Shown here: positions 1 through 64,000 of the stretch, in pieces
Layout of the letters: every line of letters starts with the position of its first letter
How positions within the stretch are numbered: the first letter of the stretch is position 1
Assembly: GCA_002269645.1 (NCBI GenBank)
Contig: NIVC01001849.1
Coordinates: 124,001-188,000, forward strand
From: Macrostomum lignano
Taxonomy: Eukaryota
Direction of reading: 5' to 3'
DNA: 64,000 nucleotides
The notes under the pieces: generated by a model
The model's input: the letters and a program-made list of their open reading frames with translations, nothing else
What the model was told of the DNA's origin: nothing
Database searches by the model: none
Position numbers and translations under genes: made by a program

Positions 1-257
1 ATGCTGTACTGAACTAGATACCGTACCAGATACAAGTACAATGTTACTGGGTGTAACCTTTGAGCTAAAACTGCATGCATACATAAATATAATGCATGTC
101 ATACTCTTTAAAGTTACTGGTACAGTGTGTCCGACCTAGCTATAATTGGCTTATACTTTGTAAATTATTTGTTACCCCGAACAGTTTAATACACAAGGTA
201 AATTGGATTACCAGTCCCACCGCGGTTGAGCGCAAAATCCAACAGAGCACAGGTTTG

Positions 258-3200
258 CTATCCAGCCCGCTGAAAGACGCTCAAAGTCGAGTAAAATGCG
301 TGGTAGATTGCAACTTTGTCCACGGTACACTCCACCTGACCAGAGGCAGTTGCACAGGTTAGCTGAAGAGATATGTCGGCGGGACCGCGCAGTGGAGCCA
401 GAGAAATTGCATCGATAGGCCCTTCAATGACAGGGTTCAACCAGCCGTCTCGACCTTTGCCAGACAACATTACATGCTGGATTGTGTCCATGTAGCAAGT
501 AACATACTTCCGGCTGACACGTGGGTCAAGGTCAGCATGATGCGGAAACTTTGCCGGTGCCCTGACGAGCTGGCGACAGGCAGGCGCCTGACTTGCCTCT
601 TCTATCTTGGCCTTGGAATCCGCTGAGGCTATACAGCGAATGGCACGTTCGGCATCGAGGCAGATGCAGTCCAAAAGATCTGCATCAGTGGCTTTTTCCA
701 TGCGGTAAACTAGAGCACTGTGCAGAGCGCGAGCTAGTCGAGATATGTTCACATGCATGTCCTAAGCGAAAAAATGATTATTCTAGCTAGTTTGGGAAGA
801 TCAGGATCTTCGTGTCACAAATTTGCATTAGCAAATTTTTTTATTGTAGCTACTGAAGGGTCTCGAGCAGTCCACTGAAATGACCGAATTCGTCTGCTGT
901 GAGAATTAACAGTAGGAGCATTCATAGCAGGTTGGTCCTTGTTGACGACCCAGCCACGTAGCAGCGGTACGCTGCGGAAAGAGCCACCCGGTTTGACAAT
1001 GTCCCCACTTTCGAGGCATTGTGCCAGTCTCGGGTAGTCCAAGACATGGAATTGCTCGGCGCGCCGCTCGAGAAAACTAGCAACAGTCTTCCAGTGCACA
1101 TGGACCTTCCAGTAAGGAAGCTGGAGGTTCTGCGCCATTTCCATCAGAGCCCTGTGTCAAAAGGGTTTGTAACTGCATAAGAAATGGCGAAAAGAGCTTA
1201 AATATCCACAAAGAAAGTCAGAGTCCAGAGCATTTGATGCAGTTACTAAAAACTAAAAATAGTTTGCACAGCAGTGAACTTACTTAATTTGACCTAGCAA
1301 GTCTAGTAGACATAGCAAGTCGAAGACAAAATCATCTCCAAACATTTCATATTGCAGTGTCTCGTCAAAAGCGCAGTTCAGGTTCTCTTTCCGAAAAGCA
1401 GCATGCAGCTCGTTAAATGACGCTAGAATAGTCTCCCACTGGGACATCGCAAAGCTCACAAAGCGTTGAGTTGCAAAGTGGGAGATAGCGCGGGCTTCCT
1501 TTTTGGAGACTGCCTGTGTATCATAATTAGTTGTAAACTGAGTTATGTTTTGTATTATAAGAAAACGTCTTTTTGCTAAGAAAAGAAAGCAAAGGAAAGA
1601 AAGAATCTTGATTATTCAGTAATTATAAATACCTGCAACGTAGAGTAACCACGACCAAGACCAAACAAATGAGCAAAGTTGTTGGCTCTCTTGATAAACT
1701 GCCGCAGAAAGTGCCCATCATCGCTATCACAAACATCTGTGATAGCCAGATTTAGGAAGTGGGCAGCATCCCAGCTGATGGGCACATCCAGATCTGCAGC
1801 ACCGCCATGCCCACTGGACAATTTTTCATTCATCGCATGCCGTAATGGGCCCGTCTGATATTGCCCGTCGGCAACGACACCAACCAATTGGCCGATAGGT
1901 AGCTTAAAGCGAGCCAGACCATCAAAGAGCCGCTGCACAAGAACAGCTCCACTACCGTCCATGTTGGAGTTGTACACTGCTGGGGCACCACCAGGAATGG
2001 CCATTGAATGTCCCAAGTCACCTCTGCAGATAAAAGATGAGATTACGTTTCATTGTATTTTCAGATATGAAAGAATGATTTAGTGTCAAATGAGAACTTA
2101 AAAAAAAAAACATTTTTTTATTAGAAAACAAATAAACTTGCCTAGCCAGTAGCATTATAGCCTGATTAGTTACACAGCCTGGCGTGCTTTTATCGCAGGT
2201 AAGGGCAAGACATGGTGGAAGTCCAGTTGACTACAAACACCTTTAGAAAATTGGCCGTCATTCGGTCAAGGCAGACCTCAAACAACTGCCAGATTTCCAA
2301 ACAGAAGTCTGTAGAAAGTATTGTGATGTAAAGGAATTTTTAATACTAGCAAAAGTAGGACACTGAAGGCAGTGGCCGGGGGACCTCTACTACCTACGGG
2401 GCACCCAAGCAGTGATCTCCCAAGCTAACACATTTGGTTGGGGTTGGTAAAGTACAAGTACAACATGTACATCATTATATACATACTGTCCATGTCCTCT
2501 GTTGCCCACTTCAGCATCAGATGCAGACAGTAGGCAAACGAGAGTCTCGAAGTGGCACCCTACTGCAGCTAGCTTGATGTCAGTGGTTGAAGTGCGCATC
2601 AAAGTCCGCACCACCTTTGCATTGTGGTTTTCGGTATTTTCTTATAAGAATAAAAAGTAATTCTATTTCCATTGCTTATTTGCTTTTAAATATTAATATG
2701 AAGGCATGAAGCATTAAATGTAAAACATTTTGCTTAATTTACAAAGCAGAAAGCATCATTTATCAAGCGTGAGATGTATGTATATATTGTATATGCTAGT
2801 ATGCATAATGCATGTAGGATGTATTATATAATTATATTAAATAGCTAGCTAAATTAAGCAAATAACTGAAAAAATGAAAAAAAATCATGGATTCATTCAT
2901 TCATGGTTCCTTTTGCAAAGATTAAGAAAAATAACCAAATTGTTTTTACTTTCATGTTTAATGTTTATTACACTTTTCAAATAGGCAAATAGTGAAATAG
3001 CATAAATGATAAATTGGATAAAATGAATAATTTTATTGTATAAAGAATAAAGTCTAAATAAATTTATTTTATACAAGACAAAAAAATTGTTTTCAACTTT
3101 TCATTTATTTAATTTCATAGGATAAGTAGATCAATTTTACAAATAAATATATTAGATAAATACAAACTCACTCTCACTCTCACTCTACAACTCTCCTAGT

Positions 3201-3485
3201 ATAGTCTCTAGCGCATTGATGTTATTAGCTAAAAAATGAAATTAATGCTAACTTACTTTCTTCATTGCTTCCAGTTGCAGTTGCAGTTGCAGTTGGATTT
3301 CCATTGGTACTATCGGTGATGGCATCAGCAACAGCATCATTATCAGAGCCAGCAGTCAGATTAAGATTGACAGTGATCGTGTTAGTGCCAGTCCCAGACT
3401 TAGTCACTAAAAGTAAAGCGTCAGAAATGTCATCTTCATTGACTTCTGCATCGCTGAGACTAAGACTAGCATCTTTGCTAGCCAT
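258..3485 (-). mobile_element. Intron-containing hAT-superfamily (ZNF862/C17orf113-like) transposase gene, probably frameshifted; 3' end may extend past 258
   Basis: ATG exon 3485-3257 ends at a GTAAGT donor and splices in frame (phase 1) to exon 2640-2487 (KNTENHNAKVVRTLM...EVGNRGHG). Later segments give LALTCDKSTPG (first catalytic Asp-like), VVADGQY and WDAAHFLNLA (hAT CxxH-like motif) and FATQRFVSF. An apparent frameshift lies near 2230. Family call is from motif recall. Confidence 0.6.
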
Positions 3486-4326
3486 TCTTTAATTTAATGT
3501 TAAGCCTTAGCCTATTATAATAGCCAGTTAGTGACTTAATGTTGTGTTTACTATGTTTGGTCTTTGGACTTTACAAATTAGAGACAGAGTGAGTTTGAGT
3601 GAATTGAGTGTCAATTGATTTGCATTTGCATTTGCATGTTATTGCATCGGTAATTTCATTATAACAATAATTGAACGTAAATTAAAATTTAAATTTTTTG
3701 TAAAATAAAGAAAAATTTGATAACAATTGTTGTAATAATTTGGGATCGCACATGCAACATCATATACATATATGATAATCGTTTCTGAGTATTTCTGAAT
3801 AAAACTTTCAAGTAAAAGAAATGCAGACATAAATAAGAAATGCACACATAAATAAATCCTTACCATGAGTTGTGTACACTGAAATCTGCGCATGGCCAAG
3901 AAATGTACGCTGTATATGCCATGGAAATCAAGTGTATGCCGGAATTTTTCCGGCGCACACCCCACCATCTGCAAAATGGCACAGATGCTACATAGCTTAT
4001 GCATGGTATAGAGAAAAAACAAGCACAACAAAGTTGGCAATAAATTCTAAACATTGACAAGGGTGCACAGCTATTAAGGACAATGCAGCAAAAATGCGAT
4101 GGACTCTGACTCATAGGTCAGTTGCTAAAGAAAAGGAAACTAAAATCTAGATAAGAAAAATACAGAAGCAAAAGACAACAAAAAAATAATTTGATAGCAT
4201 AGATATAATTAAAATGCAAACATGATGAAACTTATAAAATAATAATGGATACGTGCATATTAGATATTGGATTAAAATATTTACAGTTTTCTAGTAAGCA
4301 AGCAAACAAGCAAATAAGTTATTCAA

Positions 4327-6664
4327 CCCCTAGACTGCATTGATGAGTTCATGCCATAGACACAGTTTGCAGCTTGGCCTGCCCTGCAGGCCATGAACAT
4401 TTTTTATCTTTGGCTAACATGTCTTTAATTTTTGGTAGCAACTCCTACTGAGTATTTAGTCTTTGAAACTTTTGGATTGTATTTGTACAGCTTGTGGCTT
4501 AGTTTTTAAGCTAAAGCAGTTTCTATTAATGTCCTTTTCAATTTTTTAACACTATTTATTGGCATTATGGCTCAAGCAGAGCATTTTGATACTGATATTG
4601 ATCCCAAGTTTGAAGAAGGAGACAACAGTTTTTTCACTGATGATGAGGACGAAACCAAACAAGGAGGCATGGAAATGCAAGAGGTAGATGAAGGCTTGGC
4701 CACTGCCCATGGTGCAACCAATGTTTGACATGCATGCCACCCTGGCCAAGATCAGAAGCCGAACCAGGACCCCAAGTTCCTTGGCATGCCAGGTGTCAAT
4801 CTGGATTTGCCGCAACCCGAGAACGCTGACAAAGATCCAGTAGCTTTCAGCCAAATGTTTCTGACACCCAAATTGCTACAGAAGCTGTGCAACTGGACGA
4901 ATGCTCAAGCGTGGCGCAAGTTTGAAGATCTTTAGGATGAACAGCTACCATCGCGATTTTCCAGCTGGAAGGATGTCACTGTAAATGAGATGTCAAAGTT
5001 CGTCAATGGACTCAAAAAGTAGTAAAATAGTAAAATAGTAATAGTCAAAAGTAGTAAAAAAACCGGAAGTGACCCACTATTGGTCTAAAAGCAAGTTCTA
5101 TTCTACGCCATTCTTCCAGCAGCAAGCATGTCTGCCAAGAGACAGGTTTCAGCAGATCAGCAGTCTACTATGCTTCTATGACTGCTCCAACTTTGATGCC
5201 GCTGATCCTCTGGCTAAGGCCAGGCCCTTCATCAACTGTGTGTCGCAGATCTGCCGGAACATGTACATTGTACATGCCAGAGAAGGAGCTAAGCGTAGAC
5301 AAAGAACTGGTGCTGTTCAGAGGAAGAGTACTGTTCCGCCAATATATTACAGCTAACAAAGCGCGGTATGGCATTAAAATTTATTGCTTGTACAAGGCAA
5401 AAACAGGTTATGTTTGCAACTTTCTTGTGCATTCGAGCAGAGCCAAAAATGATAAGTTTGGTCAAGATCTGGGATGTGAAGGACTTTCGATGAGCCAGAA
5501 GGTGCTGGTTGAGACATGCCAATATGTACTAGACCTTGGCTACCATGTCGTTTGCGACAGCTGGTTTGGATTGCATTGCCTAGCAGACTACCTGCTGCAT
5601 CACTGCACACTGCTGACCTGCACAGTGCATGCAAACCGCAGTGTCCCCGTTGAATTAAGAGATCTGGCTGTGCCCGCTCCAGGCTGTGCCTTCATGCGAA
5701 GCGGCAATGTACTTGCTGTGAAGTACGTTGTCAGAAAGGCATCTGGTACAAAGACGGTGTATTTTATTGACACCAAAAATGCTGCCGCCATTCAACATGT
5801 TCATCGCACTGTTCAAGGAAATCAGGAAGTTGTAGAACTCAAGCCTCTAACAGCAACATTGTACAATAGCTTTATGGGCAGTGTTGATAAGCTGGTCTCT
5901 GGCCTACAGCCATATAGCCCTAATAGAAGGACACAAAAGTGGTTTGCCAAGCTAGGGGCCCACTTTTTCTTGGTCCTTGTCAGAAATGGTTGGGTTGTGT
6001 GCCAGTCCCATGGCAGCTTGTATGACTTCCTGGAGTTCCTGGAATTAACCATCAAGGGCTTCATCCAGACTACTGGACCTGCACTGAGCCGGCAAATTCA
6101 AGCACAGCCTGGCACAGGACCCAATAGGCAGCAGCATCTCCTGAAGCGCCTCTGGCCAACAGGTGCCTAGGCTCGGCTAGCCAAGCGTTGCAGACAGTGT
6201 TACAAGAGTGGCCGAGTCAAATAAACTGTCTATTGTTGCAATTTGTTAAGTTGTGACTCACCTGCTGTTATGCCTATGACTGCTACTTGTACTTGGTGTT
6301 ATCGATGTTTGTTGGTCATTGTTGAATTACTCGCTTATCATTTTAAACTTGTTCGTATTACTTGTTTTCGTAAATTTTTCACTATGTCTTTGAACTTTTA
6401 TTCACTATTCCAATGACTGTTGAGAAAATTTATTCACACTTCATAACTCACTTAGTATCCATGTTGCGCCATAGTATAGAAAAAATCAGATGTTAAAAGG
6501 AACAAAAAAGTTAAAACAACTGACTTTTCATGGCCTGCTCTGCAGGCCACAGCTGCAAACTAAGACTCATTAGAAATGTTTTCACATATCAGCAGCAAAT
6601 TGAGCCGCAGACCATAGATATATGAGACCATGACCTGTAGAGCAAGCCATCCACAGTCTTAGGG
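4327..6664 (+). mobile_element. Degenerate piggyBac (PGBD4-like) DNA transposon, about 2.3 kb
   Basis: Frameshifted transposase pieces: HYWS..RDRF; ELSVDKELVLFRGRVLFRQYI..KARYGIK; YHVVCDSWF; YNSFMGSVD; Cys-rich tail KRCRQCY after 6180. Termini tcaa|CCCCTAGACTG (4327) and CAGTCTTAGGG|ttaa (6664). Subterminal inverted repeats at 4365-4397 and 6527-6560. Confidence 0.85.
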
Positions 6665-7149
6665 TTAAGGCATTTATATATATTGCAAAATATCAATTTT
6701 AGTATATAGATAAATAGATAAATAGCCCTTTTTAGGTTGCATTTGGTTAGAGCTAACCATTGTATATATGCCAATGAAATGATATATGTAATATATAGTG
6801 TTGAATTTTAAATGATCACCTAAGTTGCTAAATAGAGATGATTTGGTAAGTTTTACAAGCAAGTAATAAAAATGTATAATGTCAAATAAAAAAGGGCCTT
6901 TTTAGGACACTGCAACTTTCTGCAATGATATAGATTATAAGCAATACAATGCTAGACTGAAGTTATGAAACTACTTAAATTTTCCTAATATATAGATGAA
7001 CAATAGGACAATGACAACTAAAAAACACGTTGAATTAGGTATTGTTGCTGTGTTTATCCTCAATCTCCTTCCTCTGATTAGAAAGTTGTATAGTGGTAGC
7101 ACATATCAATCTAAGGTTTGAATCTCAAGGTGGGACCTTCCATTTAAAT

Positions 7150-7790
7150 GTGACAAATAGGAGCACAAGAAATGCCCACAAACAAATTGCCCACTAAGAT
7201 TTGCCTGCAGGAGATTTGCCTATCAAGATTTGCTTGCATAGCTTTTCCTACCAAGAATTGCCTACAGTGCATTTTGCCAATGAGCAAATTGCCTATGGAG
7301 ATTTTCTTGCCAAGATTTGCCTGCAAGTAAATTTCTTGCCAAGGTTTGCCTATAATGCTTTTTTCCTACAGCGCATTTGGCCACACAGCAGATTTTGTCT
7401 ACATTGCCTCCCCAATGCTTAGTAAGTCTTAATAAAAAGATTTACCCAACCAAACATTTTGATAATAACTGTATATTAAATGCATATTTTTAGGAGGGGG
7501 GGGGCACTACAGACAGAATGTAGTTGCCAAATGTGCTATAAGAAAAAATCATTGTGGGCAAACCTTGGTGGGAAAAAAACTTAGCTGGGCAATTTGCTAG
7601 CAGGGCAATTCACTTGCAGGCAAAATGCACTGCAAGCAATTCTTAGTGGGTAAATCTCCATAAGCAATTCTCTCATGGGCAAAATGTACTACAGGCAAAT
7701 CTTGATAGAAAAAGCTTAGTGGGCAAATCTTGACAAGCTAATCATAGTAGGCAATTTGTCTGCAAGCAATTCTTATGGACCTGTTGACAA
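7150..7790. mobile_element. Foldback/MITE-like element with internally repetitive (about 15-bp unit) inverted arms
   Basis: Left arm repeats AAGATTTGCCT-like units (7180-7420); right arm repeats the reverse complement TGGGCAAATCTT-like units (7510-7790), around a short spacer. Confidence 0.65.
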
Positions 7791-8670
7791 ATTAATCTAG
7801 CGTAGCATAACAGTCCTTGGCAAAACAAGACTAAACATAATAAATCAAATCAAATAAAAGTCTAAGAAGTGATATATTTAGCTTGCTAAATTGGCTAAGT
7901 TTATCATTTTTGAGTAGCAACAATAAAGTTATTAATAATAGATCAAAATAATAGATAGTACAACAAATTATGATTGGCTGAAAGTTACAATAGGTGCTAG
8001 GCAAAATTCTCAATTTTCTAAAACAATTATCACTAGCCAATATATAAAAGGCAATGCAAGAATGTATAGAGAAGTTATACAAAATATGATACATTTATAT
8101 ATAATAGCCTACTAATAGTAAAAACTATGACATTTCACAACTAAGTCAACCCTGTCACAATCTCTTAACTTATATTATAGTATTGACTTCAGTGAGAGCC
8201 TTGTGACTTGCAAATATGTATATAAAAAGCAGAAATCTCTTTTGTGCTAGTAGATAACTGCTATGTAATTAAGTAGAATATTATAAATATAGTTTATATA
8301 TTTAAATGGCTACCCAATGGCTGACTATATTTTGAAAAATAAAGTAGATAAAATATTGTTATTAAAATACTTTAAAAATGTTAAGACCTTTTCAGACTGC
8401 AATTAAAAGTTAGTGGCTTATTTTAGCTTTTATGCCATGAAAGTCCAACTTTTATAAGTGCTTCCTACTGTAAACAGTGCATGCATTTGTTTGCATACCC
8501 TTGGCCATAAAAATACATACCACATACATACCACATATCACTCGGAAGAAAGCCACAAGTTAAGCTGAAGAAAAAGAAAAGAAAAAAAGAAGAAAAAAAG
8601 AAGAAAAAACAAAGAAATAGGAAAATAAAAAAAGGCATAGAAATTGGTTAAGTAAGAGATATATATATAT

Positions 8671-8780
8671 GCAAAATCAATAACCAAGTTTTTGGGCAAA
8701 AATATTCATGTAGTGCCAAATAGGCAAAATCAATAACCAAGTTTTTGGGCAAAAATGATCATGTAGTGCCAAATAGGCAA
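8671..8780. repeat. 53-bp direct duplication, preceded by an A-rich AAGAAAA tract (8570-8635)
   Basis: GCAAAATCAATAACCAAGTTTTTGGGCAAAAAT... starts at 8671 and again at 8724. Confidence 0.8.
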
Positions 8781-9455
8781 ATGCATTACAAAAGTGTTGA
8801 AAAAATTAAGAAACAAGTTTTGTAGCTTTCTTATTAATCAACCAATTTTCAAAAGCAATGTCTTTATAGTTTGGCATATAAGTTTTATTAAATATAATAG
8901 AAAAATGCAAAAATATAACTTGAAAAAACACTCATTGGAGTCCCTATCTATAACACTCAAGTTTCAAGTTACATCAAGGCATGTAAATAGTACAAAAAAT
9001 AGTCTAAGATGCCTATAATATATTATTATTAGATTTTTTTCTTTTCCAACAACAATATGAAGTATGTCATATGTATATATATCCTAATAGAGTAATTCTA
9101 TGTTTCATAGACAGTGCATATCATTAATTTCATTTTTCATGTTTTTGTCCTTGCTTGGTTGATCAGTTTTGCAACATACCTGTCTTGGCTGCCTTGTCAT
9201 CTTGCAAATTAGAATATACAATACAAAATAAAATAAAAGTTTTGATAAATCAAAAGTTGATAAATAAGTCTGAGGTTTAACAAATGAAGACCAAGCAAGG
9301 CTTCTTTGGTTTCTATAAGGTAGGCCTAGTGCATATGGGTAGTATGAATAAGAAACAAGATTATTTTATCATGAACTATATTTTCATTTCAATACCTTAA
9401 AAATTATTTATTGCGAGTTACCACCTTCACTACTCAGACTGCACTGAATTCGTAG

Positions 9456-12400
9456 GTGCTGGCGAAGATGCTGTCACCTTCTGCGACATCGGCGGCCTCT
9501 CCTGCCTCGCCTGGTTCGACTTGGCCAGCCAATGGTCAGCGCGCCCAACTTGTTGCGCAATCAGAAATACTCCGCTTTGAGCTTCATACCGCAGGTGCTG
9601 TACGAGCAGTTCAGCGTGTTTCTCAACTTCTGCTTTCTAGTCATGGCCCTATCGCAGTTTGTGACCGCCCTGAAGATTGGCTATCTGTACACCTACTGGG
9701 GCCCGCTCAGCTTTGTTATCTGCGTCACCGCACTGCGCGAAGCTGTTGACGATCTGCGCAGATGGCGCCGCGACCGGGAGCTCAACTCGGCTCTGTACGA
9801 GGTTGCCGCCGACGCCTCGGCCGAGTCTGCTGTCCGCCTGCTGCCCAGCCGCCTGCTGCAAGTTGGCCACGTTGTCCGGCTGGCCAAAGGCGACCGGGTG
9901 CCAGCAGATCTGGTGCTGCTGCGCGCCCCCGATAGGCGAGGCGCCTGCTACCTGCGCACAGATCAGCTGGACGGCGAAACTGACTGGAAACTGCGAGTTG
10001 CGCCTGCCGCAACTCAGCTGGTGAGAATCAAAACTGAATTTCAAATCAGAGTAAATGGGATATCGTGAAGCATCCCAGTCTCCCATTGAAATGAGTAGCA
10101 GCATCCCATTGAAATGTTAGGGGAGTAGCAGCATCCCATTGAAATGTTAGGGGAGTACCAGCATCCCATTGAAATGTTAGGGGAGTAGCAGCATCCCATT
10201 GAAATGTTAGGGGAGTAACAGCATCCCATTGAAAGGTTAGGGGAGTAGCAGCATCCCATTGAAGGATTAGGGGAGTAACAGCATCCCATTGAAGGATTCG
10301 GGGAATAGCAGCATCCCATTGAAGGATTAGGGGAATAGCAGCATCCCATTGAAGGATTAGGGGAATAGCAGCATCCCATTGAAGGATTAGGGGAATAGCA
10401 GCATCCCATTGAAGGATTATGGGAATAGCAGCATCCCATTGAAGGATTAGGGGAGTAGCAGCCTCCCATTAAAGAATTAGGAGAGTAGCAGCATCCCATT
10501 AAAGAATTAGGAGAGTAGCAGCATCCCATTAAAGAATTAGGAGAGTAGCAGCATCCCATTAAAGAATTAGGAGAGTAGCAGCCTCCCATTAAAGAATTAG
10601 GAGAGTAGTAGCATCCTAATTTAACTACTGAAGCATTATTAATGCGTACTGTACTTCTGTCATCAAATTAATCCGTAGGCCTGGGAAGAGTCTGATCTAA
10701 ATGCTTCGCAAGGCTCCACTGTGTGGGCGGAACGGCCCAGCATGGACTTATCAACATTTGTCGGCACCCTGACTACCTCAACTGGTGCCCAGGTACCGCT
10801 GGGCATTGAAAACACCCTCTGGGCTGGCACCATGCTGGCCTCTGCCGGTCCAGTCCTAGGCGTTGTTGTTTACACTGGCCGAGAGACCCGGGCCGCTATG
10901 AACAGCGCTAAGCCGCGTAGTAAACTATCCCTAATCGATTCCGAAGTTAATTTGGCTACTAAAGTACTTGTAGGATCTGTATTGCTAGTCTCGCTGCTGC
11001 TAGTTGGACTAAAAGGCTTCGGTGGTCAATGGTACAAGTACTTTTGGCGCTTTCTACTGCTGTTCTCCTATATCATTCCGTTGGCGTGAGTAGCTCCAAT
11101 TTGTGTTCCAATTTTTGTCGGACTGAGAAAGATAACTTTGATTTTGTGACAGCAGGAGAGGCTCTAGACGTGAAGTGTGTGAGATTTCAGACACAAGTGA
11201 GATAGAGTTCAGAAACGGGTGAAATGTACTTTAGACACGAGTTATTAAGTGAAATAGACTTCAGGCATGGCCTGGGAGAGATAGACTTCAGGCATGGCCT
11301 GGGAGAGATAGACTTCAGGCATGGATGAGATAGACTTCAGGCATGGATGAGATAGACTTCAGGCATGGATGAGATAGACTTCAGGCATGGATGAGAGAGA
11401 CTTCAGGCATGGATGAGATAGACTTCAGGCATGGATGAGATAGACTTCAGGCATGGATGAGATAGACTTCAGGCATGGATGAGATAGATTTTACGCATGG
11501 CCTGGGAGAGATAGGCTTCAGGCATAAGTAAGGTAGACTTTATTAGTCGCGGAATCAAACACTTAAGACAGTAGGAAGAGAAGTTAGACACATTTAGGTT
11601 TAATAATGGCGTACTGATGCACTTTATTTCACAAATTTGCGCACATAAATTAACAAGCTTGGCACAAACTAATTGCAGGCTTCGCATGAATCTAGACATG
11701 GCCAAGATTATCTACGCGTTTATGATTGTGCGGGACAAGTGCTTAGACGGCTGCGTTGTGCGCAACACCACCGTGCCCGAGGAGCTGGGCAGGATTAGCT
11801 ATCTACTGTCGGATAAAACTGGCACCCTCACTGAGAATAATATGGTGAGTTATTTCTTTGTGAGCGTCATCACAAATACTAGAATAATACATGTATGTCA
11901 CTCACAATTAATCAAGGTTGTGAAATACGATGCGCCTATTCCTAGTAGTCTCATTCAGTATGTCTCTTTAATTTATTGTGGCAGCTGAAAAGGGCCTGTC
12001 AACGTAAGCTCTCATAAAGTGGAGCCCGAGTAACCTATGTATACAAATGATTTAAAAGGTTGCGATGTTATAAGGACTCCATTTTGATAATGTACGCTCG
12101 TATGACATCACATTCGTGAGAATCCCCCGCCATCTTTGCCAATAAGGACATTCAAAGGAAATCGTAAAAGTGCAATAGGGCAACTAGTGTGTGTCAAACA
12201 GTTTCGTTTGGTAATTAGCATAATAAATATTCTTTGTGCCAAATGTGCCAAAAGGACAGACAAAGTCATTTATAACTATGCCAAAGGGCATATATTTGTG
12301 GCACAACTGGCAAACTTACAGTTTTTTGAAAGGACTATTATTTTCGGTCGGGTGAATTACCTGAGCTAGTAGTAGATCTACAACTACAATAATTGAATTA

Positions 12401-15400
12401 CCTGAGCTAGTAGTAGATCTACAACTACAATAATTGAATTACCTGAACTAGTAGTAGATCTACAACTACAATAATTGAATTACCTGAACTAGTAGTAGAT
12501 CTACAACTACAATAATTGAATTACCTGAGCTAGTAAGAGATCTACTTAAATGACCTGAGCTAGTAAGTGATCTACTTAAATAACGTGGGCTAGTAGTAGA
12601 TCTGCAAAATTTAATGACCTGAGCTAGTAGTAGGTCTACTTGAATATATCGAACCTGAATATTTACTTACAATTCATAGACAAAAAATTCGAAATCTGAT
12701 AATTCGACTTTTAATGCCGTATTTTGATTTATTTAATTCCAATTCCAACGCCCAGGTGTTTAAAAAGCTGCACCTCGGCAGCCTTGTGATCACTGACGAT
12801 GCGGATTCTCTAGCCGAAGTGCGCTGTCACGTGACCGCCTGGCTAAAAGCTCGAATTGGCTCCGATGAAGACAGCGACAGTGAGCGGCAGACGCAGCGAG
12901 ACGGCGGCGGCGGCGGGGTGACCCGTGAAGGCGCCGACGCTGGCAGCCGGGCAGCTGAGGCGGTGCGCGCCCTGGCCCTGTGTCACAACGTCACCCCGGT
13001 GCCTGGAGAGGCCGGCGGACCGGCCGACTATCAGGCCAGCAGCCCGGACGAGGTGGCTCTGGTCGGCTGGGCTGCCTGCGCCGGCCTAGCCTTGGCCGAG
13101 CGCGACCAGGATCGGATGGTGCTGCTGGCTGGGCCTGCTGATGCCGCTGGCGTGCGGTTGGAATATCGCTTGCTGCAGGTATTGCTGGCGTTCGGCTATC
13201 TACGGTGCTTTTGTAACATTGGGCCATATGTGCAACCGACAGCTCAGCCGCAGCTATTGCGCGGCGCATCTGAAGGCTGCGTACGGCTTTTCAATCCAAG
13301 GACTGGGTGGAGGGCGCCACACACACCCTGAATTACCCTAACTAATGCTGGCACCCATTTTACAGCTGGATGAACTGAAGCAATGCAGAGTTAAGTGTCT
13401 TGCTCAAGGACACAAATTGTTCTTGAATTCTTAAAAGGACACAAGGAATCGAACCCCGACCTCTTAGTCGGGAGTCTGTCGCTCCAACCCACTAGGCTAC
13501 AACCCCTTTTAAGAATCACAATACTCGTAATCATAAAATTACAGAAAATATGAAAACACTGGTTGCCAACCTAGCATTAGGGGTCCAAATTCAGTTATGA
13601 TTATGTAGTAAATGTACTTTCAACCTACACCAGAACGCACGCCCCCGGCCTATCTGTCCCCATCAGGTGTTCCCATTCAGCTCCGAGTCCAAGCGCATGG
13701 GAGTGCTGGTCCGCGACGAGCAATCAGGCGAGATTGCCTACTACACTAAAGGCGCCGATTCCGTGCTGGCCCCCCTAGTGCAGCCATTGGACTGGATAGA
13801 CGAAGAAGTAGCCAATTTGTCCAGGGAGGGCCTGCGCACTCTGCTAGTTGCTAGGCGATGCCTGACGCCGGAATTCTATCGCGATTGGAGCGCTCGCTAC
13901 GAACAGGCCGGCCTAGCTGTGCGCGATCGGGAACAGCGGCTTGAACAGGTTCGACAGCAGCTGGATTCCGGCCTGGAATTGCTGTGCGTCACCGGAGTGG
14001 AGGATCGGCTGGCTGACGGCGTGCGCCGCTGCTTGGAGACTCTGCACGATGCCGGCGTTCGAGTCTGGATGCTGACTGGCGATCGGCTGGAGACCGCCTG
14101 CTGTATTGCCAGGCAGGTTTGTTTACTCCTGAGCGCATGCAAGCGTCCCAATACTTTACGCAGGCCCGCACTCAAACACACGCTTGCTCACACAGGGTGT
14201 ACACAGCGGCTTTGACTTTCTAATCGTCAGGCATGTACACTCTGTGTCTATCAGACCCAACAGGCCTATGGCCAGATAACCGACAGCTCGTACGGCTGTT
14301 CAGTCCAAGGACTGGGAGGGGGGGGGGGGTCGCCACCCACAGACTCAATTACCCCAGCTAATTCTGGCACCCATTTTACAGCTGGGTGAACTGAAGCAAT
14401 GCAGAGTTAAGTGTCTCACACATAAGGACACTAATTGTTTCGAGTGGGTCGAGAATCGAACCCCCGACCTTTCAGTCGTGAATCCGTCGCTCTAGCCACT
14501 AGGCTACAACCCCTTGTACGCATTTATATATATACACAGCAAAATTTAAAATTATCAGGTCCGCTCGTTTGGTTGAACGCGGCGCCGGTCTGCACGTTTT
14601 CCAGCCGGCCCCAGCCGCTATTGGGGATCCGTCAGTTCCAGGCGGCTCCTCTTCCTCGGCGGCGGCGACGGCTGCTGCTTCTGGGATTTCCGGCGCCAGC
14701 GGGATAGCTGGCAGCGATGGAGCCGACCTACTCGATAGGGAGCTCCGTGCTGCGGCTCGGCGCGTTGAAGCGGGACAGGTGCGTGCCCGGAATGCAATCC
14801 GTCAACAACTAAGATCCCTCAAAAAGACAGGAGATCCCACAGAAAGACAGGAGATTCTTCAGAAAGGCAGGAGATCCTCCAGAAAGGCAGGAGATCCTCC
14901 AGAAAGGCAGGAGATCCTCCAGAAAGACATGAGATCCTCCAGAAAGACAGGAGATTACTCAGAAAGACAGAAGATCCCACAGAAAGACAGGAGATCCCAC
15001 AGAAAGACAGGAGATCCCACAGAAAGACAGGAGATCCCACAGAAAGACAGGAGATCCTACAGAAAGACAGGAGATCCCTTAAAAAGACAGGAGATCCCAC
15101 AGAAAGACAGGAGATCCCACAAAAAGACAGGAGATCCCTCAGAAAGACAGAAGATCCCTCAGAAAGACAGGAGATCCCTCAGAAAGACAGAAGATCCCTC
15201 AGAAAGACAGGAGATCCATCAGAAAGACAGAAGATCCCTCAGAAAGACAGGAGATCCCTCAGAAAGACAGGAGATCCTTCAGAGAGGAGATTCCTATGAA
15301 TGAGAGGAGATCCCTATGAATGAGAGGAGATTCCTATGAAGGAGAGGTCCCTATGAAGAAGAGGAGATCCCTATGAAGAAGAGGAGATTCCTATGAATTA

Positions 15401-18400
15401 GAGGAGATCCCTATGAATGAGAGGAGATCCCTATGAAGGAGAGGAGATCCCTATGAAGGAGAGGAGATCCGTATGGAGAGGAAGGAGAGTCGTCTCAGAG
15501 CCATAATTAAAGGAGATACACAAAGAAAGCACTCTCAGTAACCAATAAGGTCACTCAGAAAAAAAACGAAATTCAGCTCACAGAAGACCTTTTAGATCCT
15601 AAGATAAATTAAATCCTAAGATGAGGAGGATACTGAGTCTTAAGAACCAAAAAGGAGAAACAGAAGACAGAATAGACTACAGACGCATTTTTACTATAAA
15701 TTTATTCGCAACTCGCAGGCGCTGGCCCTGACTGGAGCGGCCCTGGAGGCGGCGGTTGCCCAAGACGAGCGCCTGTTTGCTCGAATCGCCTGCCGCGCCC
15801 CGGCCGTTGTTGTTAGCCGATGTTCGCCAACGCAGAAGGCGGCCGTTGTCCGGCTGCTGCAGCGCCACACTGGCCGACGCTGCGCCGCTATTGGCGACGG
15901 CGGTAACGACGTGGCGATGATTCAGGTTGGATTGTCCAAAATACCATTGCACGTTGTTTGAAACCTATTTTTTTGGTTTCTAACCAAATAGGCACTTAAA
16001 TTAATGAAAAATTAATCTAAGCCAGGTATGCAGGCGGGTATTCAAGCCAGGTAGACAGGCCGGTATCTAGAACAGGCGGGTATTCAAGCCAGGTAGACAG
16101 GCGGGTATCTAGAACAGGCGGGTATCTAAGCCAGGTAGACAGGCGGGTATCTAAGCCAGGTAGACAGGCGGGTACCTAAGCCAGGTAGACAGGCGGGTAT
16201 CTAAGCCAGGTAGACAGGCGGGTATCTAAGCAAGGTAGACAGGCGGGTATCTAAGCCAGGTAGACAGGCGGGTACCTAAGCCAGGTAGACAGGCGGGTAT
16301 CTAAGCAAGGTAGACAGGCGGGTATCTAAGCCAGGTAGACAGGCGGGTACCTAAGCCAGGTAGACAGGCGGGTATCTAAGCAAGGTAGACAGGCGGGTAT
16401 CTAAGCAAGGTAGACAGGCGGGTACCTAAGCCAGGTAAACAGGCGGGTATCTAAGCCAGGTAGACAGGCGGGTATCTAAGCCAGGTAGACAGGCGGGTAT
16501 CTAAGCAAGGTAGACAGGCGGGTACCTAAGCCAGGTAGACAGGCGGGTATCTAAGCAAGGTAGACAGGCGGGTACCTAAGCCAGGTAGACAGACGGTATC
16601 TAAGCCAGGTAGACAGACGGGTATCTAAGCCAGGTAGACAGACGGGTATCTAAGCCAGGTAGACAGGGGGTATCTAAGCCAGGTAGACATAAGACAGGAG
16701 GGAGGGTAGCCAGTCAGCTCATCGGGTAGGCAGACGGATAGAAGAACCCGTAGCTAGCAAGAAGCCAACAGAGGGATGAAGTATCAATGTTATCATGATT
16801 TACATTGCAGGCCGCCGATTGTGGCCTAGGAATTGCCGGTCGCGAGGGTCGACAGGCCGCTCTAGCAGCCGACGTGAGCGTGTCGAGATTCGAGCAGTCA
16901 GCCCGCCTGCTGCTGGTGCACGGCCGTCGGTGCTATCGCAATTCGGCCCTGCTAGCCCAGTTTGTAATCCATCGCGGCCTGGCTATCTCAGCTATGCAGG
17001 CTGTGTTCTCAGCGGTGTTTTACTATGCCGCCGTCAGTCTGTTCCCCGGCGCTCTCATGGTCGGCTATGCCACCGTGTTCACCAATTTCCCCGTATTCTC
17101 GCTGGTGCTGGATCGGGACGTGCCGGCTACCACTGCGGAGAAGTTTCCCGAGCTGTATCGCGAATTGCTCAAGGTTTGTGTGGAAGAGAACCAAATCACT
17201 GAGTTGGGTACAGGTTAGGTCAAGAGTTTACAGTATAGCGATTGACCGAGTCTACAGTATCGATTGACCGAGTTTACAGTAGCGATTGACCGAGTTTACA
17301 GTATAGCGATTGACCGAGTTTACAGTACAACAATTGACCGAGTTTACAGTATAGCGATTGACCGAGTTTACAGTAGCGATTGACCGAGTTTACAGTATAG
17401 CGATTGACCGAGTTTACAGTATAGCGATTGACCGAGTTTACAGTATAGCGATTGACCGAGTCTACAGTATCGATTGACCGAGTTTACAGTAGCGATTGAC
17501 CGAGTTTACAGTATAGCGATTGACCGAGTTTACAGTACAGCAATTGACCGAGTTTACAGTATAGCGATTGACCGAGTTTACAGTAGCGATTGACCGAGTT
17601 TACAGTATAGCGATTGACCGAGTTTACAGTATAGCGATTGACCGAGTTTACAGTTTAGCGATTGACCGAGTTTACAGTTTAGCGATTGACCAAGTTTACA
17701 GTCTAGCGATTGACCAAGTTTACAGTCTAGCGATTGACCGAGTTTACAGTAGCTTAACTACCGATTCTTACCCTTTAATTGTGTAAGGAATCAAGTCTGA
17801 GTTGCTCCCAAATCCCAATAAATCCCTGTTCAGGGCCGCGAGCTCTCAGCCAAGACCCTGTGGGTTTGGACTGCCGTGTCGCTCTATCAAGGCGGGGTCA
17901 TCATGTACGGCTCTCTGTGGCTATTTGAGACATCATTTCTAAGAATTGTTAGCATAGCATTCACTGCTATTGTGCTCAACGAACTGCTCATGGTGGCCTG
18001 CACTGTGCGCACCTGGCATTGGCTGATGTCTGTAGCGGAGCTGCTCAGTCTGCTCTGCTACCTGCTGGCTGTTGTTGTGCTGCCTAACTATTTTGGTTTG
18101 TTTGCGCTTAATTTTGTCCGCATTATCCTATGAAGAATTGTTGAGGAGCCTGTTGCATATTAGTGAAGAGCCTGTTGCAGATTAGTGAGGAGTCTGCAGA
18201 TTAGTGAGCAGACGGTTGCAGATTAGTTAGGAGACTTGCAGATTAGTGAAGAGACTGTTGCAGATTAGTGAGGAGCCTGTTGCAGATTAGTGAGGAGCCT
18301 GTTGCAGATTAGTGAGGAGCCTGTTGCAGATTAGTGAGGAGCCTGTTGCAGATTAGTGAGGAGCCTGTTGCAGATTAGTGAGGAGCCTGTTGCAGATTAG

Positions 18401-21141
18401 TGAGGAGCCTGTTGCAGATTAGTGAGGAGCCTGTTGCAGATTAGTAGGGAGACTGTTGCATATTAGTGAGGAGCCTGTTGCAGATTAGTGAGGAGCCTGT
18501 TGCAGATTAGTAGGGAGACTGTTGCATATTAGTGAGGAGCCTGTTGCAGATTAGTGAGGAGACTGTTGCAGATTAGTAGGGAGACTGTTGCATATTAGTG
18601 AGGAGCCTGTTGCAGATTAGTGAGGAACCTGTTGCAGATTAGTAGGGAGACTGTTGCATGTTAGTCAGGAGCCTGTTGCAGATTAGTGAGGAGCCTGTTG
18701 CAGATTAGTGAGGAGCCTGTTGCAGATTAGTGAGGAGCCTGTTGCAGTTGAGTGAGGAGCCTGTTGCAGATTAGTAGGGAGCCTGTTGCAGATTAGTGAG
18801 GAGCCTGTTGCAGATTAGTAGGGAGCCTGTTGCATATTAGTGAGGAGCCTGTTGCTGATTAGTGAGGAGCCTGTTGCAGATTAGTAGGGAGACTGTTGCA
18901 TATTAGTGAGGAGCCTGTTGCAGATTAGTAGGGAGACTGTTGCATATTAGTGAGGAGCCTGTTGCAGATTAGTGAGGAACCTGTTGCAGATTAGTAGGGA
19001 GACTGTTGCATATTAGTGAGGAGCCTGTTGCAGATTAGTAGGGAGACTGTTGCAGATTAGTGAGGAGACTGTTGCAGATTAAGACAGACTACCTTATGTC
19101 AAATAATAAACTCCGTTGAAGACCCCGGCTTCATCTTGACGCTCAGCTTCCTATGGAAAGTGTCGGTGATCACGGCGATCAGCGCCATACCATTCTTTGT
19201 CATCAAATTTGTGCGCTATTATATGCGACCGCCGATAACGCGGAAGCTGCAGTCGTAAGTTATTTAGCGATGCGGGTGTATCGTTGTCTTTTTGGTTTGG
19301 AATTTTCAATTTTCAAGTCATTGCAAACAACTCTAGTGACTCTAGGGACGACTGTTGAGTCACGAGTGCATCACGTCAATTGCAGAATCGTAAAAGAGCC
19401 GCGAGAAAGTCATCCAATAGTCGTTGTGTTAGCGCTTAATTTTCTGCAAACTGAAGTGGACTAAATAGAATTGTAATAAATGCGAAATGCGGTTCTAATT
19501 CGTAAAGTTACGCAACGGCTTCAGAGTCACTTGCGTCGCCCAGACTCGATTCAGAGTCGTAGACAATACAACGCCTCAAATTTACTCTTTAGCGACTTTT
19601 CGGCGACTTGTACTGCGACATCTTGTCGTTTTAGACAAGTCTAGAGCCACCTTTTCCCTATTTTACCTGTGCTAACTGCAACGACTCTGAGGCGACGCAA
19701 TTGACTCCGGGACGCTTCCTGGCCCGGGTACCGTGTTTATCGGGCCTAAATAAAAGGGCAGGAAACCACATTTCTTAGAAAATGTTATGGAGGCTGGTTT
19801 CGCTGGTTTCGGTACAGGAAATGTACGTAGAATAAAAATTGTCATAAAATCCGCCACCCGTCTGTATAAGTGAATACGTTTATGGCCGATTATATGGCCT
19901 TTTAACATCTTTTTGAACAGACATTGTCTAACTGTTTAGTATTGCCTTTGAAAAAAAAACTACGCTAGTCTCGAATCCAGCCTCTAATTGAGCCTCTAAC
20001 TGAGCATCAAATCTCCAGTCTCGAATCCAGCCTCTAATTGAGCCTCTAACTGAGCATCAAATCGCCAGTCTCGAATCCAGCCTCTAATTGAGCCTCTAAC
20101 TGAGCATCAAATCTCCAGTCTCGAATCCAGCCTCTAATTGAGCCTCTAACTGAGCATCAAATCGCCAGTCTCGAATCCAGCCTCTAATTGAGCCTCTAAC
20201 TGAGCATCAAATCGCCAGTCTCGAATCCAGCCTCTAATTGAGCCTCTAACTGAGCATCAAATCGCCAGTCTCGAATCCAGCCTCTAATTGAGCCTCTAAT
20301 TGAGCATCAAATCGCCAGTCTCGAATCCAGCCTCTAATTGAGCCTCTAACTGAGCATCAAATCGCCAGTCTCGAATCCAGCCTCCAATTCAGCATTGAAT
20401 CGCCAGCCTCTAATCCAGCCTCCAATACGAGCCTCAAATAGCGAGCATCAAATCTGGGTCATTTTTAGAGGCTGCCACACCCAAGAGTCGAGCCTCTAAC
20501 CTAGCCTCTAGCCTCCCATTGGTTTAGTGTAACCAAATAAAAAAATCATTAGAGGCTAGCGCCAAAAAGTGAGCCTCCAACATCTCTCTAGATTTCCCAT
20601 CGGGCTAAACGAAAAGCTTTACGAATATCAATAGAGCTATAAGAAAGGCACAACATATCAGAAGATGAACATTGGGCCTGCCTCCAATCAAAGCAATAGC
20701 AATTTTTGTGTTTAAATAACAAAAGCTTCCAATCTCCGTAGTGTATTTTTCGGCGAAAACTAGCCTCATAAACATTTTCTTAAAAACGATTGTTTCCCTT
20801 CCTACTTAAGTCCTTGGCTCAGATTTTAGATCATAAATTTATTGAAATTCTTAAATTTTATTGACTAAGTGCGCTTGTTGCTACTAAAAAGTCAGTAGTC
20901 AGTATAGAGAGTTTAAACATTTATTTGATTTTGTCAACTTTTCAGTGGCGCCGACTCGCCCGCCTGGTTCGAGCAGGCCGGGCGGTTGCGGCGGCCTATC
21001 GAGGCCCGGCCTCTCCTGTCCTCCATGGTGGACATCAGCGGCGGCGTCGGTGGTGGCCCCGACATTGAACTGCAGCCGCCTGACTCGCCAGCCGGCCCGG
21101 GGACGCCCCTGATGATGACGCTGCTGCAGAGCCGAACTTGA
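9456..21141 (+). CDS. ATP9: P4-type phospholipid flippase, ATP9A/B (Neo1) class; 5'-most exon(s) not located. Exons: 9456-10020, 10679-11085, 11679-11844, 12756-13178, 13667-14112, 14559-14778, 15719-15925, 16811-17173, 17834-18095, 19122-19254, 20946-21141
   Basis: Motifs [58 protein letters not shown]. All exon junctions keep the reading frame and have AG acceptors; one donor is GC. Confidence 0.93.
10070..10620. repeat. 30-bp minisatellite in ATP9 intron
   Basis: Unit GGGAGTAGCAGCATCCCATTGAAATGTTAG, about 18 copies with graded variants. Confidence 0.95.
11240..11530. repeat. 21/26-bp minisatellite in ATP9 intron
   Basis: Unit GAGATAGACTTCAGGCATGGAT (variant ...GGCCTGG). Confidence 0.92.
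12352..12640. repeat. About 40-bp minisatellite in ATP9 intron
   Basis: Unit AATTACCTGAGCTAGTAGTAGATCTACAACTACAATAATTG, degenerating toward the 3' end. Confidence 0.9.
13225..13506 (-). mobile_element. tRNA-derived SINE with CORE-like central domain
   Basis: Minus-strand head GGGGTTGTAGCCTAGTGG (A box)...GGGTTCGATTCC (B box), then GTGTCCTTGAGCAAGACACTTAAC...CAGCTGTAAAATGGG, which resembles the CORE domain. A second copy is at 14275-14513. Confidence 0.75.
14275..14513 (-). mobile_element. Second copy of the same tRNA-derived SINE
   Basis: Shares CCGACAGCTC, CCAAGGACTGGG, GGCACCCATTTTACAGCTGG and CTAGGCTACAACCCC blocks with the 13225-13506 copy. Confidence 0.75.
14815..15480. repeat. Two adjacent related 20-bp minisatellites in ATP9 intron
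   Basis: AGAAAGACAGGAGATCCCAC array changes into a GAGGAGATCCCTATGAATGA array near 15290. Confidence 0.93.
16020..16690. repeat. 25-bp minisatellite in ATP9 intron
   Basis: Unit AGGCGGGTATCTAAGCCAGGTAGAC. Confidence 0.95.
17220..17752. repeat. 22/24-bp minisatellite in ATP9 intron
   Basis: Unit GATTGACCGAGTTTACAGTATAGC. Confidence 0.95.
18140..19082. repeat. 22-bp minisatellite in ATP9 intron
   Basis: Unit GAGGAGCCTGTTGCAGATTAGT, about 40 copies. Confidence 0.95.
19320..19750. repeat. Partial copy of a dispersed palindromic repeat family also present at 50730-51781
   Basis: GCAAACAACT..AGAATCGTAAAAGAG block matches 50735-50930; GACTCCGGGACGCTT..GGGTACCGT block matches 51735-51775. Confidence 0.7.
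19968..20430. repeat. 49/50-bp minisatellite in the last ATP9 intron
   Basis: Unit GTCTCGAATCCAGCCTCTAATTGAGCCTCTAACTGAGCATCAAATCGCCA, about 9 copies. Confidence 0.95.
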
Positions 21142-21704
21142 ATAATCAACAGCCTCCTGACCGAGCATTGTGTATCTTATTGAACTCGCAATCAGCTACT
21201 TATGTGTCTAGTGCATCCCGTTTGGCGTTGGTGCATTTCTCTACTATAATGGGTTCTTCACGTTTCCCTTGTCTCTTTTTTGTTTCCAAATTGCCGCTAT
21301 TAAACAGAAAGAATAAACTTTGTCTGTAGGAGATTTTTAATTGTTAAAATCAGAGACAATAATTCTGTTTATTTCTGTTGTCTCTTGTTTGTTATTATCT
21401 ATGTTTAATAAGCCAGCTTTGCTTCCCTATAAGTTGCATTCTCCCGCTAATTTTGTCCTGACGTCTTCCTTTGTCTCCCTGTACATTTTGCTGCAATTTG
21501 CTGTCTCTGAAAATAATTATTGATAAAATTCAGATGTTTTCACTTTTCTTATTACAACTGCACTGTGTTGTGTGGGTTTATTCGGGATTCATTGCAATTG
21601 TCCTTTATTTTATTTTTAATGTTTAGGCATAAAATGTTAGCTTTAGGAGTTTTTAGATTAGGAAAAATGAATACGAAGATGTCAGCTTTCTCTTATCTCC
21701 CTGG

Positions 21705-22240
21705 GTTTTGATGTGGCGCCACTCCCTTCTCCATTGGCTGTTAATGTGGCGCCACTCCCTTCTTCAGTGGCTGTTGATGTGGCACCACTCCCTTCTTCGA
21801 TCAGTGGCTGTTGATGTGGCGCCACTCCCTTCTTCAGTGGCTGTTGATGTGGCGCCACTCCCTTCTCCATTGGCTGTTAATGTGGCGCCCTTCTTCAGTG
21901 GCTGTTGATGTGGCGCCCTTCTTCAGTGGCTGTTGATGTGGCGCCACTCCCTTCTTCAGTGGCTGTTGATGTGGCGCCACTCCCTTCTTCAGTGGCTGTT
22001 GATGTGGCGCCACTCCCTTATACAGTAGCTGTTGATGTGGCGCCACTCCCTTCTTCAGTGGCTGTTGATGTGGCGCCACTCCCTTCTTCAGTGGCTGTTA
22101 ATGTGGCGCCACTCCCTTCTCCATTGACTGTTGATGTGGCGCCACTCCCTTCTTCAGTGGCTGTTAATGTGGCGCCACTCCCTTCACCATTGACTGTTGA
22201 TGTGGCGCCACTCCCTTCACCATTGGCTGTTGATGTATTT
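21705..22240. repeat. About 33-bp minisatellite between ATP9 and RPL10
   Basis: Unit GTTGATGTGGCGCCACTCCCTTCTTCAGTGGCT. Confidence 0.93.
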
Positions 22241-22349
22241 GCTGTATACTCGTAGTGGATTAGCATATACAGTTTGTAGATGCCCCAGCTCTAGTTGCTG
22301 TCTAACTAGCCGTTGCTTAACCACTTCTTTGCATGCTTGATCGCTCAGC

Positions 22350-24276
22350 ATGGGTCGCCGCCCCGCCCGCTGCTACCGCTACTGCAAGAACAAGCCGTAC
22401 CCCAAGTCGCGCTTCTGCCGCGGCGTCCCCGATCCCAAGATTCGAATCTACGATCTGGGCAAGAAGAAGGCCCGAGTGGACGACTTCCCGCAGTGCGTCC
22501 ACATGATCTCGGACGAGTACGAGCAGCTGTCCGCCGAGGCTCTTGAAGCCGCCCGTATCGCCGCCAACAAGTACCTGGTAAAGAGCTGCGGCAAGGACTC
22601 CTTCCATCTGCGCGTCCGGCTGCACCCGTTCCACGTGACCCGCATCAACAAGATGTTGTCCTGCGCCGGCGCCGATCGCCTCCAGACTGGCATGCGCGGC
22701 GCCTTCGGCAAGCCGAACGGCCTCGTTGCCCGCGTGAACATCGGCCAGGTTTGACATTTTGTTGCAGTGGGTGAATGCGCCTGTAAACTGCCCTGGTTAT
22801 CCCAGCATAACTGCCTTGATAGTCTTATAATTCCTCATAACTACCCTTAGAATCCCCTCATAACTACCCTTAGAATCCCCTCATAACTACCCTTAAAATC
22901 CTCTCATAACTACCCTTAGAATCCCCTCATAGCTACCCTTAGAATCCCCTCATAACCACCCTTAGAATCCCCTCATAACTACCCTTAGAATCCCCTCATA
23001 GCTACCCTTAGAATCCCCTCATAACTACCCTTAGAATCCCCTCATAACTACCCTTAAAATCCCCTCATAACTACCCTTAGACTCCCCTCATAACTACCCT
23101 TAGACTCCCCTCATAACTACCCTTAGAATCCCCTCATAACTACCCTTAGAATCCCCTCATAACTACCCTTAGAATCCCCTCATAACTACCCTTAAATCCC
23201 CTCATAACTACCCTTAGACTCCCCTCATAACTACCCTTAGACTCCCCTCATAACTACCCTTAGACTCCCCTCATAACTACCCTTAGACTCCCCTCATAAC
23301 TACCCTTAGAATCCCCTCATAACTACCCTTAGAATCCCCTCATAACTACCCTTAGAATCCTCTCATAACTACCCTTAGAATCCCCTCATAACTACCATTA
23401 GAATCCCCTCATAACTACCCTTAGAATCCTCTCATAACTACCCTTAGAATCCCCTCATAACTACCATTAGAATCCCCTCATAACTACCCTTAGAATCCCC
23501 TCATAACTACCCTTATAATCCCCTCATAACTACCCTTAGAATCCCCTCATAACTACCCTTAGACTCCCCTCATAACTACCCTTAGAATCCCCTCATAACT
23601 ACCATTAGAATCCCCTCATAACTACCATTAGAATCCCCTCATAACTACCCTTAGAATCCTCTCATAACTACCCTTAGAATCCCCTCATAACTACCATTAG
23701 AATCCCCTCATAACTACCCTTAGAATCCCCTCATAACTACCCTTATAATCCCCTCATAACTACCCTTAGAATCCCCTCATAACTACCCTTAGACTCCCCT
23801 CATAACTACCCTTAGAATCCCCTCATAACTACCATTAGAATCCCCTCATAACTACCCTTAGAATCCTCTCATAACTACCCTTAGAATCCCCTCATAACTA
23901 CCCTTAGAATCCTCTCATAACTACCCTTGGAATCCTCTCATAACTACCTATAGAATTTGCCATAGCAACTGTAGGGCTCATAGCTGGCAACCCCGGCGAA
24001 CATGTTGGCCAGGTGATCATGTCGGTGCGCGGCCGGGAAAACAACGTGAACTCCATGGTGGAGGCGTTCCGCCGATCCAAGATGAAGTTCCCCGGCAGGC
24101 AGAAGATCGCCGTCAGCCGTCGTTGGGGCTTCACTAAGTGGGACCGAGCCGACTACGAGCGGATGCGGGCCGAGGGCCGCCTGCAGCCTGACGGCGTCGG
24201 CTGCAAGTACTTGCCGGAGCACGGGCCGCTGGACAACTGGAAGCAGGTGCAGGCTGCTATGCGCATGGCCAGCTAA
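22350..24276 (+). CDS. RPL10: 60S ribosomal protein L10 (uL16/QM); exons 22350-22748 and 24013-24276
   Basis: [37 protein letters not shown] start; GT..AG phase-0 intron; second exon gives [17 protein letters not shown]. Confidence 0.97.
22840..23955. repeat. 23-bp minisatellite filling the RPL10 intron
   Basis: Unit TAACTACCCTTAGAATCCCCTCA, about 48 copies. Confidence 0.96.
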
Positions 24277-24757
24277 ATGACGGCTAAATGCTAAGCGGAA
24301 CTTGGACTAAGGATGCTGGTTGTGACCTGTTGCCGACTGATTAATCATTGATTTGCAATGCAGATTAATTAAGCGGAAATAAAAAATCAATCCAAATTAT
24401 TGGATAGCACTGGCTTTGGCAGTTGCCGGAATTGTCTTCTGGAAGCACTTACTGCCTGCCTGTTTATTTGTTATATTTGATTTTTAGTTTACTTAGAGCT
24501 CATAACAATAGTAGTCCCTCAAGCTGAAGGCTAGTACTGAAATGAATTCAAGTTCCTCCTCGTTATTACTTCATTAGTATGAAACTAATAAAATAGGCTT
24601 ATTGTTTTATATCGGTATTAGGTACGAATTAATACGATTTCTAATTTTACTGCATGCTCGATTTCTTCCAAAGCCGCGCTACTATTAGTAGGACAGACGT
24701 ACACTACACGGATTGACGCTACATTAACTGGTCTAATTTCCAAGCGATAGCTAGAGC

Positions 24758-25336
24758 ATGCAAGCTATCAAGTGTGTTGTAGTGGGCGACGGAGCTGTGG
24801 GAAAAACCTGCCTGCTCATCTCCTACACGACCAACGCCTTCCCCGGCGAGTACATCCCGACCGTGTTTGACAACTACTCAGCCAATGTGATGGTGGACGG
24901 CAAGCCCATCAACCTAGGCCTGTGGGACACGGCTGGTCAGGAGGACTATGATCGGCTGAGGCCGCTGAGCTACCCGCAGACTGACGTGTTCCTTGTCTGC
25001 TTCTCCCTCATCAGCCCGGCCAGCTATGAGAACGTGCGGGCCAAGTGGTACCCGGAGGTGAGCCACCACTGTCCCAACACGCCCATCATCCTGGTCGGCA
25101 CCAAACTGGACCTGCGCGACGACAAAGACACAATTGAGAAACTGCGCGAGAAGAAGCTGGCCCCCATCACCCACCTGCAGGGCATGACAATGGCCAAGGA
25201 GATTAACGCGGTGAAGTACCTGGAGTGCTCAGCCCTGACTCAGAAGGGACTGAAGAACGTGTTTGACGAGTCCATTCGGGCCGTGCTGTGTCCGAGGCCG
25301 AGGCCGTCCAAGCGAAACAAGTGCGACTTGCTGTAA
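24758..25336 (+). CDS. RAC1: Canonical Rac1-like GTPase, intronless, 192 aa
   Basis: [41 protein letters not shown], and terminal CAAX (CDLL). Confidence 0.96.
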
Positions 25337-27882
25337 CAGTGCGCGACCCCAGGCCCGACTCATCCTCGGACACAGCTACTGTAGCTAACAGTTTTGTACA
25401 TGCGTATAGATGCGACCGATATAAAACTAGATTTATTATGCACTAATTCACCTCTGCACCGCCCTCTGTCTCCCTCTGCTGTACGCCACTAGCGGCGGCT
25501 TTCCATCGCCCTGGCAACCACGCTGAGATGCTGAATCTGTGTCTCTGGATTTAAAAAATAAGGCAATCTACCGTGTCTTTTTGTAGTTTGTTATTTAACT
25601 GATTATTGTCTGCAAATAAGAAATCTGGTCGGCTGCGTCTCTAATATTTATTTCATGCTCCAGGTAGTCTTAACATCGCTTTTATATTGCTTGTATAATA
25701 TATATTATGATATTTTCTGCAATTTCAACTAATTTGATCGATTTGTGTCTTCTAGTGGCCTGACATACCATTTAACGGTGTTGTTCTTCTGTCCCCTCTA
25801 CTCCCACAATGCTGTTTAAGTTTCTTTGCTCTATTTGGTAAACAGTTTCTGCTCTTAACTCATCAAAGTTTAAATTATGATTCTATTCAATATACGAGCT
25901 ATATATATTATATGTTCCGAGTTTTACCTGTCTCAAATATCCTTTCTAATTGTCTGTCACTTTTGCAACGCGTGCTTGCCTCCTGTTTCTTTCTCTCATG
26001 CGCACTCTTATGCTTTTTTACCATTGTACCTTAGGTAGCAAGTACATGATGTACCCGCAGCACCTGGGGTTGCGTAACATCTTTATTTACTATTCTCAGT
26101 CGGTTTTACTTGTACAAATAAATGGCAATAAAATATATTTGAATATACATTATAGTCGCTTAAAAATCTATTTATTCCTGCTTGAGTCTTTGCTACGACG
26201 ATTGAGTCCAGTGCGTCATAATGAGTGGAATGGCCCAAATCTCATATTTTACTGGTTTCTTCTACTTATGATTTCTTTTTTGGATTGTTTAGAACAGTTG
26301 GCATGTATGTTGGTCAAAAGCTAGGTAAAAAAATCGAGGCTATGATTTTCTTCGACCAAGGAGGGAATATAACATTAATAAGCTAAGTAAAAAACAGTAA
26401 AATGCATAGAATCTCTACTGAAGGGTGTTCCAAAAGTTCCCTGAATGTCTACGAGTATTACAGCTCATCCATGAAAGGCAGCTTTAATACGAAGAAGGTG
26501 TAGTTAAAATTATGTCAGTGTCATTTGACATTTTCCATTCATGCGCCGCATCAAAACTGTCTGCACAAGTCAGCACTAGTGTTACACATCCTCAAATTTG
26601 TGAGAAGTCGGGGACTCAACAGGCTGGGATCATTAAGAGTTCCAGATCAGTTGGTAGATGTCCAATCGATCAGACATCTCTCGAACTGTCACACGAGCAT
26701 TCGAGTTGGACTGGCCATCCTTAGGCCGTTCGATCTATTCGAACAAGTAAACAGTCGTTTTCCTAATGCTGTTCTCATCATGGATAGAGAAGAGATGCTC
26801 AGAAATCTTGACTCCACTCCATACGGCTGACTACAGGGCAAAAACTTGACTCCGTTGACTCTCAGGGCTGTAGAGAGAACTAATCTTTTAAAGAAATCTG
26901 CAGCCAAAAGCAAGCACTCGGTATGGGATCGTTGCGCTGGAAACACCGGTTGCTCTGATACACAGAATCAGCAATTCAACCGGTTGGCCATAGACATTTT
27001 GACATTTTTCCACGAAAGTTGATAATGGGCATGCGACATTTAAGAATGTGGACCGATATAGTACTGAATTGTGCAGACATGATGCAGCGCAGCAATGGAA
27101 AATAATATTGACATTATTTTAACTACTCGTACACCTTCGTATGAATTTTGCATTTTATTTTACATGCAAGATTTAACGAACACATTAATGAGCTGCTCTA
27201 TTAGACATAAAGAGAACTTTTGTGACATCCTTCGTATTTTTAATCTTTTGCTTGGTAGAGGAGGTGCGACAAAACAGGCAAGCAATGCGCCCAAGCGAGA
27301 TGACGAAGTCTTGCTGCATTTTCAAACTTTTCGTCATGTGATACGTTTTAGTGGGCAGTTATTAAAAGGTGTCTAGTTAGAATTGTACTGTACGCTAGAG
27401 TTGTTGCGCGCACTCGCATGTGTACACTTCATTTCTAGTAGTTAGCAGAAAATGGGGTGCACGAAAGCCTCGCTGGGGCTGTCGCTGTCGGTTAAGCCTG
27501 CGGTGCAGTTTATACTCGTACTATGTACTCGTACATAGTCAATGGTTATGCTGCATGCACAGGAGTTTGTTTGTGTGAAATCTGAAGTTCTCAAAACAAC
27601 TTTGATGAATAGGCTTTACAATATGGTTTTTTTATAGCGAGCATATCAGTGATGCTAGATTAGAATTACATAGCAGGCGGAAAGTATCCTTCACAGTTTC
27701 TGCTGCGCTCACATGGAGAGTCTCGAAAACATTTCAAATGTGGTTTTAATAGAAAACAAATGCGGTGTTCTTTCCGCCTACTGCTAACACAAGGTTACAT
27801 GATTAGGGGGGGGGGTAAAGTTACAAATTTGATTATAATACCTGGGAAATCGTAATCGTGCTAAGAATTGGTTGTAGGAGGC

Positions 27883-28476
27883 CTACAGCAGGCCGCAGGA
27901 GAGTTGCTTCTTTTTCTTCTTGCCATCGTCCTGCAGCGCGTGGAAGTGTGCCCGAACAGCCTCGGTGAAGACTGCGTCTAAATTCTTGCTCTTCTTAGCC
28001 GAACATTCCACGAAACGGTCGGCATTGATCTCTTTGGCCAGCTTTTCGCCTTCTTCTTTGGAAATCGGGTCCTTTAACGCTTCTCCGCCGACTTGATCGT
28101 CCCGGGTATCGGTCTTGGTTGCAACGAGAACTACCGGAGAACGGCTGAACCCACCGAAGTGACGCAACTCCGGCACCCACTTGGCTTTTACGTTTTGATA
28201 GCTATCTCTGTTATCCACTGAATAGCACAGCAAGAATACGTTGGTGTCTTTGTAACCCAATGGCCGCAGTCTGTCGTAGCTCTCCTGCCCGGCCGTGTCG
28301 TATATGGACAGCCTTACTGCCTTTCCGTCAACTGAAATGTAATGCGAGCTATCGTCGGCCACGGTTGGCGCGTACTCTTCCGGAAATGTGTTTAATGTGT
28401 AGACCAGGACCATGCTGGTCTTTCCAACTGTACCGTCACCAACCAGCACTAACTTTATCGTGGTTATGTTCGACAT
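27883..28476 (-). CDS. Divergent Rho-family GTPase, copy A, 197 aa from the first ATG, CAAX intact
   Basis: GDGTVGKT, YAPTVADDS, DTAGQES, TKTD, ECSAK; ends KKKKKQLSCGLL*. Confidence 0.88.
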   Translation of the reverse strand: MSNITTIKLVLVGDGTVGKTSMVLVYTLNTFPEEYAPTVADDSSHYISVDGKAVRLSIYDTAGQESYDRLRPLGYKDTNVFLLCYSVDNRDSYQNVKAKWVPELRHFGGFSRSPVVLVATKTDTRDDQVGGEALKDPISKEEGEKLAKEINADRFVECSAKKSKNLDAVFTEAVRAHFHALQDDGKKKKKQLSCGLL

Positions 28477-28899
28477 GTTTTGAGGCACTAGCGTGCTGAT
28501 ACACTCGAATGTGGTCTTATCGGCGTTCAAAATACTGATACGAGCTATGCTATTACAAACTTATCATAGATATTTATAATGTTAGACGCACCCATTTACC
28601 TGTACTAACACAGCTTCGTACCCCTTGCGTGCCCCCTCTGTGTTAATTCGTCTAACTAGCAAACTATGAAAAAAGCAAAAAGGATGGGTAGGGCGGAAAA
28701 ATACCACGCCACCACCCAACACTACCCCCGAGCACAATGCCGAGGGTTTTAAATACAAAGCTCAAACCTAAGAAGACGACTTGTCTCAGTTCTTCAAAGC
28801 TTCTGTCTGTTGTGGCAGTGGGGGTAGCAGGCGTGTAAGGTAGTTGGCGTGAGAGGTTATCAGAGACTACCGATAAACGACCTGTTACAGGTTTAAAAC

Positions 28900-29230
28900 T
28901 ATGGCTGGCTATTCGAGACACCATTTCTAAGAACAGCATAGTGTTCATTGCGATTGTGCTCAACGAACTGCTCATGGTGGCCTGCACTGTGCGCACCTGG
29001 CACTGGCTGATGTCTGTAGCGGAGCTGCTCAGTCTGCTCTGCTACCTGCTGGCTGTTGTTCTGCCTAATTATTTTGGTTTGTTTGCGCTTAATTTGTCTG
29101 TGTATTCCTGGAGATTGTTGCAGATTAGCGAGGAGACTGTTGCAGATTAGTGAGTAGCCTGTTACAGATTAGTGAGGAGACTAGTGATTAGTGAGAAGAT
29201 TCTTGCAGATTAGTGAGGAGACTGATACTA
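28900..29230 (+). pseudogene. Duplicated fragment of the ninth located ATP9 exon (17834-18095) plus the start of its intron minisatellite
   Basis: [36 protein letters not shown](V)LPNYF matches about 17950-18095 and is followed by a few TTGCAGATTAGTGAG units. Confidence 0.9.
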
Positions 29231-31332
29231 CGTAATGCGCAGTTAAGTATTGATTTTTAGGCAGATTTGATGCAAAAAATGCAAATTATACTACTATCTG
29301 AAAATGAAGTAAGTAGTATATGAAAAGGCTATCCTAAGCGTGTTATATGCGTAGCATACCTCAATATGTACTGGTGTATGTACATTAATCCCATGTGAAA
29401 TGGCACGGCTCAGCTCATTGGTTTTATGAATCTATTTTGCCATTCTTAGATGACTGTGTAACAATATGTGTGACAGAGATTATAAAATAGATTATCAAAA
29501 CCAAAGATTCGAGTTGTGTCATGTGTGATGCCGTGGCTTTCGCCCGAGATAGAACAAGGATTTCCCTGGGTGGTCGGGTAGGTCTTGTTATCCCACCGCT
29601 GCCACCAGTGTAATGGCTGTGCCTAATGCTCTCCGCTGCCACCAATGTAATGCTGGTGCCGAATCCCACCAATGTAACCAATGTAATGGCCTTGTGGATC
29701 CCCGTCTCTTTGGTGATTACTGCTGTTGCCTACTACTTCCTCTGTCTGCCCTCGCTATCTGGCACGGCCGGTAGCTGGCCTGAGTGGTCTAGCACTATGG
29801 TCCGAATTAACCCCTCTTAGTCTCCACTGAGTACAGTTAGATAATAACCGAGTATTGGTAGTTGGGTTGCTGCCACCTTGTAGGTCTACAGGTGATATCC
29901 TCGACAGGTTACCCCTAGGTAGGCCTACTGATAAGTAGAAAATAAATAAGACAAACAAGTCAGTTAAACGTTTATTAATGTGAGTAACGGTCACAGGCCG
30001 ATCCTAGAATATCGTTTAATAGCTCAACTGGTGTCGCAGTAACAAGTCCTAACCCTATTAGGTGTCACTGATGTTGCCCAACAGCGTAGGTTGTAGGCCA
30101 CGAGACCAGGTCCAGACGGTGTTGAAGGTCTGGCGAGCTGATGACACAAAGACCTGCGGCAGTCTTAATGAGCAAATGGCAGCTGCAACAAGGATTTGTT
30201 AGCAGGTTATCCCTAGGAAAAGCGTCTAGCGATCTGCCTAAGCTAGTTCATCTAGGAAAAGCATCTAGGAATACTAGCCTTTGCTCGAAGCCAAGCAGGC
30301 GGTCTCCGAAAGGAGATCGTCTCCTGAACGAGGATGGTCTCTTTGGGCCTTCACCTACTCTGTATTTATACTAAAATTCGGGGGTCTCAGGGCCAATGGG
30401 AAGCTCAGAGGCAGTTCCGTGGCAGATCCCATGGCAGTTCCGTGGACTACCCGGAGCCAGGAGCGATCTTGGAGATGCCCATAAGACATCTGCCTCATCA
30501 TGCAGCCTCCGCATGGCCTGCTGGTACACTGCTTGCATGTTGCGGCATGCAAGGAGTGCACCAAGACCCCACGAGAGCCTACCCCGGGCGGAGAGCTATG
30601 CTCTCACTCCCGCTGACTAAATAAGCCTGTACTAAAGGAGAAATATCCCACTGACTAATGTTTCTATTTTTAGCCCATTGCAGACTGCGCCAGGGGGAGA
30701 GGGGGAGAGAGTTTCTCTCCCTGTCCCGCGACAGCTGCACACCTGAGCCTGCACAAGGGAGGGGGAGGAAGGGACAGCCCTATGCCCAGCTCCCACTGCT
30801 GCAGCCCAAGCACTAACTGACTAAGAGGGGATCCCAGGAGCAGCCTATGCTAGCTACGCTGGATCACCACACATGTATTTTTTTGATTTTTAGGGTACAG
30901 GAAATACACGTAGGATAAAAAATTAACATTAGAATCCTGATTTTCTGACCGAAAAGCTTAATGAATATCAATAGAGCTACGAGGTATAAGAAAAGCACAA
31001 CATATCAACAGATAAACATTGGATTTGCGTCCTATCGAAAGTAATAATTTTTGTGCTGAAAAATCAAAAACTTCTATCTCCGTGGGGTATTTTTCGGTGA
31101 AAAGTGGCCTTCAAAACATTTTCCATGGATTTTGAGTGTCGCGTCTTGTATATACTCGTTAGTTGCTTTAGTTGTCATTGTCCTTGGTATTAAATTGACT
31201 TCAAGCTCCTCTTTATTACTTTTGTAGTAATAGGCTTAGTGTCTTATATCGTTATTATCGACAAATTAATCCTTATTTTTTTTAGTTCTTCTTTCAGATT
31301 AATCTCTTTCAGAGCTGCGCTACTGTTAGTAG

Positions 31333-32007
<675 letters not shown>

Positions 32008-32842
32008 ATCTTTTGCTTTGTCGAGGGGGGTTATCGCGTCAAAACAGGCAAGCAATATGCCCTAGCGAGAAGACGGAGTCTTGCTGCATTTTCAAGTTTT
32101 CGTCATGTGATCTGTGTTTTAGTGGGCAGTTAAAAGTGTCCAGTTTAAATCTAAGATTTTGCACAGTTGCTACAGAACTTGTGCAAAGAATTCGCGCACT
32201 CGCATGTACGTACACTTCATTCCTAGTAGTTAGCAGGAAAATGGGGTGCACGAAAGCCAATTGCTCGAGCTTTTGCTGTTGGTACAGCAGTTTGCAGTAC
32301 AGTTTATACACGGTCAATGGTCATACGCAGGAGTTTGTTTTTTGCAATTTAAAGTTCTCAAAACAACTTTGACGAATAGGCCGCTTTACTATTAAGCTGT
32401 TTATTAAGTGCGAGCATATCAGTGATACGTGATGCTACGGGCAGATTGACTTACATAATAGCTTAGAAAGTAAGCTTTGTAGTTTCTGCTGCGCTCAAAT
32501 GGGAAGTCCTGAAAACATTTCAATGGTGGTTTTATTTTCTATTCTAGAATTTATAGTCCTTGATGAGATTTATGTGCAGGAACTCGTGCTAGTTCGATTT
32601 AAAAACTGAAACGGATAAAAATTTGTTAATTTTTTAATACCCTATTCGGGCGAATCAACTGGTTCGTCAAATTATTGTCAATCCTCAATGTTTTTTTTAC
32701 TTACTGTAAGTCTTGCAGCAAAAATGTGACAAATTTTCAGCGGGATTTCAGCATTGTAGACTGGAGAGTTTGCACTGTTCTATTCGTGAAAAGCAAAAGC
32801 AGTGTTCTCTCCGCCTACTGCTGGCTCGTAACGCAAGCTTGG

Positions 32843-33523
32843 TTACATGAGTAGAGGGGCATAAAAGTTGCAAACTGGAGTATCATACATGAGCAATCGT
32901 AATCGTGCTAAGAATTGGTCGTAGGAGGCGAACAGCAGGCCGCAGGAGAGTTGCTTCTTTTTCTTCTTGCCGTCGTCCTGCAGCGCGTGGTAGTGTGCCC
33001 GTACAGCCTCGTTGAAGACGGCGTCCAAGTTTTTCCTCATCTTAGCTGAACACTCGACAAAACGGTCGGCTTTGATTTCTTTGGCCAGTTGTTTGCCTTC
33101 AGCTGTGGAAATCGGGTCCTTTACCGCTTCTCCGCCGACTTGATCGTCCCGGGTATCGGTCTTGGTTGCAACGAGAACTACCGGAGAACGGCTGAACCCG
33201 CCGAAGTGACGCAACTCCGGCACCCACTTGGCTTTTACGTTTTGACAGCTATCTCTGTTATCCACTGAATAGCACAGCAAGAATACGTTGGTGTCTTTGT
33301 AACCCAATGGCCGCAGTCTGTCGTAGCTCTCCTGCCCGGCCGTGTCGTATATGGACAGCCTTACTGCCTTTCCGTCAACTGAAATGTAATGCGAGCTATC
33401 GTCGGCCACGGTTGGCGCGTACTCTTCCGGAAATGTGTTTAATGTGTAGACCAGGACCATGCTGGTCTTTCCAACTGTACCGTCACCAACCAGCACTAAC
33501 TTTATCGTGGTTATGTTCGACAT
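32843..33523 (-). CDS. Divergent Rho GTPase, copy B; A/C chimera with read-through C-terminus and buried CAAX
   Basis: N-half is identical to copy A and C-half to copy C. The TAG of copy A is TTC here, adding FASYDQF...APLLM. Confidence 0.75.
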   Translation of the reverse strand: MSNITTIKLVLVGDGTVGKTSMVLVYTLNTFPEEYAPTVADDSSHYISVDGKAVRLSIYDTAGQESYDRLRPLGYKDTNVFLLCYSVDNRDSCQNVKAKWVPELRHFGGFSRSPVVLVATKTDTRDDQVGGEAVKDPISTAEGKQLAKEIKADRFVECSAKMRKNLDAVFNEAVRAHYHALQDDGKKKKKQLSCGLLFASYDQFLARLRLLMYDTPVCNFYAPLLM

Positions 33524-33946
33524 GTTTTGAGGCACTAGCGTGCTGATACACTCGAATGTGGTCTTATCGGCGTTCAAAATACTGATACGAGCTATGCTAT
33601 TACAAACTTATCATAGATATTTATAATGTTAGACGCACCCATTTACCTGTACTAACACAGCTTCGTACCCCTTGCGTGCCCCCTCTGTGTTAATTCGTCT
33701 AACTAGCAAACTATGAAAAAAGCAAAAAGGATGGGTAGGGCGGAAAAATACCACGCCACCACCCAACACTACCCCCGAGCACAATGCCGAGGGTTTTAAA
33801 TACAAAGCTCAAACCTAAGAAGACGACTTGTCTCAGTTCTTCAAAGCTTCTGTCTGTTGTGGCAGTGGGGGTAGCAGGCGTGTAAGGTAGTTGGCGTGAG
33901 AGGTTATCAGAGACTACCGATAAACGACCTGTTACAGGTTTAAAAC

Positions 33947-34277
33947 TATGGCTGGCTATTCGAGACACCATTTCTAAGAACAGCATAGTGTTCATTGCGA
34001 TTGTGCTCAACGAACTGCTCATGGTGGCCTGCACTGTGCGCACCTGGCACTGGCTGATGTCTGTAGCGGAGCTGCTCAGTCTGCTCTGCTACCTGCTGGC
34101 TGTTGTTCTGCCTAATTATTTTGGTTTGTTTGCGCTTAATTTGTCTGTGTATTCCTGGAGATTGTTGCAGATTAGCGAGGAGACTGTTGCAGATTAGTGA
34201 GTAGCCTGTTACAGATTAGTGAGGAGACTAGTGATTAGTGAGAAGATTCTTGCAGATTAGTGAGGAGACTGATACTA
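33947..34277 (+). pseudogene. Second copy of the ATP9 exon fragment
   Basis: Same sequence as 28900-29230, offset 5,047. Confidence 0.9.
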
Positions 34278-36379
34278 CGTAATGCGCAGTTAAGTATTGA
34301 TTTTTAGGCAGATTTGATGCAAAAAATGCAAATTATACTACTATCTGAAAATGAAGTAAGTAGTATATGAAAAGGCTATCCTAAGCGTGTTATATGCGTA
34401 GCATACCTCAATATGTACTGGTGTATGTACATTAATCCCATGTGAAATGGCACGGCTCAGCTCATTGGTTTTATGAATCTATTTTGCCATTCTTAGATGA
34501 CTGTGTAACAATATGTGTGACAGAGATTATAAAATAGATTATCAAAACCAAAGATTCGAGTTGTGTCATGTGTGATGCCGTGGCTTTCGCCCGAGATAGA
34601 ACAAGGATTTCCCTGGGTGGTCGGGTAGGTCTTGTTATCCCACCGCTGCCACCAGTGTAATGGCTGTGCCTAATGCTCTCCGCTGCCACCAATGTAATGC
34701 TGGTGCCGAATCCCACCAATGTAACCAATGTAATGGCCTTGTGGATCCCCGTCTCTTTGGTGATTACTGCTGTTGCCTACTACTTCCTCTGTCTGCCCTC
34801 GCTATCTGGCACGGCCGGTAGCTGGCCTGAGTGGTCTAGCACTATGGTCCGAATTAACCCCTCTTAGTCTCCACTGAGTACAGTTAGATAATAACCGAGT
34901 ATTGGTAGTTGGGTTGCTGCCACCTTGTAGGTCTACAGGTGATATCCTCGACAGGTTACCCCTAGGTAGGCCTACTGATAAGTAGAAAATAAATAAGACA
35001 AACAAGTCAGTTAAACGTTTGTTAATGTGAGTAACGGTCACAGGCCGATCCTAGAATATCGTTTAATAGCTCAACTGGTGTCGCAGTAACAAGTCCTAAC
35101 CCTATTAGGTGTCACTGATGTTGCCCAACAGCGTAGGTTGTAGGCCACGAGACCAGGTCCAGACGGTGTTGAAGGTCTGGCGAGCTGATGACACAAAGAC
35201 CTGCGGCAGTCTTAATGAGCAAATGGCAGCTGCAACAAGGATTTGTTAGCAGGTTATCCCTAGGAAAAGCGTCTAGCGATCTGCCTAAGCTAGTTCATCT
35301 AGGAAAAGCATCTAGGAATACTAGCCTTTGCTCGAAGCCAAGCAGGCGGTCTCCGAAAGGAGATCGTCTCCTGAACGAGGATGGTCTCTTTGGGCCTTCA
35401 CCTACTCTGTATTTATACTAAAATTCGGGGGTCTCAGGGCCAATGGGAAGCTCAGAGGCAGTTCCGTGGCAGATCCCATGGCAGTTCCGTGGACTACCCG
35501 GAGCCAGGAGCGATCTTGGAGATGCCCATAAGACATCTGCCTCATCATGCAGCCTCCGCATGGCCTGCTGGTACACTGCTTGCATGTTGCGGCATGCAAG
35601 GAGTGCACCAAGACCCCACGAAATCCTACCCCGGGCGGAGAGCTATGCTCTCACTCCCGCTGACTAAATAAGCCTGTACTAAAGGAGAAATATCCCACTG
35701 ACTAATGTTTCTATTTTTAGCCCATTGCAGACTGCGCCAGGGGGAGAGGGGGAGAGAGTTTCTCTCCCTGTCCCGCGACAGCTGCACACCTGAGCCTGCA
35801 CAAGGGAGGGGGAGGAAGGGACAGCCCTATGCCCAGCTCCCACTGCTGCAGCCCAAGCACTAACTGACTAAGAGGGGATCCCAGGAGCAGCCTATGCTAG
35901 CTACGCTGGATCACCACACATGTATTTTTTTGATTTTTAGGGTACAGGAAATACACGTAGGATAAAAAATTAACATTAGAATCCTGATTTTCTGACCGAA
36001 AAGCTTAATGAATATCAATAGAGCTACGAGGTATAAGAAAAGCACAACATATCAACAGATAAACATTGGATTTGCGTCCTATCGAAAGTAATAATTTTTG
36101 TGCTGAAAAATCAAAAACTTCTATCTCCGTGGGGTATTTTTCGGTGAAAAGTGGCCTTCAAAACATTTTCCATGGATTTTGAGTGTCGCGTCTTGTATAT
36201 ACTCGTTAGTTGCTTTAGTTGTCATTGTCCTTGGTATTAAATTGACTTCAAGCTCCTCTTTATTACTTTTGTAGTAATAGGCTTAGTGTCTTATATCGTT
36301 ATTATCGACAAATTAATCCTTATTTTTTTTAGTTCTTCTTTCAGATTAATCTCTTTCAGAGCTGCGCTACTGTTAGTAG

Positions 36380-37054
<675 letters not shown>

Positions 37055-37889
37055 ATCTTTTGCTTTGTCGAGGGGGGTTATCGCGTCAAAACAGGCAAGC
37101 AATATGCCCTAGCGAGAAGACGGAGTCTTGCTGCATTTTCAAGTTTTCGTCATGTGATCTGTGTTTTAGTGGGCAGTTAAAAGTGTCCAGTTTAAATCTA
37201 AGATTTTGCACAGTTGCTACAGAACTTGTGCAAAGAATTCGCGCACTCGCATGTACGTACACTTCATTCCTAGTAGTTAGCAGGAAAATGGGGTGCACGA
37301 AAGCCAATTGCTCGAGCTTTTGCTGTTGGTACAGCAGTTTGCAGTACAGTTTATACACGGTCAATGGTCATACGCAGGAGTTTGTTTTTTGCAATTTAAA
37401 GTTCTCAAAACAACTTTGACGAATAGGCCGCTTTACTATTAAGCTGTTTATTAAGTGCGAGCATATCAGTGATACGTGATGCTACGGGCAGATTGACTTA
37501 CATAATAGCTTAGAAAGTAAGCTTTGTAGTTTCTGCTGCGCTCAAATGGGAAGTCCTGAAAACATTTCAATGGTGGTTTTATTTTCTATTCTAGAATTTA
37601 TAGTCCTTGATGAGATTTATGTGCAGGAACTCGTGCTAGTTCGATTTAAAAACTGAAACGGATAAAAATTTGTTAATTTTTTAATACCCTATTCGGGCGA
37701 ATCAACTGGTTCGTCAAATTATTGTCAATCCTCAATGTTTTTTTTACTTACTGTAAGTCTTGCAGCAAAAATGTGACAAATTTTCAGCGGGATTTCAGCA
37801 TTGTAGACTGGAGAGTTTGCACTGTTCTATTCGTGAAAAGCAAAAGCAGTGTTCTCTCCGCCTACTGCTGGCTCGTAACGCAAGCTTGG

Positions 37890-38570
37890 TTACATGAGTA
37901 GAGGGGCATAAAAGTTGCAAACTGGAGTATCATACATGAGCAATCGTAATCGTGCTAAGAATTGGTCGTAGGAGGCGAACAGCAGGCCGCAGGAGAGTTG
38001 CTTCTTTTTCTTCTTGCCGTCGTCCTGCAGCGCGTGGTAGTGTGCCCGTACAGCCTCGTTGAAGACGGCGTCCAAGTTTTTCCTCATCTTAGCTGAACAC
38101 TCGACAAAACGGTCGGCTTTGATTTCTTTGGCCAGTTGTTTGCCTTCAGCTGTGGAAATCGGGTCCTTTACCGCTTCTCCGCCGACTTGATCGTCCCGGG
38201 TATCGGTCTTGGTTGCAACGAGAACTACCGGAGAACGGCTGAACCCGCCGAAGTGACGCAACTCCGGCACCCACTTGGCTTTTACGTTTTGACAGCTATC
38301 TCTGTTATCCACTGAATAGCACAGCAAGAATACGTTGGTGTCTTTGTAACCCAATGGCCGCAGTCTGTCGTAGCTCTCCTGCCCGGCCGTGTCGTATATG
38401 GACAGCCTTACTGCCTTTCCGTCAACTGAAATGTAATGCGAGCTATCGTCGGCCACGGTTGGCGTGTACTCTTCCGGAAATTTGTTCGATGTGTAGACCA
38501 GGACCATGCTGGTCTTGCCAACTGTGCCGTCACCAACCAGCACTAACTTTATCGTGACTGTGTTCGACAT
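37890..38570 (-). CDS. Divergent Rho GTPase, copy C, read-through C-terminus
   Basis: MSNTVTIKLVLVGDGTVGKT..YTPTVADDS..DTAGQES; CGLL is followed by 29 extra residues. Confidence 0.75.
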   Translation of the reverse strand: MSNTVTIKLVLVGDGTVGKTSMVLVYTSNKFPEEYTPTVADDSSHYISVDGKAVRLSIYDTAGQESYDRLRPLGYKDTNVFLLCYSVDNRDSCQNVKAKWVPELRHFGGFSRSPVVLVATKTDTRDDQVGGEAVKDPISTAEGKQLAKEIKADRFVECSAKMRKNLDAVFNEAVRAHYHALQDDGKKKKKQLSCGLLFASYDQFLARLRLLMYDTPVCNFYAPLLM

Positions 38571-38951
38571 GTTTTGAGGCACTAATGTGCGCTCGAATGT
38601 GGTTTAGAACTTTGCTTCTTATAGCCGTAGTAAATCAAAGGGAACTTTCTAATAGCTGTGGTCCTTTCGCGCACAGAAGTTTCTGAATTTCTCCGACATG
38701 CTGAACAGCTTCTTATACCGGGCGTGCATGCAGCTAATTGTCTGTTCATCTTCTCATAAACTTGCGTTCTTTAGTTTCTAATTATAACTGAAAATTTCTA
38801 TAGCTCAACAGTCGTGCATACGAGCAAGTCTGGCCGCATTGCAGCTTTAATTGAAGCGGATTCGAATAAATACGAGTAGTACAGTCATTTAGTTTTCCTG
38901 AGCATTGCAATGCAGCACCTTTAAACTGAATCAAAAAGTGGGGTATCTGGA

Positions 38952-39300
38952 TCAGGGGTCGGCAAACTCCGGTCCGCGTTCCCACATACGGCCCTCAAAG
39001 CGTCTCTATGGCCCTCGGGTCCTTTAAAACTTTACAATAGCAATCTGGCTCGCTTAAGGTTAATGTCTGTCCCCTCTTTCCTTTCCCCTCTCCCTCTCCA
39101 TTCTCTCCCCTATCCCCTCTCCGCTCTCTCCATTCTCTCGTCTTCCCTCCTATTCTCTTCTCTGTCTTCTTTCTTATCTCTTCTCTCATCCCATCTTTAA
39201 ATTCACTCTTCTATCATCTATTCCTTTTCCTTTCCACTCTCATCTGAGCCATGAGCTGGATGCTTCATCTGGCCCTTGAAGTAAAAAGTTTTGCCTAGAT
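38952..39300 (+). mobile_element. hAT-type MITE with a pyrimidine-rich interior
   Basis: Starts CAGGGGTCGGCAAACT..GGCCC; degenerate 3' end GGCCC..AAAAAGTTTTGCC. A related copy lies inverted at 61300-61600. Confidence 0.65.
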
Positions 39301-40491
39301 AAATATGGGATCGTAATACGTATCATGCATTGAATGACTAGCAAATCCATCTCTCTACAAGTACTTCTTTGTATTCTTCGACGTTGAAATATCGATCCAA
39401 ATGATTCTCTAGCAGACTGACGGTGGTTAAAGCTTTTCTTTGACAGTGCTAACCTTATCAGCTCTTGGCTTGCCAGGATTTCCTCGATTTGCTTCAAAGT
39501 TGATCGATGCCCGAACCCACCCTACCGATTGATAAGTCACCCCCAAAAAGTTTGAAATCCCTGTAAGCAGTGCATGATGAGCTGAGCAGGAACTGAACTG
39601 AAGTGAAATTCGATCAGGTCGGAAGAGGTTCACAAGGACAATTTCTGCACAGCATGCATCATTGCATTCGCTCACTTTTCTGTACATATAGATAGCTCAA
39701 ACCAGCATAGAATACAATCTCAACTTTTGGCAACTCTGACATTTGTACTGCCAGCCTGCAATTTCTGAAATACTGGTTACTTGATAGTTTGTCTGTTCGC
39801 TATTCGTTGACTAAAGTCTTCTCGAGTTCAGGCCTATGATTATAGTTGAAGAAATTAGCACAGTCATTATCTTGTCTACCCTTGCTGTGTATTTTTCTCT
39901 TTCTTCATTCTCTCTGTGGTGTGACTTATCTTTGTTTTATCAAATGTACTGACTCTATTTATCTGTGACTTTCCAAATTGCAACTAAGCATAACACGTAA
40001 CTTCACTCAGTCAAATGCTTCATTTCTTCGAAATGGTGTCTAGAGCCATAATCCGAGCACTGCATGATGCATTCAAAATTCAACGCACTAGTCTCAAGAG
40101 ATTAGCCATTTTTACGAAGTATGCCATATAGTCTACTTTTGATTACTACGCTCGTATCATATTCTCTATGATACGAGCTCGACAGGCTGAACCAGTGAGA
40201 GAAAAGTGAGAATACTTTGCTAAAAAGCGGATACAGTCCGTGCATCTCAAGGATGTGCAATGTTCGGTATTTCGTCACGTTTATTGTTGCTATGTGGCTG
40301 TCAAGAGCGCAAGAAATGTATTGCCCATTCATTCAGTTAATACTGTAGTAGCTACGACGCGTACTCAGCGTGAGCACTGTACGAATATATTTTGGGCTGA
40401 GATTAGCAGTAATGTATAAAATTACACACTAAAGCATAGTTAACAAACGATTTAAAAAAATTTAGTTTTTTACAGAAACTTCTCAGTGGAG

Positions 40492-41118
40492 TTACAGCAG
40501 AGTGCAAGGTCTCGTCTTATTATTTTTCTTCTTCTTGCCGCAGATGCCTTTAGCCATTAGGTGGGCTCGCACAGCCTCCTCCATAACCTGCTGCAGGCCG
40601 TGCCCAGTCAGTGCTGAACACTCTACGTACGTTTTGGCGCCAATTTCTGTCGCCATTGCTCGTCCCTCGCTGCTGTCAACCATGGTGATATTTTGCCGTT
40701 TCAGATAGTCGATGGCAGCCGAGTCAGTACGAAGATCGGCTTTGGTGGCCACTAAGATGATGGGCACGCTTGGGCCATAGTGCCCCAGCTCTGGGCGCCA
40801 CTTATCGCGCACATTCTTGAAGCTGTTCCGGCCGTCAACTGAAAAGCACACTACGAACACGTCGGTGTTGGTATAGCTGAGTGGTCGCAGTCTGTCGTAA
40901 TCCTCCTGGCCTGCCGTGTCCCACAGCTGCAATCGCACTGGCCGGCTGTCTACAGTGACGTCGTACGAGAAGTTGTCAACAATCGTTGGCACATAAGTCG
41001 TCGGGAAGCCTTTCTTCATGTAGACGCTTAGCATGCAGGTCTTGCCAACGGAGCCATCGCCAACTAGAACGACTTTGAGCGTATCTACTCTGTTGCTGCT
41101 GTTAGCGTTATTAGACAT
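40492..41118 (-). CDS. Rho-family GTPase, intronless, 208 aa, CAAX intact
   Basis: GDGSVGKT, YVPTIVDNF, DTAGQED, TKAD, ECSA; polybasic tail ending CTLL. Confidence 0.92.
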   Translation of the reverse strand: MSNNANSSNRVDTLKVVLVGDGSVGKTCMLSVYMKKGFPTTYVPTIVDNFSYDVTVDSRPVRLQLWDTAGQEDYDRLRPLSYTNTDVFVVCFSVDGRNSFKNVRDKWRPELGHYGPSVPIILVATKADLRTDSAAIDYLKRQNITMVDSSEGRAMATEIGAKTYVECSALTGHGLQQVMEEAVRAHLMAKGICGKKKKNNKTRPCTLL

Positions 41119-42352
41119 TTGCTATTGCCTTTGGCCAGCCACTCTAAACTTTTGGGGCTGGGGGAGTCTAAGTTGCAACTCGTATAGAGTATAGAGCGAA
41201 CCAGATGAAGATAGAGCAGAGTGTGTCTCGTTTGGTTTATTTGGAAGGTTTCTCGTGGAAGCAAAGTAAATAGCACAGTAATGGCATATGTTCTGCAAAT
41301 AGCGTTCCTGCTTTTATGTGCAGTGCGCAAGAAATTCGGCTTCTTTCTTCACCAGCGTACTGGCTGCGCCCGTGTAGAGTGCCGCAGGCGAGCGGTTTGT
41401 CCAAACCCTCTTCCACTCTGTCCCTGTCTGTACACTCGAGAAAGGCATACCTCGGGGCTCTTTCAAACAGAAAACTTTTATTTTGGCTCTGACTAATTAG
41501 GTTAAATTTAGCGTAAGAAGTCTGTCCATTATTTTGTACAGCATCTATCATTTAAACTTTTTTTTCTGAGTAATCATGACCCCTCGAGCGAAGATGCTTG
41601 CTGCTACTGAGTGCACGTTGGTCTTGAGAAAGCTCTCTCTTTTCTCTCTTCTTTCCTGTCTTTTCTTTGATAACTTAAGGAATATTGAGTCGTTACTGTT
41701 TGCTTCATTTCTTAGCTTGAAGCTTAGATGACAAGAATGTTTACTTGGAGATGACATTTCCTAGTCAAATCAAGTTCTCCATTTAAATGTAGACAGAATA
41801 AAAACTTCTCTTAAAACTGTCCATTTTTTTCTAGGCTTGAATAGAGTTAAAACATGAAACAATTTAAAGCAACGGAGAAAACACTGACCCGTTTGTTTGC
41901 GCCTGTAGCTGCAGTAACATTTAAATGCAAATTTGTTATTGTCATTTGCGCATCTTATCTCACAACTAAGCATCGGGCAACAGTCGCTGCCGCCCTTGCT
42001 CCGCAAACTGCGCAGAGGCTACATGCTGTTTCGCTTTTTGGGGATGCAATGAGCCGTTTTGGTTTTCGAGGAGCGGACGAGCAAGCAGCAAGTCAGGAAA
42101 AATTAATTCCGCACAAAATTTCCTAATTTAGTTTATTTTATGCAAACGCGTGCGTACGACGAACTAAACGCATGTCCGCCAACAATTAACGACAGAGTAT
42201 ATGTATTATTCTAGTTCTGCTTTAAAATTGTATGCACAAACACAAAGATGCTGAAATCCATGGTGAAAAGTCTACTGAAAGATTGGAATGATTAGTGCGT
42301 CATGATTTCTGTAAATTTATGGTCCATATGTTCCTGTTTTCCAGCTTAGTTC

Positions 42353-42934
42353 TTAGAGAACGCTGCAGCTAGGGTTTGGCTTCCTGTGCGGCTTTGTTGG
42401 CATCATCACTGCTCGAATGGCCTCATCGAACACAGTTTTAAGTCCCATCTGCATGCGAGCTGAACACTCCAGGTACTTAACCGCGTTGATCTCCTTGGCT
42501 AGTGCCAGGCCCTGCGCCTGAGAAATCGGAGCCTGATTCTTGCTCTTTAGTTTATCAATGGTATCCTTTTCCTCCCGAAGGTCCATCTTGGTTCCAACTA
42601 GCACGATTGGCTTGTTAGGACAGTGGTGGCTCACCTCCCGGTACCATTTGGCTCGGACATTCTCATAGCTGGCTGGGCTTACTAAGGAGAAGCAGACCAG
42701 GAACACGTCCGTATGCGGGTAGCTCAGCGGCCTCAGCCTGTCGTAGTCATCCTGGCCTGCCGTGTCCCACAGGCCTAAGTTGATGGGCTTGTTATCGACC
42801 ATGACGTTTGCTGAGAAGCTGTCGAACACTGTTGGAATGTACTCGCTTGGAAAGGTGTTGGTTGTGTAAGAAATCAACAGGCAGGTCTTGCCGACACCTC
42901 CGTCGCCGACAACAACGCACTTGATTGACTGCAT
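42353..42934 (-). CDS. Rac-like GTPase, intronless, 193 aa, CAAX intact
   Basis: [39 protein letters not shown]; ends CSVL. Confidence 0.94.
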
Positions 42935-44358
42935 GGCTATGTTTTATCAGTAGCTGTGTGCCTGTTCGCAACAGAGGAAGGTCACTTTATGCTGAATCAA
43001 GCCTCAGTCTGGGGTCGGCTAGAGCACTGAGCCATTGCTTTTTCAACGCACAATAGGCTATAAATGCAGCACAGCTGGAGGGCAAGGGGAGGGTTTCAAA
43101 TTTGAGTTTCAGATTTGGTCAGCTTCTAAAAATAGTACAGCAGTCTCTCGGGGTAAGGTGGACGTTGTAGGTCACTGGGTGGGTACCTGGGAGAGTGGGG
43201 TACTCGGAAAACATTCGAGTCTTCAACCAATCAGTGAAAAGAGCTTGAGGTGTTACCGCGACAAAATTGGCCTGCGTCAGCCTCAAAGCGTACTAGTTTT
43301 TCTCTTCAACTAATTATTATTTCGGCTGTTTTCGTACGAGTGTACGCTTTCAGCGAATGCTAAATCTCAATATAGAGATAAAAAAGAGAGCAAAAAAGCT
43401 GGGGCTTATGCCAGTCGCACGAGGTCTAGCGTCTCACAGGCGTTTACGAGTCGCAATTTACATCCGGTTGAGAGAGCAATTTGGGCCGAGTAGTTTAGTT
43501 ATGCTCTTACCGGGAGTAAACAAGCTAAAACCTGGAGTTTTAGCAGCAGTTAATCTGATTCTTTACCTATTGCGAAAAGAATACGCTGGATAGTGAATAC
43601 ACGTTACGAGTAGTAATCAATTCTGGGTGAATTTTATTTATGTGAATAAATTTTTCAGGTCTGAAGTATTCAAAACTACACGTAGCGACGAAAGTTCGTT
43701 TACGCTTATTACTCGAATAGTAGCTTTCTAATCGGTCGCATTCAAGACTTGTTATCTAGAAAGTTTACTTATAGTTTATTTATAGTGTACTTATATTTTA
43801 CTCAGTTGCATCACTTAATTAAATGAAGTTTTTCATGACTAGGCCTGCCAACAAAAGTCCAGATTTTTTAGCAGCTAGATTTTCTTGCCTAAGCTGGATC
43901 TGAACTTGTTAAATATGAAAATATACTGTTCCATTGGTTAATTAATCTCGAACTGTTATATATGTGTGCCGAAGCTAGTTCATATTAGTTGTATATTGCC
44001 TGAATGATGACAATTTAACGTCCGGCCTAGCTGATAACGATTTTATCGCTTGAACACTCCATTGCTTGCGACTGTACTTGAAGGACGAATGAACCAAACA
44101 CTAAATAAGTTTGTACAGCCACCGCAAAGGATAGTGCTCTAACCTTCGAAACTTACCGTGAATATACAGTAGAGCTGAGATAATGGTCAATCTGCATTTC
44201 TTTCCCTGACTGAGGCCAAAGTGGCCCTGTATCCGAAGTAAACAACCAACGGATGCTAATTAAAACATAGTTAAAACTTGGACGCACCCGCTACATAAAG
44301 TTTCAACCCGAAATTCGATTAAAAGACACTGCAGCATTTGGCAATAAGGAAACCCCCA

Positions 44359-47300
44359 ATGCCACGAAAGTGGTGCTCCTGGTCATGGAGCCCGACGCAT
44401 CAGGAGAGTTCACCGGAGCCGAGCCGAGTTCAAACCAGCATCAAGTGCCTTGCAGTCGGAGACAGAGCCGTTGGCAAGTCCTCGCTGTTACTTACTTTAG
44501 CTCACGAAGGAGCAAGGCTGGTTTTTTTAATCAAACAGAACTCATCAACCATTTTGGAACGAACAAGGAAGCTCTTCTTGCTGGATATAGGGTGCTTCGA
44601 AGGAGACTCAAACAGACAGGTGAACATTGACTACTCCCAAGCAGATGTGCTTCTCGTATGTTTCTCTCTAGTCGGACAGGGCAGCTTTGAGAGCGTACAG
44701 ACAAGGTGGCACGCTGAGTTGAGTCAACGCTGTCCAGAAATTCCAATCATTCTTGTTGGAACGAAGCTGGACCTGCGAAACGACAGCTCAACAATCGTCA
44801 GGTTAAAGGAGAGGGATCAGGCACCCATAACAAATCAGCAGGGCATGACAATGGCAAAGAAAATCAATGCAATGAGTTACCTTGAGTGCTCCGCCCTGAC
44901 TTGTGATGGTCTGACTGAAGTCATCGGCGCAATCGTAAGAAGCAGTGTTTCGGGATCTCCAAGAGATTCAGTCACAGTGGCACGGAAACCAAATCACAGA
45001 AGGTACGCTTGTCAATAAAAATTTAATTTTAAAGTATATTCTTCGATAGTAAAAGTCATGGAATCAGTAAATATTAGTAAATCTCATATTAACTGACGCG
45101 AATACTTGCATTGTAAACGTGATAGAGTGGCCATCACATAGTTACATGTGAAAAGCGTGATTCAACTAGACAGATATGTAAAGATATTCCAAGAGAAAAG
45201 TTTCCTAAGACATAAACATCTCCAGGACCTTAGCTGAGGTTATCAGTACAAAGTTGCCATTGGTACGGTATTGCACCTGATGAATTGTTTCTTCTCAGTG
45301 ATTTCTTCAAGTTACTCTGGAAACTTGCACGACTGATTTCTAGGAGGCTTCTCGGCATCAGGTCTTTCTTCCGCTCGATAAGGGAATCCTGGAAAATGAA
45401 CCCAGTGTTCAAACTAAGTTATGATTTGTAAGTAATACTCGAAGTCTTCATAAAAAATTTGCAGGCCCCTGCTATTGCCAGATATCCGCAATTGACTTTG
45501 TGCTTTCAATTTATAGTTCCATAATCGATGCACCAACTGAAGATTGCGACAATGATGACTGTGTATACGATTTACTTCAGGATGCAGCGACGGGTATTTT
45601 GACTGCGTGAGTAATCCAACCATTTTTCCTCAGATGCAGAGCCACAGTTCAACGTTGAAAATAATCAAACACATTTTTAGTTCGGAAGCTGAACCCTGTT
45701 CGGAATACGAGATTGTTGATTCGGACGATGAATCGAACGGAAACAACGCTAGTTCGAACAATCGACACTATGAGAAGACCGAACTCAAGCACGCAGTTCA
45801 AACTGATTTTCTACAGCAGAGGGATGACCTTGCGGAGAACAGTGCTAATGGGTGAGCAGGAAATCCTTTGTAGACAGAGCCGCTGTAGCTCGTACTTCCC
45901 CCTGTAGTGTGTGTGTATTTAGGGATCAACGGACTGGGCATAACTGTTTGTCACTGTGCTAGCTTCTGGCGTACTTGCCATGCAGAGCACAAAGCCCTAA
46001 GCTAACTAAGTTGTACAATGTAAACGCACATTTTTACAGCGAGGAGGAAAGAAAACATGCTGATTTTACGTCAACAAAAATGGACAAAGTATCGGAGCAA
46101 GAGTTAAGGCAACCAACAACAAAGCGGAAGATCGTGCTGATCGGTGACGAAGGCGTGGGCAAAACCTGTCTGATTTTGTCCCATGCCAAACGCATCTGTC
46201 CTGCTGACTATGTTCCTACTGAAGCTGACGATTGTATTCCTAGCTCGGATGGCAGCGCCGACCTCGGTCTGTGGGACCTCAGCGGCTCGAGGGACTTCGA
46301 CAGAGTGCGGCCAGAGAGCTACGGACTGGCGGGCGTCATCCTCATCTGCTTTTCCATAGCCAGTCCATCCACTTTCGACAGCGTGCTTAACCGCTGGCGG
46401 CCGGAGGTGGCTCGCTACTGCCCTGACGCCCCAATTATTTTGGTTGGGACCAAAGCAGACTTGCGGACTGACCCAGTCGCTCTGAAGAGGTTGCGACGCA
46501 TGAGACTAGTCCCGATAGCTCCAACCCAGGGCGATGACCTGGCCAAGGAGATCGGCGCTGTCGCCTATCTGGAGTGCTCGGCCTTGCATCGAATCGGAAT
46601 AGACGATCTCTTTAAAAAGGCTTCACAGGTTTCTTTCAGGCAAGTTTGGTTTTCGATGATTTTTATGAATTTCTTTGCAAGTCATTCTGAAATCTAAAAA
46701 AATCAAGAATAAGCTAGAGTTGATTGGTTTGATGTTATTACGATTTCACAGAATTTTCTATATTTTCTATATCCATACACTAAAATGGTCTTTTCCGCTA
46801 GAAATATTTAATCAGGGTTCAGCTTTGAGTTTTAAAGTTTGTCTTAATCTCTGTAAGTCTTTGAACATTTGAGTTCTTAAATCTTAAGTAATCGATACTG
46901 AATCGGCCGATATAAATATCCACGACAGACAGGCAGATGATTGAATTTGAATTTTTCTGTGGTTGAATTGCACTACTGCTCAATGTGTTATGTTCGCTGG
47001 GATAAAAAAAGTGCTTTCAGACATACAAGCCATAAATCTCATATTCTATCGATACTAGATTTATTCTTAGTGTGATTATTATAGCTTTTTCCAGCCATTT
47101 TAGGGCATTTGCGCATTTAAATTAATCCTTAAAGATGCTTCCCAAAGTAATGGAGCTTTTGTCTTTGGTACCAAGGCTGGCATGGCACTGCAGCATTAAT
47201 ATTGGTCCAACAGGCATCAATTTGGTCCATAGCGGCTATGAAACCCTATCACGAGTTTGTAATGCAATTTTTCACTTTACCAGTGCAAGGTGACGTCAAA

Positions 47301-48622
47301 AATGCAATCTGCTCAACTATAACAAAGAGCATTTTAGTATGGTCGAAACGTTGCTTTAATCAGAAGCCCTTGATGTTCGTTCGATAGCCTAGCGTATGGC
47401 CAACGATTCAAGACCAGATTTTGCACCTCTTCAGCAGTTGCAAATGAAGCATTGTTTTCGTCCACATTGCTTGATAGTCATGCCTAAATGAAAATCTAGG
47501 GGTGAAACTATAGAGCTATGGACCGGATTGATGCTTGTTGGACCAAATTAAATGCAGCTGTGCCATCCTTGCTACCATAGACAAAAGCTCCGTTACATTG
47601 GTAAGCATATCTTGGATTCAATTAAATGCGTAAAAGCCCAAATGAGCTGCAAAAAGCTTTATCATATTTAATCAGTATCGACTACGAACGTGAAAGAGAT
47701 AAGAGATCCGCGGCACAAACACTCTTGTTTTATGCGTTTATGGATTCACTTAAGTTGATAATTAGCTAAAGCTTTCCTCTCAAATTTACCATCCAGACGG
47801 GATGACGTCTACGCACATGTATACAGCGAAGCGAAGTCCTCTCACCCTAGAGTTCCGCGGCCGCCGCCTCTGCCGCCGCATCCGAATGAATTCTACAAGG
47901 TCACATCGCCGCAGGGTCTTTGTCTTGTTGTGAATATTTACAAATACGATAAAGGCTTCAATCTCGAAAATCGACTTGGATCCGATTTAGATGTAAAGCG
48001 AGTAGAGAGCGTCTTTCGCAAGCTCAACTTTCAGGTGACAGTGCTGGAGAATCTGAAGTGTCACGAGATTGCAAAGCTCATGAGCAAAATAGCAATCTCC
48101 GAAGAAACTGAGTCACACGGCTGCTTCTTCTGCTTTTTGATGGCCCACGGCTCAAACGGACGCATCTACGGAAGCGATGGCGAGTCTTTGGAGATTCGCT
48201 CGATCCTGGAGAGATTTCGCGCCAACCAGTGCTTCAATCTGCGTCACAAGCCGAAGGCGTTCTTCATCCAGGCATGCCGTGGAAGCGACAATGAGTCCGA
48301 GAAAGATACTCAGGTGGACAAGTTTGTCTCTGACAACACGGGATTGCACTGTCCCTTGGACAGCGATTTCCTGTTGTGCTACGCCACAACCGAGGGCTAC
48401 TCTGCCCTTCGGGACAAAGAAGGTGGTTCACCATTCGTGCAGACCCTGTGCGATGTACTTGAAGAGCGACACTCAAGTGAGCACCTGGTGGATATCATGA
48501 CTAACGTAAACTGTCGGCTCAAGGAGAACCCGATCAAAGAGAAGAGCCAAAATTTGTATTCCGTAACCGAGACTGTCACCAGGTTGTCCAAGAAGTTTTT
48601 CCTTGATCCAACTCTCGCATGA
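44359..48622 (+). CDS. Predicted Rho-like/Rho-like/caspase fusion gene (gene W), 746 aa. Exons: 44359-45002, 45681-45851, 46040-46639, 47797-48622; optional exon 45299-45361
   Basis: Donors AG|GTACGC, GG|GTGAGC and CAG|GCAAGT and acceptors TTTTTAG|, TTTACAG| and ATCCAG| are all phase 2; exon total is 2,241 nt with no internal stop. The caspase frame has MAHGSNG and QACRG and no in-frame ATG upstream of the domain. Confidence 0.65.
47082..47663. mobile_element. MITE with about 165-bp imperfect terminal inverted repeats, in the Rho-caspase intron
   Basis: 47082-47250 is the reverse complement of 47497-47663 (GGAGCTTTTGTCT, TTGGTCCAACA.GCATCAAT, GGTCCATAGC blocks). Confidence 0.8.
47797..48622 (+). 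CDS. Caspase catalytic domain exon (p20+p10) preceded by a Pro-rich segment
   Basis: FYKVTSPQGLCLVVNIY, RLGSDLD, CFLMAHG, PKAFFIQACRG, DSDFLLCYAT, ALRDKEGGSPFVQTLC, TRLSKKFF. Confidence 0.93.
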
Positions 48623-50329
48623 TGTTTTGTTAATATTTTAACGTCTGCAGTTCTCAACAAAATAGTGCGCTCGAATAGTGGAAGTTATCTGCTATTTTAA
48701 TTTAGACCAATGATCACTTTGATCGTTTGGTCACAGACTAATTAACTGATAAAGTCTTTCTAGATCTTGTGCGTTCCATTCAAGGATTGATACGAGTATA
48801 TACTGCCTGATTGCTGGGGTCTGAAGACGAAAATCTTAACTACGCAAAGCGAAGGACCTGCCCTGCCATTCACTGTTATTGGATGAAATTTCAAAAAGTT
48901 TTTTTGGAATTCTCTATGGAGTCTCGTTCCCTAATTTAATCAGAAATTTAGTCTAGCTGAGCTATAGTCTGAGCTATAGACTTTCGTGTCTTCGATTCCA
49001 GTGTCGCCTTATTTGAAAGAATAAGGGACATCAGGGCGGAACATTTTCGTGTCGTTTGAGTGCTCATTGCTACTGAATTGGCAAAAGTACAAGATAAACA
49101 CTTGGAAACTAAAATCTGCACTAACAAATGCTTGACTCGAGTAACCAGGGTGGGCAGAACTTGTAGCTCAATTTGACCATAGACAAAATTTCTGCTTATT
49201 GTGGGGCCAAGGTTCAACTAAAATTTCATTCAATAGCAGCGAACGGTAGGAAAAGTCGCTCACTTTGCGTAGTTAAATTTTTCGTCCCCGGACTGTCAAT
49301 CCAGGTACAACTAGTACTGTTAAATCTCATCAAACCAGGTGTTTACGATTTTTGTTGACTTGTTGACGGGCCGCTTTCAGTGTTGACGATCTCACCGCCT
49401 GCTATCTAGTTAATAAACACAGTTTTGATTACGAGCCGTGAGGATTTGCGAACCCAAGTCAATACGGTATATTGCGCATATTTTTAGTTAGCAATTAGTG
49501 AGTCAGTTTGCAGGACTCTGTTCTGACTGAATATTGTGCTGATAATAATGAATAAATACGTATTACTTGCAGTGTGATAAGATTTTCAGTGCAATCTAGA
49601 ATAATAATGAATTATTAATACGTATTTTACTTTATGCAGTGTGATATAGACATTTTCCTATACTTGTATATTTGTTTAGGAAGCATATCTATCGAATAGG
49701 TACATGTAAACTCATCATGCTATTGTAAATGTCAGAGTTACGAGCGGACTTCGCATGTGCAAAACTTAGGCCAGGGGCTGTTCTATCCAGAAAAAAATGT
49801 CAATAAAAGTGACAGATACAAATTTTTCTTTATTGCACCTTGTCACTTCAAAAACTACAAATATACAAAACACAGCCCTGCTGATCCAAAACTTCTGCGT
49901 TGCCTGTCTGCAGTTACGAAACCGAATCGGGGTGAATTTCCAGGCCCGCATTGCAGCGGAAGCTTTTGTTGCTGGAAGCTCGACTTTGCAAAATAGGGAA
50001 ATCTGGACCATGAGGAGAGAATAGTGTTGTAAAGTCTGCCATCAGCACTCTATATCGATTTTTGTCTCTTTACCAAGACATGCATGCAGCTCACTTCCGG
50101 TGACAGAATTCACTCTTCTACATGCCTCTCTATCACAAAATGCGAGCATTAACAGTTGTATAAATGCATGGCATCATGCACAGCTGAATTCTTAAGTACA
50201 CTTGGGTGTGTTGCGATAAGCTTGAATGTACGTTCGTCAAGTCGACTCGTTGTGTACATAACTGTTTCAGCGCAGAAATTGTTGCCCCAACCATTAAGGC
50301 TAAGAAATGATTAAGTGTGGATTTGCTTA

Positions 50330-50645
50330 GTTTCGATTTGGCTCTTGATCTACAAGCTAAAATGCCAATCTCGAAGTGAACCGTTGCTGGCGAGCCATCT
50401 AAGCAACGAATCAATTTTCCACCGTCCTTTCTACAAAAATATCTGATGCCTATTTAGCCTCTGTTTGAGCAATAGAGCCCTAACAACCCAGTTATTCTGG
50501 TTGGATCCAAGCAGAACTTCCCAGAGCGACAAGACAACCAATAAAAATGGAGAGAGAAAAGAAGTGGACACCGATTTCTAGACGATAAGCGGAAAAAATT
50601 AGCTACTAAAATCAAACAAATATTTTAAGAGCTCCGCACCTATGA
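50330..50645 (+). pseudogene. Heavily decayed Rho-like remnant
   Basis: Broken frames give RPFYKN, PNNPVILVGSK, WTPISRR*AEKLATKIK and KYFKSSA, which follow the order of the Rho C-terminal half. Confidence 0.5.
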
Positions 50646-50968
50646 GTTTGACTACTTATAAGAGTTTGACTCAAGAGTGTTTTCAAAAGAGCCCGTTGAA
50701 AACGATACCGTGACAAGAATCGCTAAAGAGCCATTGCAAACAACTCACTAGTGACTCTTGTGCGTCTGGGGCGACTCTTGTGACTTTTTAACAACTAAAA
50801 CTGCGACGGAGAGGTGACTGTTGCATCACAAGCGCATCACGTGAGTTTTAGAATCGTAAAAGAGTCGCGAAAAAGTCGTCCAATAATCGTTGTGCTGGCG
50901 CTTAAGTTCCTACAACTCGGTAGGCTAGTTTAAGTGCAATTAGGGTTCATAGGCTAATACTGAGTGTT

Positions 50969-51781
50969 CCTCGCCCGATGAAAACGGTACCTAGGCCAAG
51001 AAGTGTCCCGGAATCACTTGCGTCGCCTCAGAGTCGTTTCCGACGTGTTGCAGATGACAGGTCAATTAGGAAAGAAGTGATTCGAAACGACTCTAAAACG
51101 ACCAGATGAATTCGAGTCACATTTCCGGCGTTTCAGAGGCGTTCTGCAGTCGCATAAGAGTCGCAGAAGCTCTTCAGCGTTGCTGTAGAATCTTGAGCGC
51201 ATCACTTCTGAGCCGATGAGCATGCGTTTTCTATTCGCCAAAAAATGGCCGGTAGTAACGACTCTGTAACGCGTCCATAACGCCTACGAAGTGACGCACT
51301 AACGATTCTACAGTGACGCTAAAGCTCTTCTTCTGCGACTTTTTTGCGACTGCAGAGCGCCGCTGAACCGCCGGAAATGTGAGTCTAATTCATCAAGCGA
51401 TGCAAATGCGCTTCATTCACAACTCAGCGATTATAATGCAACTCTGGAACGCTTCAAGTATGACTCTACGTCCCCCATAATTGTTAGGCTCGTATACCGT
51501 CGCCCCAGAGTCACTAGATTCGCGTCAGAATCACTTGCGTCGCCCCAGAATCAGAGCCGCAGACAAGCCGCAGACAAGTTTCAAAGTGATTCTGGGGCGA
51601 CTCTTAGACGACTTTTTGGCGACTTTTACCGTAGATGTCGTCGTTTTAGAGTCGTTTAGAGTCACTTCTTTTCTATTTGACCTACTCTGTATGTCATCTG
51701 CAACGCGTCTGAAACGACTCTGGGGCGACGCAAGAGACTCCGGGACGCTTTTTGGCCTGGGTACCGTTTTCATCGGGGAGG
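50969..51781. mobile_element. About 810-bp near-palindromic MITE/foldback element
   Basis: Ends CCTCGCCCGATGAAAACGGTACC.. and ..GGTACCGTTTTCATCGGGGAGG; arms stay complementary for about 190 bp, plus an inner inverted pair (about 51105-51140 / 51360-51395). Confidence 0.8.
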
Positions 51782-52029
51782 TCACAAGGATTGTCTTAGC
51801 TATAGCGCTTCTCAAAGAATAAAGTTAGAATTAGAAATTTAATTTTAGAAACTTCGATCGTTTCACCCTATGCCACTCTTTACCGAACTATTCGTTCGGG
51901 TTCTTATTCACACTCCGTGCTTTTAGAAGAAGACGTAAGTTTTCTGACAAGCAAACCTGGCTAGCTCCTATATAACCTATGAATCAACATTTCATTTGCA
52001 TGCTACTACTCGTATAGTGTCTAAGCACT

Positions 52030-52660
52030 GGGAGGCCGCCTCGCCTTACTTGCCCAGCTACCTTACGCGGGCACCGTTGAGACAAAATCAGATCCTTGCC
52101 GATGGGGTATTTAAATTAACTTGACAACAGGTACCATCAGGTGACATCCCCAGGGCCTAGAGCTTTGGTTATTAATCTCTGTGAATTCAATCAGAATGAA
52201 TAGAGACGGCTCACAGACATGAGAGCCCGTGTGCACGAGAATTTGAAGTGCAACTAGATTGCTGAACTACGTAAAAACTGCTTCGCACTCATCTCTAAGA
52301 TTAAAGATCACGGATGCTTTTTCTGCTTCATAATGGCTCACAGAATGCACGATCGGATCCATGGTAGTGACGGCGAGCCTCTAGAAATTCAATCCATCCT
52401 GGGCCGCTACTAAGTTAGAGAACGTACTTGGTCGATCCGAACTACTCGATGGACAGCGAATTCTTGATGTGCTACACCAACACTGAGGACTACATAGCTT
52501 TCAGAGATGAGATCAATTTATTCAGGCCATGTGCGACCTCGAGAAGGCGCATGGAAGAGCGCATATCGGACATGCGGACTCATGTAAATAAGCGCCTCAA
52601 ACCCGGACTGCGGCAGGAGGCAGCAAAGTTTTTGCAGTCTCGCAGACGGCGTTGCAGTCA
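52030..52660 (+). pseudogene. Caspase pseudogene, paralog of 47797-48622
   Basis: YHQVTSPGPRALVINL, HENLKCN*IAEL, DHGCFFCFIMAH, IHGSDGEPLEIQSILGR, DSEFLMCY, FIQAMCD. It has an in-frame stop and the QACRG segment is deleted. Confidence 0.85.
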
Positions 52661-53001
52661 TCAAAGAAATGCTTTCTACATGTAAATCCAACCCCTGGCT
52701 GATCTTGATGGCAGTCTCCAGTGACTCGACTCTATTAAGTTTAAAAGCAGACTTAATTAATAAAAGCAGACTCATGTAATTCAACTCCGAAGCAATGGGT
52801 CAAGAGTTTTAATTCTAATGGTGCTCTTAATTAAAATGTTTAATTTTTAGTTTTTCCTCGGAAAGTTTTTTTTCAGAAAACTACTCGACATTCTTCGTGA
52901 CGGTTGTAGACTTGCTCACTTAGTATGCTACTCGTACGAGTAGTAACTTGCAGTATATTTTCTTTGATACATAATTCTGTAAAACATAGGGGGGACTTGA
53001 A

Positions 53002-53080
<79 letters not shown>
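53002..53080. repeat. (TC)n microsatellite with a TCTGTC leader
   Basis: Directly visible. Confidence 0.97.
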
Positions 53081-53081
<1 letters not shown>

Positions 53082-53477
53082 TTTTCTGCCCTCTTTTATT
53101 CTTAAACATAAATAGAAATTTCAAGCACACAAACATTTACCTGCTGGCCTTGATGGATGTACAGATACTATTTTGTCTACTTCTCTACTTCGCCCAATGC
53201 AGTGAAAACTCAGAGGCCCTCTTTTCATTCTTCTGCCTTTTTTGTAGTTCGCCTGCTTACCCGTCTAGACGTACACGGTGCTATCAGAATCGCGGAATTG
53301 TGCTGTCTTCTGTTTTGTAAGAGCTAAATATAACTCCGGCCCTTTCTATCCAAATATGTACACCCGAAACATCACGGATGAGAAATAACGATGTAGAACG
53401 TTATTTAGTGCCTCCTTCGACTTGGCAGTTAACCCAGCTCTGCAAAAAAACTTGTCGGAAGTTTGATAGCAGCAATC

Positions 53478-55827
53478 ATGAGAATGATCAAATGTGTTAT
53501 TGTTGGCGACTCTACCGCTGGCAAGACCTGCATGATTGAGACCTACGTAAATGGCTCAATGCCAGACACGTTTATTCCAACAATTTACAAAACGTACTCA
53601 GCTCGGCTGCCCATGGAATCGGAGTCTATCGAACTGGCGCTGACAGACACGGGAGGCAGTGAAGGCTACGACACTCTCAGACCAGTCGCCTATCCGCAGA
53701 CAGACGTGTTTATCATCTGCCTTGACTTGACCAAGTCAGCCGAACTTGTGCTTGGCAATGTGCGTACAAAGTGGTACCCGGAGTTGAGCCACCACTGCCC
53801 CTCAGCACGCATTATTTTGGTTGGAACAAAGCTTGACATGCGAACAGGTTTGAAAATAAGCGAGACCAAGGAAGAAGATGCTGAGAAAAACCTTACAGCT
53901 GAGCAAGCCAACGAATTCGTCAAGGAAATCAATGCGGCAAAGTACATGGAATGCTCCTCAATTACTCAGCAAGGATTAAAAGAAGTGTTCGAAGAGGCCG
54001 CTCGCTTAGTTCTTAACTCTTCTGACGCTCGCAATGGCAAAAAGAAGAAAAATGAACACCACGGGTGCGTAAAGATAGTTTCAGCCACTGTTTGAGTTCA
54101 CTTGTAGGTTAAAAATGTTGTACATGTGTATCAAGAATCTTTTATAAAGGGCCAACAGAAGTGAAAGTTATCAGCAAAGAGCTTTGAAAAATAATCAAAG
54201 CTCTTTAGATTCTGGCTTGGGTACTTCTCGAGTTTTTTCACAGATTTAAAATGCACGAGCTATCAAAATGCGTGAGCGAGAACGCTTTCAAAAACAAGAT
54301 CGCCACACACTACTTAACAACTTGCAATAATTTCAGAGATTCCAAGAAAGTCGTTTCGTTCCTTCATTCGCTATCGTCGTCGAGAAGGAACTCTGAAACG
54401 TCTATCAAGTAATTTGCTGGAGCACACTTTATTCCTGAAATATATTCATTAAAATATTTTGCAACAAGATTTCCAATGAACCCTTGCAGGCAAAGTGTTC
54501 TTTCCGATGGTGGAACCAAAGATTCCGAGACCGAAACTTCACCTGATGAGCCGAGCATTAAGTAAATACTCTAGCTCCTCTTCTGGAGTAATTTTTGTTT
54601 TAAAATTCTGTTAGAATTCTTTTTAATTAGCCACTAATACGAGTTTTTTGCACGAGCTTATTTAAAAAAACTTGCAGATCTCCATCATCGATTAAAGCCT
54701 TTTTCCGCGGTTTACGCCCTGGGAAAACATACTCGTACAATATCGCATCGTACGACTGTTTCTTAAATTTGAAATTATTCAGAATAATAGCATTCCTTGC
54801 CAAAACCAGAGCAGTGGAAAATGTATCCCATATGCTCATATTTTTTAGACAACAGAAGTCGCACGATAAGAAAACCAAAGCTTCGAGTGAAACTTGCGAG
54901 CCAGCGGACACTTCATCCGCTGAAGTTTTGGATCAGCCCCAACAGCCTGCTTCGAGGTAAGCTTTTTCTAACTGGAACTCAAGCTATGAAGGATTGCAGA
55001 CACAGTTATCTGTCTACGGGAATGCGTAATCTTCCCTCTTAACAATGTCTTGCAGTACACAAGAAGCCGTGAGTCCCGAGCTCAGCGAAGACGAGCAGCC
55101 GACATCCGAAACAGAAAGTGACGACGAAAGCTCGGACACGGAGTCCGCCAGTGCTCAGCGAGAGCCAGTCTCGGAAAACCTCAGAGAGCCTAGTTCTCGA
55201 GTTGATTATCCGGAAACTATTGTCGTGTTTCGAACCGCCGAATCAAAGACGAAGAGTGACACAATAACATTAAAAGTCGTCATAGTTGGAGATGAAGCGG
55301 TTGGCAAGACCAGTCTGCTGACCGCATTCGCAGAGGACCAGTGTCCTCAGGAGTATGTTCCCACAGAGACCGACGACTGCTTTGCCGTGGAGGGTTCACT
55401 GGCTGGAAGCCAACTGTGTCTCCGCTTGTGGGACGTGAGCTGTGCGGAGTCCTTTGACCGCTTAAGGCCTCTGCGGTATCGCCAATCAGATGTGTTTATC
55501 ATCTGCTTCTCCCTCATCAATTCTGCTAGTTTCGAGAATGTACGGGCCAAGTGGTACCCGGAAGTGAGCCGTCATTGTCCTGAAAAGCCATTTATCCTGG
55601 TCGGAACGAATTCCGATCTGCGCGATGACCCAGAGACCATCGACAAGCTGGAGGAAAGGAATCTCGTTCCAATCAGCGTGACTCAGGGCGAGCAGTTGGC
55701 TAAAGAGATCGGTGCTGAAGTGTATCTAGAGTGCTCCGCTCTGTGTAGAACAGCTGTGGAAGACATCTTTAGACAGGCGGTATTGGCTTCCGTGAGAAAA
55801 ACAGAAAGCAAAAATCATCACGGGTAG
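53478..55827 (+). CDS. Predicted tandem atypical-Rho gene (gene Y), 555 aa if it stops at 55827. Exons: 53478-54064, 54337-54408, 54490-54561, 54678-54734, 54849-54956, 55056-55827
   Basis: Domain 1: GDSTAGKT / DTGGSE. Domain 2: GDEAVGKT / YVPTETDDC / DVSCAE. Five GT-AG introns, all phase 2, keep an open frame. A further phase-2 donor at 55824 may extend the gene. Confidence 0.6.
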
Positions 55828-57517
55828 ATCGATCGAAATTGAATACAAGAAACCAACGCACTCATGACAATATGGGCTAAATCTGTATTCAATACAAATC
55901 GTGCATGACAACCTCTATTAGCAGTACCATTTTAAACGCATATTCGGCTCCATATTAAAATGATCCTGAATTCACAGTACCTGCTGTTTTTCGTTCGTAC
56001 TCTCGTAGCTTTCGATTTCCAGACTCATAAGAACTTTAACATAACTTGTAAGCCAATATCATCAGTTGCTTTGGTCCGTCTTTGATGACATTACACCATA
56101 TGTGCAGACGCTTACGCAGGACCCGTAACTTGATAGATACGAGCGTAGATTAATGGATTAGGTCGTAGTAACTGCGCACTGTAATTGCACATGTGTTGTT
56201 GAGCAGCTCCCGTTCTTAGATTACCGTTGATTCTTAACGTACTCATTTTTTCACATTCACATAGTTCCCTTGATATTCAGTTGTAAATAGGCTTGCTATT
56301 TTTCTGCCATATTTTCACCTTAAAACTATCAGTAGCACACAGATTCTTTGCTTCTTTTGTTATCATGCAGTGTGTTGAGGTCTCATCAAATTCAAATGCA
56401 GCGCCCCATTTTTAGATTTATCCATATTTTCTGCGCCTTCCTACTTTAAGTGACTTTTTGAGCAAAATATCTCCTTTAAGCAGAAATTAAAGGAGACTAA
56501 ATAAAATATTTTTTGTTACCCGCTACTCTCTGATAGCTGCCGCACGTGTTTCTTTAGACCTAAAGAAATGAGCTTTATTGAAAACCAGGCCTGAATTTTA
56601 GTGAAGATTACATGGCATACGAGGGTACTAAGCATACGACGTATGTCACTGTATGTTAAATTTAATGTCGAATGCATGTAAAAGTCGACAAGTAAAGCAA
56701 GTCTGCATCTTCAATAAAGCGTCTCACAAACGACAGTCAATCATGCTTTGCAGTCGGGGTCGCCATCCATTAATTGTCAGATTAAAAATGGCACCGAAAC
56801 GGCGTTTAAAAGTGCGTGAGAAGGTCGCAAAAAGAGGTATCTTATGAAAGACACTCTTTGAGTACAAGGTTGGCGCTTACAGCGTTATCAGAGTGCTTGC
56901 ATGAGAGGCTGGGTGCTGGCGGAATATACGAAGTAGACGGAGTAAGGCAAATACGAGCCATAGCTCTCTGTTGTCTACTCTCTCTACTCTTGGCTCCAAG
57001 GTTGCTTGGTCGTATTGGAGAGGAGAGTTGCACTCAGCAGCATCACCGTCACGTCTTCAGCGTAAGCCAGGCTCGAGCTTCTACTCTGCAATATGCAAAC
57101 AGATTTTTTTCGAAACCCTTTTTCAAAGAATTTTTTTTTGTTTATTCGCTCCAGCTCAAAATGTGCTACAAAATGTGGTGCTTGAGTCAGATTCAATGGA
57201 GCTGGCCTGAAGAACAATGCGTTTCTGATATCAATGATATTGTGCTCAAATGAATACCCCTCTTCCCTCCCCCTCCCCAGCATTAGGGCCAGTGTTTTAT
57301 GCTTGCAATAAAGACAGTTTAAACTGAAAGATGGACGCTTCATGAACAATAACGAACGTTAGTTTCCGAGGGCATTTTATCCACTAGACTGCAGAGCAAA
57401 GAATTACCATCTTAAATTGAATGCAATCTTGAAAATGAGACGGGACTTTGCCCAGTTGTTTTTTAGGTATACAGCGTTGATAGACAGCCTGGCGCTAGCA
57501 GCTGACAGAGCAGCAGC

Positions 57518-60500
57518 ATGAGTTCAAACAAGATCAATTGCCTCGCCATCGGCGACGAAGCGGTTGGCAAGTCCTGCCTGATTGACTGCCAATTAGGCAT
57601 AGAATTCCAGCGCATGCACATCCCCACTGACTGCTTTAAGAAACACAGCATGGAGAGCACTTTAGAGGGACACACATTTCAGATCACACTGTGGGACTCG
57701 CCCAGTAAGGACGAATGCTTTGTCGACATGCCGAGTTACCCAAAGGCGAATGTTGTGCTTCTCTGCTTTGCCATCGATTGCCGAGCGAGCTATGAAAACG
57801 TGAGAAGAAAATGGTTTAAAAGGTGCAGAAAGCTCTTCCACAAGGCGTCCTTTATTCTGGTTGGAACCAAGCGGGACCTGCGAGACAGTTCGACATCGAT
57901 TAGTCAGTTCGAAGGCCGTGATCTGCGAAAAATTATCAACGCTGAGACTTACAAAGAGTGCTCCGCTCTGAATCCTGAGAGTGTCCGGGAAGTTTTTGAA
58001 GAGATTATTTTCACGAAGTACAATCAGACTTTGTCAAAAACAAACAAAAGGTACGTGTTCATTTTACTTTTTATTACTTTTCGTCTGATATGCCTTACGC
58101 TGAATATTTTACTACGCTCTCCTAATATTCGTTTCCTTTAAACTTTATTGCAGCAGGGCACTAAGTATTCTCCCGTCAAAAGCCATCTTTTGGAGAAGAA
58201 CTAAGAGTTCGAACGAGTACAGGTATCTTTTATATTAGAATGGCTACGTGTACGAGATGTTCTTGGTCTCGAATCATTTGATTGCGTCTTTGATTCAGAG
58301 AGTATCGACCATATCTTATCTGATACTGCGTGACAATATTCTCTGTGCAGATTTCACAATTTGCCATTGTAGCATCCTTTAGTCATTGGTGTCTCAAGTT
58401 CATCAGTAAATTGCACTGATGACCTTCACGAAAATGATAGGAAGAGCAACGCAAAAGCGCGAACAGTCAATACTCTCTTTATCTGTCGCAAACAAAACAG
58501 TAAATTAAAATCATTTTCTTAGAAAAAATTAACCGTGAAAAAATAATCATATTTCCTCAATAGTGCCCAAAAAAACTGATGAATGTGAGTATCTACAACC
58601 CGATCCGATTCGAGCGGCGACACGTGATCAAGGAATCGAACCGTAAGCTTAAAATTTTTTGGTGTTCAATCTCGACAACTTGTTTAAGTTTGCTCAGTAT
58701 ACTACTAGCATACTACATGTACTCAAAAGCTCCAGTTGGGTGCGCTGACAAAACAATGCTGTTCTGCTCTGCTTAAAAAAATCTGAAAAAAATTTAAGCT
58801 CCCGTTTACTTTCCATCACTCATATGAGAGGCGCCGCAACTGCGGTATTTATTTACAGACTTATACCTATCAATAGCCAGTAGTAGTTTTCCATTGATTA
58901 AAAGAGTTTAAAAGCAAATTTACCAAAGTGGAGTTCAAAAAAGGCGGAACAGAGTCACCGGAAAACGCGTCTGACTCTCGCGATGCGACCTCCCTCTGGT
59001 ACCTCATTTGATTAAATGAACACCCACATCAACTTGGCGCTTGCACTCGTAAATTCTCGTCGTGCTTTTCACACCCTTGTGGGCAACCCCCCCCCCACCC
59101 TATAGCACAGAGAGTGCACATGCCTGACAATTAGAAAGTCAAATTGCGGGCAACCCCCCCCCCTATAGCACAGAGAGTACACATGCCTGGCAATTAGAAA
59201 GTCAAATTGCGGGCAACCCCCCCCCCTCCAAGGCACGGAGAGTTGCACATGCCTGGCAATTAGAAAGTCAAATTGCGGGCAACCCCCCCTCCAAGGCACG
59301 GAGAGTTGCACATGCTTGGCAATTAGAAAGTCAAATTGCGGGCAACCCCCCCCCCTCCAAGGCACGGAGAGTTGCACATGCCTGGCAATTAGAAAGTCAA
59401 AGGGCCGCTTTACAAATTTGCGTACAGAATGAGTTCAGGAGTCAGCGGAATCAGAATTGCCTCAGCGCCGGGTTGTGGGACGATTTCGCACATCACATTC
59501 CCACGTCACACAAAGCGATGCGTCAGGGTGCCCACAGCCCTCCTGCAAATATGAGCGTTCTTCGTTATTTCTAAAAAAAGTCGGTCTTCCCTAGTTGAGG
59601 ATCCCCCATCAGTTACGGTGCTTGAAAAATGTCGAAATAGGGTGCCTACGTAGTCTCGCACCCAATGCCTGCTGAATGTCCGGAAGTTTCGCCTAGAAGA
59701 AGGCCGTTAAAGTCAGAGACAATAACGAAATTTGAAGGCTTGGCAAGGCCGCACTGAGTTGCAGCGCTTGCTCGTAATTTCTGCCTAGGGGGTGCACTGA
59801 ATGCATTCTGAGGGAAAAAATCCGGACCTTCTGGCAAAATCATTGAATATCTTTGAATATCATTGTTGAATATCATTATTATTGAATGTCATTGAAATCT
59901 CGGACGATTTCGAAGGCTAGTGACATGAATCTTCTTTGACCATGTGCGAGAAAAATCTAGCCATCCTTGTGAATTTTCACTGTAGCAAAAATGTCTGGCT
60001 GGATCCTTAACAGAAATTGTTTTTTACTCTTCCTGTTATTAAACATAAAATTCGTTTTCTTCAAATGAAATATTTCTAGAGATTTTGATTATCCTTTGGC
60101 CGGAGCAACTGGAGGCGCCGATCCAGACATCTATACGTGTCCGTCTATAGATTTATACAACCGGCATGGCTACATGAAGGCGGATGTTCAGGCAACAAAT
60201 CCGTGAGAAAAAGAAATTTTATTTTACGAGCTACATTTGACTACTCGCAATAAAACATAATAGGGGCGCTTCACAAGAAATTTCACAACTTTGAAAACCC
60301 GTGCTAGTCACTCCCGCAATCCAAAATTTAAAATAACTTCGCGATATGAAAATTTGAGCTTGTGAAGTTTCACTCTTCAAAAAAGTAACAGATAAGACTT
60401 TTCCAGGATGTGAAATTTCAAACTGGCGAATGCGACCCCGAAATTCTTAAAATGTACAAATACGAGCTAGCTTGACTAATTACATGACTTACGTAGAGGC

Positions 60501-63500
60501 AGAATGGGCATACCTCACTGAGGATTTTTTCCTGGAGGCAGCGATGTCTGGCAACACAGTAACGTCCCGAGGGCCATATGTCCTTGCGGTTGAGTTGGAC
60601 AGGGCCTGCGGAGGGTGGGGGAATGACAGGAGATAGGCACGCGGGATTTCCGGCAGTTGGGGTGTTAGCCCACCTCTCCCTGTGCTGCCACCCACTGATT
60701 GATCCGGGTGGTGACAACGTACAAATAGCTACTTGAAAGCCTAATTTAGGTCAAATCTTTCTCTTCAGCAAACAGGAAACTCTTCAGCTTAGATTTCTGC
60801 ACTTTTGAGTATCACTTGAAGCCAAAGTGTATCTTGAATAAATCGATCAGCTATCGATATCTTGAAATAATTTCTGATATACAAGAGAAAATATTCAATC
60901 TATACTACTTATAGTACACTTTTAATATTTTTTGTTTCGCATCTGGGGTCTTTACTCAAACCATCAAGCCGACGTGATAAAAGCACTAAAACGGTTATTT
61001 GCAGGACTAATGCGGGCTGCTACAACAGGGAGGCTACAAATGAAGAATATGTGTACGACTATATTGATGATGAGCTATCGGAATCTAACAAACAAGACAC
61101 AATTCAACAAAGTCCGTTCAAGACTGACGACCTTGGTCAGAGGTAGGCATGCAAGATTCTCTTAGTGTGTCTTTCTGGATATATTTGCAATGCTCTTCCT
61201 TGAAATTCCCTCCACAGAGCACCTTAGATAGTTAATACGAGCGTATGTAGTGCACAAGTTTAATAAACAGTTTAGTCACAATTTCAACTGTCACAGTTTA
61301 GATTTGCAAACCAAAAACTGGCCCGCGAAACAATAAGGACTGTGAGACCAAAGATCCCTTACGAGACCGGAGAGGAGAATGAGTAAAGAGTGGAGAGGGG
61401 AGATGAGAGATGGAAGTAAAGAAAGGAGAGGATGGGAGAGAGGATAGAGGGGAGAGGGGAGATGAGAAAGGAGAAGAGAAAATGAAAAGAGAGCTGAGAA
61501 GAGACAAACCTTGAGCGGATGGGATTGCGATTGTGAAGTTTCAAAGGACTGGAGGGGCGGAAAGAGAGGCTTTGAGGGCCGGAGTTTGACAACCTCTGGG
61601 ATAAGACCAAGCTTTGACAATTGGCTTATTTTTGTTGCAATTTCTCTGTACGAGCTAAGCTATTAGTCCAACGACCTTATGTAGATTATTGCTAATTTAT
61701 TGTGAATTCTGAATTATAAAGCCTATTATTGAGCCTTCATCGAAGAATATTCAACCTAGTTGTAGGGCTTTACACGATTAATCAACTTCAGTTAACTGAT
61801 AATTGAACGCAACAATATAACTTAAACATTTCTACACCTTTGAAGGCCTCTACCACAAGCCCAGGAAATACCTCTGCCACCACCACAGCTTCTGCCTCCA
61901 GTACCTGACAGGTACATATTTTTTGCATGAAACTTCTAAATCAATGATAAAAGCGTTATGATTTTATCCTAGTTTTCAACTAAAAATCAACAAACATCGA
62001 ATCGTTTTAGAGCGTTAAAAAAGAGACAGGTTCAAATGAAAGCAGAGCAAGAGGAACGGAACAAAAACATAGCTGCCGTTGTCCCTGCGTTGAAACTAAA
62101 AATCAATGTCGTTGGTGACGAGAAGGTCGGCAAAACCTGTCTGCTCGTGGCCTATGCTGAAGGACTCTGCCCAGTTGAGTATGTTCCTACTGAGACCGAC
62201 GACTGCTTATCAAAAGAGGTTCAGGTAGATGGATATACGATTCGCGTTGGCCTGTGGGATAACAGTGGCTCGAGAGACTATGACCGAATGCGGCCGGGAA
62301 ACTATGAAGGGACAGACGTCGTCCTCATCTGCTTCTCCATTGCCAGTCCCGCTACCTTTGACAGCGTGCGCACCCGATGGCTTCCAGAGATAGCTCTTCA
62401 CTGCTCGAACACTCCAATAATTTTGGTTGGGACCAAGATGGATGCGCTCGACGATAGAGTTGAAATGGAGAAACTGCACAGAAAGCGGCTTGCTCCCATC
62501 AGCAGCTTGCAGGCGACAGCTCTGGCCAAAGATATTGGCGCTGAATTGTACATTGAGTGCTCGGCTCTGAGAAGATCGGGGCTAGATAGCCTTTTCAAGG
62601 CGGCCGTAAGAGCGGCTTTCGAAAAACAAAAGTAAGATTTTTTAAGCATCTATCTCAAAAAAACTTTGCAACAGCAACAGCTGAAACTATCGTTTTGTTG
62701 TTCCTACGCTCGTATTATGGTAAAGTTTCAACGATGATGGGGGTTCTTTTGTCCACCATTAGATTTTGCGTCTTGTTTTTACAGAAAAATTCTGGAAGTC
62801 GGCTCAATACAAGAAAAGGAAAGCAGCAAAACTGAAGCCTCAGAGCCTCACGATCAGCTGGATGAGCCTCACCGTGATTTCGACGAGTGTAACGAATTTG
62901 CCTCGTAAGTTAACTTGAAATATCCTATTAAAAAGTATACATGCAATAGATGATCACCGAATCTCACATTTAAACAGTGCTCAAAGTTTCGACTCCAACG
63001 ACCATAGAGACGTGGAATATGACGTTTGTTCTGGCCAATCTGAGGGTTTATTTAAGCCCCATAAAGCACAGCCGCCGGTTGTGCCTCCGCATCCGATTCC
63101 AAAGCCGCGAGGTATTCGTCGATTAAACTCCAGTACTGAGGCACAGTCAGGAGTCATCGAACAAACAGAAGTTTATCCTTCACAGGAACCTACTGGACCC
63201 GCTGAACAAACTGAAGTTTATCCTTCACAGGAACCTACTGGACCCGCTGAACAAGCTGAAGTTTATCCTTCACAGGAACCTACTGGACCCGCTGAACAAA
63301 CTGAAGTTTATCCTTCACAGGAACCTACTGGACCCGCTGAACAAACTGAAGTTTATCCTTCACAGGAACCTACTGGACCCGCTGAACAAACTGAAGTTTA
63401 TCCTTCACAGGAACCTACTGGACCCGCTGAACAAACTGAAGTTTATCCTTCACAGGAACCTAGAGTTTCGTTCCAAGCTGCGACACAAAAGTTAAACGAT

Positions 63501-63508
63501 CTGAACAG
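57518..63508 (+). CDS. Predicted tandem atypical-Rho gene (gene X), 3'-incomplete. Exons: 57518-58050, 58154-58222, 61005-61142, 61846-61911, 62011-62631, 62785-62904, 62978-63508
   Basis: Domain 1: GDEAVGKS / DSPSKD. Domain 2: GDEKVGKT / YVPTETDDC / DNSGSR. Acidic Tyr-rich, Pro-rich and repeat exons are all flanked by phase-2 GT/AG sites. The last donor is AG|GTGAGC at 63509. Confidence 0.6.
59080..59402. repeat. About 62-bp tandem repeat, 5 copies
   Basis: Unit GCACATGCCTGGCAATTAGAAAGTCAAATTGCGGGCAACCCCCCC(CTCCAAGGCACGGAGAGTT). Confidence 0.92.
61300..61600 (-). mobile_element. hAT-type MITE related to 38952-39300, inverted
   Basis: Reverse complement reads CAGAGGTTGTCAAACTCCGGCCCTCAAAGC..., with the same GGCCCTCAAAGC block and pyrimidine-rich interior. 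Confidence 0.6.
63159..63461 (+). repeat. In-frame 45-bp coding repeat (EQTEVYPSQEPTGPA), about 6.7 copies
   Basis: Period is 45 (CACAGG at 63181 and 63226); it lies inside the open exon 62978-63508. Confidence 0.92.
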
Positions 63509-64000
63509 GTGAGCTCTGGGTGCATGCACTCTTTTACTCTTGCGCTAGACTAAAAAAAATTTTTATGTTCGGATTTTGGCAGTTAGCAAAGCATGGTGTC
63601 TGAATTGAGTGAAAGTAGGTGAGCAGGAAGGTGTCTGACTCTCGTGCCAAGCCAAATTACGAGTGACTTTGGGCTTTTGCGAGAAAATCAAGCTTATCAA
63701 ATTATTCTTGACAATCTCCGAGGTACAGAGTGTGTACATGTTTGACGATAAGAAAGTCAGGGTTGCTTACATTGTGTGAGTGTGTGCCTTTGTACGTATC
63801 CGTGTGCGTTCGCGTGCTCAGGGGTTAGAGGAATAGGTATTGCTGTTTACCTTCAGGATTCTTTATTTTGAGGCCTTCATTTTGCAGGGGTACTCAACGG
63901 CCCTCTTTGAACTGACTAAAATAACTGCATTTAAATAATATCGAAGCTACATTACGACCTACAAAATCGTAATTCAACAATTCCAGACGAAACAAGGAGG

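Follow-up and report, generated by a model that had tools for sequence, protein, structure and literature searches.

The analysed window, a stretch of 64,000 nucleotides, comes from contig NIVC01001849.1 of Macrostomum lignano and contains three adjacent tandem genes, W, Y and X, which are transcribed and lie on the forward (+) strand, as do all the features described below. A decayed Rho-caspase paralogue sits between W and Y as a fourth copy. The GenBank gene models of this assembly were built from RNA-seq with StringTie, TACO, TBONE and TransDecoder (PMC5730564). Gene W corresponds to PAA63378.1, a Rho-Rho-caspase protein of 804 aa encoded by six exons, and the six-exon model rebuilt here matches it exactly. 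Gene X also encodes a Rho-Rho-caspase protein, which has 10 exons and reaches 1015 aa in a sister contig (Ras-Ras-Peptidase_C14). Gene Y encodes two Rho domains (560 aa in the sister contig, Ras-Ras). The fusion to a caspase that the initial annotation had proposed for the three genes therefore holds, with transcript support, for W and X, but not for Y, which has no caspase. The introns of these genes are all in phase 2. The worm's own Rac copies, Rac_a and Rac_b, are encoded in the same window.

In gene W, exon 1 (44359-45002, identical to the corresponding part of PAA63378.1) encodes the first Rho domain, W1. This domain is degenerate, with G12R, G60C, loss of T35 and no CAAX box, and its exon terminates at the donor AAG|GTACGC. 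Exons 2-4 (45344-45427, 45517-45606 and 45681-45851; span 45344-45851) encode an acidic, Tyr-rich linker with EYEIVDSDDE at 45703-45732. The second Rho domain, W2, is encoded by exon 5 (46040-46639) and contains the P-loop GDEGVGKT (46143-46166), the switch I sequence CPADYVPTEADDC (46197-46235) and the switch II sequence WDLSGS (46272-46289). It retains TKAD and ECSAL, and its exon closes with a GC donor, CAG|GCAAGT. Exon 6 (47797-48622) encodes a Pro-rich linker, with PRPPPLPPHP at 47855-47884, followed by a caspase-3/7-like domain with AHG (48143-48151), QACRG (48269-48283) and a TQVD intersubunit site (48308-48319).

The first Rho domain of gene Y, Y1 (exon 1, 53478-54064), is Rnd-like in carrying G12S and Q61S; it is not CAAX-terminated, and its polybasic tail is removed by splicing at HHG|GTGCGT. 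The last exon (55056-55827, with the stop codon at 55825-55827) encodes an acidic linker and the second Rho domain, Y2. This exon starts at 55056, which is a good acceptor, or at 55086. In Y2, the P-loop is GDEAVGKT (55288-55311), switch I is CPQEYVPTETDDC (55342-55380) and switch II is WDVSCA (55429-55446). Two further changes are found here, G60C (DxxG to DVSC) and K116N (TKxD to TNSD). The decayed copy (50479-52678) consists of a 14-aa Rho remnant (50479-50520), a remnant of the caspase large subunit (52126-52410), which is interrupted by two in-frame stops, has a deletion and reads AHR instead of AHG, and a small-subunit remnant (52517-52678) in a different frame with a stop inside; the QACRG region is absent. 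It offers a local example of what neutral decay looks like.

The first Rho domain of gene X, X1 (exon 1, 57518-58050), carries G12E and G60S, its Rho insert is partly deleted, and its exon terminates at AAG|GTACGT. Linker exons 2-6 follow (58154-58222, 58564-58642, 60080-60202, 61005-61142 and 61846-61911; span 58154-61911). In exon 3, the window copy has a run of seven A (A7) at 58569-58575 that breaks the frame, where the sister contig has A6; this is a homopolymer in a PacBio-based assembly, and the difference may be an error. Exon 7 (62011-62631) encodes X2, with the P-loop GDEKVGKT (62114-62137), switch I CPVEYVPTETDDC (62168-62206) and switch II WDNSGS (62255-62272). X2 has the same sequence in both contigs (100% identity), and its AlphaFold2 pLDDT is mostly above 90. 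Exons 8-9 (62785-63508) encode a linker that is predicted to be disordered and carries QPPVVPPHPIPKP at 63069-63107 and a 45-nt tandem repeat at 63159-63462, with about seven copies of EQTEVYPSQEPTGPA. The caspase exon, exon 10, starts at 63987, runs to the window end (64000) and extends beyond it to window-equivalent 64755. Its caspase domain, at window-equivalent 64042-64725, lies just outside the window; it has intact AHG and QACRG and is 52% identical to the W caspase domain.

The motifs and exon boundaries described by the initial annotation for the three second domains, GDE(G/A/K)VGKT and the switch I and switch II sequences, were all found at the claimed sites, each within a single exon. 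A gap-free alignment to Rac1 bears out the substitutions G12E, F28C, V36E, F37A/T, N39D, Y40C, A59S and Q61S/A, as well as the retention of Y32 and T35. As a baseline, 53 positions are invariant across eight canonical Rho proteins. W2, Y2 and X2 together retain 31 of these, including G10, G15, K16, T17, T35, D57, D118, S158 and A159, while G12, F28, T58, A59, Q61, H103, V168 and the CAAX residues are changed in all three. Both W2 and X2 hold the complete GxxxxGKT, T35, DxxG, TKxD and SAL set. By their residues, the second domains keep all the nucleotide and Mg ligands and lack G12, F28, A59, Q61 and the CAAX box. Switch I is rewritten relative to Rac, yet conserved among the three, and carries the residues of the F37A and Y40C mutants, which are the classic selective effector mutants. 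Of the five invariant residues unique to the subfamily, four map to the P-loop or one of the switches (Fisher p=0.014), and the shared pattern does not look like chance.

Between W2 and X2, dN is 0.34 and dS about 2, so that dN/dS is at most about 0.17, close to the ratio for Rac_a and Rac_b (0.15) and not near 1, the value that the initial annotation had linked to decay. Since dN is 0.34-0.45 among the second domains while their synonymous sites are saturated, these domains are not in neutral decay and are under purifying selection. The first domains W1 and X1 are far more degenerate (dN about 0.7), and both lack G60. Nor are the genes silent, which had also been named as a sign against function: Mlig000293.g3, which shares its 95% transcript cluster with X, shows counts of 248, 207, 175 and 143 across four body fragments and falls into the class 'Non-Specific'. 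Expression of this cluster member is thus body-wide and not gonad-restricted.

W2, Y2 and X2 all derive from a local Rac-like gene. The closest PDB matches of W2 are Rac1 and RhoG, and in a tree the six Rho domains of the fusion family form one clade beside Rac/Cdc42, with the subgroups (W2,X2),Y2 and W1+X1. No similarity is detectable between the introns and linkers of W and those of X. No orthologue was found outside M. lignano; consequently, conservation is judged from the paralogues and two near-identical contigs. The databases searched contain no combination of Ras and caspase domains in other organisms. The Rho-Rho-caspase architecture thus appears to be restricted to M. lignano, and the functions proposed for it, including a role as bait, are putative. 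A 2024 survey of lophotrochozoan caspases does not list these genes; it describes one M. lignano caspase with an unexpected kinase-like prodomain and no other unexpected prodomain in platyhelminths, and therefore the W and X genes were missed (PMC11463336).

The caspases of W and X are closest to caspase-7 and caspase-3, and both keep AHG and QACRG (dN 0.42 and dS 3.7 between them). Pfam detects neither a CARD nor a DED in these proteins. A CAAX box is absent from all six Rho domains of W, Y and X, and each Rho exon closes at a GT or GC splice donor at the CAAX position. No ATG lies ahead of the fold in the caspase exons, and in W exon 6 none was found in frame upstream of the first strand; translation from the ATG of the spliced leader would not read these exons in frame. 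Together with the phase-2 introns, these features make the Rho-caspase fusion obligate. The W linker measures about 45 aa and that of X about 220 aa, and a PPxxPPHP motif is common to both pre-caspase linkers. AlphaFold2 predicts a confident Rho fold and disordered linkers, with a pTM of 0.46 from an alignment that is shallow for inter-domain contacts, so that the domains might still be docked to one another.

Since the nucleotide and Mg ligands are kept but G12, A59 and Q61 are lost, positions that are also altered in Rnd proteins, it is reasonable to infer a GTPase-deficient, non-cycling state for the second domains. Rnd proteins have Ser at positions 12, 59 and 61 and are GTP-bound. By this comparison, the second domains would have stopped cycling and would be permanently loaded with nucleotide, most likely GTP. 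The reading that we tentatively prefer, although it falls somewhat short of an even chance, is that W2, Y2 and X2 are non-cycling Rho modules that serve as a tethered caspase prodomain in W and X and as a competitor in Y. The Rho domains would act as a fixed protein-interaction module, filling the role that a CARD or DED has in other prodomains, and their altered switch surface would anchor the caspase zymogen on a partner or platform specific to the lineage; there, zymogens would be gathered and activated. Y, a prodomain-only paralogue, would compete for this partner in the way that CARD-only proteins and cFLIP compete against their caspases. Some observations count against this reading. For instance, F28C could weaken nucleotide binding altogether, and Y2 has G60C and K116N in addition; conservation, moreover, is judged from paralogues and two near-identical contigs. 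In addition, the W and X caspases resemble executioners, which are normally switched on by cleavage and not by recruitment, and the A7 run breaks the frame of linker exon 3 in the window copy of X.

Perhaps nucleotide binding has been lost, so that the Rho domains are a mere scaffold or spacer and their motif changes are relics of relaxed constraint. The replacement of the base-stacking F28 by Cys in all three second domains agrees with this, as do the additional changes in Y2, the much greater degeneration of W1 and X1, the lack of T35 in W1 and of G60 in both. Nevertheless, W2 and X2 hold the full set of nucleotide motifs despite saturated synonymous sites, which is difficult to account for unless nucleotide binding was selected, and their S59/S61 pair is that of the GTP-bound Rnd proteins. 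This explanation is thus unlikely.

The bait role suggested by the initial annotation seems improbable. Here, a second domain that mimics Rac/Rho would be modified at Y32 or T35 by a Rho-targeting bacterial toxin, and this would release or activate the attached caspase, leading to effector-triggered cell death. Surveillance of Rho GTPases is part of animal innate immunity: pyrin senses RhoA inactivation, and IMD/RIP senses activated Rac2. W and X do join a target-like domain firmly to an executioner protease, W2, X2 and Y2 have both Y32 and T35, expression is body-wide, and the lineage-specific tandem family shows the birth-and-death turnover (a pseudogene and a caspase-less copy) that is typical of immune clusters. 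However, every canonical Rho protein compared also has Y32 and T35, the latter as a ligand of Mg and GTP, so that both residues are expected in any GTP-binding Rho and discriminate no hypothesis. The remaining sites that toxins commonly target, Q61 and the prenylated polybasic tail, have been lost. The bait would also imitate the real targets badly, since its switch I departs from that of the worm's Rac copies in the window at five or six positions, among them F28, V36, F37, N39 and Y40. Moreover, these residues do not diversify: they are the same in all paralogues although dS is saturated, X2 is identical between contigs, and there is no sign of an arms race. No induction or infection data were found for these genes, and nothing specific supports the decoy step.

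Self-protection of the P-loop, a partial explanation that would concern G12 only, is more doubtful still. Rac1 is reportedly cleaved by caspase-3 at VVGD11|G12, and a charged residue at P1' (G12E/R) would keep the Rho domains safe from the caspase attached to them, with loss of GTPase activity as a by-product. All four Rho domains of the caspase-bearing proteins are charged after xxGD (LIGD-E, VVGD-E, AVGD-R and AIGD-E), and Y1 of the caspase-less Y has a permissive Ser (IVGD-S). Against this, Y2 has the same Glu with no caspase attached, and A59S, Q61S, F28C and the switch I changes are left unexplained. Finally, it is very improbable that the genes are non-functional chimeras, young products of read-through or exon shuffling between a tandem Rho array and a caspase that are transcribed but decaying: one copy is already dead, Y has lost its caspase, the first domains are strongly degenerate, the window copy of X has its frame-breaking run and the genes have no orthologues found beyond the species, but W and X are old enough to have erased intron and linker similarity and still read through 804 and 1015 codons over 6 and 10 exons without interruption, their catalytic dyads are undamaged and dN is much lower than dS, and the A7/A6 difference may be an assembly error.

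Several known systems resemble parts of this family. The likeness to NLR integrated decoys and to the pyrin-RhoA guard is one of concept only, a target-resembling domain coupled to an executor of death or inflammation; W and X lack NLR, pyrin, B30.2 and death-fold domains, their switch I resembles the host target poorly, and the sequence and the data searched hold no evidence of effector binding, diversifying selection or infection induction for their Rho domains. The proposed non-cycling module resembles the atypical, GTPase-deficient Rho proteins Rnd1-3 (RhoE) and RhoH, where positions 12, 59 and 61 are likewise replaced (E/S/S here) and nucleotide ligands are kept, so that a constitutively GTP-bound, non-cycling state under some other form of regulation is predicted. 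However, W2, Y2 and X2 are not orthologues of these proteins, being closest to Rac1/RhoG and branching by Rac/Cdc42, and they differ in lacking a CAAX box or membrane anchor, in F28C and the rewritten switch I, and in being internal to multi-domain proteins. RhoBTB1-3 and Miro1/2 also have a CAAX-less Rho-like G domain with non-canonical catalytic residues as a built-in module, and Miro has two GTPase domains as well. Their partners are a BTB domain, or EF-hands and a transmembrane anchor, whereas here the partner is a protease; homology is limited to the G fold, and the W/Y/X family is a recent, species-restricted offshoot of Rac. As in the long-prodomain caspases with CARD or DED, the catalytic domain of W and X stands behind an N-terminal interaction module on a flexible linker, but this module consists of two Rho domains and not of a death fold, and the catalytic domain is nearest to the executioner caspases-3 and -7. 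Y, as a module without a protease, would be the counterpart of ICEBERG/COP and cFLIP.

Around 14 Rho-like coding stretches are found in the window. Upstream of 44 kb, the Rho genes are stand-alone, intronless and CAAX-terminated; from 44.3 kb on, Rho sequences form exons within larger genes. One of the intronless genes, a Rac at 24758-25336, recurs with identical coding sequence in three contigs of the Mlig_3_7 assembly (GCA_002269645.1), whose GenBank annotation was derived from RNA-seq with StringTie, TACO, TBONE and TransDecoder (PMC5730564). The larger genes include three neighbours, W, Y and X, each with two Rho domains in tandem (W1 and W2, Y1 and Y2, X1 and X2).

The window holds several other features. 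A tandem segmental duplication of 5,048 bp occupies 27793-38584 with 98.9% identity, and each unit contains a minus-strand Rho gene with a CGLL end and a Rac copy. These copies match the intact Rac gene to residue 142 only and then diverge; they may be truncated or differently spliced. At 22824-23956, beside a ribosomal protein L10/L16 gene (22350-22754), a large minisatellite with a unit of about 23 bp extends over about 1.1 kb, and GC skew there is strongly negative (-0.45). At 5178-6170, a 330-aa ORF matches a piggyBac-type transposase domain (DDE_Tnp_1_7, E=2.5e-25); farther downstream, a P4-ATPase (flippase) gene of several exons spans about 9.5-17.2 kb.

Gene W, annotated at 44359-48622, encodes an 804-aa product with Ras, Roc and Peptidase_C14 matches. 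It was reconstructed in six exons (44359-45002, 45344-45427, 45517-45606, 45681-45851, 46040-46639 and 47797-48622), the translation of which is identical to PAA63378.1. This chain required a GC donor: restrictive exon enumeration without one gave no solution, and the highest-scoring exon-chain model, with a GC donor allowed, equals the GenBank protein exactly. The intron after exon 5 (46640) is indeed GC-AG, with the donor CAG/GCAAGT.

On the window's contig, the annotated product of gene X (PAA63380.1) has 757 aa and begins at 60174; its caspase domain lies at the window-equivalent of 64042-64725, just past the window's end. The sister contig NIVC01003792.1, which is 99-99.6% identical, has fuller gene models. 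There, X encodes a Rho-Rho-caspase protein of 1015 aa in ten GT-AG exons, starting with a Rho domain at 57518, and Y encodes 560 aa, from 53478 to a stop at 55827, with two Ras domains and no caspase. The two contigs differ in linker exon 3 of X (58564-58642), which contains a run of seven A residues at 58569-58575 in the window versus six in the sister contig. The longer run puts X1 and X2 out of frame with each other, and the window's annotation of X consequently starts at 60174 and reaches 757 instead of 1015 aa. The additional A may reflect a genuine truncating allele or an indel error in a PacBio homopolymer. Intron 3 of X also contains a tandem repeat (59077-59401; 63/129-bp period, 5 copies, 91% matches) with a C-rich core that produces spurious long ORFs on both strands. 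The linker exons of Y are ambiguous, as 232 GT-AG-compatible chains fit the 560 aa, and only the first and last exons are certain. An older UniRef model of 1207 aa, A0A1I8GCE2, joins Y and X by splicing; the UniRef model P0127 has no gene call on record. A lost caspase was sought downstream of Y2, where no signal above noise was found. A dead copy occupies part of the interval separating W from Y: its Rho portion is down to 14 aa, and what is left of its caspase has lost QACRG, shifts frame and is interrupted by in-frame stops.

The initial annotation had described the second Rho domains as fused to a caspase. This holds for W and X, in which a Rac-derived domain and a caspase share one ORF, but not for Y. 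Each Rho exon stops at a good splice donor precisely at the expected position of the CAAX box. All introns of X are phase 2, and the exon lengths of W give the same phase; thus, every exon of these genes, Rho domains included, is symmetric and could be duplicated, shuffled or skipped in frame. The caspase exons contain no in-frame ATG ahead of the first strand of the fold. In M. lignano, the spliced leader ends in ATG (PMC8629364), and when it is joined to these exons the reading is out of frame and meets early stops. In the full-length proteins, Pfam searches detect a Ras domain twice and Peptidase_C14 once, with no death-fold match. X1 and X2 were also looked up as stand-alone single-exon genes, which gave nothing and is consistent with their being internal exons.

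On sequence, the proteases of W and X are peptidase C14A caspases of the executioner-like type, with a His-Cys dyad and p20/p10 organisation. Both have AHG and QACRG, with TQVD (W) or AWVD (X) as the intersubunit motif. Their Pfam Peptidase_C14 matches have E=6e-48 and 1e-44, and the nearest PDB structures are human caspase-7 and -3. The N-terminal extension that precedes the caspase, about 560 aa in W and about 770 aa in X, consists of two Ras-family domains. The linker between the second Rho domain and the caspase measures about 45 aa in W versus about 220 aa in X, where a tandem repeat at 63159-63462 (45 nt, 6.8 copies, 98% matches) encodes about seven copies of the 15-aa unit EQTEVYPSQEPTGPA. 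This repeat region is predicted to be disordered and has no counterpart in W. The sole feature common to both of these linkers is PPxxPPHP, which lies ahead of the caspase at 47855-47884 in W and 63069-63107 in X. Between the Rho domains, both proteins have an acidic Tyr stretch, EYEIVDSDDE in W (45703-45732) and EEYVYDYIDDE in X (61042-61074). Together, PPxxPPHP and the acidic Tyr stretches are the only linker features that W and X have in common, and they may be docking or phosphorylation sites. The X stretch falls in linker exon 5 (61005-61142), where 10 of 138 nt differ from the sister contig, altering 7 codons nonsynonymously and 2 synonymously; the exons on either side, of 621 and 531 nt, are 100% identical. 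The exon may be a local hypervariable linker or a gene-conversion tract. AlphaFold2, applied to the 757-aa product of X with an alignment of 57 sequences, gave pLDDT values mostly above 90 for the Rho domain, of about 65-87 for the caspase and below 50 for the linkers. With a pTM of 0.46, no fixed inter-domain docking is predicted, and this result speaks neither for nor against intramolecular docking.

The three motifs said to unite the second Rho domains are all present as described: GDEGVGKT, CPADYVPTEADDC and WDLSGS in W2; GDEAVGKT, CPQEYVPTETDDC and WDVSCA in Y2; and GDEKVGKT, CPVEYVPTETDDC and WDNSGS in X2. In Rac1 numbering, the reported changes (G12E, F28C, V36E, F37A/T, N39D, Y40C, A59S and Q61S/A) could likewise be reproduced, with Y32 and T35 kept, and the coordinates proposed for these domains are real exon borders, as 46040 opens exon 5 of W and 62011-62631 is exon 7 of X. 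The G1 P-loop GxxxxGK[ST] is intact in all three domains (Pfam Ras, E=7e-31 to 4e-37). W2 and X2 keep T35, DLSG or DNSG (G3), TKAD or TKMD (G4) and CSAL (G5), and Y2 shows two departures beyond those in the initial annotation, DVSC (G60C) and TNSD (K116N). The Rho insert helix (Rac1 residues ~123-135) aligns without gaps to Rac in W2, Y2 and X2; X1 has an 11-residue deletion there.

The domains were compared with a panel of eight canonical Rho proteins, five from the window plus human Rac1, Cdc42 and RhoA. Thirty-one of the 53 panel-invariant positions are kept in all three second domains, every nucleotide and Mg ligand among them, and those altered in all three are G12, F28, T58, A59, Q61, H103, V168 and the CAAX residues. 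Catalytic G12 and Q61, invariant in the eight panel members, are replaced by E12 in all three and by S61 in W2 and X2 or A61 in Y2. In the effector loop, through which Rac contacts CRIB and its other effectors, F37 and Y40 of Rac are A or T and C, respectively. All six Rho domains in W, Y and X end at a splice donor and lack the CAAX prenylation box that, with a polybasic region, closes a classical Rac/Rho; the window's stand-alone Rho genes end in CDLL, CSVL, CTLL or CGLL. By these motifs and profile matches, W2, Y2 and X2 are Rho-fold domains of the Rac branch, which should bind nucleotide without hydrolysing it. F28C probably favours spontaneous nucleotide exchange, and the effector loop, as judged from its residues, is no longer Rac-like.

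The solved structures nearest to W2 in the PDB are Rac1 and RhoG, and neighbour-joining unites the six Rho domains of the fusion genes in a single clade next to Rac/Cdc42. The subgroups of this clade are (W2,X2),Y2 and W1 with X1; thus, the two-domain arrangement is older than the split between W and X. Outside their domains, W and X have no detectable similarity, and synonymous sites are saturated. Pairwise dN is 0.34-0.45 among the second domains and 0.42 between the two caspases, and the first domains evolve faster (dN about 0.7). For W2-X2, dN/dS is about 0.17, and stand-alone Rac paralogues have values of 0.15-0.20. The X2 exon is 100% identical between the two contigs. As for expression, Mlig000293.g3 shares the 95% transcript cluster and the CDS length of X; its counts across four body fragments are 248, 207, 175 and 143, and its class is 'Non-Specific' (PMC7336406, supplementary file 13). 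The initial annotation had named neutral decay and lack of expression as grounds against its idea; on the strength of the dN/dS value and these counts, neither is seen.

An exhaustive profile search with the three second domains against 1.84 billion representative proteins returned top matches from M. lignano only, the remainder being Rac/Rho proteins, ordinary or in tandem, that lack the motifs. Similarly, a search with full-length W found Ras and caspase in one protein only in M. lignano. By word index, neither W2 nor the W caspase as query retrieved the W or the X product. For W, this is due to a clustering artefact, as the representative of its 90%-identity cluster is a 50-aa ORF with no relation to W, which comes from bacterial metagenome contigs and lies beside a radical-SAM gene (records P0273, which is W, and P0274; loci L009 and L010). 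The top matches outside Macrostomum, namely tandem or merged Rac models, an ENA protein with three Rho domains and multi-Rho proteins of Anaeramoeba, were set aside, having neither the motifs nor a caspase. Independent multi-Rho proteins with 3-4 Rho domains per chain include P0128 (ENA, 786 aa), whose N-terminus appears from its sequence to be a hydrophobic stretch, P0275 (Anaeramoeba ignava, 888 aa), P0132 and P0138. Some multi-Rho proteins of other eukaryotes have a non-Gly residue at position 12, and none has the second-domain motifs or a caspase. A 2024 survey of lophotrochozoan apoptosis genes noted a kinase-like prodomain on one M. lignano caspase, stated that platyhelminths yielded no further unexpected prodomain, and does not list W and X (PMC11463336). 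No mention of the W, Y or X gene IDs was found in the literature searched. The Rho-Rho-caspase architecture is previously undescribed and apparently species-restricted, and W and X warrant addition to lophotrochozoan caspase catalogues.

Caspase activation usually involves either a death-fold prodomain (CARD, DED) or upstream cleavage. The simplest reading of W and X is that the Rho pair stands in for a CARD or DED as a flexibly tethered caspase prodomain. Such a pair would bring the caspase to a lineage-specific platform, and Y, having the prodomain alone, could then compete with W and X in the manner of CARD-only proteins and cFLIP. Since switch I is rewritten and yet conserved across the paralogues, it looks like a binding surface maintained for a different partner, and not like ruin.

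The initial annotation had gone further, proposing integrated decoys for Rho-targeting pathogen effectors. Carried further, the idea would make W and X one-chain devices of effector-triggered immunity, in which a GTP-frozen, Rac-like bait, disconnected from normal signalling, fires its own caspase when a toxin modifies or binds it, with Y as a protease-less regulator. If true, this would be an animal integrated decoy without NLRs or inflammasome adaptors. W and X, though not Y, do fuse a target-homologous domain to an executor, and the second domains keep Y32 and T35. However, these two residues are conserved in every functional Rho compared and do not discriminate. Q61 and the lipidated C-terminal tail, the other common target sites of Rho toxins, are absent. 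As bait, the domains also depart from the Rac of the worm itself at five positions of switch I (F28, V36, F37, N39 and Y40), as well as at T58, A59 and Q61 and in the missing C-terminal tail, differences that may or may not bear on recognition by a given toxin. Nor is there a trace of diversifying selection, as the motif residues are invariant among the paralogues, dN is well below dS and X2 is 100% identical between contigs, and no infection-response data were found in the literature searched. What stands of the earlier interpretation is a Rho fold, predicted not to hydrolyse GTP, with Rnd-like positions 12, 59 and 61 and an altered effector loop; the evidence for a decoy does not discriminate, and that role seems improbable. 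A partial idea, that a charged residue after xxGD shields the P-loop from the attached caspase, builds on VVGD11 of Rac1, which is reported to be a caspase cleavage site, and fits W1, W2, X1 and X2 but fails for Y2.

A caspase with a Rho-pair prodomain would represent a new wiring of a death protease to a signalling surface. As RNAi, transgenesis and a good genome are at hand for M. lignano, the function of W and X is directly testable, including the attractive but unsupported idea of a toxin bait. Compared with known executioner and initiator caspases, W and X differ in having neither a short prodomain nor a CARD or DED. The second domains of W, Y and X resemble Rnd1-3 in carrying substitutions at positions 12, 59 and 61 (here E12, S59 and S/A61). 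Nevertheless, they are not Rnd orthologues and lack a CAAX box, whereas that of Rnd is farnesylated. The three catalytic positions that define Rnd were struck independently here, in what would be a natural experiment on turning a molecular switch into a fixed adaptor.

Follow-up and report, generated by a model that had tools for sequence, protein, structure and literature searches.

Two genes of Macrostomum lignano, X and W, encode predicted proteins whose domain make-up shows them to be caspase zymogens, each with two divergent Rho domains in a long N-terminal region and with a C-terminal caspase domain. Together with Y, a two-Rho gene located between them, they are shown by comparison of their domains to be a small local family that descends from one ancestral tandem-Rho gene. 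The best explanation of the whole, to which we assign a probability of about 55%, is that W, Y and X form a tandem-Rho family in which a Rho prodomain replaces the CARD or DED of the caspase zymogens X and W, and Y serves as a competitor or regulator.

Gene models at the locus

The window, that is, the whole 64,000-nt stretch of DNA analysed, corresponds to M. lignano contig NIVC01001849.1:124001-188000, a placement re-confirmed in the analysis. A second, duplicate contig (L008) carries the same locus, with copies of Y and X that are 99% identical to those of the window. Because the GenBank gene models of this assembly are transcript-derived (RNA-seq and a de novo transcriptome, with StringTie, TACO, TBONE and TransDecoder; PMC5730564), Y and X are real, spliced and expressed genes. 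The 'g2' of the locus tag was considered as a mark of the second gene of a transcription unit and rejected, since the prefix denotes a 95%-identity transcript cluster (PMC5730564); the suffix most likely numbers the members of that cluster. The Rho-Rho-caspase proteins carry the label 'hypothetical' in GenBank.

Pfam Ras (PF00071) matches four + strand ORFs, at 53463-54095 (E 2e-35), 55045-55827 (4e-37), 57518-58141 (7e-26) and 62036-62635 (1e-34). The introns of Y and X are GT-AG in 14 of 14 cases and lie in phase 2 in 14 of 14, and the internal exons have lengths divisible by 3 nt with phase-2 introns on both sides, so that skipping any one of them would keep the reading frame. The sequence-only reading had proposed for Y and X a multi-exon, tandem-Rho layout on the plan of W, with a GDE-type Rho exon as the second domain. 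This is what the transcript-derived models contain: Rho exons are joined via short phase-2 linker exons, and the P-loop of the second domain reads VGDEAVGKT in Y and VGDEKVGKT in X. The linkers themselves exist as described, while the earlier list of them was probably incomplete, with four in Y and five in X between the Rho exons. The opposite outcome, separate single-exon Rho transcripts ending at their read-through stops, is contradicted by the records, in which spliced products are present and none of the read-through products (the X GDE exon, Y exon 1 and the Y GDE exon from ATG 55045) appears as a called gene.

Gene Y encodes two Rho-like domains

The features of gene Y are as follows.

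53478-55827, + strand: gene Y, 6 exons, 560 aa, two Pfam Ras matches
53478-54064, + strand: Y exon 1, first Rho-like G domain (GDSTAGKT, DTGGSE)
54337-54408, + strand: Y exon 2, 72-nt linker, phase 2-2
54490-54561, + strand: Y exon 3, 72-nt linker
54678-54749, + strand: Y exon 4, 72-nt linker
54849-54956, + strand: Y exon 5, 108-nt linker
55056-55827, + strand: Y exon 6, acidic stretch and GDE-type Rho domain (GDEAVGKT, DVSCAE, TNSD)

The spliced translation of the six exons is exactly PAA49773.1 (P0194; 560 aa), which is annotated on the 99%-identical duplicate contig. In this protein, a Rho-like domain is followed by a Ser/Glu-rich linker of ~170 aa and then by the GDE-type Rho domain, and the chain ends in ...KNHHG-stop with neither a caspase nor a CAAX box. 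The product annotated on the window's own contig (called gene L007 3305-4392) is a 244-aa isoform of three exons, in which exon 3 reads through to the TAA at 54563-54565, and it matches PAA63379.1 exactly. The phase-2 donor of exon 1 (CACGG/GTGCGT) is used in both PAA63379.1 and PAA49773.1. Shorter Y chains of 512, 488, 476 and 452 aa were rejected as absent from the protein collection; the correct Y has two more 72-nt exons. At 90% clustering, the representative of Y is the 244-aa form, without the GDE domain.

The positions given earlier for the start of Y (ATG at 53478), the end of X exon 9 (63508) and a GT (55824) are exact. The suggestion that this GT could extend Y found no support, since both annotated Y models of exon 6 stop at the TAG at 55825-55827, which overlaps it. 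The sole Y-X fusion is an older automated gene model (P0127) that uses another donor (55792), and a search between Y and X for caspase-like sequence found none.

Gene X continues into a caspase exon

Gene X runs past the end of the window.

57518-64755, + strand: gene X, 10 exons (window part 57518-64000)
57518-58050, + strand: X exon 1, Rho-like domain, degenerate (GDEAVGKS, DSPSKD; Rho insert shortened by 11 aa)
58154-58222, + strand: X exon 2, 69-nt linker
58564-58642, + strand: X exon 3, 79 nt in the window copy vs 78 nt in the duplicate locus
60080-60202, + strand: X exon 4, with the PAA63380.1 start ATG at 60174
61005-61142, + strand: X exon 5, Tyr/acidic linker (EEYVYDYIDDE)
61846-61911, + strand: X exon 6, proline-rich linker (PLPQAQEIPLPPPQLLPPVPD)
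62011-62631, + strand: X exon 7, GDE-type Rho domain (GDEKVGKT, DNSGSR, TKMD, ECSAL)
62785-62904, + strand: X exon 8, acidic linker with DQLD and RDFD
62978-63508, + strand: X exon 9, PPVVPPHPIPKPR at 63072-63110 and a tandem repeat at 63159-63462
63987-64755, + strand: X exon 10, caspase exon, 769 nt, 255 aa, first 14 nt inside the window

The donors of exons 1 (AAAAG/GTACGT), 7 (CAAAA/GTAAGA) and 9 (GAACAG/GTGAGC) and the acceptor of exon 10 (ttccag/ACGAAA) are all in phase 2. The open donor at 63509 is real and splices to the 769-nt caspase exon. The sequence-only reading had placed a possible caspase exon beyond position 64000; X indeed ends in a caspase on the same contig, at 64755, and the exon begins slightly earlier than predicted, at 63987. 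Candidate terminal exons at 63857 and 63888, each ended by a stop, gave way to the acceptor at 63986, and a 734-aa chain with a read-through end was discarded as absent from the protein collection; X has one more exon, and the caspase exon.

The duplicate of X is PAA49772.1 (P0195), a protein of 1015 aa with two Pfam Ras matches and one Peptidase_C14 match, onto whose locus the X exons of the window map at 94-100%. Its order is Rho, linkers, GDE-Rho, a proline-rich stretch, seven 15-aa repeats and the caspase, ending in ...ESNTEK. The repeats are encoded by the 45-nt unit of exon 9, present in 6.8 copies, which translates to seven copies of EQTEVYPSQEPTGPA. As had been noticed before, the proline-rich stretch PPVVPPHPIPKPR resembles one that precedes the caspase in W, where RVPRPPPLPPHP sits in the caspase exon.

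On the window's contig, the annotated CDS of X is PAA63380.1 (757 aa), an exact translation of seven spliced X exons that contains only the GDE-Rho domain and the caspase. Exon 3 has seven A's at 58569-58575 in the window copy vs six in the duplicate, giving a +1 frameshift, and this extra A accounts for the annotated product of 757 aa without the first Rho domain. The homopolymer insertion does not figure in the sequence-only reading.

Gene W and an upstream caspase pseudogene

Two further features lie upstream of Y.

44359-48622, + strand: gene W, annotated as a single 804-aa gene (L004 4313-8576), with Ras and Peptidase_C14 matches
52135-52693, + strand: caspase pseudogene, 51% identical to the W caspase

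We describe W from its annotated span, length and Pfam content only, as many exon chains fit 804 aa; two candidate chains compared with the protein collection were both wrong. W may contain a GC-AG intron at 46640. The pseudogene has in-frame stops and a frame change, and its QACRG region is absent.

The caspase domain

The Peptidase_C14 (PF00656) match lies above the curated threshold of the profile, with an E-value of 5e-46 for W and 1e-44 for the X duplicate. The catalytic motifs read FIMAHG and FIQACRG in X and FLMAHG and FIQACRG in W. S1-pocket arginines give caspases their Asp specificity, and in the alignment with caspase-7 both are kept, namely the Arg of vRNGt (eRIGS) and the Arg of SWR (SLR), as are the aligned HG and QACRG. 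The closest solved structures are those of caspase-7, -8 and -3 (E about 1e-36). The caspase domain of X and W is caspase-3/7/8-like and, to all appearance, catalytically complete. Lacking its own start codon before the catalytic His, it cannot be produced except as part of a fusion.

When the 1015-aa protein is scanned with Pfam, the matches are limited to Ras, Roc and Peptidase_C14, with no CARD or DED. Among paralogues, the X caspase is nearest to M. lignano ANK-caspases (PAA56209.1, 45% identity) and to an ANK+Pkinase caspase (PAA47029.1, 41%), a precedent for prodomain swapping in this caspase clade.

The Rho domains are divergent

We aligned the six domains of W, Y and X to the canonical Rac1 of the window, with which they share 34-49% identity; their best homology matches are Rac1-type proteins at 48-56%. 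The four Rho exons of Y and X stay open at 27-55% mutual identity. All six domains are substituted at the Gly12 position (R, S or E) and at the Gln61 position (S, A, K or F). None of the six has a CAAX prenylation box, the Rho exons ending at phase-2 donors and the Y and X proteins as given above. The region of the Rho insert helix between G4 and G5 aligns gap-free in five of the six, X exon 1 having the 11-residue deletion. In the tree, a clade with 92% bootstrap unites the GDE domains, and within it the second domains of X and W are sisters (99%).

These two caspase-proximal GDE domains, W2 and X2, keep all nucleotide-binding motifs (G1, DxxG, TKxD and SAL) and have in common the switch I sequence YVPTE[TA]DDC, which is specific to this family. 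By analogy with Rnd and RhoH, the best reading of them is as putative GTPase-dead binding modules that would be permanently loaded with nucleotide. In three other domains the nucleotide-binding motifs are partly lost, with DIGC and loss of switch I (W1), DSPS and the Rho-insert deletion (X1), or DVSC and TNSD (Y2). The degradation of W1, X1 and Y2 is severe, and nucleotide binding may be lost in them altogether. The two Rho domains of X and W are joined by acidic, Ser-rich and Pro-rich linkers that are predicted to be disordered.

Divergence between the two copies

Between the window and duplicate copies, the exons other than X exon 5 have 2 substitutions in 4594 nt, compared with 40 in 8994 nt of non-exon DNA (Fisher p = 1e-5). 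X exon 5 is a hot spot of divergence, with 10 of its 138 nt different, which gives 7 amino-acid changes, and X exon 1 has no difference in 533 nt. Ten of the 12 coding nucleotide differences in X are non-synonymous.

Comparison with known proteins

No other Ras+caspase protein was found among the top matches in 1.84 billion representatives, and a literature search found no description of a Rho/Ras-caspase fusion or of the locus tag. The proteins of the locus itself were missed by single-domain homology queries and recovered only with the full-length spliced X query. Among the closest known systems are lophotrochozoan caspases with non-canonical prodomains, namely the ANK-caspases of platyhelminths and the kinase-prodomain caspase of M. 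lignano (PMC11463336), which like X are caspase-3/7/8-like, with a long N-terminal module before a single caspase domain and no CARD or DED; the X/W prodomain differs from theirs in consisting of two Rho-family G domains instead of ANK or a kinase. The kinase type is the only caspase reported as unusual in M. lignano, and no further unexpected prodomain is reported in platyhelminths (PMC11463336). Flatworms have lost FADD, and the parasitic species also the DED caspases; other prodomains seem to have been devised by flatworms in their place (PMC11463336).

With Rnd1-3, RhoH and RhoBTB, the domains of W, Y and X share a Rho fold with Gly12/Gln61 substitutions that is predicted to be non-hydrolysing, and with RhoBTB also its placement inside a larger multidomain protein. 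Rnd and RhoH are GTPase-deficient Rho proteins. The W/Y/X proteins differ from all of these in having no CAAX box and two G domains each, fused in W and X to a protease; by sequence they are nearest to ordinary Rac (~50%). The likeness is one of properties only, the trees containing no Rnd, RhoH or RhoBTB references. The ROCO/DAP-kinase proteins also have a Ras-superfamily G domain as a switch or scaffold in a death-pathway protein (PMC8195603), but there Roc and COR are combined with kinases or repeats, whereas the W/Y/X domains are Rho-type without COR and the effector in X and W is a caspase. Predicted polypeptides with two Rho-family domains are found in other animals, for example in Ostrea edulis (365 aa), Dreissena (306 aa) and Oppia (306 aa); unlike W, Y and X, these consist of near-canonical Rac copies and lack the GDE/YVPTE[TA]DDC signature as well as a caspase, and several may be merged models.

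Discussion

Caspases normally carry CARD or DED prodomains, which gather the zymogens on adaptor platforms. We infer that the Rho domains of X and W act as a recruitment or regulatory prodomain of the caspase and would stand in for CARD/DED. They would dock the zymogen on a Rho effector, regulator or scaffold, or on one another, and docking would bring caspase domains close enough to be activated by proximity. Further docking and processing sites could come from the linkers, which are Pro-rich (RxxPxxP, PxxPxR) or contain DxxD, and the protease-less Y could compete with X/W assembly or regulate it, like the CARD-only and DED-only proteins. Nucleotide binding, partners, dimerisation and proteolysis of X and W are throughout predictions from sequence.

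StringTie-type assemblies can merge neighbouring genes of the same strand, and the long fusions might in part be artefacts of assembly or annotation, with internal spliced-leader trans-splicing or internal promoters yielding shorter products in vivo, a tandem- or single-Rho protein and a separate GDE-Rho+caspase protein. The short forms annotated on the window's contig (Y of 244 aa and X of 757 aa from exon 4) would fit this, as would the +1 frameshift in exon 3, which cuts X exon 1 off from the rest of the window copy, and the finding that, of all M. lignano transcripts, about 7% are precursors of several genes, cut by trans-splicing (PMC5730564). We nevertheless regard it as unlikely, because the duplicate copy has one unbroken ORF across the 10 X exons and another across the 6 Y exons, W cannot reach 804 aa without both Rho exons and the caspase exon, X exon 1 is unchanged between the copies, and even the shortest X model joins a Rho domain to the caspase. 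It is also very improbable that the genes are decaying duplicates without a current function, young lineage-specific chimeras on the way to becoming pseudogenes. The adjoining caspase pseudogene, the X frameshift, the degenerate G motifs and the mostly non-synonymous differences between X copies point in that direction, but the exons (X exon 5 excluded) have ~10-fold fewer substitutions than flanking DNA, ORFs and caspase catalytic residues are intact although the paralogues are ~45-55% identical, and the genes are expressed.

A different function is conceivable, that of an immune sensor with an integrated decoy, in which the Rho domains are baits resembling the host Rho GTPases that many microbial effectors attack; an effector that modifies or binds the bait would release or cluster the caspase and kill the infected cell. 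Plant NLR integrated decoys and pyrin, which senses Rho inactivation, are parallels, and Tyr32 and Thr35 in switch I of Rho proteins are common effector targets. The GDE domains keep both residues while having lost the catalytic residues of a signalling GTPase; the family is lineage-specific and tandem, one copy being defunct and one exon changing rapidly, as is typical of conflict genes, and its caspase belongs to an M. lignano clade whose N-terminal modules swap between members. However, baits just 34-49% identical to the window's Rac1 would be poor mimics, the Gln61 target site is missing, and we know of no M. lignano pathogen linked with Rho targeting, so that we hold this sensor to be doubtful. 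Equally speculative is the broader proposal that Rho-Rho-caspase proteins are a new class of death or immune switch, in which GTPase-dead Rho baits or sensors engage a caspase without a death-fold adaptor and Y is the inhibitor; what they sense may be Rho-directed pathogen effectors or the cell's own Rho regulators.

Rho-Rho-caspase proteins were not reported in a dedicated survey, published in 2024, of the caspases of lophotrochozoans. The locus shows a route to such architectures, in that tandemly duplicated single-exon Rho genes adjoin a caspase exon and the joints between the modules are all phase-2 introns, which lets a module be gained or skipped while the reading frame is kept. M. lignano supports transgenesis, which allows a direct test of the Rho domains as a caspase prodomain. 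If this reading is true, a switch-dead Rho pair in that position would be a new link of Rho/cytoskeletal signalling, or of Rho surveillance, to cell death.

Gene X joins two Rho domains to a caspase

The full-length spliced sequence of gene X, whose first and second Rho domains are called X1 and X2, retrieved PAA63380.1 (757 aa) from the window's own contig with 100% identity, and this protein matches Ras, Roc and Peptidase_C14 in Pfam. Its gene is called over window positions 60174-64755, and a chain of seven exons from 60174 to 64755 gives PAA63380.1 exactly; therefore, the phase-2 donor at 63509, which the sequence-only reading had left open, is used and is joined to the acceptor ttccag/ACGAAA. 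That reading had also placed a possible caspase exon beyond position 64000. A longer stretch of the same contig (174174-198755) equals window 50174-64000 base for base and adds 10.7 kb downstream. It shows a 769-nt caspase exon that ends at 64755 and whose first base is 63987, so that its first 14 nt fall inside the window. The GenBank gene models of M. lignano are not ab initio predictions; they were built with StringTie, TACO, TBONE and TransDecoder from RNA-seq data together with a de novo assembled transcriptome (PMC5730564).

Exons of gene X in the PAA63380.1 chain
60174-60202, +, exon 4, coding start on this contig
61005-61142, +, exon 5, 138 nt
61846-61911, +, exon 6, 66 nt
62011-62631, +, exon 7, 621 nt
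62785-62904, +, exon 8, 120 nt
62978-63508, +, exon 9, 531 nt
63987-64755, +, exon 10, caspase, 769 nt, stop at 64755

The cluster of PAA63380.1 also holds PAA49772.1 (1015 aa; two Ras and one Peptidase_C14 match in Pfam), which is encoded on the duplicate contig and whose start codon is the ATG in X exon 1. All ten of its exons were found in the window at 94-100% identity. In exon 3, the window has an A7 run (58569-58575) versus A6 in the duplicate locus (about 8577), and the resulting frameshift explains why the X ORF annotated on this contig starts only in exon 4. The A7 run may be an assembly error or a genuine mutation, and most of the remaining indels that distinguish the loci likewise fall within homopolymers or simple repeats. 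The 1.4-kb intron 3 carries a tandem repeat (59077-59401, unit 63/129 nt with C8-10 runs) whose copy number and C-run lengths vary between the duplicate loci.

Gene Y is a tandem-Rho gene

Splicing Y exon 1 (53478-54064) to 54337-54408 and 54490-54565 yields 244 aa identical to PAA63379.1, a gene called on the window's contig at 53478-54565. PAA49773.1, a 560-aa protein encoded on the duplicate contig NIVC01003792.1, belongs to the same 90%-identity cluster. Y is a genuine tandem-Rho gene, because its six exons in the window translate to exactly PAA49773.1, which has two Pfam Ras domains.

Exons of gene Y
53478-54064, +, exon 1
54337-54408, +, exon 2, 72 nt
54490-54561, +, exon 3, 72 nt
54678-54749, +, exon 4, 72 nt
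54849-54956, +, exon 5, 108 nt
55056-55827, +, exon 6, stop TAG at 55825-55827, C-terminus ...KNHHG

The suggestion that the GT at 55824 extends Y is not supported. Both annotated Y models containing that exon stop there, and GTAGAT is a weak donor with the lowest score of all donors in the locus by our own crude scoring. No caspase-like sequence was found in the Y-X interval. In an earlier automated annotation, made on a different assembly, a 1207-aa model (UniRef A0A1I8GC..) fuses Y to X through a phase-0 donor at 55792 and an acceptor at 57508, with the X repeat translated out of frame; we regard this fusion as unproven. A (CT)n microsatellite (53002-53081) lies ~400 nt 5' of the point where Y translation starts, and its window version exceeds that of the duplicate locus by 15 nt.

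Apart from this Y extension, the sequence-only interpretation is supported, and its observations are confirmed. The four plus-strand Rho ORFs match Pfam Ras (E 7e-26 to 4e-37), and the second ORF of each pair carries the P-loop GDE. The positions given for the start codon (53478), for the phase-2 donors (54065, 58051, 62632, 63509) and for the GT (55824) are all correct, and the proline-rich stretches are found at 63072-63110 in X (PPVVPPHPIPKPR) and ahead of the caspase in W (RVPRPPPLPPHP). We regard the structures of Y and X as settled with high confidence.

W, Y and X share one plan

All introns are GT-AG and phase 2 (5/5 in Y, 9/9 in X), and the lengths of all internal exons are divisible by three (Y: 72, 72, 72, 108 nt; X: 69, 78, 123, 138, 66, 621, 120, 531 nt); therefore, any module could be skipped in frame. 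For W, the structure was taken from the annotated span, length and Pfam content. The annotation gives a single gene spanning 44359-48622 that encodes 804 aa and matches Ras and Peptidase_C14, and since its three large open segments total at most 749 aa, W must contain the caspase exon as well as its two Rho exons. In a neighbour-joining tree, the three GDE domains group together (92% bootstrap), X2 being the sister of W2 (99%), and the grouping of X1 with W1 is weak (55%). These relationships fit one tandem-Rho ancestor with Y branching first. The family has also lost members, as indicated by a caspase pseudogene upstream of Y that is 51% identical to the W caspase versus 34% to the X caspase and has a copy in the duplicate locus.

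Pseudogene between W and Y
52135-52693, +, caspase pseudogene with in-frame stops, one change of frame and a deletion of the QACRG segment

The three fused genes occupy the 3' end of a cluster (24700-62700) in which about 15 Rho-family ORFs are distributed over the two strands, including a single-exon canonical Rac1 (24758-25336) whose exact gene product is found on three contigs of GCA_002269645.1. The cluster contains a ~5-kb tandem duplication (31402-32007 equals 36449-37054; 32843-33577 nearly equals 37890-38582). Immediately 3' of X lies a complete-looking LTR retrotransposon (14950-24210 of the longer stretch, window coordinates ~65120-74380) with gag, protease, reverse transcriptase, RNase H and integrase ORFs and identical ORF-bearing repeats at both ends. 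No additional Rho or caspase genes were found within 10 kb downstream of X.

Other features of the window
5178-6170, piggyBac-like transposase ORF, 5' of the Rho cluster
9532-17218, P4-type ATPase-like gene exons with peptide repeats, 5' of the Rho cluster
22350-22754, ribosomal protein L10/L16 gene (Pfam Ribosomal_L16), 5' of the Rho cluster
42353-42934, -, second Rac-like ORF, which places the window at NIVC01001849.1:124001-188000, plus orientation

The Rho domains have lost GTP-hydrolysis residues while the caspase keeps its catalytic residues

We aligned the six Rho domains of W, Y and X, with the window's own canonical Rac1 as the reference. GxxxxGK[ST] is kept in all six, and residues needed for GTP hydrolysis are lost: in every domain, R, S or E takes the place of Gly12 and S, A, K or F that of Gln61. 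DxxG, TKxD and SAL are retained in W2 and X2, DxxG or the G4 Lys is gone from W1, X1 and Y2, and W2, X2 and Y2 have the switch I sequence YVPTE[TA]DDC in common. Within the Rho insert, 11 residues are missing from X1, and none of the six domains has a CAAX ending. The X caspase domain is closest to the solved structures of caspase-7, -8 and -3 (E about 1e-36), and the alignment shows the S1 arginines, HG and QACRG all kept. Its first Met is only two residues ahead of the catalytic His, and therefore this domain cannot be made as an enzyme on its own. The Pfam scan of the X protein gave no match to CARD or DED. The linkers are rich in Ser/Glu/Asp/Pro, contain RxxPxxP- and PxxPxR-like motifs and DxxD (DQLD, DFID), and include seven near-identical copies of a 15-aa repeat.

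Possible function and alternatives

We propose, with a probability of about 0.5 for the mechanism as a whole, that the Rho pair is the prodomain of the caspase. The pair would act as a binding module, permanently 'on' or nucleotide-independent, that docks or clusters the zymogen and leads to proximity-induced caspase activation; the linkers may provide docking and cleavage sites, and Y would be a competitor without protease.

Three other readings stay in contention. The Rho domains could be an integrated decoy, sensing Rho-directed effectors. The products in vivo could be shorter through internal trans-splicing or internal starts. The genes could also be decaying chimeras without function. The two copies of the locus, in a genome that is duplicated in part, are 99-99.6% identical. 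Exons without X exon 5, an exclusion chosen post hoc, have 2 substitutions in 4594 nt versus 40 in 8994 nt of non-exon sequence (p = 1e-5), and the contrast is not significant with exon 5 counted (p = 0.11). Exon 5 is a divergence hot spot (10/138 nt; seven amino-acid replacements, two synonymous) and its flanking intron is also more divergent, possibly through gene conversion or diversifying selection. More telling on constraint than this contrast, all four Rho exons and the two caspase exons have open reading frames with fold motifs kept in paralogues only 27-55% identical, unlike the decayed pseudogene adjoining Y.

A proposed new prodomain type

PAA63380.1 was compared with 1.84 billion representative proteins; because a single protein stands for each 50% cluster in this collection, close relatives can be hidden. 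Among the best 150 matches, of which a sample was Pfam-scanned and the others were judged by the query part under the best-matching stretch, Rho and caspase occurred together only in two M. lignano entries, and the next best match was a triple-Rho protein without a caspase. Another multi-Rho architecture without a caspase is that of a 786-aa protein from an ENA contig (P0196), in which a hydrophobic segment at the N-terminus is followed by three tandem Rho domains split by 'TKPSGPE' repeats. The nearest caspases among the matches listed come from M. lignano itself, namely ANK-caspases at 45% identity and an ANK+kinase caspase at 41%. A 2024 survey of lophotrochozoan caspases reported the kinase-prodomain protein as the sole unusual M. 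lignano caspase, found no other unexpected prodomain in platyhelminths and described ANK-caspases as restricted to parasitic platyhelminths (PMC11463336). Several ankyrin-repeat caspases (PAA56209.1, PAA82384.1, PAA90489.1, PAA63849.1) are present in M. lignano, a free-living flatworm. We found no mention of Rho- or Ras-caspase fusions in the literature searched, and the proteins are in public databases under the labels 'Caspase family p20 domain-containing protein' (UniProt) and 'hypothetical protein' (GenBank). The novelty lies in recognising their architecture as a new type of prodomain within the known theme of prodomain-swapped caspases, which is relevant to the evolution of cell death.
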